A stretch of 55,798 nucleotides of DNA from an uncultured Gammaproteobacteria bacterium. Lineage in GTDB: Bacteria; Patescibacteriota; Microgenomatia; UBA8517; JACQJR01. How positions within the stretch are numbered: position 1 is the stretch's first letter; every line of letters begins with the position of its first letter. The position numbers and the translations under genes are program-made. Below the pieces are notes generated by a model that made no database searches, was not told where the DNA came from, and saw nothing but the letters and a program-made list of their open reading frames with translations. Where the stretch lies: positions 1-55,798 of the forward strand of contig CAYTZB010000007.1 in the NCBI GenBank assembly GCA_964442455.1, in the 5' to 3' direction. Below are positions 1-55,798 of this stretch, piece by piece.

Positions 1-54
1 TCGTCTCTTTCCGCCCCTGCTTCTGGTTGCTTTCTTTTTCGGTGTCGCCGCCAT
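1..54 (-). CDS. partial CDS (first 18 codons only: MAATPKKKATRSRGGKRR...), product unknown
   Basis: ATG at 54-52 (minus) opens a frame that runs off the window edge; very basic N-terminus; too short to identify. Confidence 0.25.
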   Translation of the reverse strand, partial: MAATPKKKATRSRGGKRR

Positions 55-140
55 AATACCTAATTTTATCAGGCACAAAAGAAAACTACAATAGCAGACT
101 CTTGATTTGGTAAGTATATTGAAGTTACTATTATTTTTAT

Positions 141-848
141 ATGTCGGTTGAAACTAAGACGATTACTCCTGACCATATAAATCGGGTAGGTAGGGTATTA
201 GAGTTTTATGTGCCTCACTATCGAAAAAACTTCCACAATACTCCATACAAAAGTAGAACATCAATTATAAGGAAAGCTTATCCGTATATTCAGTCGCTTC
301 CTCAAGGTGGGTGGGTTCTTGATGTCGGTGCAGGAAGGCAACTTGTCGAGAGGGATTTAATGAGGAAATATGGGGATATTAATTGCCGAATGGTAACGCT
401 TGATCTTCCCATATCTCCAGCAGAGGATTTACTGGTAAAAGATAGTAATACTGTTGATCATATTTTTGCTGACGGATTATATCTTCCTTTTAGAGACGAG
501 ACTTTTTCGTTTTTGATATGCAATATGGCGTTTGAATGTATGAGTGAGGAGGTAATCGGTGAAATGCGTCGGGTATTAAAACCACAAAGCCATGCGCTCG
601 TTAATTTTTGGGATAAAGATAATTTACCGGAGAATTTAGACGAGTTGGTTCAAGATAAGAAAATTAGAGGAAGATCGAGAAGGCTGGTGAATTTTCGAAA
701 ATTTCTCAGGGATAACAACATGCTTGTATCAAGCAGCGATGAGGTTGTTAATTTATTTACCAGTTATGGGTTTGTCGTTAAGACACTACAACAAGCTCAT
801 GATAATTACAACGTGTGGTGGGAAGTTGATGTTGCGAGGGGTGGTTAG
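141..848 (+). CDS. class I SAM-dependent methyltransferase
   Basis: 235-aa ORF, ATG start, TAG stop; motif I-like VLDVGAGRQ, then LPFRDETFSFLICN and RRVLKP typical of Rossmann-fold methyltransferases. Confidence 0.75.
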   Translation: MSVETKTITPDHINRVGRVLEFYVPHYRKNFHNTPYKSRTSIIRKAYPYIQSLPQGGWVLDVGAGRQLVERDLMRKYGDINCRMVTLDLPISPAEDLLVKDSNTVDHIFADGLYLPFRDETFSFLICNMAFECMSEEVIGEMRRVLKPQSHALVNFWDKDNLPENLDELVQDKKIRGRSRRLVNFRKFLRDNNMLVSSSDEVVNLFTSYGFVVKTLQQAHDNYNVWWEVDVARGG

Positions 849-873
849 AATGTAACTTCCTTCATTCTTTATT

Positions 874-904
874 CCACCTTCGAGGTGGACTACATTGGCA
901 CCTG
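874..904. repeat. REP-like palindromic element (CCACCTTCGAGGTGG + TTGGCACCTG tail)
   Basis: 15-nt perfect palindrome plus conserved tail; near-identical copies at 22291-22322 and 54830-54860; lies just 3' of the RAYT gene. Confidence 0.8.
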
Positions 905-924
905 TTCTCTTTAGTTCTCTTTAA

Positions 925-1605
925 CTATGCTTCTTCCAGCGTTAGGTGTTTAATTGCTTCTAATTGTCTAGCGTAATCTACCTGGTCTAAAACAAATTTT
1001 TTATAATTCCTTTTTGAAGGGAAAAGACTTAGTACGGGTTGCGGATTGGAAATCTTCCCACCCCCAATTCCCAAAAATTCAGGATAAGATGACCACCGAT
1101 AGCTTTCCAGATCCCCAGCTTCAATTAAAAATGATGAAACTGGGTTTAAGTGAATGTATCTTGATATATGGATAAGCTGTTCATTCGACTCTATTCTAAC
1201 TGCCTTAAATAATCCTTCAAAAAGTGGCCCAATCCGCTTATGTTTAGTATTAAAATAGCGGGTGTAGCTGTTTGTAAAATTGGAGGCAAATGTTGAAATG
1301 CCATTTTCAACATTTTGTTTAATTAAAAAATGAAAGTGATTTGGCATTAGGCAATAACATATAATCTCGATTAATTTTTTATTTTCTTTTTTTAAGCCTT
1401 CGAATACTCTGGTTTGTTCATTTTCTGGAAGAACTAGAAATTTTGATAATTTAAGTGGTAATTTAGTAAATCTATAAAAGTTTAAAGCAAGTAGAGCCCT
1501 ATCCAATTCTCTTTTATCAGAGAAAGTGGGTTTTCTTTCAATTCCTCTGTTAAATATATGATAGATTTCATTATTAGCAAAAATTAATTTTCTATTGGTG
1601 GGCAT
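925..1605 (-). CDS. REP-associated tyrosine transposase (RAYT; IS200/IS605-like Y1 HUH transposase)
   Basis: 226-aa ORF with YCLMPNHFHFLI (HUH motif) and IHLNPV; flanked on both sides by REP-like palindromes; paralog at 51119-51769. Confidence 0.85.
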   Translation of the reverse strand: MPTNRKLIFANNEIYHIFNRGIERKPTFSDKRELDRALLALNFYRFTKLPLKLSKFLVLPENEQTRVFEGLKKENKKLIEIICYCLMPNHFHFLIKQNVENGISTFASNFTNSYTRYFNTKHKRIGPLFEGLFKAVRIESNEQLIHISRYIHLNPVSSFLIEAGDLESYRWSSYPEFLGIGGGKISNPQPVLSLFPSKRNYKKFVLDQVDYARQLEAIKHLTLEEA

Positions 1606-1630
1606 ATTTTAAAATAACCATTAAAAGAAG

Positions 1631-1685
1631 AGGTGTCAAGCTAATTCACCTTCGAGGTGGAAATGTATTTACACCTTTGGGGAGG
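1631..1685. repeat. REP-like palindrome cluster upstream of RAYT (GGTGTCAAGCTAA, CACCTTCGAGGTG, ACACCTTTGGGGAGG)
   Basis: CACCTTCGAGGTG palindrome at 1647-1659; GGTGTCAAGCTAA also found at the RAYT-2 flank (51110-51122). Confidence 0.75.
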
Positions 1686-1710
1686 AGAGTTTGGGATTTA
1701 AATAAGAGAG

Positions 1711-2871
1711 TTATTTTAGACCAGTTCCACCACCAATATTTTTTCCACCTGTTATGCGATAATCTTCTATAACTGCTACTGCACGATCAAATGATTCTTC
1801 ATTAAACCATGGATATTGTTGTAATTCACTTCTCAATTCTATGGCATCAGCATTTCCCGTATTAAGTAACTTTTCTAGAACAGCTATCTTATGACGTGCG
1901 TCGCTTTCCATTCGAGGGTTCGTTAACCTTCCTTTATATTCATCTAGTTTTCTTTCAAGTCTTTCTCTTAATGCTCTGTTTTCTTGAAGAGGAAGGGAGT
2001 AATCGATGTCGTCTTCAGCGTTCTTATAGGATCTTGGCCACTGAATTCCTGCCTCTCCTGTTATTCGCATGAGCATGTCTCTATTTGTGGCAAGAATATC
2101 AGCATCTCCTCTAATCCTAGGATGTTGATATTGGTAATGTTCATTCCATGCTTCTTGTAGTAAGTTCCAAGCTTTCTCAAAAACACCATCTTCCTGTGCA
2201 TACATTAAATAAGAAAGAATGGCAATTTTTCCATTTGGGGAAAATCTTTCAACCATCTCACGTATTTGTTGAAGACGTGGGTGTTCTTTAAATGTTTGTT
2301 CTAATACAGAATTTACTGCGTTGTTTGATTCCTCTATAGCTTGTTGTTGCTCTTGGGTTTGCTTGTTTTTTGTAGCTTCTATTTTATTTAAATGTGCTGT
2401 AATGTCTGGTTGTTGGAAATATTTTGATGGTTCTGTAACTTCAATTCCTTCTATTGCCTGAGCAATTATTGTTTGATTTGTGCCATTCACGAATTCGAAA
2501 CTATGATCTCTTCCCTTTCCAATTCCACCTACATATGCCATTCTCATATCTTGTTGAGGAATGAGAGTTGCACTTACACCATTCTCCATTAATGTTCCAG
2601 GTTCAAGTTTAATGGTTCTTTGGGGGTTTTCGCCGTCATAAAAACTAAAGTCACCCTGTACATATTCAAATGTTGCTTCCTTCTGTTTATCTTCTAAATC
2701 TCTAATCGATAAAACTACTATATTGAAGAAAGTAGATTGTTTTGTTCGTGCGTCTTGTGCCCAAATGCGAAGAGTTTGACCTATTTTCATTCTTTCGTAA
2801 GGAAGAACGTTATCAACAACGCTGAGAATCTCAGAAGATAGATGGCGTCTGCCAGATTCTTGTGGCTGCAT
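1711..2871 (-). CDS. hypothetical protein (386 aa)
   Basis: Long uninterrupted ORF with its own promoter-like TTGACA/TATACT upstream; no motif I recognise. Confidence 0.7.
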   Translation of the reverse strand: MQPQESGRRHLSSEILSVVDNVLPYERMKIGQTLRIWAQDARTKQSTFFNIVVLSIRDLEDKQKEATFEYVQGDFSFYDGENPQRTIKLEPGTLMENGVSATLIPQQDMRMAYVGGIGKGRDHSFEFVNGTNQTIIAQAIEGIEVTEPSKYFQQPDITAHLNKIEATKNKQTQEQQQAIEESNNAVNSVLEQTFKEHPRLQQIREMVERFSPNGKIAILSYLMYAQEDGVFEKAWNLLQEAWNEHYQYQHPRIRGDADILATNRDMLMRITGEAGIQWPRSYKNAEDDIDYSLPLQENRALRERLERKLDEYKGRLTNPRMESDARHKIAVLEKLLNTGNADAIELRSELQQYPWFNEESFDRAVAVIEDYRITGGKNIGGGTGLK

Positions 2872-2891
2872 AGCTCTGGACAGTTGAGCAA

Positions 2892-2919
2892 AGTATAATC
2901 CTAAAGTCTATTTTGTCAA
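2892..2919 (-). promoter_or_regulatory. sigma70-like promoter for the 1711-2871 gene
   Basis: Minus strand TTGACA (2919-2914), 16-nt spacer, TATACT (2897-2892), about 20 nt before the ATG. Confidence 0.5.
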
Positions 2920-2925
2920 TAGTAT

Positions 2926-4926
2926 TTAGTTTGGTACAACGAGGCGGGTTTTGAGGCGAGAGGCGAGCTTTGGATATTTTTTTAGTTTTGGGAAAATTCC
3001 CTCCGCTGCATCCTTTGTTTTTTTGATTAGTGGCAGATCGGAAAATGATGCGACTTTGAGTTCTGGGAATCCGTGCTGTGCGGTTCCAAACAACTCGCCA
3101 GGTCCTCGAAGTCGTAAATCGAGTTCAGCAAGTTCAGGGCCGGTTTTTGCTTCCTCCATTGCGTGGAGTCTCCCAATCACACGCTCGGATACTGACTCGG
3201 TAAAGAGTAAGCAGTACGACTTCTTTTCTCCTCTTCCCACCCTTCCTCGCAGTTGGTGAAGTTGCGCAAGTCCAAATCTGTCCGCTCCCTCCACCATCAT
3301 GATGGTTGCATTCGGAATGTCAATTCCAACTTCAACCACTGGCGTTGAAACCAAAATATGTGTTGCCCCATTCCTAAATTTACCAATTTCTTTTTCTTTC
3401 TCAGTTGCTTTGAGTCTGCCGTGGAGCAGCCCAAGGGTCAATTCTGGAAAGACAACTTTGGCGAGTTTCGCGAACTCTACTGTTGCTGCCTTGACAGATT
3501 TCATACTCTCAACCTCTGACTCCTCAATCAGAGGACACACAATAAATGCTTGAGAACCTGCTTTTATTTGTTCACGGATCCAGTTGTAAGCCCCTTCTCT
3601 TTTTTGTGGTGGCACGAGCCACGTGGTAATTTTTTGACGTCCTGCGGGAAGCTCATCCAAGACAGAGAGGTCAAGGTCCCCATAGAGTGTTAGTGCCACG
3701 GTTCGAGGGATTGGCGTCGCGGTCATGGTCAAGACATGTGGAAAACAGGTTCCGGTCACTTTTTCAAGAAGTGTTGCGCGCTGCTCTACGCCAAATTTAT
3801 GTTGCTCATCAATGACGACAAAAGCTAAGCGGTCAAATTTTGCCTTTTGGTGTAATAACGCGTGTGTTCCCACAATTACATCACCTTTTTGTTTTTTAGT
3901 ATCACTGGTGACAATACCAACGGATATTCCTTCTGGTTCAAGTAGCTGTGAAAGCGTTTGGTAATGTTGTTGGGCCAATATTTGTGTTGGTGCCATAACT
4001 GCTGTTTGGAAACCGTTTTTTGCAACAACAAATGCACCTATGGCTGCAACAACAGTTTTACCCGAACCTACGTCTCCTTCAAGTAATCTATTCATAGGAA
4101 CACGCTGAGTAATCGAGGCGAGAATCTCCTCTATTACTCTTTTTTGTGCCCGTGTGAGCTCAAAGGGAAGTTTTGCAATAAACAAAGAAATTTCTTTGTG
4201 TGGAATTGAGAGTTTCCAACATACCTTTTGTTTACTCCAATTATGTTTTCGTTCAAGTACTGATAATTGTAGGAGGAAAAGTTCTTCAAATGAAAATCTT
4301 AAGCGTGCTTTATCGGCATCTTCCATTGTTTTTGGAAAATGGATTTGTGTAAAAGCTTGTTTTATTTCAGACAAGTCATAACTATTAATAATTTCTGAAG
4401 GTAAAAATTCTTCAACCTTTGCCACTGTGAGAAGTTGTGCAATCCGAGTGCGTAACCATTTTGAGGAAACAGAAGATGTTTCGGGATAAATGGGGACGAG
4501 GCGACCAGTATGAATGGTTTGATGGTTAATTTTTTCGTATTCCGGGGATTCCATGACTAATTTGTTGCCGAACCACGTTATTTTCCCTGAAAGAGAAACC
4601 GAGGTGCCGGGTGGGATAGTTCGGACTAAATAGCGTTGGTTAAACCATACCACTTCAATTTTTCCTGTCTCATCCTCAACTACCGCTCTCTGTAGTACCT
4701 TACTTCGTTTTGTATATTCGTTTTTAATTGATAAAATACGGCCGTGTATCGTTACCGTTTCTCCTGGTTGGACCCGCGCGATTTCGGAAATAACGCTAAA
4801 ATCATCATACCTATGGGGAAAGTGATAAAGAAGATCTCCGAGTGTGTGGATTTCTAGCCGTGCAAGACGCCGTGCGTAAATTGGCCCAATGAATGGAAGG
4901 TCTGTCACCCGAGTTGAAAGTTCCAT
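2926..4926 (-). CDS. recG: ATP-dependent DNA helicase RecG
   Basis: Wedge/OB N-terminus, Walker A GDVGSGKT, DEQHKFG (DEQH box), QLHQLRGRVGRG motif VI; ATG at 4926 (MELSTRV) preferred over the extended track start at 4968. Confidence 0.92.
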   Translation of the reverse strand: MELSTRVTDLPFIGPIYARRLARLEIHTLGDLLYHFPHRYDDFSVISEIARVQPGETVTIHGRILSIKNEYTKRSKVLQRAVVEDETGKIEVVWFNQRYLVRTIPPGTSVSLSGKITWFGNKLVMESPEYEKINHQTIHTGRLVPIYPETSSVSSKWLRTRIAQLLTVAKVEEFLPSEIINSYDLSEIKQAFTQIHFPKTMEDADKARLRFSFEELFLLQLSVLERKHNWSKQKVCWKLSIPHKEISLFIAKLPFELTRAQKRVIEEILASITQRVPMNRLLEGDVGSGKTVVAAIGAFVVAKNGFQTAVMAPTQILAQQHYQTLSQLLEPEGISVGIVTSDTKKQKGDVIVGTHALLHQKAKFDRLAFVVIDEQHKFGVEQRATLLEKVTGTCFPHVLTMTATPIPRTVALTLYGDLDLSVLDELPAGRQKITTWLVPPQKREGAYNWIREQIKAGSQAFIVCPLIEESEVESMKSVKAATVEFAKLAKVVFPELTLGLLHGRLKATEKEKEIGKFRNGATHILVSTPVVEVGIDIPNATIMMVEGADRFGLAQLHQLRGRVGRGEKKSYCLLFTESVSERVIGRLHAMEEAKTGPELAELDLRLRGPGELFGTAQHGFPELKVASFSDLPLIKKTKDAAEGIFPKLKKYPKLASRLKTRLVVPN

Positions 4927-4927
4927 G

Positions 4928-5029
4928 CTACAATGCAAATAACAGTGGGACAAGCGAGGAGAGTACAAGACTAATCCCTGCTATTACAATAAGAATAATC
5001 CAAATCCGTTTAATTAATTTCTCGTTCAT
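4928..5029 (-). CDS. candidate 33-aa hydrophobic peptide (MNEKLIKRIWIILIVIAGISLVLSSLVPLLFAL)
   Basis: ATG overlaps the tyrS TGA (ATGA) and its TAG ends 1 nt before the recG ATG; one clear TM-like segment; below the ORF-track size cutoff. Confidence 0.35.
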   Translation of the reverse strand: MNEKLIKRIWIILIVIAGISLVLSSLVPLLFAL

Positions 5030-6219
5030 TCTTTTGGTTTGACGAATCTTTTCTTACCCACCCGAATGTAAGTATCCGCTGTAATCTCAATCGTCTGGTC
5101 CGGTGAAGTCGGATGATAAGTCTCTCCTCCCACCACTACCGCTGTTCCTCCACTTGAGATAATTCTTTTGGCATCAGAGCGGCTTGGTGATGCACCACTT
5201 TTAACTAATGCATCGGTAATATTCCATTTTCCCGGCTCAATTTGAAATGGAGTTTGTTGCGGTGCTCCTCCCCTTTTTTGAAAAACCCGCTCGAATTCGT
5301 TTCGCGCGTTATTGGCATATTTTTCTCCGTGGTACAGTTTCACAATTTCCCATGCCAATCTTTTTTTGGCATCCATTTTAGACATTTCATTTAATTGAAC
5401 TCTACTTTCAATTGATTGAATTTCAGCATCTGGAATTTGCGTAGCAAGTTTAAAGTATGTAATAATCAGGTTATCATTTAGTGACATCACTTTCCCAAAC
5501 ATTTCCTGTGGTTCATCGGTTATGGCCACAAAATTATTAAAAGATTTACTCATTTTTCTTCCATCCAGTCCTTCTAGAAGAGGAACTGTTATTACAAATT
5601 TCTCCTTTCTCTTTAAAGTTTTCATCAGAGTTCGGCCTATCAACATATTAAATGTTTGATCGGTTCCACCGATTTCTGCATCAACATCCATTACTACAGA
5701 GTCATATCCTTGAAGCAGCGGATAGAGAAATTCGTGGAGATGGATTGGTTTATTTTCCTTAAGGCGTTGTTGGAAAAAGTCACGCTCAAGCATTTGTTGG
5801 GCGGTAAGGTGGGAGGCAAGTTCAACAACCTCGACCATACTTAGTTTCGCGAGCCATTCGCTATTAAACTTAATTTCAACTTGATTTTTCCCCGAGAAAC
5901 GTAAAATTTTACTTATTTGTTCTCTGTACGTTTTTGCATTTTCTAAAACTTGTTGACGGGTTAATTTCTTACGCGCTGCAGTTCTGTCTGTTGGGTCTCC
6001 TATCATTCCAGTAAAATCACCTACTAAAAGAACAACTTTATGTCCTACATCTTGAAATTCTCTTAATTTCCACAGCACTACAGCGTGTCCAAGATGGATT
6101 ACCGAACCAGAAGGATCTACACCAAAGTAAATTTTAATTGTTCCTCTCTTAAGTCTTTGTTCAAAACTTTCCCTTGAGGGTAAAACCTCAGCTATATTGC
6201 GCGTGAGAAGTTTGACCAT
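5026..6219 (-). CDS. tyrS: tyrosine--tRNA ligase
   Basis: Class I signatures HLGH and KMSKS; C-terminal S4-like domain; 397 aa. Confidence 0.95.
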   Translation of the reverse strand: MVKLLTRNIAEVLPSRESFEQRLKRGTIKIYFGVDPSGSVIHLGHAVVLWKLREFQDVGHKVVLLVGDFTGMIGDPTDRTAARKKLTRQQVLENAKTYREQISKILRFSGKNQVEIKFNSEWLAKLSMVEVVELASHLTAQQMLERDFFQQRLKENKPIHLHEFLYPLLQGYDSVVMDVDAEIGGTDQTFNMLIGRTLMKTLKRKEKFVITVPLLEGLDGRKMSKSFNNFVAITDEPQEMFGKVMSLNDNLIITYFKLATQIPDAEIQSIESRVQLNEMSKMDAKKRLAWEIVKLYHGEKYANNARNEFERVFQKRGGAPQQTPFQIEPGKWNITDALVKSGASPSRSDAKRIISSGGTAVVVGGETYHPTSPDQTIEITADTYIRVGKKRFVKPKE

Positions 6220-6265
6220 ACATTTAATTATACTTTCAGCCTTGATATAATGTAAAGGTCAACGT

Positions 6266-8845
6266 ATGCGAGATTATTATTTCGATAGAAACAAACTTGT
6301 TTATTCGTATAGGACAGGTTCTAGTCGTCTAGGAAAAGCACGACTTTGGGCGCGTCTTGCAAAGTTAGCGTTTCTTGGTGTTGTACTTGCCTTCGTGGGG
6401 AGTTTCCTTGTCGTCCCTTTTTTCGCATTGGGACTCCCTTCCCCTGATGAGATTGAGAGACAAAAAGGCTTTTCAACTAAAATTTATGATAGAAACGGAG
6501 AACTTCTGTATGATGTGTTCGCCGAGCAGAAAAGAACACCTGTTAAGCTTGAGGATATTCCCGTATATCTACGAGAGGCAACAATTGCAATTGAGGACAA
6601 AAATTTCTACAAACATGAAGGATTTGATCCTTTTGGGATTCTGCGCGCACTAGTTAATACTGCGCTGAAAGGTCGGCTTGAAGGGGGATCAACACTGACG
6701 CAACAATTGGTGAAAAATCGGCTCCTCTCTCCTGAACGAACCGTCTTTCGCAAAATCCGTGAGTTCATCTTATCGGTTCAAATTGAACGCAGATACAGTA
6801 AAGATGAAATTTTAGGGATGTATCTTAACGAGGCGCCGTATGGAGGAACTGCGTCGGGAGTGGAAGCAGCAGCAGAAACCTATTTTGGTAAGCGTGTAAA
6901 GGACTTAAGTCTTGTCGAGGCAGCAATTTTAGCAGGACTTCCTCAACGGCCTTCTTACTATTCTCCTTTTGGTTCGAATCCAAAAGCTTACAGCACACGA
7001 GCGGAAGATGTATTGCGGCGAATGCGCGAAGACGGGTACATTACGCGTGAACAAGAAGAAGGAGCAAAGAAAGAACTACCCAATGTACAGTTTACCGAAG
7101 CCGGAGCGAACTTCAAGGCACCCCATTTTGTCATGTATGTACAGGAGTTATTGGAGGAGCGTTATGGCCGAGAGGTAGTTCAGGGGGCAGGTCTGCGTGT
7201 CACCACCACACTTGATTTGAAATTACAGGAGGAGGCGCAGAAGATAGTTGCGGAAGAAATTGCTAAAGTTGAGAGTCTTCACATTACAAATGGGGCTGCT
7301 GTAGTGCTCGATGTCCAAACCGGAGAGATTCTTGCAATGGTGGGTTCCAAGAACTTTAATGACCCCAATTATGACGGACAAGTGAATGTTACGCTTTCTC
7401 TTCGTCAGCCGGGTTCTGCTATTAAACCGGTGACCTATCTTACCGCACTTAAGAAGGGATATACTCCGTCTACTATGATTATGGATGTGCCTACCGTGTT
7501 TCCTGGAGGGGTGGGTCAGCCGGATTATGAACCTGTGAACTATGATGGGAAATACCGCGGGCCGATGCAGTTGCGATATGCACTTGGTAATTCTATAAAC
7601 ATGGTGGCAGTAAAACTTTTATCCTTGGTAGGTGTAAAAGACATGTTACACACTGCCTATGATTTAGGAATTACGACACTTGAGCCAACAAAAGAAAATC
7701 TCTCCCGTTTTGGTTTATCAGTGACATTAGGAGGTGGAGAGGTACGGCTTCTTGAACTTACCTCTTCTTACGCCGCGTTTGCAAACGGAGGCAAAAAGGT
7801 CGAACCTATTACAATATTAAAAGTTGAGGATAGAGTGGGAAAGGTGCTTGAGGAGGTAAAACCAAAAGCGGGAAGAGCGGTCATGACTCCCGAGCAGGCA
7901 TTTCTCATTTCCGACATTCTTTCTGATAACCAAGCAAGAGAGCAAGTGTTCGGTCTCCGTTCAGCGCTGGTTGTGTCCGGAAGAACAGTTGCAGTTAAGA
8001 CCGGGACAACGAACGACAAACGAGATAATTGGACGGTCGGATGGGCTTCCGGCCAGGTAGCGGTGGGCGGCTGGGTTGGAAACAATGATAATAGTGAGAT
8101 GAAAGAAGTCTCATCGGGGGTGACGGGTGCTGCACCTATTTGGCGGCGGATTATTCAAGTAGCGTTGCGGGATAGACCAAATGTATCATTTGCTCCCCCA
8201 CCGGGGATCGCCACGGTCGAGGTAGATAGCGTTTCAGGCTTTAGTGCGCACGATGGATTTCCCGCACGGGCGGAATACTTCATTGGAGGGACACAGCCAC
8301 AAGGAGACGATCCAGTGCACCAAAAATTAAAAATTTGTAAGAATGAGGGGAAATTGGCAACACCGTCGGATGTGGCTGCGGGTAATTACGAGGAAAAGGA
8401 ATATTTTATTTTTAAAGAAAAAGACCCACTTGGTTCTCCAAACCGCTGGCAAGAGGGAATAGATGCGTGGCTTGCTGGCCAGTCCGATCCGCGCTATCAT
8501 CCTCCAAACGATTATTGTGGTTCAAGTCCTATTAATGTTGATTTTGAGACGCCAAAGGATAATCAATTAATTGAAACAACTACTTTTACCGCTAAATTAG
8601 TTGTTTCCTCAATTGAGCGTATAGTACAGGTGGAATTGGAGCTTGATGGTGCGAAAATCGCAACCTTCACCACCGCTCCTTACGAAACAAGTGTTACTAC
8701 AACAAATGGTACTCATACACTCCGCGTAAAAGCCCGAGACGAAAAGGGTCGAGAATCAGATAGAAAAATTACGATTACAGTCGGAAGCGTACTTTCCGCC
8801 ACACCCACACCCTCACCTTCGCCCTCTCCAACCCCAATACCTTAG
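6266..8845 (+). CDS. class A penicillin-binding protein (GT51 transglycosylase + transpeptidase) with C-terminal Ig-like domain and PT/PS tail
   Basis: N-terminal TM; EDKNFYKHEGFD and GGSTLTQQ (GT51); SAIKP (SxxK), SIN (SxN) and KTGTT transpeptidase motifs; ends TPTPSPSPSPTPIP. Confidence 0.92.
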   Translation: MRDYYFDRNKLVYSYRTGSSRLGKARLWARLAKLAFLGVVLAFVGSFLVVPFFALGLPSPDEIERQKGFSTKIYDRNGELLYDVFAEQKRTPVKLEDIPVYLREATIAIEDKNFYKHEGFDPFGILRALVNTALKGRLEGGSTLTQQLVKNRLLSPERTVFRKIREFILSVQIERRYSKDEILGMYLNEAPYGGTASGVEAAAETYFGKRVKDLSLVEAAILAGLPQRPSYYSPFGSNPKAYSTRAEDVLRRMREDGYITREQEEGAKKELPNVQFTEAGANFKAPHFVMYVQELLEERYGREVVQGAGLRVTTTLDLKLQEEAQKIVAEEIAKVESLHITNGAAVVLDVQTGEILAMVGSKNFNDPNYDGQVNVTLSLRQPGSAIKPVTYLTALKKGYTPSTMIMDVPTVFPGGVGQPDYEPVNYDGKYRGPMQLRYALGNSINMVAVKLLSLVGVKDMLHTAYDLGITTLEPTKENLSRFGLSVTLGGGEVRLLELTSSYAAFANGGKKVEPITILKVEDRVGKVLEEVKPKAGRAVMTPEQAFLISDILSDNQAREQVFGLRSALVVSGRTVAVKTGTTNDKRDNWTVGWASGQVAVGGWVGNNDNSEMKEVSSGVTGAAPIWRRIIQVALRDRPNVSFAPPPGIATVEVDSVSGFSAHDGFPARAEYFIGGTQPQGDDPVHQKLKICKNEGKLATPSDVAAGNYEEKEYFIFKEKDPLGSPNRWQEGIDAWLAGQSDPRYHPPNDYCGSSPINVDFETPKDNQLIETTTFTAKLVVSSIERIVQVELELDGAKIATFTTAPYETSVTTTNGTHTLRVKARDEKGRESDRKITITVGSVLSATPTPSPSPSPTPIP

Positions 8846-8865
8846 CTTTTCCTACCTTCATGTTT

Positions 8866-8880
8866 CCATCCCAGGGGTGG
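8866..8880. repeat. imperfect palindrome CCATCCCAGGGGTGG between convergent PBP and pheT (REP-variant / possible bidirectional terminator)
   Basis: Sits in the 49-nt gap between two convergent stop codons; shares CCAGGGGTGG with the minus strand of 34663-34687. Confidence 0.35.
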
Positions 8881-8894
8881 AATTCCGGATTAAA

Positions 8895-10859
8895 TTACTT
8901 AACATGTACTCCAAATTTTGAACGCAACATCTTTATAATTTTCTCTCGGATTTTTTCTACCTCTTTATCGTTTAATGTTTTATGAGGATTTTGATACTTA
9001 ATACGGAGAGTTCGTGTATCCTGGTAAACATCTATAAGTTCAACAGAAACCACATGAGTATCCGCATTCTTAACTGCATCGAAGACTCCTCCAAGGAGCG
9101 TCCGAGGAGGAAGTACCAACGAGATATCCTCGACATGAGCTGGGTATTTTGGGATAGGATGAAAAGATTGGGGTGTCAAACTTCTGTGTAAGAGTTCCAT
9201 ATTAAATTCGTAATGAATAAACTTATTTTGAGTAAGTACACCCAACTGACCAATCTCCTCTTTTTTACTCGTAATTGAAATTCTATGATTCGGCAAAAAA
9301 CCTCCTGCGTCTTGGGCGTTGAACGTTGCCTCGATATTCAATTCTGCGAGAAACGCCTCAATAATTCCCTTTGCCGTCCTATAGTCATGTCCGATAAAAA
9401 TCCCCCCAAGTATCATTTTTTCTTCCGGCAATTTCCCGCGAGTTGGAAGATACACATTTGCCATTTCAAATAAATGAAACGGCTCTTTTTCTCCTGCATT
9501 TTGTTGTGCGGCCGAGGCGAGAGAAGGCGCAAGTGAAGTGCGCAGATATTCCGAATCACTTCCCAGAGGATTTCTCAATTTTAATGCCCAGGAATGACGC
9601 CCTTCCAGGTCCACAAATTCTCCTGGCGTCAACGACAAAGTGTACACTTCAACTCCTCCCCACCCCTTGAGAATATGTTTTACCTTCAATTCAAAATCAA
9701 ATGGAGCACTAGGAAGTGGGTCTGGAATCTTGCCAGTCATAAGTTCACTTGGTAAATTGTGATATCCGTAAATGCGTGCTACCTCTTCAACGATATCTTC
9801 AGGAATTCCTATATCTTGCGCGCGCCATGAAGGGATTACCACTTCTATGGTGTCGTTTATCCATTTTGCGGCAAATCCTAAAGAAGTTAAAATATTTGAA
9901 ATTTCTTTTTCACTCATTTCAACACCAATTCTTTTTTGGATAAATTCTAAATTAGTTTTAATTAGATTTTCTTTATAAGGGTGAGGATATATATCTAAAA
10001 TTTCTTTTTCTGCCTGCCCGCCTGTTAACTCTTCAAAAAGGTCAATCCCTCGCTTGATGGTAAGCGACACGAGTTGCGTGGAAAGCCCCTTTTCAAAAAG
10101 AGTTGCCGCTACTGTTCTGTGCGCAAGGGACATAGAAGTGCGACGGATAGTCGCAGGGTTGTACGTTTGTACGAAAAGAAGAACGTTTTTCGTATGTTCG
10201 TGAACTGCGGAGTTTTCCCCTCCCATAATTCCTGCGAGGTCAATGAGACGACCCTCACCGTCCTCGATTACAATATCGCCTCCGGGAAGTGTGTGGGTTT
10301 TACCATCGAGGGTAGTTATTTTCTCGCCTTTCGCTGCTGCGCGTAGTTTCATTGTTGCGCCGCGAATTTTGTCATAATCAAATGTGTGTGTGGGTTGGCC
10401 AAGTTCAGCCATCAAATAATTTGAAATATCAACAATGTTATTAATTGGACGAATACCTATCAGCGTGAGTCGCTTTTGCATCCAGGCAGGCGAGGGGGCT
10501 ATTTTGACGTTTTTAATGAGCACTGCAGTAAATCTTGGGCAGAGCGTTGAATCAACATGGGCCGTAAGATAAGTCACTTGAGAGGAAAATTCTTGCTCTC
10601 GCTTTATGGTTAATGGAATGAATGAAGCTAAGATACCAAAGCGTGGTAAAACGGCTGCCGCCTCTCTTGCAATTCCTAACACACTTGCCGAATCTACTCG
10701 GTTAGTGGTTATTTCAATTAAATAAACGAAATCCTCACCCTCCTTTGTTACCTTTTCAACTGAAGGGCCACAGAGGGAAAGATATTCGGCAATTTGTTTG
10801 GATGTTGCCTTAGTTTTTAAAAACTCCCTAAGCCAGGAATCTGGGATTAAGATATCCAT
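8895..10859 (-). CDS. pheT: phenylalanine--tRNA ligase beta subunit (short form)
   Basis: 654 aa directly downstream of pheS; B3/B4, B5 and C-terminal anticodon-binding-like regions recognisable; N-terminal tRNA-binding OB domain appears absent. Confidence 0.9.
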   Translation of the reverse strand: MDILIPDSWLREFLKTKATSKQIAEYLSLCGPSVEKVTKEGEDFVYLIEITTNRVDSASVLGIAREAAAVLPRFGILASFIPLTIKREQEFSSQVTYLTAHVDSTLCPRFTAVLIKNVKIAPSPAWMQKRLTLIGIRPINNIVDISNYLMAELGQPTHTFDYDKIRGATMKLRAAAKGEKITTLDGKTHTLPGGDIVIEDGEGRLIDLAGIMGGENSAVHEHTKNVLLFVQTYNPATIRRTSMSLAHRTVAATLFEKGLSTQLVSLTIKRGIDLFEELTGGQAEKEILDIYPHPYKENLIKTNLEFIQKRIGVEMSEKEISNILTSLGFAAKWINDTIEVVIPSWRAQDIGIPEDIVEEVARIYGYHNLPSELMTGKIPDPLPSAPFDFELKVKHILKGWGGVEVYTLSLTPGEFVDLEGRHSWALKLRNPLGSDSEYLRTSLAPSLASAAQQNAGEKEPFHLFEMANVYLPTRGKLPEEKMILGGIFIGHDYRTAKGIIEAFLAELNIEATFNAQDAGGFLPNHRISITSKKEEIGQLGVLTQNKFIHYEFNMELLHRSLTPQSFHPIPKYPAHVEDISLVLPPRTLLGGVFDAVKNADTHVVSVELIDVYQDTRTLRIKYQNPHKTLNDKEVEKIREKIIKMLRSKFGVHVK

Positions 10860-10882
10860 ATATTCATATATGAATATTAAGA

Positions 10883-11914
10883 CTAGAATTGTCGTAAGAA
10901 TCTTAAATCTGAACTATAAAGTAATCGAATGTCTGGGATTTTAAGGTCTTGTTTCATCATGAAAGTTCGTTCGACTCCCCACCCGAAGGCAAAACCGGTA
11001 TATTTATTCGGGTTTATTCCTCCATTTTTAAGTACAACAGGATGTACCATTCCTGCCCCTCCAAGTTCGAGCCACCCACCTTTGCAAAGTTTGCAGCCCT
11101 TGCCGTTACATACGCCGCATGTGACATCAACCTCAAACGAAGGTTCGGTAAATTGAAAGTGGTATGGCCGCAGTCGCGTCTTGCGACCAGAACCGAAAAA
11201 GTTTCGTGCGAAGTAATCAAGTGTCCCGCGAAGATGAACAATAGAAATGTTTTCATCTATTACCAATCCCTCAAACTGGTGAAACATAGGAACATGCGAT
11301 ACATCTGATTGTCGACGGTAGCATTTTGCTATGTTGATCATTCTGATAGGGGGTACTTTAACCCGTTCCATTTCTCTTACCTGTCCAGATGAAGTATGAG
11401 GAGTAAGAACCATCTGACCGTATTTTGGATGAGATGGCGCGTCTACAAAAAAAGTCTCCCAATCGTCTCTCGCCGGATGATTTTTGGGCATGTTAAGACT
11501 TTCGAACGCAAACCAATCCCACTCAACCTCAGGGTATCGGACACGTACAAAACCTACTCTTTCAAATGTTCTTGAGATTTCCTCTATCGCCGCTGTTACA
11601 AGATGAAGGTGTCCCATTTGGGGTTTGATTCCAGGAATGGTTGAGTCAAACCACTCCCCTTCTCCCTTGCCTTTAAGAAGTTTTTGGCGTTGCTGCCCAA
11701 GTGCACTTTCAATTACCTCTTTTGCATCATTTATCATTTGTCCAACAACTATTCGTTTATCAATGGGAAGTGTCCTAAGTTGTTGTGTGAGTGGATTGAG
11801 TTCTCCTCTTCGACCAAGAAACGTAACACGAAGATTTTCTAATTCTTCAATGCTCTGCGCACCCATAATTTGCGCCAATGCTTCATTTTTGAGATTTTGT
11901 ATCCGTTCTTCCAT
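10883..11914 (-). CDS. pheS: phenylalanine--tRNA ligase alpha subunit
   Basis: Class II core with the FEVDVTCGVCNGKGCKLCKGGWLELGGAGMVHP block; ATG at 11914 preceded by AAGGTG; the track start at 11932 is TTG. Confidence 0.93.
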   Translation of the reverse strand: MEERIQNLKNEALAQIMGAQSIEELENLRVTFLGRRGELNPLTQQLRTLPIDKRIVVGQMINDAKEVIESALGQQRQKLLKGKGEGEWFDSTIPGIKPQMGHLHLVTAAIEEISRTFERVGFVRVRYPEVEWDWFAFESLNMPKNHPARDDWETFFVDAPSHPKYGQMVLTPHTSSGQVREMERVKVPPIRMINIAKCYRRQSDVSHVPMFHQFEGLVIDENISIVHLRGTLDYFARNFFGSGRKTRLRPYHFQFTEPSFEVDVTCGVCNGKGCKLCKGGWLELGGAGMVHPVVLKNGGINPNKYTGFAFGWGVERTFMMKQDLKIPDIRLLYSSDLRFLRQF

Positions 11915-11930
11915 ACACCTTAATCGTAAC

Positions 11931-11958
11931 AAAAAAGCTTCCTATAAGGGAAGCTTTT
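11931..11958 (-). terminator. intrinsic terminator between rplT and pheS
   Basis: Minus strand AGCTTCC-loop-GGAAGCT 7-bp stem followed by TTTTTT. Confidence 0.55.
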
Positions 11959-11985
11959 ATTGTTGAGGGGTTTGGTTAAGTGTTG

Positions 11986-12330
11986 TTATGCACTCTTTAC
12001 CCGCTCAACTATTTTGCTAAATGTCTCCGGTTCTTCAATAGCAAGTTGAGAGAGGATTTTTCGGTCTAAGTTGATGTTGGCTTTTCTCAAACCGGCGATG
12101 AATGTACTGTAGGTTAAACCTTCTTCTCGGACTGCAGCATTCAAACGTTCTATCCAAAGCGTTCTGAAATTGCGTTTACGCTGTTTTCGCCCAATATACG
12201 CATATTGACCAGCATGGAGCACTGCCTCGCGAGCTGTTTGGTATCTCTTCCTGCGTGCTTGACGAAAGCCTTTTGCAGCTTTTAGAATTTTTTTATGTCT
12301 TCGTCTGGTTGGTGATTTAACGCGTGCCAT
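11986..12330 (-). CDS. rplT: 50S ribosomal protein L20
   Basis: MARVKSPTRRRHKKILKAAKGFRQARR... canonical L20 N-terminus; position in the infC-rpmI-rplT block. Confidence 0.95.
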   Translation of the reverse strand: MARVKSPTRRRHKKILKAAKGFRQARRKRYQTAREAVLHAGQYAYIGRKQRKRNFRTLWIERLNAAVREEGLTYSTFIAGLRKANINLDRKILSQLAIEEPETFSKIVERVKSA

Positions 12331-12436
12331 AATATTTAAAATTCGAAATTCTAATATCTAAATTCGAAACAAATCCTAAATTCTAATGTTCTAAATTTCA
12401 AAACGTTTTGTCCGCCAGATGGCGGATTAAATTTAA

Positions 12437-12574
12437 TTACTGTTTAGGATTTCGTGCTTCGAATTTATTTTTACCGTAAGGTTCCATTCTTTGATATGGT
12501 CCAAAGCTCTTTGCCGACTTGTCACCTACTCGTGCCGAGCGTGTCTGCCGAAATGATTTTGTTTGTCTTCCCAT
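12437..12574 (-). CDS. candidate 45-aa basic peptide (MGRQTKSFRQTRSARVGDKSAKSFGPYQRMEPYGKNKFEARNPKQ)
   Basis: ATG overlaps the rpmI TAA (TAATG); fills part of an unusually long 243-nt rpmI-rplT spacer; followed by hairpin TCCGCC-ATCT-GGCGGA; no homology recognised. Confidence 0.3.
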   Translation of the reverse strand: MGRQTKSFRQTRSARVGDKSAKSFGPYQRMEPYGKNKFEARNPKQ

Positions 12575-12774
12575 TACACTCCCAAAATTTTTCTTACTTT
12601 CCTTAAATTCGCGCCTGTTAATGCAACAGGCTTTTGTACGCGCGCTCTTTTTGATTTTACCGTTTTCAGGTGTCGGCGGAAACTTCGCAAATGTAAAATC
12701 TTACCGGTACCGGTTACCTTAAACCGTCGAGTAGCAATTTTTTTAGTCTTTATTTTTGTTTTCTTTACCTTCAT
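12574..12774 (-). CDS. rpmI: 50S ribosomal protein L35
   Basis: MKVKKTKIKTKKIATRRFKVTGTGKILH... typical L35; 66 aa. Confidence 0.93.
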   Translation of the reverse strand: MKVKKTKIKTKKIATRRFKVTGTGKILHLRSFRRHLKTVKSKRARVQKPVALTGANLRKVRKILGV

Positions 12775-13327
12775 GGACGCTCTCCTTTACTTTTTTAAGC
12801 GGTGTCACGACCCCAATAAGTTGTCGACCCAGCATTTTTGGTTGTTGTTCAACTCGGGCAGCGTCAGCCAAGTGAGCAAGCACTCTCCCCATCACAGTGT
12901 ATAATGGCCTTGTATCAAACAATCGCCTTTTTGGCCTAATTGTTATTCGTACCTTTGCGCCCTCTTCTAAAAACTCCTTAACCTTCGCGAGTCGAACCTC
13001 ATAGTCATTTGTGGCAATAAAAGGTGTAAACCATACTTCCTTGAGTTGCTCGCCCCTCTTTTGTTTTTTCCGTTGCTCACGTTCCTTTTTCTCCTGTTCG
13101 TACAAAAACTTCGTATAATCAACAAGGCGGGCAACAGGTGGTGTAGCGCTGGGCGCAATTTCTACTAAATCAACTGATAACTCACGTGCCGCCTTAAGGG
13201 CAACTTCGCGTGGCAAAATGCCTACTTGTTTACCGTCAGGGCCGATGACGCGCAACGTATCCGCTCGTATTTGCTCGTTTTTCCGCCAGAACGGTTTTGT
13301 GTTATGTCCTCTTCTCAAAGATACCAC
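12743..13327 (-). CDS. infC: translation initiation factor IF-3
   Basis: N-domain IRADTLRVIGPDGKQ and C-domain PKMLGRQL; GTG start in the track; C-terminal tail overlaps the rpmI start by 32 nt. Confidence 0.92.
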   Translation of the reverse strand: MVSLRRGHNTKPFWRKNEQIRADTLRVIGPDGKQVGILPREVALKAARELSVDLVEIAPSATPPVARLVDYTKFLYEQEKKEREQRKKQKRGEQLKEVWFTPFIATNDYEVRLAKVKEFLEEGAKVRITIRPKRRLFDTRPLYTVMGRVLAHLADAARVEQQPKMLGRQLIGVVTPLKKVKESVHEGKENKNKD

Positions 13328-13332
13328 ACGTA

Positions 13333-14547
13333 TTATACAAGCCTACTTGTTCTTTTTTCAATAGCCGCCTTCATATTTTTAACTAACTCACTAATCTCTA
13401 ATTCTCTAATCTCTTTTCCACCCCTCGTTCTTATTGCAACTGTACCGCCCTTTTCCTCTTCATCCCCTACCACAAGAATATATGGCACTTTTTGGAGTTC
13501 TGCATCTCTAATTCTGGCTTGCATCGTTTCCGCCCTATCATCAAGCTCAGTACGGATATGCTCCTGCTGGAGCTTTTCAACTACCCTTTGGGAATACTCT
13601 ATGTTTCTGTCCGTTACCGGGATTACGACTACTTGTATGGGGGAGAGCCAGAGTGGAAAAGCCCCTTGGTAATGTTCTATTAAAATACCTATGAATCGTT
13701 CAAATGAACCAAAAATTGCCCGATGAATCATCACCGGTCGCTTTTTGCTGCCATCGCGATCAACATAGGCCAACTTCATTCTTTCTGGGATTTGAAAGTC
13801 AAGCTGAATAGTTGCCAACTGCCAATCGCGATCTTGCGAATCTCTAATGTGGATGTCAATCTTTGGGCCATAAAATGCTCCATCTTTTGGTTTTATGTCA
13901 TATTTTACTTTTGCTCTTTTTAGCGCAATCTCTAAGTCCCGCTCTGCTTCTTCCCATAATTTTTGGTCACCCATTGCCTTGTCCGGTTTTGTTGCTAAAT
14001 AAAAATGAGGGATAAACTCGAGAGAGCGATAGAATTCTGTAACGAGTTCAAGTAATGTGTGTATCTCTGCTTGAATTTGATCAGGACGTACGAACAGGTG
14101 AGCATCATCAATTGAGAATTGTTGGACTCGGAAAAGTCCACCTAACACTCCAGATAATTCCCTGCGATGAAGGATTCCATATTCTGAAAGTTTTAACGGT
14201 AAATCTTGATAGCTACGGGTTCGTGAACTATAAACAAGCGTTGATTCTGGACAATTCATTGGTTTCAAACTCCAACTTTCGTTATCGATTGTGAGGTTAA
14301 ACATATTATGTTCTCCGAAGTGTTCCCAATGACCGGATTGTTTAAACAGCGCGCTTTTTACCATAACAGGGGTGCTAATTTCTTGATAGCCTTCCCTTTC
14401 TGTTTTTTCTTGGATAAAAGATAGAAGTGTTCTATAAATTATCCACCCTTTTGGGTGCCAAAAAATTGCTCCTGGTGCAACATCATGGGTGGAGAATAAA
14501 TCTAATTCTCTTCCTATTTCTCGGTGATCTTTAAGTGTTTTTACCAT
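13333..14547 (-). CDS. thrS: threonine--tRNA ligase, catalytic core + anticodon-binding domain only
   Basis: Class II core (DHREIG, FWHPKGW, HRAIFGSFERFIG) and C-terminal anticodon-binding domain; about 404 aa, no TGS or editing N-terminal domains; ATG at 14547. Confidence 0.9.
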   Translation of the reverse strand: MVKTLKDHREIGRELDLFSTHDVAPGAIFWHPKGWIIYRTLLSFIQEKTEREGYQEISTPVMVKSALFKQSGHWEHFGEHNMFNLTIDNESWSLKPMNCPESTLVYSSRTRSYQDLPLKLSEYGILHRRELSGVLGGLFRVQQFSIDDAHLFVRPDQIQAEIHTLLELVTEFYRSLEFIPHFYLATKPDKAMGDQKLWEEAERDLEIALKRAKVKYDIKPKDGAFYGPKIDIHIRDSQDRDWQLATIQLDFQIPERMKLAYVDRDGSKKRPVMIHRAIFGSFERFIGILIEHYQGAFPLWLSPIQVVVIPVTDRNIEYSQRVVEKLQQEHIRTELDDRAETMQARIRDAELQKVPYILVVGDEEEKGGTVAIRTRGGKEIRELEISELVKNMKAAIEKRTSRLV

Positions 14548-14602
14548 CAAGAATTATTGTACCAGATTGGGGTTTGAAGAGGAATGGGTTTTTCTATGCA
14601 TT

Positions 14603-14917
14603 TTACGCGGCTTCTTCTGCTTTTAACGATTCTTGCATCACTTTCTCGGTAAGTTTATTAGCTATTTGGTTTACTAACCACCCATCTGAGCTCTCAGATT
14701 CTGTTTCCATACGGGTGGCCTCTACTTCCTCTTTTGTGAGATTGTCCTCTTGTAATTTGCCCCATAGGATAAGCGTCTTTGGGGTTAGCTTTGAGGGATT
14801 CACACGGAGGAGGGTGGGATTCCCCTGTGTTCCTTTCTTCTTCTCTTCTTCTATTGCATGTTTGACTTCTTCTCGATACTGTTCAATTTTTGCCGCTTCT
14901 TCTTCCATTTGGTTCAA
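14603..14917 (-). CDS. hypothetical acidic protein (104 aa)
   Basis: ATG-initiated ORF rich in E/K; preferred over the low-complexity opposite-strand ORF 14535-15008. Confidence 0.5.
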   Translation of the reverse strand: MNQMEEEAAKIEQYREEVKHAIEEEKKKGTQGNPTLLRVNPSKLTPKTLILWGKLQEDNLTKEEVEATRMETESESSDGWLVNQIANKLTEKVMQESLKAEEAA

Positions 14918-14973
14918 TTATACCATAGGTGGGTTGAGAATGTTGCAGAAGGGTGTAAAATACATTATGCAGT

Positions 14974-15981
14974 ATGCGGGAGCGTCGACCGGACGGACAA
15001 ACTCCTGACCAAAGACCTGATTTTATAGGGACCATAGATCGTACGGGGATGGTTGGATTTATGCTGGATGATACATGGAGGGTTGGATGGAATCAGCCAA
15101 ACGGAAGAGTTATTTGGCACACGCATCAAGATATTTGGAGGGTTTTTCGACAAAATGAAAGAGTGATTCAAAGATTTTTAGACAAACCAATAATTGATGA
15201 GAGCCAACAAGAAGAAGCGCGCACCGATCCAAGTTTAGGCGTATCGTTACCAGATTTAATGAATATAGTTATGATTCGAGGAGAGATTCGATTTGCCCAA
15301 GATTTATCTTCAAGAATTAATAGACTTAGGTCGCTCCTATTTGATCATAGAATTCCCGTTACTGTAATAATTATAGAGCTTAATGGAATACATAGGGAAA
15401 TTGGTCCGCACGTAAAAAATCCTCTTAAAGTCGGCGCATTAACACATTTGACTTTCGCCCAGACAGCCCAGACAGTCGAAGAAGTTCAACAATACTCAGC
15501 AGAAGCTTATGAGGCTTTGTTATTACGTGCTTACGAGGGGACATCCATTGTAACCTCACTTCTGAGAAGGGGAGGAGAAATTATTAAGTGGGTAGATCAA
15601 CAGGAGATTTTGATAAGGAATCTAAAAAATGCTGTTGGGGCGGCTCTTATTGAAATTTTAAGAGCCAAAGAAGGAAGTGAACCTGTACGTAGGCAATCGA
15701 TTGAATTATGGAAAGACCGTTTTGGTGGTATAACAGATATTTTGAGGCCTTCATTTGAAATAAGAGGTCATCCTTACGCAGGACTTCTTCAACGCAGAGA
15801 ACTACTATTGTTAAAAGAAGTAAGAAGTGTAATAGATAGTGGTGACGTAGCTAGAGTTGAGAGGATATTTAGTGCAGCGTATCCAGTGCTGGATAATGCA
15901 GTTAAAGATTGGGAAGATCGCGATAAGTCTGGTAGGTACGATCGCTATCGTGCTGCTCCCAAAAGTGGCCCAAGGAGATAA
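14974..15981 (+). CDS. hypothetical protein (335 aa)
   Basis: Long ATG-initiated ORF; no recognisable motif. Confidence 0.65.
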   Translation: MRERRPDGQTPDQRPDFIGTIDRTGMVGFMLDDTWRVGWNQPNGRVIWHTHQDIWRVFRQNERVIQRFLDKPIIDESQQEEARTDPSLGVSLPDLMNIVMIRGEIRFAQDLSSRINRLRSLLFDHRIPVTVIIIELNGIHREIGPHVKNPLKVGALTHLTFAQTAQTVEEVQQYSAEAYEALLLRAYEGTSIVTSLLRRGGEIIKWVDQQEILIRNLKNAVGAALIEILRAKEGSEPVRRQSIELWKDRFGGITDILRPSFEIRGHPYAGLLQRRELLLLKEVRSVIDSGDVARVERIFSAAYPVLDNAVKDWEDRDKSGRYDRYRAAPKSGPRR

Positions 15982-16044
15982 AAGATTTATTTCGAAAATC
16001 TTCTTCTTGCTCTTACCGTTTCTCATGTGTGCTATACTAAGAAA

Positions 16045-16680
16045 ATGCCACAACTTAAAAGCGAAGAATCCCCCGTTCACAACGAACTAGTTTCCGCTCG
16101 ACAACGAATGATTCTTATTAGGGTTTTACTGCTTCTTGCTCTTGTGGGAGGATTGCTATATCTCTCACGCGGACTTTTTATTGCGGCAACGGTTAACGGA
16201 CAGCCAATTACCCGACTAACGGTCGTTTCCGAGCTTGAACGGCGAGGAGGTAGCCAAACACTGGAGGATTTGATTACCAAAACTCTCATTTTTCAGGAAG
16301 CCGATAAGCAGAATGTAACGGTAAGCCAGGAAGAGGTGAACAAAATTGTCGAAGAGTTCGAAAAGAGTGTGAAAGAGCAGGGGCAAGATGTTAACACGGT
16401 ACTCGCATTCCAGGGTTTGGACAGAGCACGGTTTATAGAGCAAATAAGAGTCCAGAAGATAGTGGAGAAAATTCTCACTCCCAAGGTTTCTATTTCTGAT
16501 GAAGAGATAGAAACACATATTAAGGATAACAAGCAATCCTTAACAGAGGGTGCGTCGGAGGACGAGCTTCGCGAAGAAGCACGACAACAGTTAAGACAAA
16601 CTAAACTAACAGACGCGTTTCAGTCGTGGATGGAAGAGCTCAGAAAGAACGCGAATATCACCTATTGGGTAAAGTATTAA
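16045..16680 (+). CDS. membrane-anchored SurA N-terminal-domain / PpiD-like chaperone
   Basis: N-terminal TM then VNGQPITR...EEVNK...; ATG at 16045 preferred over GTG at 16027. Confidence 0.65.
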   Translation: MPQLKSEESPVHNELVSARQRMILIRVLLLLALVGGLLYLSRGLFIAATVNGQPITRLTVVSELERRGGSQTLEDLITKTLIFQEADKQNVTVSQEEVNKIVEEFEKSVKEQGQDVNTVLAFQGLDRARFIEQIRVQKIVEKILTPKVSISDEEIETHIKDNKQSLTEGASEDELREEARQQLRQTKLTDAFQSWMEELRKNANITYWVKY

Positions 16681-16707
16681 TCATCTAACCCATTAAGTAA
16701 CCTCAAT

Positions 16708-17016
16708 CTATTTAAATCGTAATCGAGTAAATCGTGATTCGACTTCTATTCCCCAACGTTGTGCTTCTTTAGCAAATGACTCTATATCATTAAATCCCTT
16801 CAATATTAAAGTAAGCATACCCATAGTGCCTATAAGTCCAAAGGTTTTTATTTCTTCTGCGCTAAAGAGTTGCCCCACTGCGATAACACTTAGTCCAATA
16901 CCCAACCCAATCACGTACCGTTTATTGCGAGCGGCAATTGTTTCTGCTTTCTGTCTAAGCTTAATTTCCACAATTTCATTCGGAAATTTAAATAACCTTT
17001 CTTTACCGCTTCTCAT
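16708..17016 (-). CDS. hypothetical small membrane protein (102 aa, 2 TM-like segments)
   Basis: ORF with hydrophobic stretches VIGLGIGLSVIAVGQLF and FGLIGTMGMLTLIL. Confidence 0.55.
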   Translation of the reverse strand: MRSGKERLFKFPNEIVEIKLRQKAETIAARNKRYVIGLGIGLSVIAVGQLFSAEEIKTFGLIGTMGMLTLILKGFNDIESFAKEAQRWGIEVESRFTRLRFK

Positions 17017-17189
17017 ATGCGATCTTCTAAATATGACCCCCTGATACTATCAGAAAATTTTTCAATTGTATAGCGTAACATTGTTCGTGGCATTTTTCCA
17101 TATGGTGGGCTTTTCACTTATCATTTTTGATTTTTGCCTCAATTTTTGGTACAATTCACCTGCAATGTAGGTAAAGGTAAGCAATTCGC

Positions 17190-17304
17190 TGCTTTCTGTT
17201 TATCTATTTTGTGTTTTCATTCTTGCACTTTGACATCGTTTGCGGAAATAACCACAGTATGTGGCGCTTTGAGTATCAAGCAATTGGTATTCGGTGTGCC
17301 ACAT
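17190..17304 (+). promoter_or_regulatory. conserved 5' non-coding module (GCTTTCTGT ... TTGCACTTTGACA ... 7-bp hairpin ATGTGGC/GCCACAT)
   Basis: Same ordered motifs recur at 48194-48285 upstream of an unrelated ORF; region 17017-17404 has no credible ORF. Confidence 0.45.
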
Positions 17305-17404
17305 ATTGGTGGTAAGGAAGCTAGTTTCTTTCAAGGAGGAAGCTCGTGGTTGCTCTCGGGGTAGCACAACATAAACCAGCTTGGGAAGTAAGATTTAGGT
17401 CTGC

Positions 17405-17450
17405 TTCACCGTTCAGTCCGCCATTTGGCGAGACAAGCTCGAAAGGAGCA
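17405..17450 (+). promoter_or_regulatory. 46-nt leader repeat, copy A (hairpin GTCCGCC-ATTT-GGCGAGAC, then GCTC-GAAAG-GAGC overlapping the SD)
   Basis: 44/46 identical to 17860-17905; ends 7 nt before the ATG at 17458; both mismatches fall in unpaired positions. Confidence 0.6.
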
Positions 17451-17457
17451 CAACGAC

Positions 17458-17832
17458 ATGGGTATGTTTCTTGCTCTTTTACCGTTCGAGAATGATGAAG
17501 ACCGTCGGGGTGACACCGCATTCTCTAAAACGGTACTTGAGTCAGGGCCTGCTCTGAGAACAGAACTGTTTGAGGCGCTATCGTCTCTACCGAGCAACCC
17601 TGTTCCTGGCGCGTTCATAACGTACTTGAGCCGCGAAGGTGAAAGCGAAGACACGCACTACGGGAACACTCAAACGAATGGCTATGACGAACCACTCAAA
17701 TGTGTAACTGTAGCACAGCTCCTTTCCCTTTCCTCGCATGAAAATGTGAGGGATAATGTCGTGAGTAAAGCAGTTTGGGCATATCTGTCCAACCTGTCAC
17801 GCAACACACGTGTTGCTCTCTACTGGTACTAG
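17458..17832 (+). CDS. hypothetical protein (124 aa)
   Basis: ATG 9 nt after GGAG; hand-counted 60-nt lines here are 48-57% GC; no motif recognised. Confidence 0.6.
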   Translation: MGMFLALLPFENDEDRRGDTAFSKTVLESGPALRTELFEALSSLPSNPVPGAFITYLSREGESEDTHYGNTQTNGYDEPLKCVTVAQLLSLSSHENVRDNVVSKAVWAYLSNLSRNTRVALYWY

Positions 17833-17859
17833 CTAGCCTGGGAGTTCCGCGAAGCGGAA

Positions 17860-17905
17860 TTCACCGTTCTGTCCGCCGTTTGGCGAGACAAGCTCGAAAG
17901 GAGCA
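17860..17905 (+). promoter_or_regulatory. 46-nt leader repeat, copy B
   Basis: TTCACCGTTCTGTCCGCCGTTTGGCGAGACAAGCTCGAAAGGAGCA, ending 6 nt before the ATG at 17912. Confidence 0.6.
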
Positions 17906-17911
17906 AGGAAA

Positions 17912-18274
17912 ATGAGAAACAGGTATCGCCCAGGGAATTCTTGGTTCGTCGTTGATGATCAAGACCAGATAGCAATGCTTCTGCAGGCTGCAGAGCAGAT
18001 AATGATCGGTGAACCAGCCGATGATAAGCTCGTTCTCGGTCACCTTAGGGATACTCGCGAGTCTGGGGAAGCTTACTTCCTATGGGCCATAAACCCTAAG
18101 GGGCACGAGATCTGGGCTGCGATGGATGATAACCGATTCTTCCAGAACCTGGAGGGCATCTTTCGAGTAGTCGAATCGCATCTCTCTCAGATCAAAGGCC
18201 TCTGGAAGATTCGGGCAGAAGTTCTGCATTACGCGGAGGCTCTCTGCGAGCACCGGGCACATCTAGCCGCCTAA
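17912..18274 (+). CDS. hypothetical protein (120 aa)
   Basis: ATG preceded by AAAGGAG; no motif recognised. Confidence 0.6.
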   Translation: MRNRYRPGNSWFVVDDQDQIAMLLQAAEQIMIGEPADDKLVLGHLRDTRESGEAYFLWAINPKGHEIWAAMDDNRFFQNLEGIFRVVESHLSQIKGLWKIRAEVLHYAEALCEHRAHLAA

Positions 18275-18283
18275 CGTCCGCAA

Positions 18284-18412
18284 ACAACTGAATAGTGCAA
18301 GAAGGCACCGACCGGTTCATGGGTATTGAAACAATTCGCCATCTGGTGAAAATACTGTCAACAGCGACAGTTTTGTTTCAATTCTCTAGTAACCCTAAGG
18401 TGCCTTTTTTGT
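18284..18412 (+). terminator. conserved 3' module: ACAACTGAATAGTG + long nested hairpin AAGGCACC...GGTGCCTT + T-run
   Basis: Outer 8-bp stem 18302-18309 / 18399-18406 followed by TTTTTT; encloses ATTGAAACAA/TTGTTTCAAT and CTGTC/GACAG stems; shorter homolog at 48969-49038. Confidence 0.55.
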
Positions 18413-18448
18413 TGTATTTTTGTGTGAGATAATAATTCCTGAAAAATA

Positions 18449-19222
18449 ATGAGAAGGATGGGAGTGATATTTTTGGTGGGATTAGTTGTTGTGGCGGCAC
18501 TAGGGTATATGCAAAGCAAGGAGCAGCCCACTTTATCTATTCCTACAGCCACTCCTACCCTACAACCAACGAGCAGTGAGACTCTTGAGTTTGTATTTAG
18601 TGGTAGTTCTTTACGTGCGGCGTGGGTACGGGTGCGTGATCCTCAAAAAATCATCCTTTATCCGAATTTTACGGAGAAGTTGAGCGCGAAAGATGCAAGG
18701 GAGGAGAAGAACTGTGCGAGTATAGTTAATGGAGGATTTTATACCATGCAAAACTCACCTATTGGACTATTTGTGACTGAAGGCGAGAAAATGAGCGATA
18801 CACACAAAAACAGACTTTTTAACGGCTTTTTCTCTGTTGATTACGAAGGAAATGCGCGTATTTCATACGATGTTCCCCAAAACGGCGTGCGATTTGCGCT
18901 CCAGTCGGGGCCATTGCTCCTGCAGAATGGTGTCATAGAAAAGCTCTCCATTCGTAACGATGAGCTGGCGCGACGGGTGGTGGTTGCTCAAGAGGAGGAT
19001 GGTAGAGTCTTCTTTATAGTGCTGTTTGTTGCGGGTTCACCAAATCTCGGTCCTTATTTAGCCGAACTCCCCGAGGTTTTAGCAGTGGTGGGAGATAAAA
19101 TAGAGGTGAGATTCACGGACGCATTGAATTTGGATGGTGGAAGTGCATCAGCGTTTTTATCGGATGGTTGGGGTATTGCGGAATTTGCGCCCATAGGAAG
19201 TTACTTTTGTGTGAGAGAGTAA
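18449..19222 (+). CDS. phosphodiester glycosidase family protein (DUF2233-like), exported
   Basis: N-terminal TM/signal; NGGFY and LNLDGGSAS motifs characteristic of DUF2233/NAGPA-like proteins. Confidence 0.7.
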   Translation: MRRMGVIFLVGLVVVAALGYMQSKEQPTLSIPTATPTLQPTSSETLEFVFSGSSLRAAWVRVRDPQKIILYPNFTEKLSAKDAREEKNCASIVNGGFYTMQNSPIGLFVTEGEKMSDTHKNRLFNGFFSVDYEGNARISYDVPQNGVRFALQSGPLLLQNGVIEKLSIRNDELARRVVVAQEEDGRVFFIVLFVAGSPNLGPYLAELPEVLAVVGDKIEVRFTDALNLDGGSASAFLSDGWGIAEFAPIGSYFCVRE

Positions 19223-19230
19223 CACTTCGC

Positions 19231-19259
19231 TTGTCAGTGAAAGGTGATTTTGGTACAAT
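19231..19259 (+). promoter_or_regulatory. sigma70-like promoter for tRNA-Val
   Basis: TTGTCA (19231-19236), 17-nt spacer, TACAAT (19254-19259), 20 nt upstream of the tRNA 5' end. Confidence 0.55.
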
Positions 19260-19278
19260 AAGTGAATTCCTTAAAAAT

Positions 19279-19351
19279 GGGCGCATAGCTCAGTTGGTAG
19301 AGCGTTCGCTTGACGTGCGAAAGGTCTCAGGTTCGAGTCCTGATGCGCCCA
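19279..19351 (+). tRNA. tRNA-Val(GAC)
   Basis: Hand-folded cloverleaf: GGGCGCA/TGCGCCC acceptor, GCTC/GAGC D stem, TTCGC/GCGAA anticodon stem, loop TTGACGT, TCAGG/CCTGA T stem with TTCGAGT loop; no encoded CCA. Confidence 0.9.
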
Positions 19352-19431
19352 CTGGCAACAAACCTCTCTCGACATGCAAATTTCTCTTAGTCACGCCAAA
19401 AAAGAAAAGTTGTTTTAATTTTTGAAACGAA

Positions 19432-19953
19432 GTGGAAAAGATCAAAACAACCTTAAAAATATCTTTGGCGAAAGCCAAAAAAGAAAAGTTGTTTTACTTC
19501 GTCGTTACAGGTGTGATTTATCACCCTCGTCTCAAAAAATGTTTAATCCTCAAGCGTTCTCGGAAAGAAGTCGCGCATCCCGGTTTATGGGGTGTTATCG
19601 GAGGCAAGTTAGAGTGGTCGGATTTGAAAAATAATCCGATAACTAGGAAAAACTTTGATATCTTGGATTGGGAAGATTTGCTGGAAAAATTGGTCAAACG
19701 AGAAGCAAAGGAGGAGTGTGGATTGGAAGTGAGTGATCTTCGTTACTTAGACAATGTAGTCTATCTTCGTCCGGATAACGTGCCGACGGTGGCCATTAAA
19801 TTCGCGGTAAAGTATAAAAGCGGTAAGGTAACACTTGCGCCTGAATTCGATGAGTATGCTTGGGTTGATGGGCGAGAAGTTAAGAAATTTAAATGTATTC
19901 GAGGAATTCCCCGAGAAGTCAGAAGAACGGGTACACTTTACGCTGGTAAGTAA
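19432..19953 (+). CDS. Nudix hydrolase
   Basis: Nudix box GGKLEWSD...REAKEECGLEV; the track start is GTG at 19432. Confidence 0.8.
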   Translation: MEKIKTTLKISLAKAKKEKLFYFVVTGVIYHPRLKKCLILKRSRKEVAHPGLWGVIGGKLEWSDLKNNPITRKNFDILDWEDLLEKLVKREAKEECGLEVSDLRYLDNVVYLRPDNVPTVAIKFAVKYKSGKVTLAPEFDEYAWVDGREVKKFKCIRGIPREVRRTGTLYAGK

Positions 19954-19957
19954 ACCT

Positions 19958-20599
19958 TTACGCGGCGGCCCGTTGGAGATAATCCTCTGCTGAGAGAAGT
20001 CGCTTGGCTCCTGACACTCCCACTTGTCCCCAGAAACTATGGGCACGTTTGCGTGAGCGTGCATTGTACATAGAAAGCCACTCTGAGGCATTTTCTATTT
20101 TCTTTCTGAACGAGCGAATAAAGGTAAGCAACTTCTCAAAGAAAATAACGTGGTAGGCTCCCGGTTCAATAGGAGCGGACATTGTGGCAATCTGTACCTC
20201 GCGGGACAATCCTTGGGTTGTTTTGGCAAGTTGAGTAACTTCGGTTGTTACGGCTGCAAGTTGCACGCGCAACTCTTCCTGTTTTTTCTGTGAGAGCTGT
20301 TGTTCTTGCGCTCGCATTCGTCGTTCCTGTGCGAGTTGAGCCCTGAGTTGCTTTCGCTCTTGCGCCACCCCGGTCAAAACCTCCTCCATCTGGATGGTTT
20401 CTCCCGGCACAAGGTTACCTGAGATTTTTTGTTCAGAAAGTCCAACGAGTTGTCGGAAAAAGTCGCGCCCCACTTCGAACGCTGCATCACGGCCAGAAGC
20501 AGCGGTCTCGTTTCCCAAATCACGCAAAGTTTCGAGGACTTGGGGTTTGGATGCCTGTTTACCTTGACGTTGGGGTTTTGTTTTTGTTGCTGGTGCCAT
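19958..20599 (-). CDS. hypothetical coiled-coil protein (213 aa)
   Basis: ATG-initiated ORF, Q/E/R-rich central helix; no motif recognised. Confidence 0.6.
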   Translation of the reverse strand: MAPATKTKPQRQGKQASKPQVLETLRDLGNETAASGRDAAFEVGRDFFRQLVGLSEQKISGNLVPGETIQMEEVLTGVAQERKQLRAQLAQERRMRAQEQQLSQKKQEELRVQLAAVTTEVTQLAKTTQGLSREVQIATMSAPIEPGAYHVIFFEKLLTFIRSFRKKIENASEWLSMYNARSRKRAHSFWGQVGVSGAKRLLSAEDYLQRAAA

Positions 20600-20622
20600 A
20601 GTATGACAAACTTGCCCTCATT

Positions 20623-21537
20623 CTACAGTGAAGCGGTTAATTTGTCAAGCGCTCGTCTTCGTTTTAAAACCTCACGAATAACCTGTGTTTGGGTAGGAGA
20701 AATTTGTCCATTTTTGCCGTTTTCTGTCTCTTGCGTGATGCGTGTGACCTCTTCATCTTCAACAGTTATTCCTTCCTTATCTGCTACTGCGGATAAAAGA
20801 AGCATGGTGGAAATTTGTTGGTTAGCTTGGTTTCTATAGTCCTGCTTCAAGCTTTCGACCGTTTTTCCGGTTGAGGCGAGGTATTGCTCAATGGTCAAAC
20901 CTAGCTTTTGTGTTTGGTCAAGAAGGGTGGCTAATCGATGATTCACTTCTTCATCAAGGAGTGGTTTGGGTATAACAACTTTTGATGCCTTGAGCAGTGT
21001 TTCAATCACAAGATTTTCTTTTTCGGGAGGTGTAGGCCTCTGGCCCTGAGGACTCCCTGGCCCGGAGGGTTCATTTTTTCCGCCAGCTGTCGGATTGCCG
21101 TCTTTTCCGGGTATCCAGAGACTGCTTACCCGTCTGGCTTCGTCGAGTTCCTTTTGATAGTCACCAAGTGTTACTTTCGGTGCTTCACAAGTGGTGGCTC
21201 TCACTACCCACTCTTTTCCTTCTTCCGAGCGCACAAGCTCAAACTTAGGAGAGAGAAAAGGAGTAATTTTGTGTTCTTCAAGGGCCGCTCGATATGTAAG
21301 AGGAAGCACTTTTCCCAGTATGCGTTCGAGCACTGTTTGGGCAGATACTCGCTTTTTTATTTCTTCAAGAGGAGCATAACCAGGCCGAAATCCTGGGATC
21401 TCGGTTGTTTTTGTGAGTTCTTCGAGTGCTTCACGCTCTGCTTGTGCAATTACAGGGGTGGGAATAGTAATGGTTAACTGAATTGTCCCATCCTCTTCCC
21501 GCGCAAGAATAGAGGTAGGTTTGGTTTCTGCGGCCAT
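20623..21537 (-). CDS. tig: trigger factor, short form lacking the PPIase domain
   Basis: N-terminal ribosome-binding signature EIPGFRPGYAP and TF C-domain-like region; middle replaced by a Gly/Pro-rich linker; ATG at 21537 (MAAETK). Confidence 0.8.
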   Translation of the reverse strand: MAAETKPTSILAREEDGTIQLTITIPTPVIAQAEREALEELTKTTEIPGFRPGYAPLEEIKKRVSAQTVLERILGKVLPLTYRAALEEHKITPFLSPKFELVRSEEGKEWVVRATTCEAPKVTLGDYQKELDEARRVSSLWIPGKDGNPTAGGKNEPSGPGSPQGQRPTPPEKENLVIETLLKASKVVIPKPLLDEEVNHRLATLLDQTQKLGLTIEQYLASTGKTVESLKQDYRNQANQQISTMLLLSAVADKEGITVEDEEVTRITQETENGKNGQISPTQTQVIREVLKRRRALDKLTASL

Positions 21538-21566
21538 GCCGATATTATACTCTGAAGAAGTTAGAT

Positions 21567-22274
21567 TTACCAGTAAATTTCCGTGTCTTCTCCTGGGGAA
21601 AGTCCTAGTTCTTCTTTTACACACTTAATAATACGGCGGGCGACTTTTTCTGGTGGTATACCAGTATAATCTCCCATTTCAGTTGCCGTTGTTCCAGGAC
21701 AAACAGCATAAACTCTAATATTATTCTTTTCTACTTCTTGCGCAAGAGATTGCGTAAAGCCGATAACAGCGAATTTCGTGGCAGAATAAACCGCCATTTT
21801 GGCTCCTCCTCTCTTTCCCGCACCAGAAGAAATATTAACAATTATCCCATCTTTCTGTTTTTGCATAATTGGAAGAATAATATTGGTTAGATGAATTAAG
21901 CCACTGATATTCACGTCAATTTGCCAATCAATCTCCTAGGGTGAAGTTTCATCAAAGTCTTTGTAAGCCAAAACTCCTGCATTATTTATAAGTACATCAA
22001 TTCTCCCCCACTTTTCTATAATTTCATCAACCATGTGTTTTGATTGTTCTCTATTAGCAACGTCTGCTTGAATTGCAATTGCCTCACTGCCAGAGTTTTT
22101 AATTAATTGAACGACTTTTTCCGCTCCTCTTTTGTTTTTATTGTAGTTAGCAACTACTTTTGCTCCTTCTTGAGCGGCAAGAGTGGCTGTCGCCGCCCCA
22201 ATCCCACGCGAAGCCCCGGTGATTAAAATGACTTTATCCCTAAGGGACAAACTTTGTTTATTCTTTAATTCCAT
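21567..22274 (-). pseudogene. short-chain dehydrogenase/reductase (FabG-like) interrupted by one in-frame TAG
   Basis: TGASRGIG cofactor motif in the N-half; NISS, YSATK and PG in the C-half; both halves share one frame, separated only by TAG at 21936-21938 (...DFDETSP*EIDWQIDVNISG...). Confidence 0.8.
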
Positions 22275-22290
22275 AGGTGTAGATACACTT

Positions 22291-22322
22291 CCACCTCGAA
22301 GGTGGATTAGCTTGGCACCTCC
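22291..22322. repeat. REP-like palindromic element (CCACCTCGAAGGTGG + TTGGCACCTCC)
   Basis: Same family as 874-904 and 54830-54860. Confidence 0.8.
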
Positions 22323-22462
22323 TACCCCTTATGTTGAATCTTAAATCGTTGGGGAGTGAACTTAGGCGCTTGCGGTTTTGCACCAAAAGTTTTTCCTCTA
22401 AAGAAATCAGAGGTTCTGTATCCTAACTTTTGCGTTTTTTTGGTTTTTGAGTAGAACTTCAT
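22322..22462 (-). CDS. candidate 46-aa basic peptide (MKFYSKTKKTQKLGYRTSDFFRGKTFGAKPQAPKFTPQRFKIQHKG)
   Basis: ATG 6 nt after the TauE stop; shares a K-[ST]-F-G motif with the 12437-12574 peptide; no SD; could be chance. Confidence 0.2.
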   Translation of the reverse strand: MKFYSKTKKTQKLGYRTSDFFRGKTFGAKPQAPKFTPQRFKIQHKG

Positions 22463-22468
22463 ACTGTT

Positions 22469-23182
22469 CTATTGTACCAAAAACCGTAAACCTGCAAGTA
22501 TAAGGGCGACCAACACAATCTTCCTAAATGTTTCTTGGCCGGTCTTGCCAACGAGTACCTTTCCTACCGTTGTTCCCACGAGCGCGACTACTGCAAATAC
22601 AAAGACTATAGTGAGGTTAAAATTGAGAAGTCCTGTCTGGTTATAGACAACTACTTTAATAACATCAGCTCCAAGCCCAATTGCTGCTCCCGTTCCAAGG
22701 TAAAAATCTTTGTGCATATTCCAGGAAGACAAAAATGCTCCGCGCAAGGCTCCCGCTGTCCCGATTAATCCTGCTAAAAAGCCTACCAGTGCACCCTCGA
22801 TTGCGGTGAAAAGACGGTTGGTGGGGAGGGTGAACTGTCTGCCAGAAAGCGCAGCCCCCGCCCAGAGTATTAAGAAAATACCAAGGATTCGTGCAATCCA
22901 TTGTGCTGGAGAGATTGAGAGAAGATAGGATCCAATACCAGCAAGTATTAAACTGGGAATGCCAAAAAAGGTCACAATTTTCCAATCAATTCCTCCTCGG
23001 AAGTAAAGTGCCCGCCATAATGTTCCAAACATATGAAAAAGTGCTGCTAAGACAATTGCGTCTTTAATAGGCAAGAAAAGCGAGGCGGCAGGGACAAGAA
23101 GTGTCGTTGCGCCAAATCCAACAAAAGTGCCTACAATCTCGGCGGGAATTGCGAGAATTAAAAAGAGGGCAAGTGTGGGCAT
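22469..23182 (-). CDS. TauE/SafE (DUF81) family anion exporter
   Basis: 237-aa polytopic membrane protein with Gly-rich repeated halves typical of DUF81. Confidence 0.75.
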   Translation of the reverse strand: MPTLALFLILAIPAEIVGTFVGFGATTLLVPAASLFLPIKDAIVLAALFHMFGTLWRALYFRGGIDWKIVTFFGIPSLILAGIGSYLLSISPAQWIARILGIFLILWAGAALSGRQFTLPTNRLFTAIEGALVGFLAGLIGTAGALRGAFLSSWNMHKDFYLGTGAAIGLGADVIKVVVYNQTGLLNFNLTIVFVFAVVALVGTTVGKVLVGKTGQETFRKIVLVALILAGLRFLVQ

Positions 23183-23185
23183 GGA

Positions 23186-23410
23186 TTATTTTTTAATATT
23201 TGAGAATATAGTAAGGAGAAGCGAAAGAACTATGCTAATGATAATTGCGGTCGTAATTGGTGCATAAAAGGTGAAATTAGGTTTTTGTACAAGGATATCG
23301 CCTGGAAGTTTACCGATAAAGGGGAGTTTACCAAAGAACCAGAGTGCGCTTCCAATGATGATGAGGATAATGCCAAACGTAGTGATGATACGGCCCAGGT
23401 CTTGAAGCAT
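23186..23410 (-). CDS. DUF2905 family small membrane protein
   Basis: 74 aa; GKLPGDI motif between two TM segments. Confidence 0.7.
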   Translation of the reverse strand: MLQDLGRIITTFGIILIIIGSALWFFGKLPFIGKLPGDILVQKPNFTFYAPITTAIIISIVLSLLLTIFSNIKK

Positions 23411-23428
23411 GTATTTAGTATATCAGGT

Positions 23429-24475
23429 TTATACGAGCTTCTGAAGTGCTTTTAAGCGTTCGTAATACCCCAGGCGGGCTTTTTTAACTGCACGCTCAAG
23501 AACAGATATAGAAGTATCGTACGTTGAGCGATCAACAGGATAAGGAATTCCGTCTTTGCCACCATGCGCATAGGAATACCGCGCAGGATCGGTGTACGAC
23601 GGCTTTGCACCATAAATAACTTCAGAAACAAGAGATAATGCTCGAATCGTTTTTGGTCCAACCCCTCGAACGCCAAGTAACTGTTCAAAGTTTTCAGGTT
23701 GAGAATCATGTGCAAACGAGAGCGATTTTTCCATTCGTCGCCTATCAAAGGGAAAATTGACATAATCAAGCACCTTTAAATCCTTGAGAAGTGTTGGAAA
23801 TTCTTCCTTAACTAATGTTGCACTCGTGTCTCGCGTTTTTCTACTTTTTTTTGCAACCAAGTTTAGAACTTTAGAGCTTCGAGTTGAGAGCTTAGTGTCC
23901 TTTATCCCAGAATGAGGCTCTTCTACAAAATCTGTCAGTTTATCAGATAACCAATGGTATCTCCTTGCACGCTGACGCGCCGTATCCATCCCCTGCTGTA
24001 CGACTGTCCATAACCCATCCTTAGTAAAGATAAACGAGTGATGATAGAGCGTAAAACCATCCTGTACTGCCGTATTATCAACCTTTGCCGACATCTTTGA
24101 GGCATAGACCAAAGGATTGGGGTTAAAACCATGCCAGTCAGCATAGCGGGTAATGTCGTCTGGAGTTTTGAGCGAAGTTTTTCCCTTCCCTCCTGCAACA
24201 AAAATACCTAGCGTTCTTTCGGTTCCCCGCAATGCTTCTTTGAGCGCGCCGGTGGTGGTTGTAGTTAATCCCGACGCATCCCAGTCAAAGGCGAGAATCG
24301 TCCCAAATGATTGAAAGAAAAAGGGGTCCGACATTCTTCGGACAAACTCTTTATTCCCATACTCAAGTACGATTGCCTCGGTAATCAAACGACCAAGGCG
24401 TTTCATCCGCGCAAATAACCATGGTGGACAACGGCCATAATCCAGTCCAAATGTTGCAATTCCGGTCCTTGCCAT
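23429..24475 (-). CDS. DUF763 domain protein
   Basis: N-terminal PPWLFARMKRLG, DPFFFQSFG and DWDASGLTTTTTGALKEAL resemble DUF763 signatures as I recall them. Confidence 0.65.
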   Translation of the reverse strand: MARTGIATFGLDYGRCPPWLFARMKRLGRLITEAIVLEYGNKEFVRRMSDPFFFQSFGTILAFDWDASGLTTTTTGALKEALRGTERTLGIFVAGGKGKTSLKTPDDITRYADWHGFNPNPLVYASKMSAKVDNTAVQDGFTLYHHSFIFTKDGLWTVVQQGMDTARQRARRYHWLSDKLTDFVEEPHSGIKDTKLSTRSSKVLNLVAKKSRKTRDTSATLVKEEFPTLLKDLKVLDYVNFPFDRRRMEKSLSFAHDSQPENFEQLLGVRGVGPKTIRALSLVSEVIYGAKPSYTDPARYSYAHGGKDGIPYPVDRSTYDTSISVLERAVKKARLGYYERLKALQKLV

Positions 24476-24559
24476 AGATCCACTTTAGGGTTTTGTTTGG
24501 ATTGTTGTCAAGTGGATTATTTTCCTAGAATACAATTTTGTGGTAAAATAGTAGCCAAA

Positions 24560-25237
24560 ATGAGAATAGAACAAAAACCCAGTAACGCCCATAATTTTGC
24601 CACGCATAGAATATACGTTGAGCAAGGAGAGGATCCGCGCCAGATTCTCCGTGCAATAGCAGTTGCAAGTTTTGAGCTTGCTCGCCCTATAAGATTAGGA
24701 TGGTTGGCTCATGACGGTGGTGCAGCCATGACTCCTGAAGACGCAGACCAGTTTATAGGAGAGTGGGGAGGTAAACTCTCTTTATCAATGGATTATGTTC
24801 AGGGGAGACAGGTAAAAACAGGTATCTCTCAGGAAGCAGATGGAAGTTTTACATTCAATACGGGTTTATTTGAAGTAGATCGCGGAGAACCAAATAAAAT
24901 GTTTGCTCGTGCCCAAGAAATACTGTCGGGTTTTGGTAGTGCGAGTCTTCCGGTTGAAGTAGTTTCAACAAGACAGCAATATCAGGGTAAGTCATTAGAC
25001 CTCCGCCTAGAAGGAATTGGATATAAAAGGTTAGATAATGAGGGAGATTTAGAATTTAGAAATAGAGTTTTTCCAAGCTTATTTAGGGAAGATAGATTGC
25101 TGGCATTTGAATTTCTTTTTGGACAAAGTGCTGCAGAGTGGGACGATAAAAAGAAAAAAGGTCTTATTAATTTTATGCTTTCTTCTCTCCTAACGGATGA
25201 CGCACTGAAACAATTCTCACAAACCTTCACTGGTTAA
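24560..25237 (+). CDS. hypothetical protein (about 225 aa)
   Basis: ATG at 24560 preferred over the TTG at 24497; no motif recognised. Confidence 0.6.
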   Translation: MRIEQKPSNAHNFATHRIYVEQGEDPRQILRAIAVASFELARPIRLGWLAHDGGAAMTPEDADQFIGEWGGKLSLSMDYVQGRQVKTGISQEADGSFTFNTGLFEVDRGEPNKMFARAQEILSGFGSASLPVEVVSTRQQYQGKSLDLRLEGIGYKRLDNEGDLEFRNRVFPSLFREDRLLAFEFLFGQSAAEWDDKKKKGLINFMLSSLLTDDALKQFSQTFTG

Positions 25238-25506
25238 TACGAGGACAATTCACGCTCTATATCGGTAAGTTCTTTATCAATGCCGGAGAGGTCGGTATCG
25301 TTCAAATCTTGTTCAATCGCGGCTGGGTCGTCGCTGGCACCCTGTTGAGAGAGTTGTTGGGTTTTTATGTCCTCACTTACTAGTGGTGTTGCGGTAGGTA
25401 TTAGGGTTTTGGGAATTCCTCGCTGGCCAATAACCACCGCAATCCCCGCTACTAAAGCTACGATTACGAGTACTGGTATTACTATGTTTCCTATAGTTCT
25501 TATCAT
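25234..25506 (-). CDS. hypothetical membrane-anchored acidic protein (90 aa)
   Basis: N-terminal TM; start overlaps the upstream gene stop by 4 nt. Confidence 0.55.
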   Translation of the reverse strand: MIRTIGNIVIPVLVIVALVAGIAVVIGQRGIPKTLIPTATPLVSEDIKTQQLSQQGASDDPAAIEQDLNDTDLSGIDKELTDIERELSSY

Positions 25507-26195
25507 GGTGTTGCGGTCGGCGATGGGCTAGGACTTGGGCTTGCTGTTGGGCTAGGGCTGGGTGATGGACTTGGGCTTCCACTTGCTGGAGGTGTCCCCT
25601 CTTGTCCTACCCTCAAACCTTTAATATCACCTATTACATGAACCAGAATTCTGTGTACTTCTACTAATTGGCGCACAACTGCGCGAATCGTTTGTCCTAC
25701 CTCTTTGAATGCCGCTTTGGGGTCGTTACTTGAAAGTATGTCTTCCAATCCGTCTTTTGCGTCTTGGAGGTCGTCTTTCGCATTCCCGAGCTTGGTCTTT
25801 GCGTCATTTACTTGGTTCTTAACATCTGTCATGTCTTCACCTGCTGCTTCTAATTTTGCAATTCTTCGCTCAATTCGACCTATCAATCGCTCGAGTCGCT
25901 CTATTGCCGCTTCAATTCTCTCAACCATTCTGTTGAAGAATTTACGGATGAGTTCTTTTCTGCGCTCAGCGAGTTGAGCTGATAACGTTGCAAGTCTTGT
26001 TTCTACCCTTTCCCTTGCTTCTTGGGCACGTGGATTAGGAGTACGCGTGAGAGCATGAAGTAATCCCGGAGGTGTCGCATCATCACTACCAAACAACGAG
26101 AAACCCCTCCCTCTATTCTCAGAGGCGATGGCATTTGTTGCAACAACTCCAGTCAAAAAAACAAAAAAAGAAAGTACAGCGAGTACTTTTTTCAT
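25503..26195 (-). CDS. hypothetical secreted coiled-coil protein with SP-repeat C-terminus
   Basis: Signal-like N-terminus MKKVLAVLSFFVFLTGVVATNAIA; heptad-like core; C-terminal GSPSPSPSPSPTASPSPSPSPTATP. Confidence 0.65.
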   Translation of the reverse strand: MKKVLAVLSFFVFLTGVVATNAIASENRGRGFSLFGSDDATPPGLLHALTRTPNPRAQEARERVETRLATLSAQLAERRKELIRKFFNRMVERIEAAIERLERLIGRIERRIAKLEAAGEDMTDVKNQVNDAKTKLGNAKDDLQDAKDGLEDILSSNDPKAAFKEVGQTIRAVVRQLVEVHRILVHVIGDIKGLRVGQEGTPPASGSPSPSPSPSPTASPSPSPSPTATP

Positions 26196-26244
26196 TTAAT
26201 AAATTATAGGATAGTATAACTCTGAATGTCAAGTGGATGCCCAT

Positions 26245-27246
26245 TTATTGTAAATGTTTTTTGAAAAATTCAATATCGCGAGCGACGACGGTATCCCAAT
26301 TGCGGGAGAGATTATGATCGTCACCTTTATACGTATAATAATCAACCTGCTTTTCCAAACTACGAATTTTTTCTACAAATTCATTCGTCCACTCGACCTT
26401 GACTAACTGGTCTCCTGTACCTTGATGCACTTGGAGAGGGACTGTTATATCTTGTACATACGTCTCCACTGAAAATTGAGCGGGGTTGTAATTTGCCAAA
26501 AAGGCGCTAATTGAGGCCATTACCATTCTCCCTTGGTCGTCTAATTCTCCTATGTAGTCAAGCACGTTTTGGGGAAATGGTCGGGTCACGGGAGCCCAAA
26601 GGGTTGTGGGTATAGAATTTTTACCTACCTCAAGCACTGAGAGAGCAACTTGTCCCCCATTTGAATGTCCCCACAAAAACACATTGCCAATATCTGCTTG
26701 GGGGAGAGTTTTAATTGACTCGAGTAAATTAAGTATTGTAACCGGTTTCTCTAATCTTGCTTCGATAATGTCTGCGCTTTCCGAATCAGATCCCCCAAAT
26801 CCTAAAAAATCTGGGGCAAGAGTGATAAATCCTGCTTTGGCAAATTCACCCGCGGCTTTTCTTGTTCCCAGGCCGGTAAAGTATATTTCTTTGTCCGCGT
26901 ATCCGCGAAGCATCACCACGACAGGAGATTTAGCTTGCCCCAAGCGTTGTCGAAGGGGCAGGCCTGCCTGCGCAGGCAGGTTCGCTTGGCCGGTTACCCT
27001 TTTACTATCTGTAGTAAACGAAAATACATATGAAGTAAACTCGTCTTCCCGTTCAAGTACTCTTTCTAACTTAATTTCACTTCCCTCATAAGAGCGTGTT
27101 CTGAGCTGTTCAAATGAGTATTTTGCGAGAGGCGTGGGTTTGGGTACGGCGGGAGAGATGATAGGAGTTGGTTGTTTCTGCCAAAACCATAAAGATGCTC
27201 CCACTGTAAGAAACAATATTCCGATAATAAAGAATGCTTTACCCAT
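26245..27246 (-). CDS. alpha/beta hydrolase (dienelactone hydrolase / S9-like), membrane anchored
   Basis: Nucleophile elbow GHSNGG; C-terminal DDH; N-terminal TM. Confidence 0.75.
   Translation of the reverse strand: MGKAFFIIGILFLTVGASLWFWQKQPTPIISPAVPKPTPLAKYSFEQLRTRSYEGSEIKLERVLEREDEFTSYVFSFTTDSKRVTGQANLPAQAGLPLRQRLGQAKSPVVVMLRGYADKEIYFTGLGTRKAAGEFAKAGFITLAPDFLGFGGSDSESADIIEARLEKPVTILNLLESIKTLPQADIGNVFLWGHSNGGQVALSVLEVGKNSIPTTLWAPVTRPFPQNVLDYIGELDDQGRMVMASISAFLANYNPAQFSVETYVQDITVPLQVHQGTGDQLVKVEWTNEFVEKIRSLEKQVDYYTYKGDDHNLSRNWDTVVARDIEFFKKHLQ
26957..26980. repeat. GC-rich palindrome (GGCAGGCCTGCCTGCGCAGGCAGG) inside the hydrolase CDS
   Basis: The 18-mer CCTGCCTGCGCAGGCAGG is identical to 30823-30840; read in frame as ...AQAGLPLRQ... 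Confidence 0.8.
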
Positions 27247-27308
27247 ATAGAATTATTGTAGCATTTCCTTATTGACATTCGTATTTTGTTCGGATATATC
27301 TTAAGGTG

Positions 27309-28544
27309 ATGATTCTCCATGTGGATTTAGATGCCTTTTTTGCTTCGGTTGAACAGCGGGATAATCCCAAGCTTCTAGGTCGCCCGGTGATTGTCGGTGG
27401 TTCGCCCGCTTCCCGAGGAGTCGTCGCAACAGCCTCATATGAAGCACGACCGTATGGAGTTCACTCCGGTATGCCCCTTTTTCGCGCGAAGCTCCTGTGT
27501 CCCCACGCGATTTTTTTGTCTGGTAATTTTGCGAAATATGAGCGTGCATCGGAACAGTTTGTTGAAATTTGCTCATCCTACTCCCCTCTTATAGAGCAAG
27601 TCTCACTTGATGAGTTATATATGGATATGGAAGGGACACAGACATTATGGGAAAGTCCAGTCTGGGTTGCACAGCACATTAAGGAACGAGTGAAGCACGA
27701 ATTAGGCATTACGTGCTCTGTGGGAGTGGCAAGCCAAAAAACTATTGCGAAGGTTGCCTCAGGATTTAATAAGCCGAATGGTATTACTATAGTTCCAGAA
27801 GGGAGAGAAAAAGAATTTCTTGCCCCACTTCCTGTTGAAAAGTTACCAGGCTGTGGGAAACAAACCCAGAATTTCCTGAGAAGCTTTGGGATTACTACTG
27901 TGGGTGGATTTGCCGATATGGAACGGGAGCATGTAGCAATTCTTCTCGGCAAACATGGACTTTTTTTATGGGAAGTTGCAAATGGGCAGGACCACTCTCG
28001 TGTTACTCCACCTACGGACGCCAAGTCAACCAGCCGCTCTACCACCTTTCCCGCTGATTCAAATAATCACGAATTTATAGAGGCAATGCTTTTTTATCTT
28101 GCACAACGAGTCGCAAATGATGTGCGTGAAAATGGTGTGGGAGGATGGTGTGTCACTGTTACTTTGCTAACCTCGGAGTTTGAGACGCACGCAATGCAGA
28201 GGACACTTTCTTTTCCAATTATTACAGCGTGGAAACTGTTTGCTATTGGAAAAGAGTTACTTGCAAAACTTTGGGATGGAAGGACATTATTACGTTTGGT
28301 AGGTATAGGCATTTCCGGCCTTGCCTGCCGGCAGGCAGGTTTTAATCAATTGAACGGACAATTTCAATTGTTTAAAACAGTGGGTACGAACGAAAAATGG
28401 AGTTTGCTTGAGGGCGCTATGGACAAAATAAGAAAAAAATACGGATTCTTATCAATTACTCCTGCCTCAGTAATGAGACTGAAAGGAGTATATCCTGCGA
28501 CTCACCGCGGATTTCGATTATCAACCCCGTCACTCTCAAGATGA
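27309..28544 (+). CDS. dinB: DNA polymerase IV
   Basis: ILHVDLDAFFASVEQRDNP, SLDELY and little-finger region; start could be GTG 27306 or ATG 27309. Confidence 0.9.
   Translation: MILHVDLDAFFASVEQRDNPKLLGRPVIVGGSPASRGVVATASYEARPYGVHSGMPLFRAKLLCPHAIFLSGNFAKYERASEQFVEICSSYSPLIEQVSLDELYMDMEGTQTLWESPVWVAQHIKERVKHELGITCSVGVASQKTIAKVASGFNKPNGITIVPEGREKEFLAPLPVEKLPGCGKQTQNFLRSFGITTVGGFADMEREHVAILLGKHGLFLWEVANGQDHSRVTPPTDAKSTSRSTTFPADSNNHEFIEAMLFYLAQRVANDVRENGVGGWCVTVTLLTSEFETHAMQRTLSFPIITAWKLFAIGKELLAKLWDGRTLLRLVGIGISGLACRQAGFNQLNGQFQLFKTVGTNEKWSLLEGAMDKIRKKYGFLSITPASVMRLKGVYPATHRGFRLSTPSLSR
28317..28340. repeat. GC-rich palindrome (GGCCTTGCCTGCCGGCAGGCAGGT) inside the dinB CDS
   Basis: Same arms (GCCTGCC / GGCAGGCAGG) as 26957-26980 and 30823-30840; encodes ...GLACRQAGF... 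near the C-terminus. Confidence 0.75.
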
Positions 28545-29110
28545 AGCGAAAATGATTGGATGAGTCGATAGTGGGAAGTATTCATGTGTTTACTATACGT
28601 AGTCTCGTATATATTAACTGCATTGACTTTAAACTCACCTATGGGTTGTGTTTCCACCTTGCGTATATTTGACAGCAGTTGTTTCACTTCATGGGGATAC
28701 CGCATGCGTTTAAGTCGGCCGATTGTTACATGAGGAGAAAATCTTTTGGAAAGAGAGAACTCAATTCTTTTAAGTTCATTTCTTAATTGCGACTGAAGAT
28801 TTTTTAATTTTTCTTCGACGTCATGCACTTCTAAGACTATCATCGAATCACCGTGTCGTTTATAAAGATACATGCTTTCCCCTAACGAAAGAGAGAAAGG
28901 AGCATTATTTGTGCTTATTTCTTTCAATATGCGAGTAACTGAACTCAGTTTTTCTTTTGAAACAAAGCCTAAGAAAACAAGGGTAATATGAAGTTTTTCA
29001 GAATCTTCCCAATTAATAGTTGGAAACTCTTTTTTGAATGTATTAATTGAGGACTGAATTTTATGAACAATTTCCTCTGGTGGCCTGATTGCGATGAATG
29101 CGCGTGTCAT
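28502..29110 (-). CDS. thpR: RNA 2',3'-cyclic phosphodiesterase (2H phosphoesterase, LigT/ThpR)
   Basis: Two H-x-T motifs (HITLVFLG, HVTIGRL); 3' end overlaps the dinB 3' end (convergent). Confidence 0.8.
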   Translation of the reverse strand: MTRAFIAIRPPEEIVHKIQSSINTFKKEFPTINWEDSEKLHITLVFLGFVSKEKLSSVTRILKEISTNNAPFSLSLGESMYLYKRHGDSMIVLEVHDVEEKLKNLQSQLRNELKRIEFSLSKRFSPHVTIGRLKRMRYPHEVKQLLSNIRKVETQPIGEFKVNAVNIYETTYSKHMNTSHYRLIQSFSLHLESDGVDNRNPR

Positions 29111-29583
29111 TTGATGCTAGCGGGTAACTCAACAGGCGTTCCTACGGTAATATTGTGAGCTCTAGCCCAGCCGGCATTTACTTCAAGTACGTAATCAATT
29201 GGAACGCTCGAGGTATAGCGAGGGAGCGCGTCAAGAGAAGCTCCCGGAGAAGGTACAGGGGCACTCTCAGTCATCTGGGTAACTTTCCCATCGTTAATCC
29301 AAAGAATGTCCACTGCAAACCTCATATCTCTCATCCAGAATGAGGGCGTGGTGTCTGCCGTCATGACAAAGAGCATTCCTTCGCTTTCCCCAAGTGAATC
29401 CTTACCGGAAAGTCCTTTTTCGTGTGCTTCTGGTGTGTCTGCGATTTCAACTGTGAGGGTTGTATCCCCTACTTTCATCGTATTCTCGCTTTGTAGCTGG
29501 AGTTTGAATCCTCCACGAGTTAACCATGCCGCAACGAGGATCATAGCAACAAGGAGCCCAAATAAGAGCAAGATTTGTTTCAT
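29107..29583 (-). CDS. DUF192 domain protein, membrane anchored
   Basis: N-terminal TM; core GMLFV...F.M...DILWI typical of DUF192. Confidence 0.7.
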   Translation of the reverse strand: MKQILLLFGLLVAMILVAAWLTRGGFKLQLQSENTMKVGDTTLTVEIADTPEAHEKGLSGKDSLGESEGMLFVMTADTTPSFWMRDMRFAVDILWINDGKVTQMTESAPVPSPGASLDALPRYTSSVPIDYVLEVNAGWARAHNITVGTPVELPASIK

Positions 29584-29705
29584 CGCGTAATTATACTTCC
29601 AAAATAGACAATGGCAAGAACAACCACAAAGACAGTGATTGGAACGAGGAGGAGAAGTATGGATAGCCGTTCTTTATTTGGTTTAAGATGTTGGAGCTCG
29701 TTCAT
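29580..29705 (-). CDS. candidate 41-aa single-TM peptide
   Basis: ATG at 29705, 5 nt after the MBL stop; its TGA overlaps the DUF192 ATG (ATGA); hydrophobic LSILLLLVPITVFVVVLAIVYF. Confidence 0.35.
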   Translation of the reverse strand: MNELQHLKPNKERLSILLLLVPITVFVVVLAIVYFGSIITR

Positions 29706-29710
29706 AATTT

Positions 29711-30484
29711 CTATACCTCTAATTGTAACCCATCGTAAGCGATATGGAAATTGCGGCCTGCGTTTTCTCTTAAATAGTTTTCGAGGAACTTGTGTGTGCC
29801 GGTTTTGTGGCCGATATGGACAAAGTAGACACTTTTCGCTTTTAGATTCTTGCTTATAGTGATGCCATCTTGGATTGAAATGTGTCCCGGGCTCTGGCCT
29901 AGTTTGCCCAGAGACGAGCCGTCGATAATTAGTACATGACAATCTCGAATGACTCTTTGTGATGACGGCAAGATACGATTGAAATCCGGAATATAGGCAA
30001 TAAATTTACCATTTTTGTATTTGATGCCGAACGCTGGTGTTTTACCGTGAATTACTGGAAAGTAGGTTATTTTGGCGTGTTCGATGTTAAATGTTTCCAA
30101 GGGTTTTTGTATTGATACCACTATTGGCTGAAATTGGCTGAAGAATGTGCTTCTAATGTTATTTAAAACTTCTCTTGTAACAAAAAGCTTAATCTTGTCG
30201 ACTTCGTTTTCGTTTCTTCCGTAAATATGTGGAAGATCCCATAGGCCCAATATGTGATCAGGATGTGCGTGGGATATAAGAACGGCTTTCAATTTTTGAG
30301 TGACGTTTAATGGCAATAGATGATTATAAGTGTCTGGTCCTGCATCCAAAAGGACTTTGTCGTCGATTAATATTTGGGTTCTTGTACGTTTGTCTTTTGG
30401 ATCGTGCGAGGTGCAGATTTCGCAATTGCACCCCAATCGCGGTAGCGGCCATCCAGCAGAAGTACCTAGAAAGGTTAAGTGCAT
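29711..30484 (-). CDS. MBL-fold metallo-hydrolase (PhnP-like / tRNase Z family)
   Basis: LTFLGTS start, Cys cluster GCNCEIC, HAHPDH metal motif; ATG at 30484 is separated from the tRNA-Leu 3' end (30486) by 1 nt. Confidence 0.8.
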   Translation of the reverse strand: MHLTFLGTSAGWPLPRLGCNCEICTSHDPKDKRTRTQILIDDKVLLDAGPDTYNHLLPLNVTQKLKAVLISHAHPDHILGLWDLPHIYGRNENEVDKIKLFVTREVLNNIRSTFFSQFQPIVVSIQKPLETFNIEHAKITYFPVIHGKTPAFGIKYKNGKFIAYIPDFNRILPSSQRVIRDCHVLIIDGSSLGKLGQSPGHISIQDGITISKNLKAKSVYFVHIGHKTGTHKFLENYLRENAGRNFHIAYDGLQLEV

Positions 30485-30485
30485 G

Positions 30486-30568
30486 TGCGGGCGGGAGGAT
30501 TTGAACCCCCACGGTCTTGCGACCACAAGGTCCTAAACCTTGCGTGTCTACCATTTCACCACGCCCGC
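30486..30568 (-). tRNA. tRNA-Leu(TAG)
   Basis: Hand-folded: GCGGGCG/CGCCCGC acceptor, anticodon stem CAAGG/CCTTG with loop TTTAGGA, long variable arm, GGGGG/CCTCC T stem; no encoded CCA. Confidence 0.9.
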
Positions 30569-30802
30569 AATTAAACTTAGCAATCCTTCTTTATTCCACC
30601 TTACCTTGAGAAATTTCTCAAGATCTCTACCAGTTTCTCTTTCGTTAAATTCTTGAACAAAAATCAATTCAAATGGTCTGTAAGATCGAGTCGTTTTCTC
30701 CCTACCCAGATTATGTCTCTTAACTCTTTCATTTAAATCTCCTGTCATTCCAACATAGACCCAGTTTTTAATTTTACTTCTTAAGAGATAAACATAAAAC
30801 AT
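30548..30802 (-). CDS. small GIY-YIG nuclease domain protein (84 aa)
   Basis: FYVYLLRS...YVGMTGDLNERVKRHN...; the last 7 codons (20 sense nt plus the TAG) overlap the 5' part of tRNA-Leu. Confidence 0.8.
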   Translation of the reverse strand: MFYVYLLRSKIKNWVYVGMTGDLNERVKRHNLGREKTTRSYRPFELIFVQEFNERETGRDLEKFLKVRWNKEGLLSLIAGVVKW

Positions 30803-30822
30803 CTCTCATTAAGCCGTGCGTG

Positions 30823-30862
30823 CCTGCCTGCGCAGGCAGGTCTACCATTTCACCACGCCCGC
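30823..30862 (-). repeat. GC-rich palindrome abutting a 23-nt duplicate of the tRNA-Leu(TAG) 5' end
   Basis: 30840-30862 is identical to 30546-30568 (tRNA positions 1-23); CCTGCCTGCGCAGGCAGG occupies 30823-30840. Confidence 0.85.
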
Positions 30863-30884
30863 ATTAATTAATTATACCAAAAAA

Positions 30885-31129
30885 GAGAGGGCGATTCCTT
30901 TCGGTCTCGCCCTCTCTAGGTGTCCCACCTTTTCTTTCGAAAGAGTGGGACATGTTGCCCTCTGTCGTTCTTTCGAACTCTAGAGGACTTGGTGCCCCCC
31001 TCTGCCTTTCGGCTTTGGAGGACTTGGTGTCCCACCTTTTCTTTCGAAAGAGTGGGACTTGGCGTCCACCTAGACCTTTCGGTTTTCGGCGGACATGGTG
31101 CCCCCCCAAGTCTTTCGACGTAGGGGGAC
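30885..31129. repeat. tandem array of 7 hairpin units (34-37 nt each) with conserved CTTTCG apex
   Basis: Units start at 30885, 30919, 30954, 30991, 31026, 31061 and 31097; 30919 and 31026 are near-identical; the others differ in arm sequence but stay self-complementary. Confidence 0.8.
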
Positions 31130-31380
31130 AAAAAATCCCAAAGTAATCCCGATAAATCGGGATACCTCAGGATCTAGTGTGTACTATAACACACAACCTA
31201 TAGCTTGTCAAGCGGATATACTATTTTCAATAAAAATTAACTATGTTCGCGCAGACCCCGTAAAGCTGCTCCACGAGGCGTATACGAATAGTATTGAAAA
31301 GCCAAGTGGTAAGGCGAAAGTGGGGTCAAGTTTTACCTTATTTCGAACAAAGTAAGAAACAAGCTCGGCTTATAGTATTT

Positions 31381-31974
31381 TTACTCCATTTCTGTGAGGA
31401 ATTGGTTGACTCCTGCGGCCCAGGAGCCTTCCGATAGAGGTGTATACTTCGCCATTATCTTTTCAACAGTATCATAACCCTTATCGATATACTCTTCCCG
31501 CAACCCTTGCGCGACAGTTTGAATTGCCGTAGGGTAATCTCTAAAACCTAGCGTGCCTTCGCTATGAATCCCCCATCCCCAACAATTGTAAGTTTGGGGC
31601 GGCATTTTTTTACAGAGGTTTGACTCTTGCTGTGCAATTGCCACAAGAAGACGGTAATCCATTCCATATTGGTCTGATACTGCAACAAGAAAAGGTGCAA
31701 ATGGTTCAAGCGGCGAGCGATATCGTCCAAGGTACTGCCGCACCATTTCAACTCTAGCATCACCTGGTATGGGGGCAGTTGAGAGAGAAGGAGTGTGGGA
31801 AGGAAGTGCCGCAAAAACCTCCACACCAAATTGCGGTGCTTCGATGAGTGTTTTTTGGGAAACAGATGTAGGTAGTGGTGTCTGCTGACTCAAAGAGATA
31901 AGAGAAACAAAACTTGCGACAATTGTTAAGGGAGTGACGGTGAGAAACGTGAGTAGGTAGACGAGTCTTTTCAT
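31381..31974 (-). CDS. hypothetical exported protein (197 aa)
   Basis: N-terminal TM/signal; AIAQQESN resembles a transglycosylase E-S motif, but this is unverified. Confidence 0.6.
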   Translation of the reverse strand: MKRLVYLLTFLTVTPLTIVASFVSLISLSQQTPLPTSVSQKTLIEAPQFGVEVFAALPSHTPSLSTAPIPGDARVEMVRQYLGRYRSPLEPFAPFLVAVSDQYGMDYRLLVAIAQQESNLCKKMPPQTYNCWGWGIHSEGTLGFRDYPTAIQTVAQGLREEYIDKGYDTVEKIMAKYTPLSEGSWAAGVNQFLTEME

Positions 31975-32105
31975 GGAAAGAGTTTACCTTGAGGATGACA
32001 TATAACTTTGGGTTTTGTCAAATTTTGAGTTGTATCTGTGAACTACGATTACGTTATTAAGTACGCTTGACAAAAATTGACCAATAAACGATAGTTACTA
32101 TAAGT

Positions 32106-32627
32106 ATGGATGAAGAAGAAATAATAGGTTCATCCGATCAAGAGCAGCCTACTTCTAGGGTCAAAAGGGCTGAGTATCGAGATTTTATAAATCGAAGAGC
32201 TAAAGTTGCGTATATGATAAGCGAGGGAAAAGTACTCTTTACAGCTACGAAAAGCTCAATAGAAACAACAAGCACAATTAATGCCGCTGAAAGGATAGTA
32301 AAAGCAATTTGCGATGCTGAAGGAATTAACTGGAAGGATCCTTCATTTCTTGAAAAATACGAATTTTATGATTTCACTACACCTGTAGGATATCCAACAC
32401 CTGTAGGATATCCAGGCAGACAAATGGATAAAATGGAAATCCTCAAGTTAGAAATAATACCTTTCAAAAGAGGCATGCGTGACGATATCATGGTAAAGTC
32501 TTGGACTCAATGTGAAATTCAACAAGGTTCTTCCCCTAACAGTCATGGATCAGTAGAACTCCCAGCTTTGCCAGTTGCGACGATTAAAGGGTTCATTAAC
32601 TCTTTACCTTCACCTACCTCAGAATAA
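32106..32627 (+). CDS. hypothetical protein (173 aa)
   Basis: ATG-initiated ORF; contains a tandem PVGYPTPVGYP repeat; no motif recognised. Confidence 0.55.
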   Translation: MDEEEIIGSSDQEQPTSRVKRAEYRDFINRRAKVAYMISEGKVLFTATKSSIETTSTINAAERIVKAICDAEGINWKDPSFLEKYEFYDFTTPVGYPTPVGYPGRQMDKMEILKLEIIPFKRGMRDDIMVKSWTQCEIQQGSSPNSHGSVELPALPVATIKGFINSLPSPTSE

Positions 32628-32752
32628 AAAACCTGGATATTTAAGCAAAATTTTGGTAAAATAAGCGTAATACGCGCCCATAAGGAAACCTTGCGATTTC
32701 ATCGTAAGAACTATGGCTACGCCAGAACCTTGTGGACGCTTCGCTATCGCTT

Positions 32753-32826
32753 GCGCCCATAGCTCAACTGGATAGAGCGCGTGGCTTCGGACCATGAGGT
32801 TGGGGGTTCGAGTCCTCCTGGGCGCG
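32753..32826 (+). tRNA. tRNA-Arg(TCG)
   Basis: Hand-folded: GCGCCCA/TGGGCGC acceptor, loop CTTCGGA, GGGGG/CCTCC T stem with TTCGAGT loop. Confidence 0.9.
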
Positions 32827-32942
32827 CAAGATACGAAGTACCTGAGCAGACCAGGGGACGAGAATTTATTCGCCTGTCGCCGAAGGCGACTGACACGGAG
32901 TCACGAGTTTACCGAGGGACGAGTACATCCCTCCTGGGCGCG
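32827..32942 (+). mobile_element. tRNA-3'-end-associated mini element E1 (116 nt, ends in a duplicate of the tRNA-Arg 3' end)
   Basis: Begins ..GATACGAAGTACC, core GGGACGAGAATTTATTCGC, ends ACGAGTACATCC + CTCCTGGGCGCG, repeating 32815-32826. Confidence 0.7.
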
Positions 32943-32947
32943 CACGA

Positions 32948-33019
32948 GGTCCCGTAGCTCAATGGTAGAGCATCCGGCTCTTAACCGGGCGGTTGGAGGT
33001 TCGAGTCCTCCCGGGATCA
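32948..33019 (+). tRNA. tRNA-Lys(CTT)
   Basis: Hand-folded: GGTCCCG/CGGGATC acceptor, TCCGG/CCGGG anticodon stem, loop CTCTTAA, GGAGG/CCTCC T stem. Confidence 0.9.
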
Positions 33020-33120
33020 CTAGATACGAAGTACCTAGGGAGAGCGGGGGACGAGAATTTATTCGCACTCCGCCGATAGGCGGAGACACACAGCGAAGCG
33101 AGTACGTCCTCCCGGGATCA
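33020..33120 (+). mobile_element. tRNA-3'-end-associated mini element E2 (101 nt, ends in a duplicate of the tRNA-Lys 3' end)
   Basis: Begins ..GATACGAAGTACC, core GGGACGAGAATTTATTCGC, ends GCGAGTACGTCC + TCCCGGGATCA; the last 15 nt GTCCTCCCGGGATCA repeat 33005-33019. Confidence 0.7.
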
Positions 33121-33150
33121 CAATTAATGACGCACAAGCCATAAATAATT

Positions 33151-33846
33151 ATGGAAAGCATCGAAAACGGGAACAAAAACTCTGAAGTAAAAACTGTCCG
33201 TCAACATGCGGAGGAGTTTATCCGCTCTCTTCCAAAGGATGGGGTTTTCTTACATCTTACAACTTTTAAGAACTCACAGGTAATTCAACAAGAAGGTGCA
33301 AAAAGCACAAGGGGAAAGATCTGGCAGTTTTCATTCGCCAGTCATTATCCTTTTGTCGATTATTATTCAAGCAAGGGAATAAGGGATACTATCAGAAAAT
33401 TTAGGGGGTCAATAGTAGAAGGACTTAATATGACTGAACATCATCGTGAAGGAGGAGAAAATGTAACTAATTTGTCTCCTGATTCCCTTCCGGTTCTAGT
33501 AATTGGAAGAAAGCAAAGATCTGTGGATTCTACTATGATCGATACCGAAGGAGATTTTAGGAATTTCCCCACAGGTGTTTCAAGATCTATATCTCCAAAA
33601 GATATTCTTTATATATCTACCATTTCACCTGAGGAATATCGTGATTTAGTTGAGAAATCCATGAATGAACCATTACCAAAAAAATATGCGGTATTTAGGT
33701 CTCCAAGGGAAAGGTATATTTTAGAAAAAATTGCAGGAGCTTTGGCCCGAAAGGCTATAATTGGTCTTATGAATCAAAAAAGTGAATACCCAAATACTGT
33801 GAGAACAAAATTAAGTAATTTTTTTGCTAAATTATTCACATCCTGA
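33151..33846 (+). CDS. hypothetical protein (231 aa)
   Basis: ATG-initiated ORF between the tRNA pair and the nuclease / R-M island; no motif recognised. Confidence 0.6.
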   Translation: MESIENGNKNSEVKTVRQHAEEFIRSLPKDGVFLHLTTFKNSQVIQQEGAKSTRGKIWQFSFASHYPFVDYYSSKGIRDTIRKFRGSIVEGLNMTEHHREGGENVTNLSPDSLPVLVIGRKQRSVDSTMIDTEGDFRNFPTGVSRSISPKDILYISTISPEEYRDLVEKSMNEPLPKKYAVFRSPRERYILEKIAGALARKAIIGLMNQKSEYPNTVRTKLSNFFAKLFTS

Positions 33847-33874
33847 TTATCAAATTGGTCTTCGATTATATTTA

Positions 33875-34627
33875 TCATTCTTCTTTTTTGATAAGTCTTC
33901 GATACTGACAAAACTCACAATCGGGGTAGGGGTCGGGAATATTATCTGAATTAAGACAATCTTTCATCGCAAAAATAGTTGGTTCTACCCAAGAAGCATC
34001 TCCTTTATGAGAAATTATCTGGACTTCAAATTCAATTTTGGCATCGAACACTCGATCACCTTTAAGTCCATTTGCATAAACAAAATAGGCTATATCAGAA
34101 ACATCGAATCCCTTTTGTCTAAAAATCCATTGATACCACTCAACCTGCTTTTTGTATCCTTGCTTATATTCATCATCCAAACTAATTTCTTTCGAGGTAC
34201 TGGTAGATTTGTAGTCAACGATATGAAGTTGACCTTTTGGGTTAACCCAAATATCGTCTATGATTCCGCAAATTTCCAAGTTGGTAGGCTTGTGTAATAC
34301 GCAAGCGCCTACAAATCTCTTGTGGTCATCTCGCCATTCGGGCAAATCCGGATGTTGAAAGGGAATTGCATCTATACCGTATTCCTCCATCAAAGCATGT
34401 TTTTTGCCGTCTTTTCGAAGTAAATCAAACTCATTTTTAAGAAGATGGTCAACTGCATCATTAAGAGACCAGCCAGGGAGTCCGGGGCGATCCAGTCCTA
34501 TCCGACGGTCAAGATAAAAGCATCTTGGGCAACCCAGAAACCCCTCCATCCTTGAGCGTGAAATACGAAAAGGCTCGGTAGATTTTGGATTATAAAGATT
34601 GCCTTTTCTTTGTTTGTATTTATTCAT
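33875..34627 (-). CDS. PD-(D/E)XK nuclease, Cas4/RecB-like with Cys cluster
   Basis: N-terminal CPRC, IIDD ... IVDYKS (D / D-x-K), QVEWYQW (Q-x3-Y), C-terminal CEFCQY. Confidence 0.75.
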   Translation of the reverse strand: MNKYKQRKGNLYNPKSTEPFRISRSRMEGFLGCPRCFYLDRRIGLDRPGLPGWSLNDAVDHLLKNEFDLLRKDGKKHALMEEYGIDAIPFQHPDLPEWRDDHKRFVGACVLHKPTNLEICGIIDDIWVNPKGQLHIVDYKSTSTSKEISLDDEYKQGYKKQVEWYQWIFRQKGFDVSDIAYFVYANGLKGDRVFDAKIEFEVQIISHKGDASWVEPTIFAMKDCLNSDNIPDPYPDCEFCQYRRLIKKEE

Positions 34628-34662
34628 TTGCGTGTGTCCAAATTATGTAACCAAAGTGTAGA

Positions 34663-34687
34663 CGCCTGCCCACCCCTGGAGGGGCGA
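34663..34687. repeat. short GC-rich imperfect palindrome between hsdR and the nuclease gene
   Basis: Minus strand reads CGCCCCTCCAGGGGTGGGCAGGCG; shares CCAGGGGTGG with 8871-8880. Confidence 0.3.
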
Positions 34688-34747
34688 TAAACCTGTCCTG
34701 AGCAAGTCGAAGGATCAAAATGTTTCATAATATTAATGTACTACTTT

Positions 34748-37700
34748 TTAAGCCGTAGCATATACTCCTGGACTCCAATCTTGATAAAGAACAGATGCCT
34801 GTTTATAGACAACGTCAACAATCTTCTCACTCTCGCCGGCAGAAAAATTATTCCTCAACAAGAATAGCCTTACGTTAGCGCGGATTTTTGCTTTAATAGC
34901 TTCGTTGTTAGTCCAATCTATAGTTGAACAATCTCGTCTTATCATTTTAACAAGTTCCTTTACTAAATCTTTTAACTTTCCGTTTTTAAGTTCCGTTTTT
35001 CTAGCGTCAGCAATAGCATCATAGAATGCCATCTCTTCCTCACTCAATCCTAAATCTTTCCATGCCGCTTCCTGTTTCCTTATATCTTTTGCCAGCTCAA
35101 TCAAACGTTCAATAACCTTTGTTGAATTAATAATATTATTCTCGTAATCTTCAATTATATCCTCCAAAATTTCCATAAGGGATTTATACCTTACGATGTT
35201 TTTCCTTAGTCTTATTCGAAGCTCATCTTGCAAAAGTTTCTTTAATACCTCAACCGCTAGATTTTTAAACCGCATCTTTTTAACTTCGTCCAAAAATTGA
35301 TCATCAAATATAGAAATGTCCGGTTTACCCTTTCCCTTCATAGCAAAAATATCAATCACGCCTTCCGCAGCGATACTCTTTGAGATAAGCTCTCTAATAG
35401 CTGTTTCGGTGTCAGATTCTAGAATTCCTCCTTCAGTAATAACAGTTCTCTTTATTAAAATTCCTCTAATAGCTTTGAAAAACTCAACATCTCCTCTTAT
35501 TTGATGTGCTTCGTGGTGAGGCATAACAAATGCATGAAGCTTATGCAAATGCTCGCATTCGGTTAAAAATCTCTTCTTTTTTGCCTCATCTATCTTTCCG
35601 GTTTTTACATCAGTAATAACCATATCCACAGCCTGCTGAAGCAATCTTGTTAAGTCAGTATTTGGTAGCTTTTTCCAATTTGAAAATTCCAGACCGGTAA
35701 ACATACTTTTCACCACGTCATATTTCTCCATCATCTTGGCAATCAAATCATCAAGCGGCACCATAGCTTCTTTTTGGATGTCGGAGCTATAAATGCTTAA
35801 GGCTTTTCTCAGATCATCGGCAATTCCAATATAGTCAACAATTAGCCCTGCCAGTTTATCTTTCCAAATGCGATTAACCCTGGCAATTGCCTGAATAAGC
35901 GTGTGTCCTTTTAGGGGTTTATCAATGTACATGGTATGAAGCGGCTGAACATCGAAGCCGGTCAGCCACATATCGCATACTATAACCAGCTTCAGAGGAT
36001 CGTCCGGATTTTTAAATCTTTTCTCAATTTCGCGAGCCTCCATCTCTGTTTGAATCCTGTCTTTAAAACTTTCAGGACTAGAAATCACCACCGCAACTTC
36101 CGGAGCATTAGCTTGTTTTTTAATCATTTGGTACATCTCAACTGCTACCTTCCTGCTTATTGTCACTATCATTCCTTTTCCCTCAATACCTCTATTGTTA
36201 AAATGGAAGATTATATCTTGGGAGATTTGTTCTAGCCTTTCTTTTGCTCCTACCGCCTGTTCCAGCCTTGCAAATTTTTTCTTAAAACTCTCTCGTACAT
36301 CGTATGGGTGTTCGGCAAGTAATTGATCGTATTCCTCATCAATAAAGTAATTAGTTAAATGAAGAGGAACTAGTCTACCTTCATAATAAATAGGTACAGT
36401 TGCGCCATCACTGATAGCTTTATCCATTCTGTATTCGGTGATGTGATCTCCAAATACCAACCTCGTATCTCGGTTATTTAAACTAATCGGTGTTCCAGTA
36501 ATACCCATGAATGAGGCATTGGGGATTGCCGCTCTCATATTGCCGGCAAGCTTGGCATACTCCGAGCGGTGGGCCTCATCTGCAATCACAATGATATTTT
36601 CGCGACGGGATAAGAGTCCGTATTCTTCTCCCTGGAATTTTTGAATAGTAGTAAAAATTAGTTCTGCCCCGGCAGTTTTTAACCTTGTCTTTAAGTCTTT
36701 TACGCCTTCTGTCTGTTTGGCCAGCTTGTCATACCCGGTTCTTAGAAATGTTTTAAAAAGTTGGCTATCTAAATCATTTCTGTCTGTTAAGAAAAGAAAT
36801 GTAGGGCTTTTCAACTCATCCAAATTTTTTGCTTTATTCACATAAAATACCATTGAAATTGATTTGCCGCTTCCTTGAGAGTGCCAAAATACCCCAATCT
36901 TTTTGTTGCCCCGGGGGGAAGTTGCCCGAAGCGTTTGAGAAACGGCCTTGTTGACTCCAAAATATTGGTGATACAAACATATCTTTTTAGTATATGTGCT
37001 GACATCTTTCTCGCTGTCCGCCTCAAAAAGAATAAAATTTTCCAAAATATCCAATAAGCGTAATTTTTGAAAAATACCCTTGACTAAAACCTCAAGCTCC
37101 GTAATACCAAGCTCGTGTTTTTCATCTTCGCTTTCAACGCCTTTCCAGACAGAGAACCACTCCCAAGGAGAGCTGATAGTCCCGTGACGTGCCTCGGTTG
37201 TGTCGCTGACAACCAAAACCTGGTTATATTTGAAAATATCGGGAATATCCTTTTTGTATTCCTGAAGTTGGAAGTAGGCCGATTGAATAGTCGCGCTTTC
37301 CAAAGTAGGGTTTTTAACTTCGAAAATCGCAACTGGTACTCCATTGACAAAAACAATAATATCCGGTCTTCTTACTTTTTCTATTCCCTGGATGGCAAAC
37401 TGATTAACGACCAAAAATTCATTATTTTGTAAATTTTTAAAATCTATTACTTTGGCAAATCGACCTCTTTTTTCGCCATTTTCATCCTCAACTTCAACTC
37501 TTATGCCTTCCGTTAACATCCGGTAAACTTCTTTATTGGCAATTTCCAAATTGGGATGTTCAACGCTTTTTAGTTGATACATGGCATCCTCTATTGCTTT
37601 ATCCGGAAGTTCGGGATTGATTCTGCGCAAAGCCTGCTCCAGCCGTTTTAACAAAATGACCTCGCGGAAGTTCTCACGCTCCGCAAAGGCAACCCCGGGC

Positions 37701-37795
37701 GCCAAATCCGGCCCAAAAGCATATTCATACCCTAACTCCTTGAGCCAATCCAATACCGGCTGTTCAGCTAATGTATCTTCGTTAAGATTTGTCAT
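34748..37795 (-). CDS. hsdR: type I restriction enzyme R subunit
   Basis: 1015 aa; HsdR N-terminal nuclease region, SF2 helicase motifs (QGSGKS Walker A, IADEAHRS DEAH box, QAIARVNR motif VI). Confidence 0.93.
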   Translation of the reverse strand: MTNLNEDTLAEQPVLDWLKELGYEYAFGPDLAPGVAFAERENFREVILLKRLEQALRRINPELPDKAIEDAMYQLKSVEHPNLEIANKEVYRMLTEGIRVEVEDENGEKRGRFAKVIDFKNLQNNEFLVVNQFAIQGIEKVRRPDIIVFVNGVPVAIFEVKNPTLESATIQSAYFQLQEYKKDIPDIFKYNQVLVVSDTTEARHGTISSPWEWFSVWKGVESEDEKHELGITELEVLVKGIFQKLRLLDILENFILFEADSEKDVSTYTKKICLYHQYFGVNKAVSQTLRATSPRGNKKIGVFWHSQGSGKSISMVFYVNKAKNLDELKSPTFLFLTDRNDLDSQLFKTFLRTGYDKLAKQTEGVKDLKTRLKTAGAELIFTTIQKFQGEEYGLLSRRENIIVIADEAHRSEYAKLAGNMRAAIPNASFMGITGTPISLNNRDTRLVFGDHITEYRMDKAISDGATVPIYYEGRLVPLHLTNYFIDEEYDQLLAEHPYDVRESFKKKFARLEQAVGAKERLEQISQDIIFHFNNRGIEGKGMIVTISRKVAVEMYQMIKKQANAPEVAVVISSPESFKDRIQTEMEAREIEKRFKNPDDPLKLVIVCDMWLTGFDVQPLHTMYIDKPLKGHTLIQAIARVNRIWKDKLAGLIVDYIGIADDLRKALSIYSSDIQKEAMVPLDDLIAKMMEKYDVVKSMFTGLEFSNWKKLPNTDLTRLLQQAVDMVITDVKTGKIDEAKKKRFLTECEHLHKLHAFVMPHHEAHQIRGDVEFFKAIRGILIKRTVITEGGILESDTETAIRELISKSIAAEGVIDIFAMKGKGKPDISIFDDQFLDEVKKMRFKNLAVEVLKKLLQDELRIRLRKNIVRYKSLMEILEDIIEDYENNIINSTKVIERLIELAKDIRKQEAAWKDLGLSEEEMAFYDAIADARKTELKNGKLKDLVKELVKMIRRDCSTIDWTNNEAIKAKIRANVRLFLLRNNFSAGESEKIVDVVYKQASVLYQDWSPGVYATA

Positions 37796-38550
37796 AGACT
37801 ACTTTTAGACCATTCTAAAAACTTCTCAATAGTATTTCTTGTGTACTGCATAAATTCCTTACGCTTTTCGTAAGTTATCGGAGGGTAATTGCCATGACGA
37901 TTGTTTTTAGCAAAACTTAACAAGTCCAGATTTTTCGTAATTGATAAACTGGATGCCATTTTTTCCCAAGCATTTTTATCTCGTTTGCTGTCATCTTTTA
38001 TGTTATGGTCATCGAAGTAAGTCCTTCGTATTGTTTCGAGAGCTCTTAGACAATATAGCGCAGTCGTTCGGGGATATTTAATTGATCTACGATAATCAGT
38101 CAAAGCAAGAGATATGGCATTAGATTTTTCCTGAAGCCTCATTACTTGATCCAGCATTTTGGAGAAATCATCATGCTTAGCTTTGTATCCCCACTCGCCT
38201 ATAACTGGAAAGTCGTAATTTAATCCTGTTTGTTTGCATGTAACTTTATCTATAGAAACATCGTAATTGTACGAGTTAACGAAACAAAAGGTATCAACAA
38301 AAGTGCGAATAGTTTCCTCTATATAATTTTTGAGTGTCTCTATATTTGGCTCTGTATCTTGGTCAAATTTCTGATCTGTTTCAAATATAGCTTTTGCTTT
38401 GGAATTTTTTACTTCGAGCGAAAACCTACCATTTATGCCCCAGTCAGGAATTAAGATTGAAACCTCTCCATAACGATTCTCTAAGCTACTCAAGTCAAAC
38501 CTAACCCTTTCTGGATAAACAAGTCCTAAAAACTCATACCTGTATTTCAT
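37792..38550 (-). CDS. uncharacterised protein embedded between hsdS and hsdR (252 aa)
   Basis: Starts 2 nt after the hsdS stop; its TGA overlaps the hsdR ATG (ATGA); no P-loop; helical C-half contains RRTYFDDH (an R-x5-H spacing). Confidence 0.75.
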   Translation of the reverse strand: MKYRYEFLGLVYPERVRFDLSSLENRYGEVSILIPDWGINGRFSLEVKNSKAKAIFETDQKFDQDTEPNIETLKNYIEETIRTFVDTFCFVNSYNYDVSIDKVTCKQTGLNYDFPVIGEWGYKAKHDDFSKMLDQVMRLQEKSNAISLALTDYRRSIKYPRTTALYCLRALETIRRTYFDDHNIKDDSKRDKNAWEKMASSLSITKNLDLLSFAKNNRHGNYPPITYEKRKEFMQYTRNTIEKFLEWSKSSL

Positions 38551-38552
38551 AT

Positions 38553-39749
38553 TTATACTCTTATTTCTCCTCTCATTAACTTTGGCAAGAGTAAATCGCG
38601 AAGGGCGGCCAATTTTTGATTTTCTACCTCTATTAAATTTGTTTGACTAAAAATAGGCCTCACAAAATTTTGGAATTTTTCTATTAAATCGTTTACAGGT
38701 AAAACAAAGTTGTAATCTTCTATTGTTGATTTGCTCAAATGAGCAACATTTGTTCCTCCAGCCGAGCTAGCCATTCGGTAGGAAAATTCTTTTCTTAGCA
38801 TTAAGTAATAAAGAAATTCCACATACAGTTCATCTGTAGCTACCGCACAGACATCGAGTGATATCAATATTTTGTCCCAATGGGAATAAGAAGGGACGCG
38901 AGCAGGATGACCAATTACTTCACGATTGGAAGTTAAGTCTGTCATGGCAATTACGATACCGCCAGGTTTAACTAAATTTGTTGAATTATATCTGCCTGTA
39001 TAAAATTTAATCCCATCAGGATTAAAACCACCACCTCTTTGGAAATTGGCCAAATTTATCATTGGTAACCCTTTAGATTTTTCGTTTATTTCATTTGAAG
39101 AATAAGAAAGGCCTTTATTTATTTTTGCTATGTCTTTAATCTTTTTTGCTTCCCATCCTTTCGGAATTTTGCCCAGTTCGCTATCTACAAATTCTGCCTT
39201 TTCATACCTAGGGAATCTAAAATGTACAAACCATTCTTTAAAAAGCGCTTGGGCCATATCTTCCAAAGTTTTTGCAATTTTATTATTTACCTCAATCTTG
39301 TCATCAAAACCAGAAAGGATAGATATAATACGGTGCTGTGTTGTCTGTGGCGGGAGTAAAACAGATAGATTTTCAAAGATAGGTAATCTCAACGATTTAA
39401 CTGTGGAACCAACTGCATATTTAGAGAGATACTTATTATTGAGGCAAAACCAATAAAAAAGAAATTTATTCAACACCTCATTTTGTAAACTGTATATTGC
39501 ATAAACCCTTTGATGCAGATCGAACTTGCCAGAAAAAAATCGTGGTATAAATTCTTTACCTTCCCCGGGAATAATTACAGCTTCTCTGTCAAAGAGATAT
39601 TTATTGCTTCTCTTTATCTCTAGAGACCTATCGAATAAAGGGTATTTTCCACCGACAACTGCATCTTGTGTATTAGTCGAACCTGTCCCTATTTTCGCAA
39701 TTTCTCCCAATTTCACTTTTTGCCAATTTTTTGGAATTTGATTTTGCAT
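38553..39749 (-). CDS. hsdS: type I restriction enzyme S (specificity) subunit
   Basis: 398 aa, two target-recognition halves separated by a conserved central region (LPPQTTQHRIISILSGFDDKIE) and a C-terminal conserved helix (...LLLPKLMRGEIRV). Confidence 0.9.
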   Translation of the reverse strand: MQNQIPKNWQKVKLGEIAKIGTGSTNTQDAVVGGKYPLFDRSLEIKRSNKYLFDREAVIIPGEGKEFIPRFFSGKFDLHQRVYAIYSLQNEVLNKFLFYWFCLNNKYLSKYAVGSTVKSLRLPIFENLSVLLPPQTTQHRIISILSGFDDKIEVNNKIAKTLEDMAQALFKEWFVHFRFPRYEKAEFVDSELGKIPKGWEAKKIKDIAKINKGLSYSSNEINEKSKGLPMINLANFQRGGGFNPDGIKFYTGRYNSTNLVKPGGIVIAMTDLTSNREVIGHPARVPSYSHWDKILISLDVCAVATDELYVEFLYYLMLRKEFSYRMASSAGGTNVAHLSKSTIEDYNFVLPVNDLIEKFQNFVRPIFSQTNLIEVENQKLAALRDLLLPKLMRGEIRV

Positions 39750-39750
39750 A

Positions 39751-40086
39751 TTATTTTTTCAGTAATCCTATAAGCGGAATCCTATCTAATAAATATTGTC
39801 TTTTCATTTTAAGATGTTCCAACTCTGCTTCCAGAGTTTTACGCTCTCTCTCCACAATTCTATCTAACACTGATTAAGAAATTGGGCCTCTTTGCATAAA
39901 CACTATGTATTCCAAATTATCCATCCAGTCCTTGACTATAAATATGTTTTCTTCTATCTCATTTGTTTTTTGAAAAATATTTCTGACATAAAAATACGAA
40001 AACAAAACTACCCCAATTGACAATACCGCTAGAATTAAACCAGGGGCTTTATTCAACAGCTCACCAATTTGAATCTGATTTTGCAT
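39751..40086 (-). pseudogene. possible hsdS remnant (70-aa ORF 39874-40086 plus an in-frame 40-codon tail 39751-39873)
   Basis: The 5' end and upstream AAAAATAAT..ATGCAAAATCA duplicate the hsdS start (MQNQI...GE(L/I)); after a TAA the same frame reads ...LEHLKMKRQYLLDRIPLIGLLKK, like an HsdS C-terminal helix. Confidence 0.4.
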
Positions 40087-40089
40087 ATA

Positions 40090-40500
40090 TTATTTTTCCT
40101 CCTCTTTTTTAGTAAGGTGTTTGATGAATTCTCTAACTTTCTCATCCTTTAACAATTCCGGATTATCAGCGAATAAATCAAACCAGTAGTCTCCATTTCC
40201 AGAACCATGATAGTTTATAATTCTCGATCTAGAATCTCCCTTTATTCCGAAATATTCAGTCCCTATTGTCCACGCAGTCGATTTTGCAATTAGCGCGAAA
40301 AGAAAGACGATAGTATAGATCACTATAAAAACATCATTTTCAGTAACTTGTGTCGGAAGCCAATTATAAGCAAGGCTAAGTAATCCCAACCATGCAAAGC
40401 CGTATACGATAGGACCTACAAATTTGGTAACAGCACTAACTGATTTATAAATAAGTTCACAGTTAATCTTTAGCTTAACCTTATCCAATGAATTTTGCAT
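40090..40500 (-). CDS. uncharacterised 2-TM membrane protein embedded in the hsd operon (136 aa)
   Basis: ATG 1 nt after the orf345 stop; hydrophobic FVGPIVYGFAWLGLLSLAYNWL and VFIVIYTIVFLFALIAKSTAW; charged soluble C-terminus. Confidence 0.7.
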   Translation of the reverse strand: MQNSLDKVKLKINCELIYKSVSAVTKFVGPIVYGFAWLGLLSLAYNWLPTQVTENDVFIVIYTIVFLFALIAKSTAWTIGTEYFGIKGDSRSRIINYHGSGNGDYWFDLFADNPELLKDEKVREFIKHLTKKEEEK

Positions 40501-40501
40501 T

Positions 40502-41539
40502 TTATTCCCTTCTACTTCCTAGAAATGAACTAATGAAATTACCGACAGGTTCGTTACTATTACCTCCGGGGTCTCCTTTTGATACATAACCAGTCGCACT
40601 TCCTCTAAACATTGCGTCAGCCCCAGAGCGTACTAAAACAGATTTGTCTTCTGGTTCTGGTTTTGAACTCAAAAAATCTTTAAGTGTTTCTGCCACATTT
40701 TTCCTATGTTTATTAATAATTTCTAGGTGAGAGTTTGCACTATAGTTTTTGGAGGCAAAGCCGACAGCATATGATAAAAGGCCAAGAAGTGCTAATTTTA
40801 CTGCACCATACTCAATTGTAAAAATTTCTTTGGGTGGAAAATTTGGCCAAAAATCTAGTTTATCTGAAATGAATAGATAAAGATATACACCGAGATTTGC
40901 AATAATTATAAAAAGTAACCATTTGAAGAAAATAATTCTTCTTGCTTCCCAATCTCTTGCTCTTTGTACATATTCTTTAGCTTGTGCCTCAAAATGTTTA
41001 CCGAATGTTATCGCTGCTATCTCTCCATGCTTGACTTCGACTTCCTGCTCTCTCTTCCCCAGAGCCTCTAACTGTTGTTTCAATTTATCTGATAGGACTT
41101 TATATTCTTTTTCTGCTTGCACAGCCGCTTTCTGTTGTTTTTGTAATTCTTTAGCATCCTGACTTTTTAATGCCGCTTCTTGACGAAGATAAACCAGGTT
41201 ATTTCTTAGATTTCTAAAGACTTCATCATAAAAATTTCTTGTATTTGTTTCAAAATTGTCATGCTGATCTTTATTGAATCCAACTGACAAATCAAACGAA
41301 GCCAATTGTTTTAAATGATTGACAAAGCTATCTATATACTGATCTATTTGGCTAACCTCTGGTTGAGAAAGTGCATCTTGATATGATAATTCTTGTAACT
41401 CCTTAAATAGGTTCTGAAGACGCCCCAAAAAAGGGTAGACTGCATCAAAAGCCAACGAACCAAACTTCTCTTTGTTAAGAGCGAGACTTTTAATATCTAA
41501 ATTTGGTAGAGATTCTTTTGTTATTTCATCAGGGTTCAT
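40502..41539 (-). CDS. uncharacterised coiled-coil + 2-TM protein embedded in the hsd operon (345 aa)
   Basis: ATG overlaps the hsdM TGA (ATGA); about 190-aa helical/coiled-coil N-half, then IIFFKWLLFIIIANLGVYLYLFI and GAVKLALLGLLSYAVGFA, then a soluble tail. Confidence 0.75.
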   Translation of the reverse strand: MNPDEITKESLPNLDIKSLALNKEKFGSLAFDAVYPFLGRLQNLFKELQELSYQDALSQPEVSQIDQYIDSFVNHLKQLASFDLSVGFNKDQHDNFETNTRNFYDEVFRNLRNNLVYLRQEAALKSQDAKELQKQQKAAVQAEKEYKVLSDKLKQQLEALGKREQEVEVKHGEIAAITFGKHFEAQAKEYVQRARDWEARRIIFFKWLLFIIIANLGVYLYLFISDKLDFWPNFPPKEIFTIEYGAVKLALLGLLSYAVGFASKNYSANSHLEIINKHRKNVAETLKDFLSSKPEPEDKSVLVRSGADAMFRGSATGYVSKGDPGGNSNEPVGNFISSFLGSRRE

Positions 41540-43326
41540 ATTTTAATTCTCCTTAGATTTTCCAAAATTTCTTTTTCTAATTTTTCGGATTCTACAAAAT
41601 ATTGTTTTAAATCTTTTTCTAATTTTTCTTTTTTCTCCTTAAAGGGGATGCCATCGTCTTCTTCTTCAGCAACTCCAACATACATACCCGGGTTAAGACG
41701 ATATCCATTTTTTACAATTTCCTCAAGAGTCACTACTTTGCAAAAGCCAGCTACAGCTTTATAATCCTGCGCTCCTGACTCACCCCGGTAAGCCCTTACG
41801 GTTCCGGCTATTTTTTGGATATGCTCGTCGTTGAAGACTACTTGCTTTCTTGAGATTGCCTCAAAAATTTCCCGCGCATCAATAAAAAGTGTTTTTCTGG
41901 TTCTATCATTAAACCGTCCGTTCTTTTTGTTCTTAGTTAAAAACCAAAGGGATACGGGAAGCGAGACATTGAAAAAGAGTTTGGGTGGGCAAGCGATTAT
42001 TACATCAACTAGATCATCTTCTATAATCTTCCTTCTAATTTCTCCTTCTCTGCCGCCAACGGCTAAAGCGCCGTTTGCCATAACAAATCCGGCTATACCG
42101 TTTGGTGCTAAATGGTGTAAAAAGTGTTGAATCCACATAAAGTTGGCATTTCCGGATGGGGGAGTTCCGTATTTGATCCGGGGATCTTTATCGCTTAGGC
42201 GCCCCGGTTCCCATTCGGCATTAAAGGGAGGATTTGCTAGGACAAAATCTGCCCTAAGATCGGGGAATTTATCATCATAATAGGAATTTCCAAGCTCAAT
42301 TTGTCCAAAAATGCCGCGGATTGCCAGATTCATTTTGCAAAGGCGAAGGGTTGTTGGGTTTGACTCCTGTCCGAAAAATGAGATTTTTGATGGGTCTTTT
42401 TTGTGCATCTTTAAAAATTCTCGAGATTGAACAAGCATACCTCCGCTGCCTATGGCGGGGTCAAATATCCGGGCATTTTCAAAAGGTTCAAGGATTTCTA
42501 CAAGTAACCGAACAATTGATCTTGGAGTAAAGAACTCCCCGCCGCGCTTACCTTCTGCGGAAGCAAATTGGCCCAAAAAGTACTCATAAACCCTTCCTAA
42601 GATATCCTTTTCGTAAGTTATATCATCATCAAACTTAAGTTTTGAGAAGATATTAACCAGTTCTCCCAGAGTTTGGGGTTCAAGTTGTGTTCTTGTATAA
42701 ATTTTTGAGAGGACTCCTTTAAGCTGTTTAGGGTTTTCATTTTCAATTGCATCCATTGCCTCATCAAGATAACGGCCGATATCCTGATGGAATGCGTGTT
42801 GCTTGAGGTATTCCCATCTGGCGTTTTCCGGAATATAGAAAACTCCGATACTTTGGTATTGGTCTTTATCATCAATAATTAGCTTGCGGTCTTTTTCATT
42901 GGGAAGATAATATTCTTTGTTTTTGGAATCACTTACCCATTCTTCAATTTGATGCCTCCTTTGGTAAAAAAGGTCAGATACATATTTAAGAAACAAGAGG
43001 CCTAAAACAACGTGTTTGTATTCAGAAACATCTATATTCCCCCGGAGTCTGTCTGCTGCTGCCCAGAGTTCTTTTGCAAAATGGAGGTCTCCATTATAGC
43101 TACGCTTAGGCTCTATAGCTCTTTCTATCGCTTCCTGTTGAGATTCTGTAATTCTGTTTTTAATTTCAAGGGGAAGAGTACTAAATTTTACAAGATATTT
43201 TTTTCCTTCAGTTCTTACTTCAATTTCTCCGGAGTTTATTTTTCCTTGAAGTTGTTTTAATGTTGCTTGGCGGGAAATACCAAGCATTCTTGCCAAATCG
43301 GTAATAGAAATAAAATCTTTATCCAT
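41536..43326 (-). CDS. hsdM: type I restriction enzyme M subunit (N6-adenine methyltransferase) with N-terminal HTH extension
   Basis: HsdM_N-like LWAAADRLRG...VVLGLLFLKYVSD, motif I DPAIGSGGM, motif IV NPPF; the first 85 aa or so carry ISITDLARMLGISRQATLKQL (HTH-like). Confidence 0.93.
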   Translation of the reverse strand: MDKDFISITDLARMLGISRQATLKQLQGKINSGEIEVRTEGKKYLVKFSTLPLEIKNRITESQQEAIERAIEPKRSYNGDLHFAKELWAAADRLRGNIDVSEYKHVVLGLLFLKYVSDLFYQRRHQIEEWVSDSKNKEYYLPNEKDRKLIIDDKDQYQSIGVFYIPENARWEYLKQHAFHQDIGRYLDEAMDAIENENPKQLKGVLSKIYTRTQLEPQTLGELVNIFSKLKFDDDITYEKDILGRVYEYFLGQFASAEGKRGGEFFTPRSIVRLLVEILEPFENARIFDPAIGSGGMLVQSREFLKMHKKDPSKISFFGQESNPTTLRLCKMNLAIRGIFGQIELGNSYYDDKFPDLRADFVLANPPFNAEWEPGRLSDKDPRIKYGTPPSGNANFMWIQHFLHHLAPNGIAGFVMANGALAVGGREGEIRRKIIEDDLVDVIIACPPKLFFNVSLPVSLWFLTKNKKNGRFNDRTRKTLFIDAREIFEAISRKQVVFNDEHIQKIAGTVRAYRGESGAQDYKAVAGFCKVVTLEEIVKNGYRLNPGMYVGVAEEEDDGIPFKEKKEKLEKDLKQYFVESEKLEKEILENLRRIKI

Positions 43327-43335
43327 TTGAACTGT

Positions 43336-43364
43336 ATTATAGCAGAAGGTAACAGAATTGTCAA
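43336..43364 (-). promoter_or_regulatory. consensus sigma70 promoter of the hsd operon (leaderless hsdM)
   Basis: Minus strand TTGACA (43364-43359), 17-nt spacer, TATAAT (43341-43336); only 9 nt (ACAGTTCAA, no SD) lie between the -10 and the ATG at 43326. Confidence 0.7.
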
Positions 43365-43370
43365 GGAGTA

Positions 43371-43400
43371 GTCGACAACTTTTGTTGTCATGTTGACAAC
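43371..43400. promoter_or_regulatory. operator-like repeat cluster (GTCGACAAC / GTTGTCA / GTTGACAAC)
   Basis: Three copies of a TTGACAAC-like half-site just upstream of the -35, which itself reads TTGACAAT; GTTGTCGAAC recurs at 43564-43573. Confidence 0.45.
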
Positions 43401-43575
43401 TATTTGGGAATGAGATGGTCCACTTTTGTATCTACTTCATAATATCCTCTAGGTGATGGCGTCTTTCTCAAGCTTCGCTTGCTGTGCCTAATTTTACAGA
43501 CAAAATGCTTGCTTAACAATAGTTAAAGGAAGATAAATCTGGTAAACTATTCACTTGTGGTGAGGTTGTCGAACC

Positions 43576-44691
43576 ATGGATATTCAGCAACGGATTCAAG
43601 ATTTAGAAAAAGAAATACGAGAGACTCCCTATCACAAGGGAACTGAGCATCATATTGGACTACTGCGGGCGCGGATTGCGAGGCTAAAAGATGAGTTAGT
43701 TGAACAGCAGATTAAAAGACGTGGAGGCCGCCGGTCCGCAGGGACCTCTGGCCCGGAGGGAGGCTTTTATGCAATCAAAAAAGCTGGAGACGCAACAGTC
43801 GTTCTTGTTGGCCCTCCCTCAGTTGGCAAATCAACACTACTTAATGCATTGACTAATGCTCGCTCTCCTGTTGCGCCGTACATGTTTACCACTGTTACCG
43901 TTATTCCCGGCATGATGGATTATCAAGGAGCGCACATTCAAATATTGGATGTACCGGGGCTCATTGAGGGTGCAAGCCATGGTAAAGGACGAGGCAAGGA
44001 AGTGCTGTCAGTGGTACGGGGTGCTGATTTAATTATTTTTGTGACTGAAGTTGGTAAAGAGGATGCCTTTGAGGAAATGGAAGCTGAATTATATCAAGCA
44101 GGTGTCAGAATTAATATTAAACCTCCACAGGTCCGGATTGACAAGAAAGTGAGTGGTGGTCTAGTGGTACGAACACTTGTAAAACAAACGCTCGGCGTTG
44201 ACACCATAAAAGATGTTGCACAAGAATTTAAGCTCAAGAATGCGGAAGTTACCATTAAGGAGCAGCTAAAGCTTGAGAGACTTATCGATGCGTTTGCTGC
44301 AAATCGCGTGTATGTTGACGCGCTTTATGTAGTGAATAAGGTGGACTTGTCCACCTCGAAGGTGGAAAGGAGGCTACACCTTCGAGGTGCAGCTTTAAGT
44401 GTTAGCGCTAGAGATGGTGACGGAATTGAGGAATTAAAACAAGCTATTTGGGATAAACTTGGTTTCGTTCGCGTCTATCTTGCAAAGCCCCCTGCAAAAC
44501 CGGATTTTCACTCTCCACTCATTATGCGTCCGGGAGGAACGCTCGAGGATGTTGCAGCGAAAGTTGGGATGGAATTTGCTACTCGTGTCAAAGGTGCTAG
44601 AATTTCAGGCCCCGGAAGCAAATTCCCTCTTCAGGAAGTACAGCTTGGGACATCAGTTGTTGACGAGATGGAAGTTACGTTTGAGACGTGA
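43576..44691 (+). CDS. OBG-family GTPase of the DRG/Rbg type with C-terminal TGS domain
   Basis: N-terminal helical region (ETPYHKGTEHHIG), G1 GPPSVGKS, G3 DVPG, G4 NKVD, TGS-like C-terminus; carries an in-frame REP-like insert after G4. Confidence 0.88.
   Translation: MDIQQRIQDLEKEIRETPYHKGTEHHIGLLRARIARLKDELVEQQIKRRGGRRSAGTSGPEGGFYAIKKAGDATVVLVGPPSVGKSTLLNALTNARSPVAPYMFTTVTVIPGMMDYQGAHIQILDVPGLIEGASHGKGRGKEVLSVVRGADLIIFVTEVGKEDAFEEMEAELYQAGVRINIKPPQVRIDKKVSGGLVVRTLVKQTLGVDTIKDVAQEFKLKNAEVTIKEQLKLERLIDAFAANRVYVDALYVVNKVDLSTSKVERRLHLRGAALSVSARDGDGIEELKQAIWDKLGFVRVYLAKPPAKPDFHSPLIMRPGGTLEDVAAKVGMEFATRVKGARISGPGSKFPLQEVQLGTSVVDEMEVTFET
44351..44389. repeat. REP-like double palindrome inside the GTPase CDS
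   Basis: CCACCTCGAAGGTGG (44351-44365) and CACCTTCGAGGTG (44377-44389); translated in frame as ...STSKVERRLHLRGA... Confidence 0.8.
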
Positions 44692-45325
44692 ATTGTTTCA
44701 CTGGTAACGTTGCAGCAACAAGTAGTGCTACTCCCCCGCCCAGAAGTGCTCCTCCCACGACATCGGTTGCCCAATGTTCACCCAAATATACCCTGCTTAC
44801 CAGCATTGCAAAAAGAAAAAGTACAACTGCTCCCTGGGCTAAAACTCTCCCGATACCCCCTAACTTATATGCAAACAAAAGAAACAAGAATACAACAAGA
44901 AACGTTGTTCTCATTGAATGCCCTGAAGGATATGAATAGTCAGTTTGAACAAAATGCGAAGGGAACGTTATTATTTTTACACCGCGATAAAACATAAATG
45001 GCGGACTTGGGTGAAAAAGTAAAAGTTTGCCAAAAATCTCAACGATTTGTGCTCCTACAAGAAGGAACAAACCACCGACTGTCAGCCATAATTTCCGAAA
45101 AGTTGCCCAAAGGAGGAGCCCAAGCCAAATAAGACCTGTTATTTCAGCAGAGCCCAAAAGTGACAAGAGTGTAAATGGTGCATCCCACTGCCGGGAGATA
45201 TGATTCTGAATTTTGACTGTTATATCAAAATCAAATTGAGTAAAAAGTTCTTGACTCACCAGGTACGAGAAGAAGAGGAATAAAGTACCGAGAATAATTG
45301 AGAAAGAGAAAAAAACGCGAGGCAT
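44675..45325 (-). CDS. PAP2 family phosphatase (membrane)
   Basis: PSGH and SRVYLGEHWATDV acid-phosphatase motifs; polytopic. Confidence 0.8.
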   Translation of the reverse strand: MPRVFFSFSIILGTLFLFFSYLVSQELFTQFDFDITVKIQNHISRQWDAPFTLLSLLGSAEITGLIWLGLLLWATFRKLWLTVGGLFLLVGAQIVEIFGKLLLFHPSPPFMFYRGVKIITFPSHFVQTDYSYPSGHSMRTTFLVVFLFLLFAYKLGGIGRVLAQGAVVLFLFAMLVSRVYLGEHWATDVVGGALLGGGVALLVAATLPVKQFTSQT

Positions 45326-45363
45326 TAGTCTAATTGTAACATTATCTAAGATAGTTCTGGCAA

Positions 45364-46245
45364 CTACAATCCGTAGCTGGTAAGCGGGGCGTTACCTATA
45401 CGGTTGCGGTGAATGCTCATAATGAACGAGTCACATTGGGTAAACCCGGGAATTGTTGAAAGTGCGGCTGTAAAACCGTGAGATTTTAAAAATTCCACGA
45501 CAAAGCTATTTTCTGAGCCATACGGATAGGCAAAAATACTTACTCGCTTGCCTAATTGTTCCTCAAGCTGGTGTTGTGCGGTTATCACTTCAAATTCAAT
45601 CTTCTCTGGTGAGGCTTTACCAAGGGAAGCATGAGACCATGTATGGTTGTAAATAAACGCAAGACCGCTTCCTGCCATTTCCTTTAGTTGTCCCCAACCC
45701 AGATATCCGGGATTTCCCATGAGCCCTGTTGGGATCATAAGATTCACCAAGGCGCGATATTTTTGAATAATTGGGTAAGCATAAGTGTAGATATCTTGGT
45801 ACCCATCATCCATAGTTATCACTATACTTTTGGGCGGTAAACTTTGGTGATTGAGGAGTGCTGAGGCGAGTTGCTCAACACTAATCGTTGTGTAGCCGCT
45901 AGACGTAAGGTACGCCATATGGTTTTCAAAATACTCGGGCGTTACGGTGAGGTTGGTTTCTCCTTTTTGCTGAGCAAGATCTGTTGGTTGAATGTGGTGG
46001 TAAAGGAGAAGGGGGACACGCAGACAAAATCCTGACTCTTGAGCGGTTGTTGCACCAAGAATGGGTTTTGAGGAAGATTTGGACTGGAGTTTTGGGGAAG
46101 GGCTAGGAGAAGCGGATGGGGATGGGAGCGGGCCCTCTTTCTCCGAATAGGTTTGTGTGGCAGGCATGCTCTTGGGTTGTAACGCCGCGACTAAAAATAC
46201 GATAATAATTGCACTTATTATTGGTGTGAGCTTTAGTATTTTCAT
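45364..46245 (-). CDS. polysaccharide deacetylase (NodB homology domain), exported
   Basis: ITMDDGY and HTWSH motifs; N-terminal TM and SP-rich linker. Confidence 0.8.
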   Translation of the reverse strand: MKILKLTPIISAIIIVFLVAALQPKSMPATQTYSEKEGPLPSPSASPSPSPKLQSKSSSKPILGATTAQESGFCLRVPLLLYHHIQPTDLAQQKGETNLTVTPEYFENHMAYLTSSGYTTISVEQLASALLNHQSLPPKSIVITMDDGYQDIYTYAYPIIQKYRALVNLMIPTGLMGNPGYLGWGQLKEMAGSGLAFIYNHTWSHASLGKASPEKIEFEVITAQHQLEEQLGKRVSIFAYPYGSENSFVVEFLKSHGFTAALSTIPGFTQCDSFIMSIHRNRIGNAPLTSYGL

Positions 46246-46357
46246 TATTTTGGGTGATTATAGCAGAGCCTTGCCCCTTTTACCAAAATACCTCTTGTGT
46301 CTATTTAATAAACACAATACTCTAGTATTATTGCTCAAAAAAAGGAGGTGATAAAGT

Positions 46358-46747
46358 ATGGTGCAAGGACTTGAAAGCGTAACACTTTTTAGCGAGAACG
46401 CCACACGGCTTGCCGAGTTCTACCGCGATAAGGTTGGGCTTGAAGTTGAGCTTGTAGGAGAAATGGGTGAAGATGGTGGTAATGATAAGGTTTATGAAGT
46501 GAAGTTAGGCGGAGGAAGCGGACTGTTTATTGTCGATCACTCGGAAGTAAAAGGCAACAATAAAGAGCCACAGCGAATTATCATTAACCTCGAGGTTGAT
46601 AAAATTGAGCCGGAGTTTGAGCGATTAAAGAAGGCAAACGTCAAAGTCGTGCAAGAGGTGTATCACCTACAAGAATATGGCTTGATTGCCACCTTTGAGG
46701 ACAGTGACGGTAACTATTTCCAACTGGTGCAGGTGAAAGCAAGTTAA
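46358..46747 (+). CDS. VOC (glyoxalase/bleomycin-resistance) family protein
   Basis: 129 aa, strong SD AAGGAGGTGA upstream; beta-alpha-beta-beta-beta-like repeat pattern; the family call is tentative. Confidence 0.6.
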   Translation: MVQGLESVTLFSENATRLAEFYRDKVGLEVELVGEMGEDGGNDKVYEVKLGGGSGLFIVDHSEVKGNNKEPQRIIINLEVDKIEPEFERLKKANVKVVQEVYHLQEYGLIATFEDSDGNYFQLVQVKAS

Positions 46748-47346
46748 GGAGATGTAGATAGAATTATGCTCACTGCCTTTCTAAATTCTGATGTGGTCAA
46801 AGTTTTGGCCTGAGGTAGTGTGGTTCCCAAGCGGTGAAAGAGGTCGGATAGTTTATTCTCCAAAATCTCTTGAGCCCTGTCTTTGTTTTGGGGAAAAGAG
46901 CGTTCTTCTTCGTTTTTTACACTGATGAGGGTTGGAATATGAACGACAACTGCTGCAGTACGGGTATGTTGCATGTGTTGTCCTCCCGGGGCGCTTGCGG
47001 TTGTTGAGGTTATTTCCAAATCGTTTTCTTCCACTACCGGTCTGTTTGTTTCAAATGAACGCTCTACCCAGCGCTCAAACCTCTCCCTTAATTCTTCTCC
47101 TCCTTCCCCCTCAATGGCAGCTACCAAACTTTTCAAATCATGTCGTATCGCGCGGATATTCTGCGCTCGTCTTCTCTCTTGAGCATATAGGACCGTTTGT
47201 TCGTGGATAGCACGGTAGGTTTCTTTCCCGTGCTGAACCCCCTTTTTCTTACTGCCTTTTCCTTCTCGATCTCGCAAACCTTCCTCAAGATGCCCATACT
47301 TTTCTTCGTACTTTTCTTTTTCTCTCGATGACATGTTGCGAGTCAT
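46744..47346 (-). CDS. GGQ-domain (class I release-factor-like / peptidyl-tRNA hydrolase domain) protein, 200 aa
   Basis: DLEITSTTASAPGGQHMQHTRTAAVVVHIPTLISVKNEEERSFPQNKDRA aligns by eye with the RF1/RF2 GGQ domain; no PxT/SPF decoding domain; ATG at 47346 is 2 nt after the tRNA-His CCA. Confidence 0.75.
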   Translation of the reverse strand: MTRNMSSREKEKYEEKYGHLEEGLRDREGKGSKKKGVQHGKETYRAIHEQTVLYAQERRRAQNIRAIRHDLKSLVAAIEGEGGEELRERFERWVERSFETNRPVVEENDLEITSTTASAPGGQHMQHTRTAAVVVHIPTLISVKNEEERSFPQNKDRAQEILENKLSDLFHRLGTTLPQAKTLTTSEFRKAVSIILSTSP

Positions 47347-47348
47347 TT

Positions 47349-47425
47349 TGGGGTGGCTGACGGGATTCGAACCCGCAGCCTCAAGCTCCACAAGCTCGCG
47401 CTCTAACCGTTGAGCTACAGCCACC
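47349..47425 (-). tRNA. tRNA-His(GTG) with encoded G-1 and CCA
   Basis: Hand-folded: G-1 + GTGGCTG/CAGCCAC acceptor, discriminator C, loop TTGTGGA, GCGGG/CCCGT T stem, 3' CCA encoded. Confidence 0.9.
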
Positions 47426-47482
47426 ATTTATGCTGTTAAGTATATCACAAAATCTAGGCGAATACATAGAAATATAACTATC

Positions 47483-47511
47483 TTGACATTCTCATTCCTG
47501 CGGTCTATATT
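47483..47511 (+). promoter_or_regulatory. sigma70-like promoter for the 47533 gene
   Basis: TTGACA (47483-47488), 17-nt spacer, TATATT (47506-47511). Confidence 0.55.
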
Positions 47512-47532
47512 CACCTCATCTGCTCCGCTCTT

Positions 47533-48108
47533 ATGTATCAAAGCCCTGAAAGAAAAAGCGGTCCTTTTAATTCATCTCTTCAAAGAGCTTGCGATAATCT
47601 TTATTGGATTCCTCAATTAGATACTTCTATGAGACTGCAGAGAGAAGGGATAGTAGTTGAAACTACCTCCCTGCCCCCATCAACAACTTTTATTAGTGAA
47701 ACAGGTAGGTTTTACATACTGGAAGAATCTGTAAGAGAATTAGATGTTCCAGCTGAACACCCATTGATTGGTAAAACGCTAGAGCTCTTAAGAGAACTAA
47801 AACAGAGTCAGCTCCAAGAGATTATGGAAGATCCTGAAGGTAGAAATGTGAGATGGTGGCCAGGACAATTTTTCGGTTTACCACATTGGCAAAGTCAAAA
47901 CAGATACTATCGGTCTGCGTATTCTCCATTTGGTACTTCATGGAATTATGACTACCCTATAACAGTAAGAGTAAAAGCTGACGGCTTGTATTGCCTAACT
48001 CATCCCCAGAGACGCTTGTTTTTAGCGTGGGCTAGAACTGAGGATAGGGAAAAATTTTGGGAGTGTCCGGAAAGAGATTGCAGTTTTAGTGTTTATTCTG
48101 GAACATAG
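47533..48108 (+). CDS. hypothetical protein (191 aa)
   Basis: ATG-initiated ORF followed by an intrinsic terminator; no motif recognised. Confidence 0.6.
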   Translation: MYQSPERKSGPFNSSLQRACDNLYWIPQLDTSMRLQREGIVVETTSLPPSTTFISETGRFYILEESVRELDVPAEHPLIGKTLELLRELKQSQLQEIMEDPEGRNVRWWPGQFFGLPHWQSQNRYYRSAYSPFGTSWNYDYPITVRVKADGLYCLTHPQRRLFLAWARTEDREKFWECPERDCSFSVYSGT

Positions 48109-48161
48109 GGTTGAAAAAATCTTCTTTTTTTTGTATAATAAATCCAGGCTATAAACAAGAC

Positions 48162-48186
48162 TCAGGCATATGCGCCTGATTTTTTG
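48162..48186 (+). terminator. intrinsic terminator
   Basis: TCAGGC-ATATGC-GCCTGA hairpin followed by TTTTTT. Confidence 0.65.
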
Positions 48187-48193
48187 TATGTAC

Positions 48194-48285
48194 GCTTTCT
48201 GTATTGCACTTTAACAGTTGGGTTCGTGCTATTTTTGTAGGTGGCTCTTTCCGTATCTTGTCTAAGGTATAGAGGGAGCCACCTA
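48194..48285 (+). promoter_or_regulatory. conserved 5' non-coding module (GCTTTCTGT, TTGCACTTTAACA, 10-bp hairpin TAGGTGGCTC/GAGCCACCTA)
   Basis: Same ordered motifs as 17190-17304. Confidence 0.45.
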
Positions 48286-48329
48286 TAAAAGGTGAGTTTA
48301 ACAAGGCCTTATGGCCAAAGAGGAGCGCG

Positions 48330-48965
48330 ATGCGTCTTCAAAAGGGCACGGTAAAGTTTTTTTCGTCCCAAAGAGAATATGGGATTTTGATATCTGAAAT
48401 CGGGGAAGAAATTTTCTTCAGATACCGTGAAGGTCATTTCATCGTACCTGGAACAACCAAACCCCAGTTCTTGAATAGGAGAGTAATTGCGTGTAACGGC
48501 GGAACCGTACTTAGGTTACGATACCCCGTCAAGGAAGAGCAAATTGTGTTTGTCGCAAGAAAAGAGGAGAGGGGTAACAGAGCAGTTCGGTGGGGATACT
48601 ACTCACAGCATCTCCTCGCGCAGCCAAGAACGCAAGACACAGTCTACAGAGTGCGTGAAACTGTTCACAAGTTCCGTCAAGGACCACGACGGTCAAAAAT
48701 CTTGTGGGAAGGCTCAGATTTAATTGAGCTCACGCAACGGTTCCCTATAGCAAGGGGTGAACATCCAGCCATAGGAGATCGTCTATACCCATACCTCTTG
48801 TTCTTTGAAGGAAACGAGCTGTTTGAAGCGACTCGCTGGTGGGAGTTGAAAGATTCCTCGAATGGCCAGTGGATACGCGTCGATGACCCGCGCCTCCTTA
48901 TTGAGGCACTTCGGCAGTTCGAAAGGCCAAGAGTAAATGGAGCTCAAGCTCTACGAATAGCATAA
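48330..48965 (+). CDS. hypothetical protein with N-terminal cold-shock-like (CSD/OB) domain, 211 aa
   Basis: GTVKFFSSQREYGILISEIGEEIFF resembles the CspA GTVKWFN..KGFGFI...D.F.H pattern; the rest is unrecognised. Confidence 0.65.
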   Translation: MRLQKGTVKFFSSQREYGILISEIGEEIFFRYREGHFIVPGTTKPQFLNRRVIACNGGTVLRLRYPVKEEQIVFVARKEERGNRAVRWGYYSQHLLAQPRTQDTVYRVRETVHKFRQGPRRSKILWEGSDLIELTQRFPIARGEHPAIGDRLYPYLLFFEGNELFEATRWWELKDSSNGQWIRVDDPRLLIEALRQFERPRVNGAQALRIA

Positions 48966-48968
48966 CGC

Positions 48969-49038
48969 ACAACTGAATAGTGTAAAAGGGCACCTAAAGG
49001 TGATAGATATTATCTCCCCACGGTGCCCTTTTTCTTTT
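48969..49038 (+). terminator. conserved 3' module: ACAACTGAATAGTG + hairpin AAGGGCACC...GGTGCCCTT + T-run
   Basis: 9-bp stem 48986-48994 / 49022-49030 followed by TTTCTTTT; homologous to 18284-18412. Confidence 0.6.
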
Positions 49039-49046
49039 GTGGCCGG

Positions 49047-49244
49047 TTAAGCTTCTTCTGGTGCCTCCTCGTCCTTGTCGGGGGGATGGTGGCGTTCTTT
49101 TTCAGCGCGGTTTACGATGTCGGTAAAAGTTTCTCCCGGTTTGGGCTCCTCACCTGTGACATCCTCAACCATCTCTGAAACATCCTCGTCTGGATTGTCC
49201 TCCTCTTTTTCCTTATCGCTTGGGGTGTTGTCTTCGTCTTGCAT
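49047..49244 (-). CDS. hypothetical highly acidic small protein (about 65 aa)
   Basis: ATG at 49244 (TTG alternative at 49262); D/E-rich; low-complexity, so coding status is uncertain. Confidence 0.4.
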   Translation of the reverse strand: MQDEDNTPSDKEKEEDNPDEDVSEMVEDVTGEEPKPGETFTDIVNRAEKERHHPPDKDEEAPEEA

Positions 49245-49263
49245 GTAACCTAAGTATACCAAA

Positions 49264-50448
49264 TTATTTTACTGCCTTCTCTACTGCCCGAGCAATTTCT
49301 TGGTGAATTTTTTTGTCAAGCACTCGGGGAAGAATGTTAGTTTTTGTCGGGGTGAGGTACTGTGTGAGTGTTTGTGCCACCGCATATTTCATATGAGCGG
49401 TAACGTGTGGCGCACGACTATCCAACAGCCCGCGAAAGAGTCCGGGGAATACGAGTGCATTATTGATTTGGTTTGGAAAATCACTTCTTCCGGTTGCAAC
49501 CAGTGCCGCCCCTCCCCTCTTTGCATCATCTGGCATAATTTCAGGCACTGGATTGGAAAGCGCGAATACGATAGGATTTTTGTTCATGCGGGAAATATGC
49601 CCGGGAGTGAGTTTCCCCCCAGTTGAGAGTCCAATGACCGCATCGGCTCCTCGGATAGCATCGTCTAGCGTTCCCCGTACCCGCCTCTTATTTGTAACTG
49701 AGCCGAGCATTCGTTTCCATACTGTTAAATCGGCCCTTTGCTCCTCGACTACCCCTTTGCTATCAACCAAAATTACATCAGCGGGTGGTTCGAAGAAAAG
49801 GGGGGCTATCTTTTGGAGAGGTTTCCACTTCTCTCTTCCCACCAGTAACCACGCTGTTGCTGACGCAGCCGCTCCCGCTCCTATAATTACCACTTTCAAA
49901 TCCCGTAAATGTATACCGAGTGCCTTGGTTGCATTGACCAGTGCTGCCAACACCACAATTGCTGCGCCATCCTGATCATCGTGAAATACTGGAATTTCCA
50001 ATCCTTCCAGCCTTTCTTCTATTTCGAAACAGGCGGGAGCAGCAATATCTTCAAGGTTTATTCCTCCAAAAGAGGGAGCGAGTGTATGAATAAATTGTAC
50101 AACTTCGTCAGGTGTTTGGGCTCGGATACAAAGAGGATATGCGTTGACTCCTCCGAATTCAGAAAATAATACCGCTTTTCCTTCCATGACTGGAAGTGCG
50201 GCCTCAGGACCCACATTACCAAGACCCAAAACTGCTGTGCCATCGGTAACAATTGCAACAGAATTACCTTTTCCTGTTAATTTCCAAACAGTATCTTTTC
50301 GTTTTGCAATTGCTTTGCTCACCGCTCCCACTCCAGGGGTATAGAGAGTGGAAAGTGTATCATATGTGCGAACAGGGATTTTTGAAGAAACAGAGATTTT
50401 ACCCTTTAATTTCTTATGAAGTTCTAGTGCTTTCTTGGTGTAGTCCAT
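49264..50448 (-). CDS. NAD(P)-dependent malic enzyme (short form)
   Basis: LSTLYTPGV, GTAVLGLGN and dinucleotide fold IIGAGAAASA; ATG at 50448 (MDYTKKALE). Confidence 0.88.
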   Translation of the reverse strand: MDYTKKALELHKKLKGKISVSSKIPVRTYDTLSTLYTPGVGAVSKAIAKRKDTVWKLTGKGNSVAIVTDGTAVLGLGNVGPEAALPVMEGKAVLFSEFGGVNAYPLCIRAQTPDEVVQFIHTLAPSFGGINLEDIAAPACFEIEERLEGLEIPVFHDDQDGAAIVVLAALVNATKALGIHLRDLKVVIIGAGAAASATAWLLVGREKWKPLQKIAPLFFEPPADVILVDSKGVVEEQRADLTVWKRMLGSVTNKRRVRGTLDDAIRGADAVIGLSTGGKLTPGHISRMNKNPIVFALSNPVPEIMPDDAKRGGAALVATGRSDFPNQINNALVFPGLFRGLLDSRAPHVTAHMKYAVAQTLTQYLTPTKTNILPRVLDKKIHQEIARAVEKAVK

Positions 50449-50473
50449 GATATACTTATATAATAATACAGAT

Positions 50474-50547
50474 GCGCCCATAGCTCAACTGGACAGAGCA
50501 GGTGCGTTCTAAGCACACGATTGGGGGTTCGAGTCCCTCTGGGCGCG
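50474..50547 (+). tRNA. tRNA-Arg(TCT)
   Basis: Hand-folded: GCGCCCA/TGGGCGC acceptor, loop GTTCTAA, GGGGG/CCCTC T stem; one G-A mismatch at the top of the anticodon stem. Confidence 0.85.
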
Positions 50548-50596
50548 CACTTTTCCACGTTTTCTTTGCACCCTCCCAAAGCGTAGATTTAGCTTT

Positions 50597-50611
50597 ACAC
50601 CTCGAAGGTGT
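50597..50611. repeat. REP-like palindrome ACACCTCGAAGGTGT
   Basis: Perfect 15-nt palindrome of the ACACCT..AGGTGT subfamily. Confidence 0.7.
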
Positions 50612-50648
50612 CAGGGTGTCATGGTAAAAAATTTTTGATCGTTTCGTT

Positions 50649-51086
50649 ATGACAAGAGAGTATTTCAAATTTGTGTCCGCGGTCCATCTTTTTTTTGTTA
50701 AAGACGGAAAAATATTGTTGTTGCGAAGGTTCAATACTGGATACGAAGACGGAAACTACAGTGTTCCCGCTGGCCACATTGATGGTGAAGAAAGAGCTAC
50801 GAAAGCGATGATTAGAGAGGCGATGGAGGAGACCGGAGTAACTGTTAAGGAGGACCAACTCAAAATGGTACATGTTATGCACAGAAAATCTACCGAGGAA
50901 CGAATTGATTTTTTCTTTGAGGCAACGCATTGGCAAGGTGAACCTAAAATTATGGAAACTAATAAATGTGATGATTTGAGTTGGTTCCCAATTGACGAAT
51001 TACCTCAAAACATGGTTCCTTATGTTAGAGCTGGGATAGAGAACTATAAAAACAAGGTTTTGTTTTCTGAATTTGGCTGGAACTAA
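50649..51086 (+). CDS. Nudix hydrolase
   Basis: Nudix box GHIDGEERATKAMIREAMEETGV. Confidence 0.85.
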   Translation: MTREYFKFVSAVHLFFVKDGKILLLRRFNTGYEDGNYSVPAGHIDGEERATKAMIREAMEETGVTVKEDQLKMVHVMHRKSTEERIDFFFEATHWQGEPKIMETNKCDDLSWFPIDELPQNMVPYVRAGIENYKNKVLFSEFGWN

Positions 51087-51099
51087 TATGTTTATGCAA

Positions 51100-51124
51100 A
51101 CACCTTAAAGGTGTCAAGCTAAAC
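51100..51124. repeat. REP-like palindrome ACACCTTAAAGGTGT + CAAGCTAAAC (3' flank of RAYT-2)
   Basis: Direct-repeat partner at 51787-51811. Confidence 0.75.
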
Positions 51125-51769
51125 ATCTTCGATGAGTTGATGTTTAATCATTTCCAAAGATATACCATATTCAATTTGATCCTCAAGAAATTGTCGATAT
51201 TTCTCTTTTGAAGAGAAAAAGTTTAATATTTCACCAGCGAGACATAGATTACTATTGTTTTGCATATATTCTTCATAAGAAGACCAAGGATATTCACCTA
51301 GTTTACCCACTAATCCTGAAACGACTGGGTTTAAGTGAATGTAACGTGATAAATGAATTAGCTGATCATTAGATTCAACTCTTACTGCTTTAAAAGAACC
51401 TTCAAGAATTGGACCCACACGTTTATATTTTGTGTTGAAATATTTGGTATAACTATTACAAAGTTGACTTATAAAAATTGAAATACCGTTATCTTTAAGT
51501 TGACGAACCAGGAAATGAAAATGATTAGGCATTAAACAGTAACAAATGATATCGATAAGTTTATTCTCTTGACTAGGTAATATAAGATTCAATTCAGATT
51601 TTGCAAAGTTAGAAAATTTTATTTTATTACCTATTAATTGGTAGTAAATAAATGTTTGTTTAAATCTCTTGAAATCGCGTTGCTGGAGAAAAATATGTCG
51701 TTTATCGATACCCCTATTGAAAAGATGATAGAATTCACCATTTACCAGTGGTGTAAGTCTTCCCGGCAT
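51119..51769 (-). CDS. REP-associated tyrosine transposase (RAYT), second copy
   Basis: YCLMPNHFHFLV (HUH) and IHLNPV; paralog of 925-1605; bracketed by ACACCTT(A/T)AAGGTGTCAAG(C/G)TAAAC. Confidence 0.85.
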   Translation of the reverse strand: MPGRLTPLVNGEFYHLFNRGIDKRHIFLQQRDFKRFKQTFIYYQLIGNKIKFSNFAKSELNLILPSQENKLIDIICYCLMPNHFHFLVRQLKDNGISIFISQLCNSYTKYFNTKYKRVGPILEGSFKAVRVESNDQLIHLSRYIHLNPVVSGLVGKLGEYPWSSYEEYMQNNSNLCLAGEILNFFSSKEKYRQFLEDQIEYGISLEMIKHQLIEDV

Positions 51770-51786
51770 ACCTTAAGTCTATGCTT

Positions 51787-51811
51787 ACACCTTTAAGGTG
51801 TCAAGGTAAAC
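51787..51811. repeat. REP-like palindrome ACACCTTTAAGGTGT + CAAGGTAAAC (5' flank of RAYT-2)
   Basis: See 51100-51124. Confidence 0.75.
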
Positions 51812-51817
51812 TTCAGG

Positions 51818-52546
51818 TTAATAACCTGTGAACTGCTCTATCTCTATTTTATCTGGAACAATATTTAACTTCTGAAGTTCGTCTTGCATTCCTTGGACAA
51901 AGGCAGGAGGACCGCAGACCCACCAGGTGGGAATTTCTAATTTAAAATTTCTAATTTCTAATAGTTTTTTGATCATTTCCCCGTTAATTCTTCCGGTCAA
52001 ACCATTCCAGGGCGTTTTGGATTCTTCTGGGTGGGTTATTGTATGAGAAATAGTGAGATGAGGGTTCACTTTCGCGAGTTCATCCAGTTCTTCTTTGAAT
52101 ACAATCTCTTCGGGAGTTGAATTTGAGTAAATAAGGTGGATTGGTCCGCCAGCTGGCGGATTATCTGTTGCGTACTTAATCATACTTCGGAATGGAGTAA
52201 TTCCTATTCCACCGGCCAAAAATACTTGGGGTTCAGTTGGCGGTGGTTCAGGAAGCACAAAATCTCCTCGTGGGCCAGTCCCTACCACTCTTACCCCTGG
52301 CTCCAATATATTTAGTGCTTGTTTAAAGCCACTTTGAGAGATTTTAGTGGTTAACCGAACGAACTCCTCGGTAGGTGAGGAAGAGATAGTGAAGTGGCGA
52401 ACGTTTCCACGGGGATCAGATTCTGGAAGTTCAAGCGTGTAGTACAAAAATTGTCCTGGTTTCCATGTGAGTGGTGTGTTTGGCTTCCAGAAGAAAGAAA
52501 CCGCGTCACCCGCCTCTTTTTGCTTCTTGACAAGCGTAAGCTTCAT
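51818..52546 (-). CDS. ferredoxin-NADP reductase-like FAD/NAD(P)-binding oxidoreductase
   Basis: RHFTISS (R-x-Y/F-S FAD motif) and GGIGITPF NAD(P) motif; ATG at 52546 (MKLTLVKK). Confidence 0.8.
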   Translation of the reverse strand: MKLTLVKKQKEAGDAVSFFWKPNTPLTWKPGQFLYYTLELPESDPRGNVRHFTISSSPTEEFVRLTTKISQSGFKQALNILEPGVRVVGTGPRGDFVLPEPPPTEPQVFLAGGIGITPFRSMIKYATDNPPAGGPIHLIYSNSTPEEIVFKEELDELAKVNPHLTISHTITHPEESKTPWNGLTGRINGEMIKKLLEIRNFKLEIPTWWVCGPPAFVQGMQDELQKLNIVPDKIEIEQFTGY

Positions 52547-52564
52547 TAAGTTAAATAATAACAT

Positions 52565-52747
52565 ATGTGTTACAACTGTGGATGCGGAATGCCAGATGAT
52601 GACATGGGTAAGGGTCACCTTCATGAAGGAGGCGGTTCTCTTACCGAAGAAGTTTGGAAGCACATGGCACAGCAGTGGAATATGAGCGTTGAGGATGCGA
52701 AGAAAAACGTCCTTGAAGAATTAAAAAAGCAGTTAGGTGAAGGTTAA
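52565..52747 (+). CDS. hypothetical small Cys-rich protein (60 aa; MCYNCGCGMPDDD...)
   Basis: ATG start, divergent from the oxidoreductase with an 18-nt gap; C-x2-C-x-C at the extreme N-terminus. Confidence 0.5.
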   Translation: MCYNCGCGMPDDDMGKGHLHEGGGSLTEEVWKHMAQQWNMSVEDAKKNVLEELKKQLGEG

Positions 52748-52953
52748 AGTTCCTCTAACCCAATATGTTCTCTTCTTAATCTCTGTAACTCTTCCAGAGT
52801 AGTTTGTAGCCGACGTGCTTGTCTATTAAGCTCTTCTAATTGAGCATCAGATTGTGGATGGTCGATTTTAGTGCCGACTTCTTTAAGTTCCTTTTCCACA
52901 AGCGTAATGACTGGTGCGATAGAGACGGGTTCTTCGGAAGATTCGGGTTCCAT
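52744..52953 (-). CDS. hypothetical coiled-coil protein (69 aa)
   Basis: ATG-initiated ORF; heptad-like LEELNRQARRLQTTLEELQRL. Confidence 0.45.
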   Translation of the reverse strand: MEPESSEEPVSIAPVITLVEKELKEVGTKIDHPQSDAQLEELNRQARRLQTTLEELQRLRREHIGLEEL

Positions 52954-53001
52954 TTTCTTTGTGGCCTTTCGAAAGGAGTGTAAAACACAGAACTATTTTT
53001 G

Positions 53002-53763
53002 TCAACTTTTTCCACTCTTTCCTCTTTTCCACGGTACAGCTTCCAAGAATGGTTTATAAAGGTCTTCCTGAATGGGTACGTTAAAACTTGAGTGAGGTTT
53101 TTTAATTTCTATTGCGCGAGAGACAAATTGAATGTTTGGTATATCCGTAATGAGCGCGAGAGGAGTATGCTCATTCCCCTCGCCCATCGCAACGACTGCA
53201 GCCGAGGCCAAACTATCGGGGATATTTGTTTGAGAAATGACCAGTTTTTTCCCAAAAATATCGCGCTTTCCACGATAATCGCGTAAAGGCCGAAATCCCC
53301 AATGGGCTAACGATATACCAACTACTCCTCGACGGAGAGGAACAGAATGAGAATCGGTAATAATAACACCACAATTTTTTATCATGCGCTTCTCTCTTAA
53401 AAATTTCCAAATCTCGTGAGCGGATTTCTTGGGATTTTTTGGCCAAAGAATATAATACCCTGCGCCATTACTCTCGTCGATTCCTGCAGTAGGAACAAAA
53501 AGATTGTTTTTTAGCGTGTGCATAACCCACTTTTCAGGGACGAGTTCTCGAGGCAGGTACTTTTCTGCTTCCTGTATGATAAGCTCGTCTTTACTCTTGA
53601 CCTGCTCTTGTGGTACACATCGCCCCTCCCCAATCGACACAATTTTTGAAGTAATCGCCACAATTGTGTTTTCTTTTAACGTTGGGATACTTGTCTCAAG
53701 CAATTCCCAGAGATTATCCTTAGGAGGCAAAAATGCGCGGGTTTTGATAGGCGTGATGGTCAT
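53002..53763 (-). CDS. CofE-like protein (coenzyme F420-0:L-glutamate ligase family)
   Basis: ITSKIVSIGEGR and TAGIDESN signatures of the CofE/FbiB N-terminal family. Confidence 0.75.
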   Translation of the reverse strand: MTITPIKTRAFLPPKDNLWELLETSIPTLKENTIVAITSKIVSIGEGRCVPQEQVKSKDELIIQEAEKYLPRELVPEKWVMHTLKNNLFVPTAGIDESNGAGYYILWPKNPKKSAHEIWKFLREKRMIKNCGVIITDSHSVPLRRGVVGISLAHWGFRPLRDYRGKRDIFGKKLVISQTNIPDSLASAAVVAMGEGNEHTPLALITDIPNIQFVSRAIEIKKPHSSFNVPIQEDLYKPFLEAVPWKRGKSGKS

Positions 53764-53983
53764 TTTGTGGATGGCGTGTTTTGAGCTGGAAAGCGCTGTG
53801 CCCTTCCGTAGCTTTTAGCGCAGGAGGGTACAGGGTACTCAGTTCGAATCTATCAAAATATATCACTCCTGAGTTAATTCTACAACTTAGTGAACTAAGA
53901 AACCACCTTAAAATTGTCAATCTAGGTGTTTTTCTGGAAATTTTTGGACCTTTTCCCTGCGTGATATAATTTCAATTGTCTAT

Positions 53984-54805
53984 ATGGTTGAAGGAGAGTC
54001 TCCTCTATCTTTTCTATCTTTGTCTAGTGCTGAACGTATTTTCGAACGAAGATTTCAGAGACTCCCTCCAGAGGTAAGGCTTTTGATAATCATTCTTGGA
54101 GATCCTCTGGTTACAGGGACAACATATGCGTGGAGCAATCTGGTTCACTATATTGCATATAAATATCACGAGGTAGCAGTTGAAGATACATCAGGAACTT
54201 TCATTGCCCTTGACCTTGGCTCAGCATTTCCCATGTGGTCTACAATGTTGAGAAACAAGAATAGTGGGTTTTTATCTCCTACACGCAAGTATTTAGCCAT
54301 AAGTTTAGATATAGAAGATCCCAGTAGATTAGTTGCTAAAGCAAGAAATAGTTTTCCCCCGGAATTCAGAAGAACACCATTCTACTTCATAACCGAGTTT
54401 ATGGAAGATCATGTACAGGGAAACATTCTTGCACTACCTTTTACACCAAATTCTATTTCTTTCTTAACAAATTTTGAAGCATATCCATTTTATTTTGGAG
54501 ATAAAAGCTATGAAGAACATCTGAGGTTTGCAAAACAAGTTATGGAAATACTAAAACCAGGAGGTAAAGCAATCTTTTTTCCCTGGATTTTAAGTCACGA
54601 GCATGAAAGAAATGGAAAAGTTCTAGCTGATGTTAAAAATTATTGGATTACAGGTGGTATGGATGTATCAGTAAGGCGTTTTGCATGGCGTGAACTGGTA
54701 GATCATATGGGATTACGGGAGGAAATATTAATGAATGTTTCACCAATATTTAATAAGTCATTTAAGAAAACTATCCCAGCATTAATTCTTACAAATCCAA
54801 AGTAA
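53984..54805 (+). CDS. hypothetical protein, possibly a divergent SAM-dependent methyltransferase
   Basis: ALDLGSAF (motif I-like), ILALPF and MEILKPGGKAIFF; distant resemblance to the 141-848 product; extended -10 TGATATAAT upstream. Confidence 0.6.
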   Translation: MVEGESPLSFLSLSSAERIFERRFQRLPPEVRLLIIILGDPLVTGTTYAWSNLVHYIAYKYHEVAVEDTSGTFIALDLGSAFPMWSTMLRNKNSGFLSPTRKYLAISLDIEDPSRLVAKARNSFPPEFRRTPFYFITEFMEDHVQGNILALPFTPNSISFLTNFEAYPFYFGDKSYEEHLRFAKQVMEILKPGGKAIFFPWILSHEHERNGKVLADVKNYWITGGMDVSVRRFAWRELVDHMGLREEILMNVSPIFNKSFKKTIPALILTNPK

Positions 54806-54829
54806 GTAAAATATAATAACAAAACCAAA

Positions 54830-54892
54830 CCACCTTCCAGGTGGACTAGGTTGGCACCTGTCTTTAATTATTCGTTTACACCTTCGAGGTGT
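54830..54892. repeat. REP-like cluster (CCACCTTCCAGGTGG + TTGGCACCTG ... ACACCTTCGAGGTGT)
   Basis: Both REP subfamilies occur side by side. Confidence 0.8.
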
Positions 54893-54913
54893 CTACAAGC
54901 TATCTTTAAATAT

Positions 54914-55013
54914 GAGCGGGATAATCAGAGCTTGTCCTTCTCCTCGTTTCACTCGGAGCGGGATAAGAACCCTAACTTCGTTAGGAACCTTGTCCCACTC
55001 TGCGCAACGCTTG
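54914..55013 (-). repeat. two pseudo 3' ends of tRNA-Gly downstream of the gene
   Basis: GAGCGGGATA (plus strand) occurs at 54914, 54956 and, as the true 3' end, 55013; the spacer carries AACGAAGT on the tRNA-sense strand. Confidence 0.65.
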
Positions 55014-55084
55014 AGCGGGATAGGGGAGTCGAACCCCTCTTCTCAGCTTGGAAAGCTGATGTTGAGCCGATCAACTAATCCCGC
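55014..55084 (-). tRNA. tRNA-Gly(TCC)
   Basis: Hand-folded: GCGGGAT/ATCCCGC acceptor, GTTG/CAAC D stem, TCAGC/GCTGA anticodon stem, loop TTTCCAA, AGGGG/CCCCT T stem. Confidence 0.88.
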
Positions 55085-55154
55085 AGTTCAAGACTTGCGA
55101 ATCAATTCGTTGATGAACAACAAATTGAACTAAGGGATATAGAATACAAATTCT

Positions 55155-55189
55155 CTATCCCGCCTACGTTACTTCGTAACTTCGGCGGG
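55155..55189. repeat. acceptor-like fragment CTATCCCGC plus nested hairpin CCCGCC-TAC-GTTAC-TTC-GTAAC-TTC-GGCGGG
   Basis: Plus-strand copy of the tRNA-Gly 3'-end sequence, in inverted orientation relative to the gene; contains ACTTCGT (the complement of ACGAAGT). Confidence 0.5.
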
Positions 55190-55232
55190 CAAGTCCGCTT
55201 TAGCTCGAAGTAAACTAATGATATCACAAATA

Positions 55233-55262
55233 TTGATAATCTGCTATATATCGTGGTAAAAT
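55233..55262 (+). promoter_or_regulatory. sigma70-like promoter for the tRNA cluster
   Basis: TTGATA (55233-55238), 18-nt spacer, TAAAAT (55257-55262), 30 nt before tRNA-Leu(TAA). Confidence 0.5.
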
Positions 55263-55291
55263 TCAGTAGTTTACCCTGAGGCTAACGAAGG

Positions 55292-55376
55292 GCCGGGATG
55301 ACGGAATGGTAGACGTACAGGACTTAAAATCCTGAGGCTCAATAGAGCCGTGTGGGTTCGAGTCCCGCTCCCGGCA
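55292..55376 (+). tRNA. tRNA-Leu(TAA)
   Basis: Hand-folded: GCCGGGA/TCCCGGC acceptor, CAGGA/TCCTG stem, loop CTTAAAA, long variable arm, GTGGG/CCCGC T stem. Confidence 0.9.
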
Positions 55377-55382
55377 CAAATA

Positions 55383-55456
55383 CGGGGACTGGCGCAATTG
55401 GCTAGCGCGCCTCGTTTGGGACGAGGAGGCTCGCGGTTCGAGTCCGCGGTCCCCGA
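55383..55456 (+). tRNA. tRNA-Pro(TGG)
   Basis: Hand-folded: CGGGGAC/GTCCCCG acceptor, CCTCG/CGAGG stem, loop TTTGGGA, CGCGG/CCGCG T stem. Confidence 0.9.
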
Positions 55457-55464
55457 CAAAATAA

Positions 55465-55549
55465 GCAGGTGTGGCGGAACTGGTAGACGCGTACGGTTCA
55501 GGACCGTATGGAGTAATCCTTGGAGGTTCGAGTCCTCTCACCTGCACCA
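55465..55549 (+). tRNA. tRNA-Leu(CAG), CCA encoded
   Basis: Hand-folded: GCAGGTG/CACCTGC acceptor, TACGG/CCGTA stem, loop TTCAGGA, long variable arm; discriminator A followed by CCA. Confidence 0.9.
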
Positions 55550-55550
55550 C

Positions 55551-55632
55551 GCGGACGTGGTGAAACTGGTATACACGCAGTCTTGAGGAGGCTGTCCCGT
55601 AAGGGGTGGAGGTTCGAGTCCTCTCGTCCGCA
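55551..55632 (+). tRNA. tRNA-Leu(GAG)
   Basis: Hand-folded: GCGGACG/CGTCCGC acceptor, CAGTC/GGCTG stem, loop TTGAGGA, long variable arm, GGAGG/CCTCT T stem. Confidence 0.88.
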
Positions 55633-55757
55633 CACGAAGTACGCGGCGAGGGACGAGAATTTATTTTGAGCTTGCGAAAAACAAGCTCTGCTTATTCGCA
55701 TTCGAGCGAAGCGAGAATCTCGCAGGCTCGTGAGCCGAGAAAATCCTCTCGTCCGCA
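55633..55757 (+). mobile_element. tRNA-3'-end-associated mini element E3 (125 nt, ends in a duplicate of the tRNA-Leu(GAG) 3' end)
   Basis: Begins CACGAAGTAC, core GGGACGAGAATTTATT, internal GAGCGAAGCGAGAATCTCGC, ends TCCTCTCGTCCGCA, repeating 55619-55632. Confidence 0.7.
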
Positions 55758-55762
55758 CAAAT

Positions 55763-55798
55763 GGGCACTTAGCTCAGTTGGCTAGAGCGTTCGGTTTA
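55763..55798 (+). tRNA. partial tRNA (5' half; anticodon begins TA., cut by the window end)
   Basis: GGGCACT TA GCTC AGTTGGCTA GAGC G TTCGG TTTA... is a canonical 5' half; Val(TAC) is plausible but cannot be determined. Confidence 0.6.

Follow-up and report, generated by a model that had tools for sequence, protein, structure and literature searches.

Three homologous inserts, E1, E2 and E3, lie directly 3' of tRNA-Arg(TCG), tRNA-Lys(CTT) and tRNA-Leu(GAG), respectively, in the window, the whole 55,798-nt stretch of DNA analysed here. Each element measures about 85-110 bases and is bracketed by direct repeats of its own tRNA's 3' end, which have a constant length (16, 16 and 16 bp). Judged from their sequence, the inserts look like a new, lineage-restricted small mobile element that spares the tRNA gene. 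Our preferred reading, which we hold tentatively and at slightly less than an even chance, is that E1-E3 are copies of a non-coding, non-autonomous element that would use 16-bp staggered cuts to insert at the 3' ends of tRNA genes. Clear copies number only three, all from one uncultured bacterial population, and we infer mobility from their anatomy alone. The hosts, repeats and interiors are as follows.

32753..32827, plus strand: tRNA-Arg(TCG), host of E1, T-arm GGGGGTTCGAGTCCTCC (ARAGORN; Rfam tRNA, 64.1 bits)
32813..32828, plus strand: E1 proximal 16-bp repeat TCCTCCTGGGCGCGCA, tRNA-Arg positions about 60 to 75
32829..32927, plus strand: E1 interior, 99 nt
32928..32944, plus strand: E1 distal repeat, tRNA-Arg end, TCC[C]TCCTGGGCGCGCA; followed by CGA and then tRNA-Lys
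32948..33020, plus strand: tRNA-Lys(CTT), host of E2, T-arm GGAGGTTCGAGTCCTCC (ARAGORN; Rfam)
33005-33020, plus strand: E2 proximal repeat, the last 16 nt of tRNA-Lys, GTCCTCCCGGGATCAC
33021..33105, plus strand: E2 interior, 85 nt, identical to E1 at 74/82 aligned positions
33106..33121, plus strand: E2 distal 16-bp repeat GTCCTCCCGGGATCAC, tRNA-Lys end
55551..55633, plus strand: tRNA-Leu(GAG), host of E3 (ARAGORN; Rfam)
55619-55634, plus strand: E3 proximal repeat TCCTCTCGTCCGCACA, tRNA-Leu(GAG) end
55635..55743, plus strand: E3 interior, 109 nt, E1/E2 blocks with extra hairpins
55744..55759, plus strand: E3 distal 16-bp repeat TCCTCTCGTCCGCACA; AAT comes next, then a further tRNA (from 55763, truncated by the window end)

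An earlier, sequence-only reading had described inserts right after tRNA-Arg(TCG) and tRNA-Lys(CTT), and these sequence facts hold with the tRNAs now placed by ARAGORN and Rfam. All three elements are in one orientation, with the left end 0-2 nt past the discriminator of three unrelated tRNAs. The T-arm GAGTCCTC is common to the three hosts; the element is present at 3 of the 4 tRNAs with this T-arm and at 0 of the 7 other tRNAs (Fisher 0.024), and most tRNAs of the window have no such unit. Removal of an interior together with one repeat leaves 5-nt spacers between the tRNAs (CACGA and CAAAT), and the spacers of uninterrupted neighbours in the same cluster are 4-8 nt, typical for the genome. 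The E1-E3 locus is found at 100% identity in six assemblies, the NCBI MAG contig and five independent Logan assemblies, and is therefore real sequence and no assembly artefact. A look-up of strain variants by exact proteins returned contigs that are all identical, many of which break within tRNA regions. A low-GC type I restriction-modification island begins directly after E2.

The proximal repeats run from T-loop position 59/60 to tRNA position 74/75, 1-2 nt beyond the discriminator. Distal copies of each tRNA's own end had been recognised before, and they are perfect for Lys and Leu; for Arg, the 15 nt of CCTCCTGGGCGCGCA are perfect in both copies (32814-32828 and 32930-32944), and reading the distal copy with one C inserted gives 16 bp, matching E2 and E3. 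This inserted C is the lone imperfection among the repeats and lies in a distal copy, outside any tRNA gene. When aligned, the flanking repeats are tRNA-specific, at 16 bp each, and a constant length of this kind suggests an enzyme acting as a ruler. Very little has changed in the distal tails while the interiors have diverged, which could instead reflect selection or gene conversion. To the left of each distal copy stands a T-loop-like CGAG; its interruption had been put at 2-3 extra nt and is actually 4-5 nt (CGAG[TACA]TCC, CGAG[TACG]TCC and CGAG[AAAA]TCC).

Insertion with target duplication fits the tRNA-specific repeats around a common interior better than a duplicated tRNA gene or a simple att scar would. 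The sequence-only reading had favoured target duplication or an att scar over tRNA duplication; the first of these is supported, and a simple scar fits less well. In its fuller form the second would make the units footprints of site-specific recombination or mini-cassettes (attL-remnant-attR), produced by a T-loop-targeting tyrosine integrase, elsewhere or lost, that recombined small circles or larger elements bearing a tRNA 3' end into tRNA genes. The identity block does span the T-loop border to the gene 3' end, a layout that Williams, in 2002, reportedly described as the classic one for integrase att sites in tRNA genes. The T-loop-like CGAG left of the distal copy, which in E1 belongs to a symmetric hairpin (GAGGGA/TCCCTC), and the position of the restriction-modification island after E2 also speak for such footprints. 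One family with three tRNA-specific tails would, however, need three attP variants or yield chimeric tRNAs, and the same ~100 bp would have to survive three independent deletions. With its 4-5 extra nt, the T-loop-like stretch differs from the T-loop, so the crossover could not lie there, and the restriction-modification island has no third Lys-tail copy at its boundary. A Pfam scan of about 56 window ORFs agreed with the earlier statement that the window has no integrase, and likewise found no Cas1, recombinase, DDE transposase or reverse transcriptase (two Y1 transposases are present, though); a circle-junction/attP pattern gave no matches in IMG/VR. We therefore consider recombination footprints improbable. 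Reverse transcription from a mature tRNA was also considered and rejected, because the distal copies go on with genomic bases after the discriminator and not with CCA.

The interiors of E1-E3 are 77-90% identical and differ by insertions and deletions of whole hairpins, a pattern that resembles an ageing repeat family. E1 contains the hairpins UAC-GAA-GUA, GUCGCC-GAA-GGCGAC and a T-arm-like GAGGGA-CGAGUACA-UCCCUC, together with an inverted-tail segment, CCAGG-GGAC, and the conserved GGGACGAGAATTTATTCGC. The middle hairpin of E2, CUCCGCC-GAUA-GGCGGAG, shows compensatory changes against its E1 counterpart. The extra hairpins of E3 are GAGCUUG-CGAAAAA-CAAGCUC (55668-55688), GCGAG-AAU-CUCGC and GGCUC-GUG-AGCC; its inverted tail reads GCGG-CGAG-GGAC, its interior contains TTCGAG, and it is without the first 5 nt that E1 and E2 have in common. 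In E1, E2 and E3, a hairpin at a fixed position stays paired across compensatory changes or a complete change of its sequence. The stability of the E1 fold is unremarkable (z = -0.5). At the left end the sequence is (T)AGATACGAAGTAC or CGAAGTAC, at the right end CGAGTAC(A) or CGAGAAAA; the likeness is direct, not inverted, in the form of CGA(A)GTAC / CGAG(T/A)A motifs, and comparison of the ends revealed no terminal inverted repeats in E1-E3. With no such repeats and no parent element known, the former label 'MITE-like' is inexact.

The core motif GGGACGAGAATTTATT occurs exactly three times in 55.8 kb (32855, 33048 and 55650), each time 17-28 nt past a host tRNA; at up to 3 mismatches there are 5 matches in the window, a number reached by 0 of 100 shuffles. 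ACGAAGTAC also has three exact occurrences (32833, 33026 and 55634), and all exact occurrences of both motifs in the window lie behind host tRNAs. A profile search of the window (nhmmer) returned E1-E3 as the only clear copies (E = 1e-22 to 5e-30). The third member proposed earlier, after tRNA-Leu(GAG), is thus borne out by the last position of each motif and by the profile match of E3.

These interiors also bear on whether the units could be decayed partial tRNA gene duplicates ('top-half' pseudo-tRNAs), in which the interior would be the remnant of an expanded T-loop and the ends would be kept by local gene conversion. A unit can be read as an acceptor-5'-like strand, GGGG, xCGAGx, about 50-70 nt, CGAG, the T-stem 3' strand, the acceptor 3' strand and the discriminator, which is the order of a minihelix with an expanded loop, and the TTCGAG of E3 is in keeping with such descent. 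The interiors of E1, E2 and E3 are nevertheless homologous to one another and not to their respective tRNAs, and tracts of 16 nt that have almost no homology at their flanks are unlikely substrates for gene conversion. Neither ARAGORN nor the Rfam tRNA model made a tRNA call within E1-E3 or the diverged member E4 described below. Overall, descent from tRNA duplicates seems to us distinctly improbable.

Within the units, an inverted copy of the cognate tRNA tail adjoins a conserved GGGAC, so that the unit can close into an acceptor/T-stem-like helix. Further segments with inverted or spare tails are listed here.

55085..55193, minus strand: E4, a diverged family member, 5' of tRNA-Gly(TCC)
54914..55012, minus strand: two short units, U1 and U2, after tRNA-Gly(TCC)
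55012-54966, minus strand: U1, 47 nt
54955-54924, minus strand: U2, 32 nt
32671..32685, plus strand: TACGCGCCCATAAGG, an inverted copy of the Arg tail (12/15), at the predicted tRNA-Arg transcript start

E4 comprises, in order, a pseudo-tail CTTGCCCGCC, the hairpin GUUAC-GAA-GUAAC, GCGGGATAG, GAGAATTTGTATT and then ATTCGC; its GCGGGATAG is an inverted copy of the Gly tail (9/9), and it is without a distal tail. The last 10 nt of U1 and of U2, TATCCCGCTC, reproduce the Gly 3' end perfectly, and U1 has a GAA-loop hairpin and the inverted tail GAGTGGGA followed by GGGAC. A promoter-like site (32634-32662) is located just upstream of TACGCGCCCATAAGG. The inverted tails, E4, the tRNA-Gly units and the Y1 transposases are all additional to what the sequence-only reading had described.

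The inverted-tail pairing amounts to 12 pairs with 2 bulges in E3, 9/9 in E4, 8 pairs in U1 and 9 pairs in E1; the tail is seen in E3, E4 and U1, is moderate in E1 and weak in E2, where the cognate match has a shuffle p of 0.17. Alignment-based tests of the cognate inverted tails were moderately significant, and the enrichment of exact matches was better: the flanks of 3 of the 11 tRNAs contain a stretch of 8 nt or more that matches the cognate tail exactly in inverted form, compared with only about 1 in roughly 100 independent non-cognate comparisons. In duplex energies between interior and tail, cognate tails were no better than non-cognate ones. G-U pairs are limited to the tRNA-sense strand. 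In minimum free energy (MFE) folds of a tRNA with its element, the distal tail takes the 5' acceptor strand of the tRNA as its partner and the inverted tail takes the proximal tail, giving two competing conformations on paper. No promoter or terminator was found within the elements, and they would accordingly be co-transcribed with their tRNAs.

An inverted cognate tail is not predicted by plain target-site duplication, and for this reason a selected role in RNA stays a serious rival, which keeps alive the earlier suggestion of decoy ends that influence tRNA maturation. The units would then be selected RNA modules of tRNA transcripts, in which the paired inverted and distal tails imitate the coaxial acceptor/T-stem minihelix of the tRNA next to them, discriminator base included. 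They might serve as a processing signal or decoy for tRNA-end enzymes (RNase P, RNase Z, CCA-adding enzyme, tRNA-targeting toxins), or as a switch competing with the acceptor stem. Much of the anatomy argues for this: cognate inverted tails beside GGGAC in E3, E4, U1 and E1 and their enrichment in exact matches, the hairpin maintained through sequence change, the strand-limited G-U pairs, the competing folds, co-transcription, and distal tails kept nearly perfect beside diverged interiors. Set against it are duplex energies that are not cognate-specific, the weak match in E2 and the ordinary fold of E1. It also leaves unexplained why homologous interiors with a constant 16-bp duplication stand behind three unrelated tRNAs, and there is no Rfam family, no conservation beyond one population and no module at most window tRNAs. 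On balance we think RNA modules unlikely, though worth serious weight. Less likely again, in our judgement, is that the inverted tail acts as a functional guide, whether for base-pairing-directed insertion at tRNA ends (producing a 16-bp duplication, without inverted repeats) or as a bespoke minihelix decoy or conformational switch for the cognate acceptor end.

A guide of another kind would be expected if the units move as single-stranded DNA by means of a Y1 (HUH) transposase, either REP-associated or from the IS200/IS605 group. The window has two genes for REP-associated Y1 (IS200-like) transposases (925-1605 and 51119-51769), and the units are rich in C-GAA-G mini-hairpins, a type known for great stability in single-stranded DNA. 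The succession of left flank, hairpin, guide, hairpin and right end also parallels IS608, whose internal guides pair with the cleavage sites. The inverted tail would here be an extended internal guide with two pairing partners, the left tRNA tail as target and the distal tail as right end of the element itself, which would make the distal tail part of the element and not a duplication. The two transposases, however, have distinct REP hairpins of their own on their flanks, (C/A)CACCT-TCGA-AGGTG(G/T), with about 12 copies in the window, none of them inside E1-E4, and no sequence is common to the elements and the REPs. Known guides measure 4 nt as against 8-12 here, and retargeting would leave non-identical tails, which are not seen. 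Of all the readings, this is the one to which we give least credence.

Searches beyond the window found no related genome (GTDB representatives, JGI metagenomes, IMG/VR), and the window itself contains no parent autonomous element. The paired core motifs matched 21 loci in the GTDB representatives (185,579 reference genomes) and 6 in JGI metagenomes, none in the arrangement of the elements at a tRNA, and gave chance matches only in IMG/VR; on inspection, no motif match in the three collections extends into the rest of the element, and match counts agree with the chance expectation estimated from collection size and pattern specificity. A six-frame translation of the elements used as protein query returned nothing at E <= 10. 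By BLAST, a match in phage records was confined to the tRNA-Lys part of the query, and a query of E3 only had no match in plasmid records. The search for orthologous loci through flanking proteins showed the 231-aa and 273-aa neighbours to be orphans, and the locus of the single homologue (58% identical) is without tRNAs. At the gathering score, Rfam recognised the tRNAs only, and E1-E4 match no family. The best sub-threshold match, to Transposase-2 RNA (RF03015), covers the 3' part of E3 only and was judged chance (21 bits against a gathering score of 42.7); there were no sub-threshold matches on E1 and E2.

Under our preferred reading, insertion with target duplication, tRNA genes with the T-arm GGTTCGAGTCCTC would receive the element at their 3' end, always in the same orientation. 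An enzyme acting in trans and encoded outside the window would cut the two strands 16 bp apart, at the T-loop/T-stem border and 1-2 nt beyond the discriminator base. Gap repair would then double the last 16 bp of the tRNA, leaving an intact tRNA gene on the left and a spare tail on the right. Co-transcribed with the tRNAs, the element would fold into hairpins closed by a helix between the internal inverted-tail segment and the distal tail, and this closing helix may protect tRNA folding and end processing from the insert.

If the units do move, they would be the smallest known elements to use tRNA gene ends as safe landing sites, with a casposon-like geometry (a long fixed duplication beside the T-loop) and no inverted repeats, and they would be a sign that this uncultured bacterium with its small genome has an insertion enzyme not yet characterised. 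Selection on the inverted and spare tails would instead make them a new kind of tRNA-trailer RNA, one that imitates its own tRNA's acceptor stem or competes with it, with a bearing on tRNA-end maturation or protection in reduced genomes. Under either reading, the spare tRNA ends are an annotation trap, because island finders that seek duplicated tRNA 3' ends would call false att sites.

Several known systems share parts of this anatomy. Tyrosine-integrase elements also have a direct repeat from the T-loop border to the gene 3' end and leave the tRNA gene intact, but they use one attP per family, whereas the E family has three tRNA-specific repeats of equal length, no integrase in the window and an insert of only about 100 bp. 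MITEs, and REPs or REPINs with RAYTs, are likewise short, non-coding, hairpin-rich and multi-copy, with the enzyme acting in trans. Both RAYT genes and REPs are present in this window. As in MITEs, the flanking duplication of E has a family-specific length (16 bp); MITEs, however, have terminal inverted repeats and duplications of 2-10 bp, while E is without such repeats and its constant 16 bp is unusually long for a MITE. Unlike E, REPs make no duplication and are not tRNA-specific. IS200/IS605 elements and PATEs resemble E in being free of terminal inverted repeats and in having subterminal hairpins and an internal segment complementary to the left flank and right end, yet their known guides and targets are 4-5 nt, and they neither create a 16-nt identity nor favour tRNA ends. 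Plant mitochondrial t-elements, viral tRNA-like 3' ends and mascRNA have an acceptor/T-like helix with discriminator that tRNA-end enzymes could read, as E might; they mimic tRNAs generally, and are neither copies of a neighbour's tail nor bracketed by duplications.

The nearest precedent for the geometry of E is casposon integration. When a casposase acts at a tRNA 3' end, the resulting duplication measures 14-15 bp, and the T-loop region serves for recognition much like a leader (PMC5137440, PMC4779613). Casposons differ from E in their size (8-20 kb, against about 100 bp), in encoding Cas1 and PolB where E is gene-free, and in having terminal inverted repeats, which E has not; they also have no internal inverted copy of the target, as the E units do. 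The duplication in Aciduliprofundum boonei overlaps the tRNA by 5 bp only, while that of E covers all 16 terminal bp. In both, insertion at the tRNA gene 3' end is orientation-specific (PMC5137440, PMC4779613), the target duplication is long and fixed (14-15 bp in casposons, 16 bp in E; PMC5137440), and the T-loop region, which acts as the recognition 'leader' in A. boonei, lies directly upstream of the duplicated segment. Tandem re-use of one site is also known for casposons (PMC5137440, PMC4779613).

Eleven tRNA genes were called in the window by ARAGORN and Rfam in agreement, and three of them are directly followed by homologous inserts, here named E1, E2 and E3:

32753-32827, tRNA-Arg(TCG), host of E1 (ARAGORN and Rfam)
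32948-33020, tRNA-Lys(CTT), host of E2 (ARAGORN and Rfam)
55551-55633, tRNA-Leu(GAG), host of E3 (ARAGORN and Rfam)

Within the 55.8 kb there are exactly three occurrences of the 16-mer GGGACGAGAATTTATT and three of the 9-mer ACGAAGTAC, all of them in these post-tRNA inserts, and a profile built from E1-E3 detected no further convincing copy in the window. At its far end each insert perfectly repeats the final 15-16 nt of the preceding tRNA; when the distal Arg copy is read as TCC[C]TCCTGGGCGCGCA, with one C inserted, the duplications are exactly 16 bp in all three, starting at T-loop position 59 or 60 and ending 1-2 nt past the discriminator base. The interiors measure 99 nt (E1), 85 nt (E2) and 109 nt (E3). 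E1 and E2 agree at 90% of the aligned interior positions, and E3, which carries extra hairpins, is ~77-88% identical to them. The sequence-only reading had described inserts behind these three tRNAs, each ending in a second copy of its own tRNA's 3' end and combining a common interior with a tRNA-specific terminal repeat, and all of this was borne out by the gene calls, motif positions and alignments. After the discriminator the distal copies run on into genomic bases and not CCA, so their template was DNA or a precursor sequence rather than mature tRNA.

Five Logan assemblies of sister samples and a MAG contig from NCBI (GCA_016182755.1) match the insert sequence with 100% identity, which rules out an assembly artefact. 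Logan contigs of the same population (L023-L027, L046-L048, L050) break repeatedly, in independent assemblies, at identical places, which suggests repeats or strain variation at tRNA loci:

55041, inside tRNA-Gly
34630, after the PD-(D/E)XK nuclease gene
32946-32948, at the start of tRNA-Lys

Insertion of a small element at the end of a tRNA gene is the simplest account of the combined features, and we give it a little less than an even chance. The gene end would be cut with a 16-bp stagger, the element inserted and the gaps repaired. This model draws on the homologous interiors, the constant length of the tRNA-specific repeats, the single orientation of E1-E3 relative to the tRNAs, the restored spacers and the T-arm that the hosts share. 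The tRNA clusters are tight (spacers of 4-8 nt), and once an element and one repeat are taken out, tRNA-Lys is preceded by a 5-nt spacer, CACGA, and the tRNA starting at 55763 by another, CAAAT. The T-arm GGTTCGAGTCCTC is common to all three hosts and is found in just one further tRNA of the window, Leu-CAG, in which CCA is encoded and which adjoins the next tRNA; no element follows any of the seven tRNAs whose T-arms differ (Fisher 0.024). The sequence-only reading had left a choice between target duplication and an att-site scar. The former agrees with our preferred model, while a scar left by an integrase, or a recombination cassette, is unlikely, because a single interior family would call for three variants of attP, and each of three separate deletions would have had to leave the identical ~100 bp. 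No integrase is encoded in the window, as that reading had also stated, nor Cas1, a DDE transposase or a reverse transcriptase.

What chiefly weakens the insertion model is a segment that duplication alone does not create, an inverted copy of the tail of the cognate tRNA, located in each unit just 5' of a conserved GGGAC:

E1, CCAGG-GGAC
E2, CGGG-GGAC
E3, GCGG-CGAG-GGAC

By closing on its distal tail a unit could form a predicted helix of ~9-12 bp, which would look like an acceptor stem stacked on a T stem, with the discriminator projecting from it. In 3 of the 11 tRNAs the flanks match the inverted cognate tail exactly over 8 nt or more, whereas non-cognate tails reach this length in about 1 in ~100 independent comparisons. 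The signal is uneven, with shuffle-test p values of 0.03 (E1), 0.17 (E2), 0.03 (E3) and 0.016 for E4, a diverged fourth copy near tRNA-Gly. Duplex energies were no better for cognate than for non-cognate tails, and the common GGGAC:GTCC(T)C, with no tRNA specificity, accounts for part of the pairing. The inverted Leu(GAG) tail is matched exactly by the conserved GGACGAGA, a hint that the family may have arisen at a tRNA resembling tRNA-Leu(GAG). One further inverted copy, of the Arg tail, lies at the predicted start of the tRNA-Arg transcript:

32671-32685, ACGCGCCCA / TACGCGCCCATAAGG, 12/15 match to the Arg tail; TACGCGCCCATAAGG is the tRNA-Arg 5' acceptor strand plus the complement of the discriminator

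The inverted tail may be a guide that helps to choose the target, or it may have been selected after insertion, locking the element onto the spare tail and so sparing the tRNA acceptor stem from invasion. Alternatively, the whole unit may be under selection as a trailer RNA that works as a decoy, a switch or a mimic of a minihelix; this would explain the cognate inverted tail where duplication alone does not, and we regard it as possible but unlikely. Base-pairing-guided insertion, or a bespoke acceptor-stem decoy, seems quite improbable.

The folds of the units bear on these possibilities. At a fixed position after the conserved block, a hairpin shows compensatory changes between E1 (GUCGCC-GAA-GGCGAC) and E2 (CUCCGCC-GAUA-GGCGGAG), E3 has a different perfect hairpin in its place, and C-GAA-G mini-hairpins recur throughout. 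In minimum-free-energy folds of tRNA plus element, the distal tail is base-paired to the tRNA 5' acceptor strand and the inverted tail to the proximal tail, which on paper gives two competing conformations. The elements should be co-transcribed with their tRNAs, as promoter-like sites lie upstream, the scan found no promoter- or terminator-like site inside E1 or E2, and the sole terminator-like flag within the elements (55668-55688) is read as one of the extra hairpins of E3:

32634-32662, promoter-like site 5' of tRNA-Arg
55233-55262, promoter-like site 5' of the Leu/Pro cluster

Related units surround tRNA-Gly:

55193-55085, minus strand, E4, diverged fourth family member in the 5' leader of tRNA-Gly
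54914-55012, minus strand, two short units (47 and 32 nt) downstream of tRNA-Gly (55013-55084)

E4 keeps the block order and spacing of E1-E3 (GUUAC-GAA-GUAAC, 8 nt, GGGAnnGAGAATTT, later ATTCGC), and its inverted tail GCGGGATAG matches the Gly tail at 9/9 positions; it has no tRNA in front and no distal tail. In both short units the last 10 nt perfectly repeat the Gly 3' end, TATCCCGCTC, which gives a tail-unit-tail-unit-tail mini-array; a REP hairpin and then a terminator-like hairpin (54844-54830) come next. The first (47 nt) contains an inverted tail, GAGTGGGA, then GGGAC, and also a GAA-loop hairpin. All evidence on the family comes from one population, in which three copies are clear, a fourth is diverged and two are mini-units.

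Across the window no Rfam family except tRNA reaches threshold. The sole sub-threshold match on an element is Transposase-2 RNA (RF03015) at 55708-55757, in the 3' part of E3, with which it has a single-stranded GAAGCGnGAA motif in common; its 21.1 bits, against a gathering score of 42.7, are at chance level for the whole window, and the match is probably chance since E1 and E2 have none. The elements were also rejected as tRNAs or detectable pseudo-tRNAs. The window does contain REP-associated tyrosine (Y1, IS200-like) transposase genes, both flanked by REP hairpins, (C/A)CACCT-TCGA-AGGTG(G/T):

925-1605, minus strand, Y1 transposase gene
51119-51769, minus strand, Y1 transposase gene
about 875, 1647, 22292, 44352, 44377, 50598, 51101, 51788, 54831 and 54879, REPs

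There are ~12 REPs in 56 kb, several adjoining tRNA trailers, and none of these (C/A)CACCT-TCGA-AGGTG hairpins lies within an element. The REP loop (TTCGA) is similar to the tRNA T-loop. Beyond insertion and a selected RNA, the remaining probability is divided among recombination cassettes, Y1-mediated single-strand transposition and decayed tRNA duplicates.

Several other features were observed around the tRNA genes:

19378-19499, 43-nt A-rich repeat in two copies (79% identical), just 3' of tRNA-Val (19279-19352)
28502-30568, genes for a LigT-like 2'-5' RNA ligase / cyclic phosphodiesterase and an MBL-fold hydrolase with weak RNase Z similarity, adjoining tRNA-Leu(TAG); possibly tRNA-end processing or repair enzymes
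30916-31132, three to four related hairpin repeats (e.g. GTCCCACCTTTTCTTTCGAAAGAGTGGGAC) between tRNA-Leu(TAG) and a GIY-YIG gene, another local structured-repeat family with GGGAC
32379-32414, perfect 18-nt tandem duplication (ACACCTGTAGGATATCCA, twice) in a 173-aa orphan ORF upstream of tRNA-Arg
33151-43326, lower-GC segment (0.34-0.40) directly after E2
50474-50548, plus strand, tRNA with anticodon CTA (ARAGORN call: tRNA-Pyl)

The lower-GC segment looks island-like. It encodes an orphan 231-aa ORF, a PD-(D/E)XK nuclease and a type I restriction-modification system (HsdR 34748-37795, HsdS 38553-39749, HsdM 41536-43326), and its far end holds no further copy of the tRNA-Lys tail. The CTA-anticodon tRNA is a paralogue of tRNA-Arg(TCG), with 59/75 positions identical and the same acceptor stem, and may be amber-suppressor-like; despite its presence, TAG is the stop of 10/36 Pfam-supported ORFs in the window. 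The gene content is bacterial (PBP1a, bacterial PheS/PheT, trigger factor, IF-3, L20) and includes DUF5660.

Paired core motifs were scanned against 185,579 representative genomes, JGI metagenomes and IMG/VR, giving chance hits only, none behind a tRNA in the arrangement of E1-E3. A circle-junction pattern had no match in IMG/VR, a six-frame pseudo-protein query of the elements matched nothing, and phage and plasmid records matched the tRNA only. The proteins neighbouring the elements are orphans, with one homologue found, in a non-syntenic locus. As far as exact-motif scanning can detect, members of the family appear to occur in this population only.

To our knowledge, casposases are the only well-studied enzymes that make such long fixed duplications beside a tRNA T-loop. 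Their duplications are 14-15 bp and lie next to the T-loop (PMC5137440, PMC4779613). Casposons are defined by Cas1 and terminal inverted repeats, both absent here, so on present evidence the elements are not casposon derivatives, and the casposon system serves as a mechanistic analogy only. The elements fit no family described so far. They come closest to mobile elements that target tRNA genes and to MITE-like repeats, although the term MITE-like, used in the sequence-only reading, is inexact; they would be a variant of these kinds, with a 16-bp duplication, no inverted repeats and an internal inverted copy of the target.

What the first reader, a model, noticed from the sequence alone, without database searches (positions are those of the whole stretch)
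34748..43400. Type I R-M operon expanded by embedded, translationally coupled genes of unknown function
Seen in the sequence:
- One consensus promoter (43336-43364) is followed on the minus strand by HTH-hsdM, orf345, orf136, a 70-aa ORF with an hsdS-like remnant, hsdS, orf252 and hsdR.
- The junctions I checked between consecutive ORFs are 4-nt ATGA overlaps (hsdM/orf345, orf252/hsdR) or gaps of 1-3 nt.
- A working type I system needs only M, S and R. I see no catalytic or nucleotide-binding motif in the extra ORFs.
- The block looks more AT-rich than the core genome. Single hand-counted 60-nt lines gave 18/60 GC at 38221 and 26/60 at 7441.
- It lies next to a tRNA pair carrying insertion scars and next to a Cas4-like nuclease.

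Established knowledge: type I loci can host passenger defence genes, such as prrC between hsdS and hsdR in the E. coli prr locus and the rlo genes in Campylobacter hsd loci.

Inference: the passengers form a second-line (abortive-infection-type) module that is physically and translationally tied to the R-M complex.
Basis: partly seen in the sequence, partly recalled or inferred. Interest (0 to 1): 0.85.

Follow-up and report, generated by a model that had tools for sequence, protein, structure and literature searches.

The report
Passenger genes inside a restriction-modification operon
An intact type I restriction-modification operon carries three real extra genes and one junk ORF, and the largest extra gene belongs to an uncharacterised membrane-protein family usually found wedged right after the methyltransferase gene of several kinds of restriction systems, which makes it a good but untested candidate for a new anti-phage function.

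Summary
One unique consensus promoter drives hsdM(HTH-fused)-orf345-orf136-orf70-hsdS-orf252-hsdR on the minus strand, with junctions of -4, +1, +3, +124, +2 and -4 nt. This is the lowest-GC stretch of the window. M, S and R look intact.

- **orf345:** an N-in/C-in two-TM hairpin protein with a ~200-aa helical cytoplasmic arm. It has no Pfam, PADLOC or PDB match. In 23 of 29 informative non-redundant loci its relatives sit beside R-M genes, usually directly after the methyltransferase. The systems are type I, nuclease-MTase-fusion+S, and type III. Its phylogeny is decoupled from the neighbouring MTase, so it behaves as a mobile cassette.
- **orf136:** a two-TM protein with an invariant C-terminal motif. 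It recurs in the same slot of other type I operons.
- **orf252 (DUF8168):** only loosely R-M-linked.
- **orf70:** a 337-nt lineage-specific insert. Only its first ~6 codons are hsdS-like.

In related operons the S-to-R slot holds AbiV, PD-T7-4, an AriA/OLD-like ATPase and a reverse transcriptase. Embedding of defence genes in type I operons is already known (PrrC, TgvAB, "guilt-by-embedding"). These are therefore new candidate families of a known kind. An abortive-infection role is plausible but unproven.

The parts
43336..43364 (-). Sigma-70-type promoter: TTGACA, 17-nt spacer, TG-extended TATAAT. The -10 hexamer ends 9 nt before the hsdM ATG, so the transcript is probably leaderless or nearly so.
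   Evidence: It is the only perfect match in the window, with 0 expected by chance.
43358..43400 (.). Cluster of TTGTCAA/TGACAAC half-sites: GACAAC-N4-GTTGTC, GTTGTCA-N3-TGACAAC, and one copy overlapping the -35 hexamer. This is a candidate operator for the HTH domain fused to HsdM (inferred).
   Evidence: inverted repeats I2, I3, I5; sequence.
41536..43326 (-). hsdM, 596 aa. It has an N-terminal HTH (residues ~6-49, weak HTH_17), HsdM_N and N6_Mtase. The NPPF motif is at 365 and DPAIGSG at 289.
40502..41539 (-). orf345, 345 aa, overlapping the hsdM stop by 4 nt (ATGA). It has an N-terminal helical bundle, a ~140-residue helix running into TM1 (~203-226), a short loop, an amphipathic TM2 (~241-263) and an invariant juxtamembrane N-x-H-R-x-N-V-A-x-T motif (276-285). 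Predicted topology is N-in/C-in.
   Evidence: R-M association.
40090..40500 (-). orf136, 136 aa, starting 1 nt after orf345. It is a two-TM protein with an invariant cytoplasmic C-terminal motif, W-x-I-G-x3-F-G-x-K-G-D-S ... W-F-D-L-F-A-D-N-P.
   Evidence: The same slot is occupied in other type I operons. The gene is conserved next to orf345 in L057.
39750..40086 (-). A 337-nt lineage-specific insert. It holds orf70 (39874-40086, one TM segment) plus 40 further in-frame codons after its stop, ending at the hsdS ATG. This is probably a decayed 111-codon cassette. Only the junction and about the first 6 codons derive from hsdS.
   Evidence: There are no homologs in any fetched locus, and the insert is absent from the closest relative L057.
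39731..39759 (.). First copy of the 29-nt direct repeat (the orf136-stop/hsdS-start junction). The second copy is at 40068-40096. The repeats bracket the 337-nt insert.
   Evidence: (family D4, 83% identity, spacing 337).
38553..39749 (-). hsdS, 398 aa, with two target-recognition domains and the conserved N-terminus MQNQIPKNWQKV.
37792..38550 (-). orf252, 252 aa, soluble, of the DUF8168 family. It has an N-terminal alpha/beta domain and a C-terminal helical bundle. Invariant charged residues include D152, R154, R155, S156, K158, E172, R175, R218 and H219. It starts 2 nt after hsdS and overlaps hsdR by 4 nt.
34748..37795 (-). hsdR, 1015 aa, with HSDR_N, SWI2/SNF2 (DEAH at 406), T1R_D3-like and T1RH-like_C domains.

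Best explanation
This is an intact type I R-M operon transcribed from a single promoter. It has accumulated independent accessory cassettes in both of its inter-subunit slots.

Shown:
- M, S and R carry their defining domains and motifs.
- orf345 and orf136 are conserved membrane proteins whose relatives recur between the methyltransferase gene and the S gene (or Res gene) of R-M operons.
- orf345 behaves as a mobile cassette. Near-identical copies sit beside unrelated methyltransferases, and closely related HsdM genes carry distant orf345 copies.
- The neighbouring S-to-R slot in related operons holds known defence genes.
- The passengers entered by recombination at the extreme 5' end of hsdS and took over its start codon. 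orf70 keeps 5 hsdS codons, and one orf136 homolog keeps 10. This explains the 1-4-nt spacings.

Inferred:
- orf345, perhaps together with orf136, is a self-contained second-line anti-phage effector that acts at the membrane. Its cytoplasmic helical arm would sense an infection cue. The conserved hairpin, which has polar residues in TM2 and an invariant juxtamembrane motif, would oligomerise to depolarise or permeabilise the membrane.
- orf252 is a separate soluble effector, possibly an enzyme, of unknown target.
- Embedding gives co-expression and co-transfer with the R-M system rather than assembly into the R-M complex.
- orf70 is probably non-functional.
For: - Layout, junctions and promoter.
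- Intact hsd genes.
- orf345 family: 68 close homologs. The superfamily has 1,466 50%-identity cluster representatives at E <= 1e-10.
- R-M association: 23 of 29 informative non-redundant loci have same-strand R-M genes adjacent. The classes are type I, HSDR_N_2+N6_Mtase fusion plus Methylase_S, and type III N6_N4_Mtase/ResIII. A member only about 25-30% identical is followed by Methylase_S with a 1-nt overlap. Another lies in a plasmid cassette array with Hhe and AbiH.
- Cassette behaviour: identity to the adjacent MTase correlates only weakly (rho = 0.18), for example 79% orf345 beside a different MTase class, and 39% orf345 beside a 73%-identical HsdM.
- orf136 occupies the same slot in L045 and L048.
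- Known defence genes in the S-to-R slot: AriA/OLD-like 1.5e-28, AbiV 2.5e-8, PD-T7-4 1.6e-10, and RVT_1.
- Insertion junctions.
- Topology and conserved polar TM2 residues.
- Precedent for embedded defence genes: PMC11411939 (TgvAB), PMC12707154 (PrrC), bioRxiv 10.1101/2024.01.29.577857 (guilt-by-embedding).
Against: - No effector or sensor domain was identified. There are no significant Pfam, PADLOC, PHROGs or NCBIfam hits and no PDB or BFVD fold match.
- Similarities to AbiZ, SLATT_1, DUF6161 and NNH7 are all at or below threshold. They could be artefacts of coiled-coil or TM composition.
- The strict position of orf345, directly after the MTase gene in three R-M classes, is not explained by simple hitch-hiking and hints at a functional link to methyltransferases.
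- orf252's R-M linkage is weak: 2 of 5 contexts among homologs more than 40% identical.
- No family member occurs in a tested defence system, and no expression or phenotype data exist.
Confidence: 0.5

Rival explanations
1. orf345, with or without orf136, is an accessory component of R-M systems rather than an independent defence gene. It would be a membrane tether or organiser that holds the methyltransferase or restriction complex at the inner membrane where foreign DNA enters. In episymbiotic Patescibacteria that could mean where scavenged host DNA is taken up. The long coiled-coil arm would bind the enzyme and the hairpin would anchor it.
For: - orf345 sits directly after the MTase gene in type I, fusion-type and type III systems.
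- Start/stop overlaps suggest co-production.
- The protein is an N-in/C-in hairpin with a ~200-aa cytoplasmic arm.
- The FESNov study placed a transmembrane novel family beside hsdM/hsdS in Patescibacteria and read it as DNA degradation or uptake (PMC10849945).
Against: - The adjacent MTases are of unrelated classes (N6_Mtase and N6_N4_Mtase), and orf345 phylogeny does not track them. This is hard to square with a specific protein-protein interface.
- About one in five informative loci, and a Vibrio plasmid copy, have no R-M partner.
- Most type I systems work without such a protein.
- Invariant polar residues in TM2 and at the membrane interface suggest more than a passive anchor.
Confidence: 0.2
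2. The passengers would be held inactive by the R-M complex and released as toxins when a phage anti-restriction protein disables it.
For: - There is precedent in PrrC/EcoprrI (PMC12707154).
- The genes are embedded and tightly coupled.
- The orf345 family is enriched beside MTase genes.
Against: - The passengers have no ABC-ATPase or HEPN/anticodon-nuclease domain and no PrrC or RloC PADLOC hit.
- A guardian must recognise its own R-M enzyme, yet orf345 moves between unrelated R-M classes and occurs alone.
- The passengers are not a conserved set.
Confidence: 0.12
3. The passengers are non-defence cargo: selfish or neutral genes, addiction modules, or membrane proteins with an unrelated role. 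They would persist only because insertion at the hsdS 5' end is tolerated and gives free expression.
For: - orf70 is evidently junk created by such an insertion.
- orf252 relatives are mostly not next to R-M genes, and one lies in an integron-like array beside dfrA1.
- No defence domain is detected.
Against: - orf345 and orf136 are conserved at 35-80% identity across phyla, with invariant motifs.
- An R-M adjacency of 79% is far above any background.
- Sister slots hold bona fide Abi genes.
- Payne et al. found that most embedded genes are not mobilome or housekeeping genes.
Confidence: 0.13

Closest known systems
PrrC in the E. coli EcoprrI type IC locus (and RloC / the Campylobacter rlo genes)
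   Same: A passenger gene sits inside a type I hsd operon, is co-expressed with it, and acts or is proposed to act as a second line of defence.
   Different: PrrC and RloC are ABC-ATPase plus anticodon-nuclease proteins that the R-M enzyme keeps latent. The passengers here have no ATPase or nuclease domain. Two are membrane proteins. orf345 is not tied to one R-M type.
TgvAB, a GmrSD-like type IV system embedded in the Vibrio cholerae VPI-2 type I R-M operon (PMC11411939)
   Same: Genes of initially unknown function interrupt a functional type I operon and proved to be an independent, complementary anti-phage system.
   Different: TgvAB are DUF262/DUF1524-type nucleases lying between hsdS-side genes and hsdR. 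The passengers here have no nuclease signature and no homology to TgvAB or GmrSD (PADLOC).
'Guilt-by-embedding' candidates (HEC and PDC families) of Payne et al. 2024 (bioRxiv 10.1101/2024.01.29.577857)
   Same: The same logic and the same host system class. That study reports that genes embedded in type I R-M, BREX and DISARM are mostly undiscovered defence genes. The S-to-R slot of related operons here holds AbiV, PD-T7-4 and an AriA-like ATPase.
   Different: None of the four passengers matches any PADLOC v2 HEC or PDC model at E <= 0.1, apart from noise. That survey used RefSeq genomes, whereas these families come mainly from uncultivated lineages.
AbiZ of Lactococcus (premature-lysis abortive infection) and SLATT-type two-TM effectors
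   Same: These are single proteins with a cytoplasmic N-domain and a C-terminal two-TM region, and they kill or lyse infected cells at the membrane. That is the working model proposed for orf345. The consensus of the distant branch of the superfamily aligns with the C-terminal 140 positions of the AbiZ model (E = 4.4e-4), and one member hits SLATT_1 (2e-5).
   Different: The matches are sub-threshold and absent for the window protein itself. Homology is not established. AbiZ has no known R-M linkage.
Transmembrane FESNov family drawn beside hsdM/hsdS in Patescibacteria (Nature 2023, PMC10849945, Extended Data Fig. 4)
   Same: An uncharacterised transmembrane family from Patescibacteria noted in an hsdM/hsdS context. 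It may be the orf345 or orf136 family.
   Different: Only a schematic is given and no sequence could be compared, so identity is not established. The authors suggested DNA uptake or host parasitism, not defence.

Membership tests
Type I restriction-modification system | HsdM with HsdM_N and a gamma-class N6-adenine MTase domain, with SAM-binding and NPPF motifs | tested here: met
   PF12161 4.6e-27 and PF02384 4.6e-104. NPPF at 365 and DPAIGSG at 289.
Type I restriction-modification system | HsdS with two target-recognition domains | tested here: met
   PF01420, two stretches, 3.6e-32. PADLOC Specificity_I 1.9e-71 over the full length.
Type I restriction-modification system | HsdR with an N-terminal nuclease domain, a SF2 motor with a DEAH box, and a C-terminal assembly domain | tested here: met
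   HSDR_N 3.9e-48, SWI2_SNF2 1.7e-70 and T1RH-like_C 1.3e-90. TIGR00348 602 bits against a cut-off of 285. DEAH at 406.
Type I restriction-modification system | Methylation and restriction activity | not testable with these tools
   This needs SMRT or nanopore methylome data and plasmid or phage restriction assays.
Single translationally coupled operon | One promoter, no internal terminators, and overlapping or abutting stop/start codons | tested here: met
   The promoter is unique. Junctions are -4, +1, +3, +2 and -4 nt, with one 124-nt gap. Terminator-like sites do not exceed shuffles. Actual co-transcription and coupling were not testable.
PrrC/RloC anticodon-nuclease guardians | An N-terminal ABC-type ATPase and a C-terminal HEPN-like anticodon-nuclease domain | tested here: not met
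   orf345, orf136, orf70 and orf252 have no P-loop, ABC or HEPN hit in Pfam, PADLOC or NCBIfam.
PADLOC HEC/PDC embedded defence candidates | A match to a PADLOC-DB v2 model | tested here: not met
   The best passenger hits have E of 0.002-0.08 to unrelated models, which is noise.
AbiZ | A significant match to the AbiZ profile | tested here: inconclusive
   The window orf345 has no hit at E <= 0.1. 3 of 57 distant members hit at best 1.4e-4. The consensus of the C-terminal half scores 17.7 bits, E = 4.4e-4, against profile positions 257-398 of 398.
SLATT two-TM effector domains | A match to Pfam SLATT_1-6 | tested here: inconclusive
   The window protein has no hit. 1 of 57 distant members hits SLATT_1 at 2.1e-5. 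The consensus gives only E = 0.14-0.23.
NNH7 (NACHT N-terminal helical domain 7, PF22738) | A score at or above the gathering threshold of 27 bits | tested here: inconclusive
   Homologs P0048, P0035 and P0044 score 27.8, 26.0 and 24.7 bits over residues ~55-155. The window protein has no hit at E <= 0.1. The family consensus scores 14.9 bits.
DUF6161 (PF19658) | A score at or above the gathering threshold of 27 bits | tested here: inconclusive
   8 of 57 distant members hit at best 1.1e-4. The C-terminal-half consensus scores 24.4 bits, E = 2.2e-5, against profile positions 80-214 of 216. The window protein has no hit.
DUF8168 (PF26505 + PF26504), for orf252 | A match to both Pfam models | tested here: met
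   This is indirect. All nine homologs, 41-88% identical over 70-100% of orf252, carry both precomputed domains. The local Pfam copy lacks these models, so orf252 itself could not be scanned.
HEPN ribonucleases, for orf252 | A four-helix bundle with an R-x(4-6)-H motif, or profile similarity to a HEPN family | tested here: not met
   The conserved motif is N-R-H-G with adjacent R and H. hhalign against the AbiV-like and PD-T7-4-like slot neighbours gives probability below 1%. Foldseek finds no match. The only lead is a PADLOC Cas13-ApeA hit at E = 0.0057.

The most novel reading that the evidence does not exclude
The orf345 superfamily would be a generic membrane-effector 'guardian' that is agnostic to R-M type. 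It would be placed directly after the methyltransferase gene because it monitors methyltransferase or R-M status, for example loss of the enzyme, SAM depletion or anti-restriction proteins. It would then permeabilise the membrane when restriction is subverted. That would make it a membrane-based counterpart of PrrC operating across type I, fusion-type and type III systems.
Probability: 0.12. Interest if true: 0.8.

Novelty: new variant of a known kind. Interest (0 to 1): 0.5.

Why it matters
Embedding of defence genes in R-M operons is established, so the architecture itself is not new. What this analysis adds is as follows.

- **A large uncharacterised superfamily.** At least 1,400 50%-identity clusters of coiled-coil/two-TM proteins have an unusually specific genomic address, directly downstream of the methyltransferase gene in three different R-M architectures. 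The superfamily has no curated Pfam or PADLOC model.
- **A second small membrane family, orf136,** sharing that slot.
- **Sequence evidence for how embedding happens.** Cassettes are inserted at the extreme 5' end of hsdS and capture its start codon.

If orf345 proves to be an anti-phage effector, it adds a widespread membrane-acting system found mostly in uncultivated lineages that RefSeq-based surveys missed. If it instead proves to be an R-M accessory factor, it would change how multi-subunit R-M enzymes are thought to be organised in these small-genome bacteria. Either outcome can be tested with a simple cloning experiment.

Tried and rejected
- **orf136 as a paralog of the orf345 two-TM module.** A BLASTP hint (E = 6e-5 in a tiny database) was not upheld by profile-profile comparison (probability 1.5%). 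Rejected.
- **Fold-based annotation.** The AlphaFold2 models of orf345 (pLDDT 78) and orf252 (pLDDT 81) gave no Foldseek match with E < 0.05 in PDB or BFVD. Profile searches of PDB sequences found nothing.
- **orf252 as a HEPN/AbiV/PD-T7-4 relative.** hhalign probability is below 1%.
- **Phage or viral origin.** None of the three families is in IMG/VR contigs or in GenBank phages for the orf345 superfamily.
- **An att-bounded genomic island.** No copy of a tRNA 3' end lies at the 43.4-kb edge. The tRNA 'scars' are local ~100-nt elements.
- **orf70 as a decayed hsdS.** Neither orf70 nor its 40-codon tail resembles any HsdS beyond the first ~6 codons.
- **Rfam.** There are no structured RNAs in 32.6-43.7 kb apart from the two tRNAs.
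- **Taxonomic naming via cluster members.** This returned no names. The Patescibacteria assignment rests only on named relatives.

Full report
**1. Observation**

The minus strand of 34748-43326 carries seven consecutive ORFs:

| Gene | Coordinates |
|---|---|
| hsdM | 41536-43326 |
| orf345 | 40502-41539 |
| orf136 | 40090-40500 |
| orf70 | 39874-40086 |
| hsdS | 38553-39749 |
| orf252 | 37792-38550 |
| hsdR | 34748-37795 |

- Junctions are -4 (ATGA), +1, +3, +124, +2 and -4 (ATGA) nt.
- The promoter at 43364-43336 is a perfect TTGACA-17-TGnTATAAT. It is the only such site in the 55.8-kb window, with none in 100 shuffles.
- Weaker promoter-like and terminator-like sites inside the block are no more frequent than in shuffles.
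The lowest-GC 8.6-kb stretch of the window (starting at 33101) overlaps most of the block (36.7% against a median of 42.7%). The operon is 37.1% GC against 42.9% elsewhere.

**2. The R-M core is intact**

- HsdM has HsdM_N and N6_Mtase domains, with NPPF and DPAIGSG motifs.
- HsdS has two Methylase_S stretches.
- HsdR has HSDR_N, SWI2/SNF2 (DEAH), T1R_D3-like and T1RH-like_C domains, and exceeds the TIGR00348 cut-off twofold.
- HsdM carries an extra N-terminal HTH (weak HTH_17) that is conserved in its closest relatives.
- The -10 hexamer ends 9 nt before the ATG and no Shine-Dalgarno sequence is present.
- Three TTGTCAA/TGACAAC half-site pairs lie upstream of, and over, the -35 hexamer.
- I infer a C-protein-like autoregulated, leaderless transcript. 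This was not tested.

**3. orf345**

*No known family or fold*
- Nothing reaches significance in Pfam, PADLOC, NCBIfam or PHROGs.

*Structure and conserved features*
- A 24-sequence alignment (A1) and an AlphaFold2 model (pLDDT 78) show an N-terminal helical bundle, one ~140-residue helix that runs into TM1, a short loop and a less hydrophobic TM2.
- TM2 carries conserved polar residues: T241, Y244 and K248.
- An invariant N-x-H-R-x-N-V-A-x-T motif follows TM2.
- Flanking charges indicate an N-in/C-in hairpin.
- No PDB fold or sequence relative exists.

*Family size*
- The word-indexed search found 68 relatives in Patescibacteria, WOR-1, Margulisbacteria, Schekmanbacteria and Thermodesulfobacteriota.
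- An exhaustive profile search found 2,955 cluster representatives at E <= 1e-3 and 1,466 at E <= 1e-10. Nearly all are ~340 aa and match over their full length.

**4. Genomic address of orf345**

I fetched 7 genome loci and 31 metagenome loci, plus contigs found by identity. After de-duplication there are 34 groups, of which 29 have usable flanks:

| Context | Groups |
|---|---|
| Same-strand R-M genes next to orf345 | 23 |
| A divergent MTase nearby | 1 |
| No R-M gene | 5 |

- The usual arrangement is MTase, then orf345, then S, often with overlapping stop and start codons.
- The R-M systems are of three kinds:
  - Classical type I.
  - A LexA-linked HSDR_N_2+N6_Mtase fusion with a separate Methylase_S subunit (L014, L021, L017, L029).
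  - A type III pair, N6_N4_Mtase - orf345 - ResIII (L037).
- A superfamily member only about 25-30% identical (P0190) is also followed, with a 1-nt overlap, by a Methylase_S gene.
- Another member lies on a Vibrio plasmid in a cassette array with Hhe, a HEPN-associated protein, GIY-YIG and AbiH.
- No member occurs in viral contigs or GenBank phages.

**5. Is orf345 a partner of the enzyme or a cassette?**

- Pairwise identities of orf345 and of the adjacent MTase across 17 loci correlate only weakly (Spearman 0.18).
- The L014 copy is 79% identical to the window's orf345 but sits beside a different MTase class.
- L042 and L035 have 73% and 63% identical HsdM but only 39-40% identical orf345.
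- orf345 therefore moves between R-M operons independently of the enzyme genes.
- This argues against a co-evolving structural subunit and for an autonomous function with a preferred insertion or expression site.

**6. orf136**

- Fourteen homologs share two TM segments and an invariant C-terminal motif, W-x-I-G-x3-F-G-x-K-G-D-S ... W-F-D-L-F-A-D-N-P.
- The closest relative of the window operon (L057) has hsdM-orf345-orf136-hsdS.
- Elsewhere orf136 lies in the same M-to-S slot without orf345:
  - L045: hsdM - PIG-L - 219 aa - orf136 - 237 aa - hsdS - AAA_15/21 ATPase - HNH - 260 aa - hsdR.
  - L048: RadC - hsdM - 225 aa - orf136 - hsdS - 264 aa - hsdR.
- It also occurs once outside any R-M system (L050).
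- A suspected relationship to the orf345 hairpin was rejected.

**7. orf70**

- Its stop codon is followed in frame by 40 codons that end exactly at the hsdS ATG.
- A 29-nt direct repeat of the orf136-stop/hsdS-start junction brackets the 337-nt segment.
- DNA homology with L057 stops 19 nt into orf70, and L057 has hsdS directly after orf136.
- Neither orf70 nor its tail resembles any HsdS or any other protein in the fetched loci.
- orf70 is therefore a lineage-specific, probably decayed insert. The 'hsdS-like remnant' is about 6 codons.
- orf136, orf70 and hsdS all start with ATGCAAAAT. The orf136 homolog P0081 begins MNNQIPKNWQ, the conserved HsdS N-terminus.
- I conclude that passengers enter by recombination at the extreme 5' end of hsdS and inherit its start. 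This by itself explains the tight spacing.

**8. orf252**

- Only nine relatives were found. All carry the precomputed DUF8168_N and DUF8168_C domains, which are absent from the local Pfam copy.
- The model (pLDDT 81) has an alpha/beta N-domain and a helical C-domain with many invariant charged residues.
- It matches nothing in PDB or BFVD and is not detectably HEPN-like.
- Contexts seen:
  - The window's type I operon.
  - An 80%-identical copy directly upstream of a type II N6_N4_Mtase plus MutH-like pair.
  - Three copies with no R-M genes.
- Relatives at 24-26% identity occur on Vibrionaceae plasmids, one in an integron-like array beside dfrA1.
- orf252 is a mobile single-gene accessory element with only a loose R-M link.

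**9. The slots in related operons**

In orf345-bearing operons the S-to-R slot holds:
- an AriA/OLD/AbiL-like ATPase (L020, 1.5e-28), AbiV (L007, 2.5e-8) and PD-T7-4 (L036, 1.6e-10);
- a reverse transcriptase (L004) and a 23S-rRNA-IVP four-helix protein (L009);
- several unknown proteins.

The position occupied by orf252 is thus a recognised landing site for defence genes.

**10. Weak similarities**

- Three orf345 homologs reach 24.7-27.8 bits on NNH7, whose gathering score is 27.
- Among 57 distant members, 8 hit DUF6161, 1 hits SLATT_1 and 3 hit AbiZ.
- The consensus of the two-TM/C-terminal half scores 24.4 bits on DUF6161 (gathering score 27) and E = 4.4e-4 on the C-terminal third of AbiZ.
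- All of these are sub-threshold and could reflect coiled-coil or TM composition.
- DUF6161 proteins were flagged by a language-model defence predictor, without any known mechanism.
- AbiZ causes premature lysis at the membrane.
- These are leads, not evidence of membership.

**11. Comparison with what is known**

- Passenger defence genes in type I operons are established:
  - PrrC.
  - TgvAB in V. cholerae.
  - The systematic 'guilt-by-embedding' survey, which reported that more than half of the genes embedded in type I R-M, BREX, DISARM and Hma systems remain unexplained.
- None of the four passengers matches the PADLOC models that came out of that survey.
- The FESNov catalogue drew a transmembrane novel family next to hsdM/hsdS in Patescibacteria and suggested a role in DNA uptake or parasitism. 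I could not establish whether it is the same family.

**12. Verdict**

- The finding is real, and the general interpretation (embedded passengers, probably defence-related) is reasonable and in line with the current literature.
- The specific claims are not supported. The passengers are not one coherent abortive-infection module, and a physical tie to the R-M complex is unlikely.
- The genes are independent cassettes. One is junk. The tight coupling reflects the mode of insertion.
- The most interesting element is the orf345 superfamily, with its strict position after the methyltransferase gene across three R-M architectures.
- I favour an autonomous membrane-acting defence effector (about 0.5). 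An R-M accessory or tether is the main rival (about 0.2).
- Novelty: a new variant of a known kind. Interest: moderate.

Noticed in passing
window 32753-33121: tRNA-Arg(TCG) and tRNA-Lys(CTT) are each followed by a related ~100-nt element (32773-32883 against 32966-33076, 77% identical). Each element ends in a duplicate of that tRNA's own last 16-18 nt (32814-32831/32930-32947 and 33005-33020/33106-33121). It looks like a small element that targets tRNA 3' ends, or the scar of one. Rfam finds nothing beyond the tRNAs.
   Followed up: partly
window 43324-43400: hsdM appears to be leaderless: the -10 hexamer ends 9 nt before the ATG and there is no Shine-Dalgarno sequence. HsdM also carries a fused N-terminal HTH. 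TTGTCAA/TGACAAC half-sites lie upstream of, and over, the -35 hexamer. This resembles the autoregulation of R-M controller (C) proteins, but with the regulator fused to the methyltransferase.
   Followed up: partly
window 33875-34627 (-) and 33151-33846 (+): A stand-alone Cas4-like PD-(D/E)XK nuclease with a C-terminal Cys cluster (PF12705 1e-12; PADLOC Cas4 1e-8) lies 120 nt downstream of hsdR on the same strand. Beside it is a 231-aa ORF with no family match. Both lie in the low-GC stretch, and no CRISPR-Cas genes are nearby.
   Followed up: no
window 50474-50548: ARAGORN calls a tRNA with a CTA anticodon (labelled tRNA-Pyl), which would be an amber-suppressor-type tRNA. I did not examine whether TAG is reassigned or whether this is a false call.
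   Followed up: no
L014 159-2768; L021 374-5394: A LexA-like repressor gene (LexA_DNA_bind + Peptidase_S24) directly precedes an HSDR_N_2+N6_Mtase fusion, orf345 and an S subunit. In L008 a LexA-like domain is fused to an MTase. This suggests SOS-type control of these R-M systems.
   Followed up: partly
L045 5136-16040; L048 1034-8831: Other type I operons from uncultivated bacteria are even more crowded. L045 has hsdM - PIG-L deacetylase - 219 aa - orf136 - 237 aa - hsdS - AAA_15/21 ATPase - HNH - 260 aa - hsdR. The 219-aa protein contains an R-x4-H (RDSADH) motif suggestive of a HEPN domain.
   Followed up: no
protein P0081 (orf136 homolog); window 40086 and 39749: One orf136 homolog begins with the HsdS N-terminus (MNNQIPKNWQ). 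In the window, orf136, orf70 and hsdS all begin with ATGCAAAAT. The conserved hsdS 5' end seems to act as a recombination site for cassette insertion.
   Followed up: partly
window 39750-39776 against L057 2830-2850: After the 337-nt insertion the current hsdS has lost the strong Shine-Dalgarno sequence, which now precedes orf70 (AAGAGGAGG). hsdS is preceded only by a weak TAGGAT. HsdS expression may therefore be reduced, or may depend on reinitiation.
   Followed up: no
window 55292-55633: A tight cluster of four tRNA genes (Leu-TAA, Pro-TGG, Leu-CAG, Leu-GAG), separated by 1-7 nt, lies at the end of the window.
   Followed up: no

Follow-up and report, generated by a model that had tools for sequence, protein, structure and literature searches.

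A two-helix membrane protein encoded directly downstream of DNA methyltransferase genes in restriction operons, a candidate accessory defence effector

PrrC is an anticodon nuclease encoded in the EcoprrI Type I restriction operon and released when restriction is disabled (PMC3710099). The gene described here, orf345, lies in a window of 55,798 nucleotides (the whole stretch of DNA that was analysed) and resembles prrC in being an accessory gene within an hsd operon, probably expressed alongside the restriction enzyme. PrrC, however, is soluble and joins an ABC-ATPase to a HEPN RNase, whereas orf345 encodes a helical protein with two transmembrane (TM) segments, and searches with Pfam, PADLOC and NCBIfam found in it neither an ABC-ATPase nor a HEPN RNase domain, the domains by which PrrC and RloC are recognised. 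Two described families of membrane proteins also invite comparison. SLATT proteins share with orf345 a membrane hairpin of two helices flanked by cytosolic ones, but the neighbours of orf345 and its relatives are restriction genes and inserts, with no SMODS, SLOG, CBASS-type or other nucleotide-signalling genes nearby. DUF6161 (PF19658) is a family of unknown function, and the sole literature found on it is a defence prediction made with a language model.

Organisation of the restriction operon

The window carries a Type I restriction-modification operon, in which hsdM, hsdS and hsdR were identified on one strand using Pfam and PADLOC. Its promoter and genes, in the order in which they would be transcribed, are listed below.

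43336..43364, minus strand: consensus sigma-70-type promoter (TTGACA, 17 nt, TG-TATAAT), about 10 nt upstream of the hsdM start codon
43326..41536, minus strand: hsdM, Type I methyltransferase of 596 aa with an N-terminal HTH-like extension (Pfam N6_Mtase 4.6e-104, HsdM_N 4.6e-27; PADLOC MTase_I 3.5e-151)
41539..40502, minus strand: orf345 (X), two-TM protein of 345 residues (ORF and sequence junctions)
40500..40090, minus strand: orf136, small two-TM protein, TM segments at aa 28-50 and 58-76 (ORF, hydropathy)
40086..39874, minus strand: orf70, single-TM ORF of 70 aa between orf136 and hsdS (ORF, hydropathy)
39749..38553, minus strand: hsdS, specificity subunit (Pfam Methylase_S 3.6e-32; PADLOC Specificity_I 1.9e-71)
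38550..37792, minus strand: orf252, accessory gene between hsdS and hsdR (ORF)
37795..34748, minus strand: hsdR, restriction subunit (Pfam HSDR_N, SWI2_SNF2, T1RH-like_C; PADLOC REase_I 1.5e-262)
34627..33875, minus strand: Cas4-like PD-(D/E)XK gene, the last of the minus-strand gene string after hsdR

The hsdM promoter agrees with the consensus at 12 of 12 positions and has an extended -10 element. A sequence scan found no convincing terminator between this promoter and hsdR, and with the promoter present the genes from hsdM to hsdR are likely to form one transcript, in which case orf345 would be co-transcribed with hsdM. The hsdM stop and the orf345 start share the sequence ATGA, and a single base (40501) separates the TAA of orf345 from the ATG of orf136; these junctions, and the interval that the two genes span, agree with an earlier sequence-only reading of this DNA. 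The ATGA overlap suggests that translation of orf345 may be coupled to that of hsdM. The same reading had placed orf345 and orf136 as a pair between hsdM and hsdS, and the surrounding genes do form a Type I operon, but the pair shares that interval with a third small ORF, orf70.

Pfam, NCBIfam, PHROGs and PADLOC assigned no family to orf252, its sole match being a weak one to PADLOC Cas13-ApeA (E=0.0057), and the same scans returned nothing usable for orf70. The island spanning 33.8-43.3 kb has a lower G+C content (0.33-0.40 versus about 0.44) and adjoins tRNA-Arg and tRNA-Lys genes.

The orf345 protein and its family

From its N-terminus, orf345 comprises a helical domain (aa 1-125), a stalk helix (approximately 126-200), TM1, a short outer loop, TM2, a juxtamembrane helix and a partly disordered tail. 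Hydropathy was calculated as the mean Kyte-Doolittle value over a 19-residue window and a cut-off of 1.6 was applied. The membrane segments and the most conserved motif are located as follows.

40865..40936, minus strand: TM1, aa 202-225, IIFFKWLLFIIIANLGVYLYLFIS (hydropathy 2.22 in the window protein, family mean 2.38)
40754..40816, minus strand: TM2, aa 242-262 (family mean hydropathy 1.63-1.76; column identity 0.69)
40685..40714, minus strand: NKHRKNVAET, aa 276-285, in the cytosolic helix right after TM2; the most conserved motif of orf345

In the window protein itself, TM2 (approximately residues 244-262) reaches a hydropathy of about 1.5 by hand calculation, just below the 1.6 cut-off. 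The family-mean hydropathy of orf136 peaks at residues 27-45 (1.74) and 58-76 (1.87). Hydropathy therefore bears out the two hydrophobic segments that had been proposed for each protein, with the second segment of orf345 being moderate. The flanks of the orf345 hairpin carry a net positive charge and its loop a neutral or negative one, consistent with an N-in/C-in topology. An AlphaFold2 model made from 57 aligned sequences (pLDDT 80) is all-helical, with a single helix (130-228) running from the stalk into TM1, another (242-291) made up of TM2 and the juxtamembrane helix, and then a helix at 296-311 followed by the disordered tail. The stalk at about 126-200 is read from this model as coiled-coil-like, and it does not stand out in a crude count of heptads. 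The description of the N-terminal half (about 190 aa) as heptad-like may at most apply to this stalk helix, but residues 1-125 form a conserved helical domain instead. The overall layout of a soluble helical N-terminal part, a two-helix hairpin and a cytosolic tail, on which the sequence-only reading was built, is real and is conserved across the family.

Conservation was followed in an alignment (A1) and a wider one (A2), in both of which the window protein is the first row. It peaks in TM2 (column identity 0.69) and in the helix that follows, where the value is 0.74 for A1 and 0.57 for A2, not in the N-domain. Within TM2 the nearly invariant columns Y244, K248, L251, L255, Y257 and F261 are spaced along one face of the helix, and H278, R279 and T285 of the NKHRKNVAET motif are invariant in the family alignment.

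A word-indexed search retrieved 68 clusters of close orf345 homologs, each about 340 residues long and annotated only as hypothetical, while homologs of orf136 form 14 clusters; with such numbers neither is a chance ORF. At thresholds of E<=1e-30, E<=1e-10 and E<=1e-3, an exhaustive profile search extended the orf345 family to 93, 1684 and 3195 clusters, respectively. Relatives at only 17-24% identity keep the length, both helices and the motif NKHRxNALxTF. The family signature consists of a length of about 340 aa, FGxLxF near the N-terminus, a W before TM1, two TM helices and NKHRxN(V/A)(A/L)xT after TM2, and the window protein carries every one of its motifs. The few named organisms among the 68 clusters are Patescibacteria, Margulisiibacteriota, WOR-1, Schekmanbacteria and Thermodesulfobacteriota assemblies, and further assemblies, of Saccharibacteria and Gammaproteobacteria, come from the genome loci; members from Patescibacteria and other uncultured lineages are plentiful in the family.

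The sequence-only reading could assign neither protein to a named family, and in Pfam, NCBIfam and PADLOC orf345 and orf136 have no meaningful match. The best scores against PADLOC-DB v2 (5027 models) were E=0.018 for orf345 and E=0.0021 for orf136, both over short spurious stretches. SLATT, Abi and holin-like families had been proposed as the ones to search, and no significant match to them was obtained for either protein in Pfam, NCBIfam, PHROGs or PADLOC. The Pfam SLATT models gave no match to orf345 or orf136 at E<=1, and no SLATT model appeared among the best 25 of 93 matched families for 57 members of the orf345 family or the best 25 of 142 for 61 members. Several viral SLATT proteins were among the Foldseek matches of orf345, with E values of 0.55-0.87 that are not significant. 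As for holins, only orf136 gave a match, to PHROG 263 at E=0.39, and no endolysin gene is nearby. In scans of orf345, orf136, orf70 and orf252, the helical region 77-192 matched PHROG 2009 (E=1e-5), whose function is unknown.

The family appears to be distantly allied to DUF6161, at sub-threshold scores. Distant orf345 relatives match this model collinearly, over the helix before TM1, both TM segments and the conserved helix after TM2, and matches at E<=0.1 were obtained for 8 of 61 members, the best being a Vibrio protein at 23.8 bits; all scores in the family nevertheless fall under the gathering score of 27, and the window protein and 57 close relatives gave no match. Distant relatives also match 8xMP, more weakly than DUF6161; a literature search on 8xMP found nothing relevant. 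Five of 57 relatives match, through residues 55-155, the C-terminal half of NNH7 (PF22738, NACHT N-terminal helical domain 7). The best of these scored 27.8 bits against a cut-off of 27, but helical composition can inflate such borderline scores, and the window protein has no NNH7 match and no NACHT module.

Searches for structural and viral relatives returned little more. Neither A1 nor A2, used as a profile against PDB sequences, gave more than coiled-coil noise, and Foldseek against the PDB matched orf345 to generic helical proteins (best E=0.7). Against viral models, Foldseek gave orf345 one significant match, an uncharacterised Siphoviridae protein (E=3e-6). No member of the family was found by tblastn in 50,697 phage records, and among plasmid records the sole match was a Vibrio tubiashii gene cassette. 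A literature search on membrane proteins between hsdM and hsdS turned up no account of the orf345 family. Judged by these searches, the family is unnamed, widespread and new to the databases covered here.

Genomic neighbourhoods of orf345 and orf136 homologs

Close relatives of orf345 were sampled at 9 genome and 27 metagenome loci (L001-L036), about 29 of them distinct once duplicates were removed, and their neighbours were classified by BLAST, phmmer and Pfam. The orf345 homolog lies inside a restriction operon in about 23 of the roughly 29 distinct loci; in the other 6 or so, restriction genes are absent beside it. Three arrangements recur. Type I operons have the order hsdM, X, hsdS, a variable gene and hsdR, where X is the orf345 homolog. 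S-dependent, Type IIG-like operons consist of a methyltransferase (HSDR_N_2, N6_Mtase and Eco57I domains), X and a Methylase_S protein. Type III operons read Mod, X and Res, with an AAA_15 ATPase gene between X and Res in some loci. The gap between the methyltransferase gene and X is -23 to +35 nt in most of the 36 loci, and three further loci (L052-L054) likewise have X directly after a methyltransferase gene; at three loci one extra gene separates hsdM from X. Many homologs overlap the start of hsdS by 4 nt. Other defence-linked inserts in these operons include genes for a reverse transcriptase, DUF4145, AAA_15/AAA_21 ATPases, DUF3800 and AntA.

In a neighbour-joining tree of the homologs the restriction types are mixed, with repeated changes even at 75-80% identity. 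The proteins of the window and L052, both from Type I operons, cluster at 75-80% identity with proteins from Type IIG-like operons. This comparison of sequences shows that orf345 homologs have moved between types of restriction operon, and the distribution of the family looks patchy and mobile.

The contexts of more distant relatives are varied. One lies in a heat-shock locus (HSP20, HSP70, X, ClpB), one beside an integrase gene and an ApeA HEPN gene, and one near a ResIII helicase gene, while another is a stand-alone chromosomal gene in Flavobacteriales. The Vibrio tubiashii plasmid protein is a full-length member of the family, scoring 79 bits with the A1 profile and 284 bits with A2, and its gene is a single-gene integron cassette in an array whose attC-like repeats measure about 130 nt. 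The cassettes beside it encode Hhe, a HEPN-associated protein, a GIY-YIG nuclease and AbiH. Taken with the restriction operons of three types, the integron defence cassettes and the island with integrase and ApeA HEPN genes make the contexts of orf345 compatible with a role in defence.

The distribution of orf136 is different. Its homologs also lie between hsdM and hsdS, mostly with unrelated neighbours, and none was found in any of the 36 loci of the orf345 family (L001-L036) or in L053 and L054. At L042 the neighbours are a PIG-L protein and proteins of 219 and 237 aa, and at L045 the neighbour is a multi-TM protein of 225 aa; no resemblance to orf345 was seen in any of these. The possibility that the neighbours of 219-225 aa are short versions of orf345 was rejected, as they have no similarity to it, and a common origin of orf136 and orf345 was rejected at a profile-profile probability of 2%. 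Only the window and its closest Type I relative, L052, have the two families side by side; the orf345 homolog of L052 is 79% identical. The orf136 proteins have an invariant soluble motif, FGIKGDS...WFDLFADNP; the structure model of orf136 is mediocre (pLDDT 74), and a Foldseek search of the PDB with it found nothing. On these comparisons orf136 is a second, independent two-TM module of restriction operons and not an obligate partner of orf345, and the dedicated effector pair proposed in the sequence-only reading is not supported, since orf136 homologs are absent from L001-L036 and elsewhere sit beside unrelated proteins.

The start of hsdS appears to be a site of gene acquisition. The same opening, ATGCAAAAT, is shared by orf136, orf70 and hsdS, a 29-nt repeat (D1, 83% identity, 39731-39759 versus 40068-40096) copies the hsdS start region at the start of orf70, and one orf136 homolog has an HsdS-like N-terminus. 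Together these features point to the insertion of cassettes at the 5' end of hsdS.

Possible roles of the orf345 family

What the sequence comparisons establish for orf345 is a conserved architecture, an overlap of its start with the hsdM stop, and a position that recurs in Type I, S-dependent Type IIG-like and Type III operons. With regard to function, we tentatively favour, at a probability of about 0.4 and by analogy with PrrC, the reading that orf345 is an accessory membrane effector of defence that is co-expressed with restriction. A gene for an N-in/C-in two-helix membrane protein would have come to serve as an accessory gene immediately after a DNA methyltransferase gene. Its cytosolic N-domain and stalk helix would serve as a sensor and oligomerisation device, and TM2 with the juxtamembrane helices as an effector that perturbs the membrane once restriction is bypassed or disabled, so that the protein would follow the logic of PrrC with a membrane effector replacing the RNase. 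The operon context, the other defence-linked inserts in the same operons, the mobility between operon types, the relatives in an integron and an island, the constraint on TM2 and the juxtamembrane helix, and the defence prediction for DUF6161 count in favour of this reading; the lack of homology to proven effectors, the roughly 6 of 29 close loci with no restriction genes beside the homolog, some non-defence contexts, the moderate hydrophobicity of TM2 and the exchange of methyltransferase families, which speaks against a specific interface with HsdM, count against it. It is possible, but rather unlikely, that the family is more specifically a guard of the restriction system with a membrane effector. 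Such a protein would be inactive while the enzyme is intact, and an anti-restriction protein that disables or titrates the methyltransferase would trigger oligomerisation through the stalk helix into a membrane-permeabilising assembly.

The placement of orf345 after the methyltransferase gene in three restriction types, with stop and start codons overlapping or nearly so, could also reflect a tether, in which the N-domain holds the methyltransferase or restriction complex at the inner face of the membrane, the site of DNA entry, making restriction more efficient without killing cells. The large cytosolic helical domain and stalk helix of the model would suit a scaffold, and EcoKI has been reported to be membrane-associated. 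We nevertheless consider a tether rather improbable, as homologs that are 75-80% identical accompany unrelated methyltransferase families, the most conserved part is TM2 with the juxtamembrane helix and not the N-domain, and thousands of distant relatives are stand-alone genes without restriction neighbours. The restriction operon might instead be a mere expression platform or insertion hotspot, functionally unlinked to a membrane defence that acts autonomously, for instance by blocking DNA injection as in superinfection exclusion. In related operons the hsdM-hsdS and hsdS-hsdR slots do hold numerous unrelated inserts, copies of the hsdS start sequence occur where inserted genes begin, and stand-alone relatives are found in the integron array and the integrase island. 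An autonomous defence is unlikely, however, as X also follows the methyltransferase gene directly in Type III operons, which have no hsdS, suggesting more than a shared hotspot, and the 50,697 phage records yielded no phage-encoded homolog.

That around 23 of 29 distinct close loci fall within restriction operons of three types, and that the distribution is patchy and mobile-looking, makes it very unlikely that orf345 is a general envelope-stress or housekeeping membrane protein whose link to restriction is incidental in its own clade, although one distant member is flanked by HSP20/HSP70 and ClpB genes, another stands alone on a Flavobacteriales chromosome, and the close homolog at L008 adjoins a 596-aa ORF that we take from its sequence to be a DNA primase. 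Equally doubtful is an obligate membrane effector composed of orf345 and orf136 together. The spacing of 1 nt in the window and the identical adjacency at L052, beside a homolog 79% identical to orf345, would agree with it, but orf136 homologs are missing from L001-L036, L053 and L054 and sit beside unrelated proteins at L042 and L045, the two families are unequally spread (14 clusters against 68), and their profiles are unrelated (probability 2%).

Through orf345 a superfamily of over 3000 sequence clusters, all without annotation, becomes accessible, and many members of the family come from Patescibacteria and other uncultured lineages, the defence biology of which is almost unexplored. If the guard reading were true, the stand-alone relatives (approximately 3000 clusters, allied to DUF6161) would constitute a large unrecognised class of single-gene abortive-infection proteins. 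The proven second-line effector sheltered in restriction operons, PrrC, is a soluble RNase, and a conserved membrane protein encoded after the methyltransferase gene in three restriction types would add a new layer of restriction-coupled immunity.

Composition, edges and promoter of the restriction island

33875-34627, minus strand: gene for a Cas4-like PD-(D/E)XK nuclease (PDDEXK_1, E=1e-12)
43336-43364, minus strand: perfect promoter match upstream of hsdM (TTGACA, 17 nt, TG-TATAAT)
50474-50548, plus strand: tRNA with a CUA anticodon (ARAGORN, tRNA-Pyl; Rfam, tRNA)

The restriction island (window 33000-43300) has a G+C content of 0.33-0.40 compared to about 0.44 elsewhere, and starts directly after genes for tRNA-Arg and tRNA-Lys (32753-33020); this is what would be expected of an acquired island. 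The Cas4-like nuclease gene lies at the edge of this low-G+C island, directly downstream of hsdR. The operon mRNA is predicted to be leaderless or nearly so, as implied by the promoter match, which stops short of the hsdM ATG by only about 10 nt. There are 11 tRNA genes in the 56-kb window, some of them clustered at 55013-55633. The one called tRNA-Pyl by ARAGORN was confirmed as a tRNA with Rfam, and its anticodon reads the amber stop codon.

Genes on either side of hsdS

39874-40096, minus strand: orf70 (70 aa, single TM) with a copy of the hsdS start region
39731-39759: original of this repeat at the hsdS start (29 nt)
37792-38550, minus strand: orf252, between hsdS and hsdR
L005 12204-13523, L031 7549-8220, L014 9153-10523 and L007 12273-13729: variable hsdS-hsdR slot in related operons

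The small gene orf70 opens with the repeat of the hsdS start region (83% identity), and orf136, orf70 and hsdS share a common start, ATGCAAAAT (MQN). Because of this copied start and the shared MQN starts, the 5' end of hsdS appears to be a site of past cassette insertion. Family searches placed orf252 in no family, the sole match being a weak one to PADLOC Cas13-ApeA (E=0.0057). The protein contains RRTYFDDH, similar to the HEPN Rx4-6H motif, and may be a second accessory effector of the RNase type. The occupant of the hsdS-hsdR slot also varies among the related operons: a reverse transcriptase, DUF4145, an AAA_15/AAA_21 ATPase or membrane proteins.

Settings of orf345 relatives

L051, 187849-200046: single-gene cassette array on Vibrio tubiashii pFP31, with attC-like repeats of ~130 nt between cassettes
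L037/L038, 5077-12730: distant member of the orf345 superfamily from a Bacteroidota genome, with HSP20/HSP70 on one side and clpB on the other
L003, 7544-9403, minus strand: LexA-type repressor (LexA_DNA_bind, Peptidase_S24) fused to an N6 methyltransferase
L053, 109-786: separate LexA-type repressor gene (LexA_DNA_bind, Peptidase_S24) just upstream of an N6 methyltransferase

Among distant relatives of orf345 (the two-TM protein encoded after hsdM), the superfamily member WP_272788435.1 forms one cassette of the Vibrio array, alongside Hhe, HEPN-associated, 5'-nucleotidase, GIY-YIG and AbiH cassettes. The Bacteroidota member is flanked by two small unassigned genes. Since LexA-type repressors are fused to, or lie just 5' of, the methyltransferase in L003 and L053, respectively, there are hints that these restriction systems are under SOS-style control.
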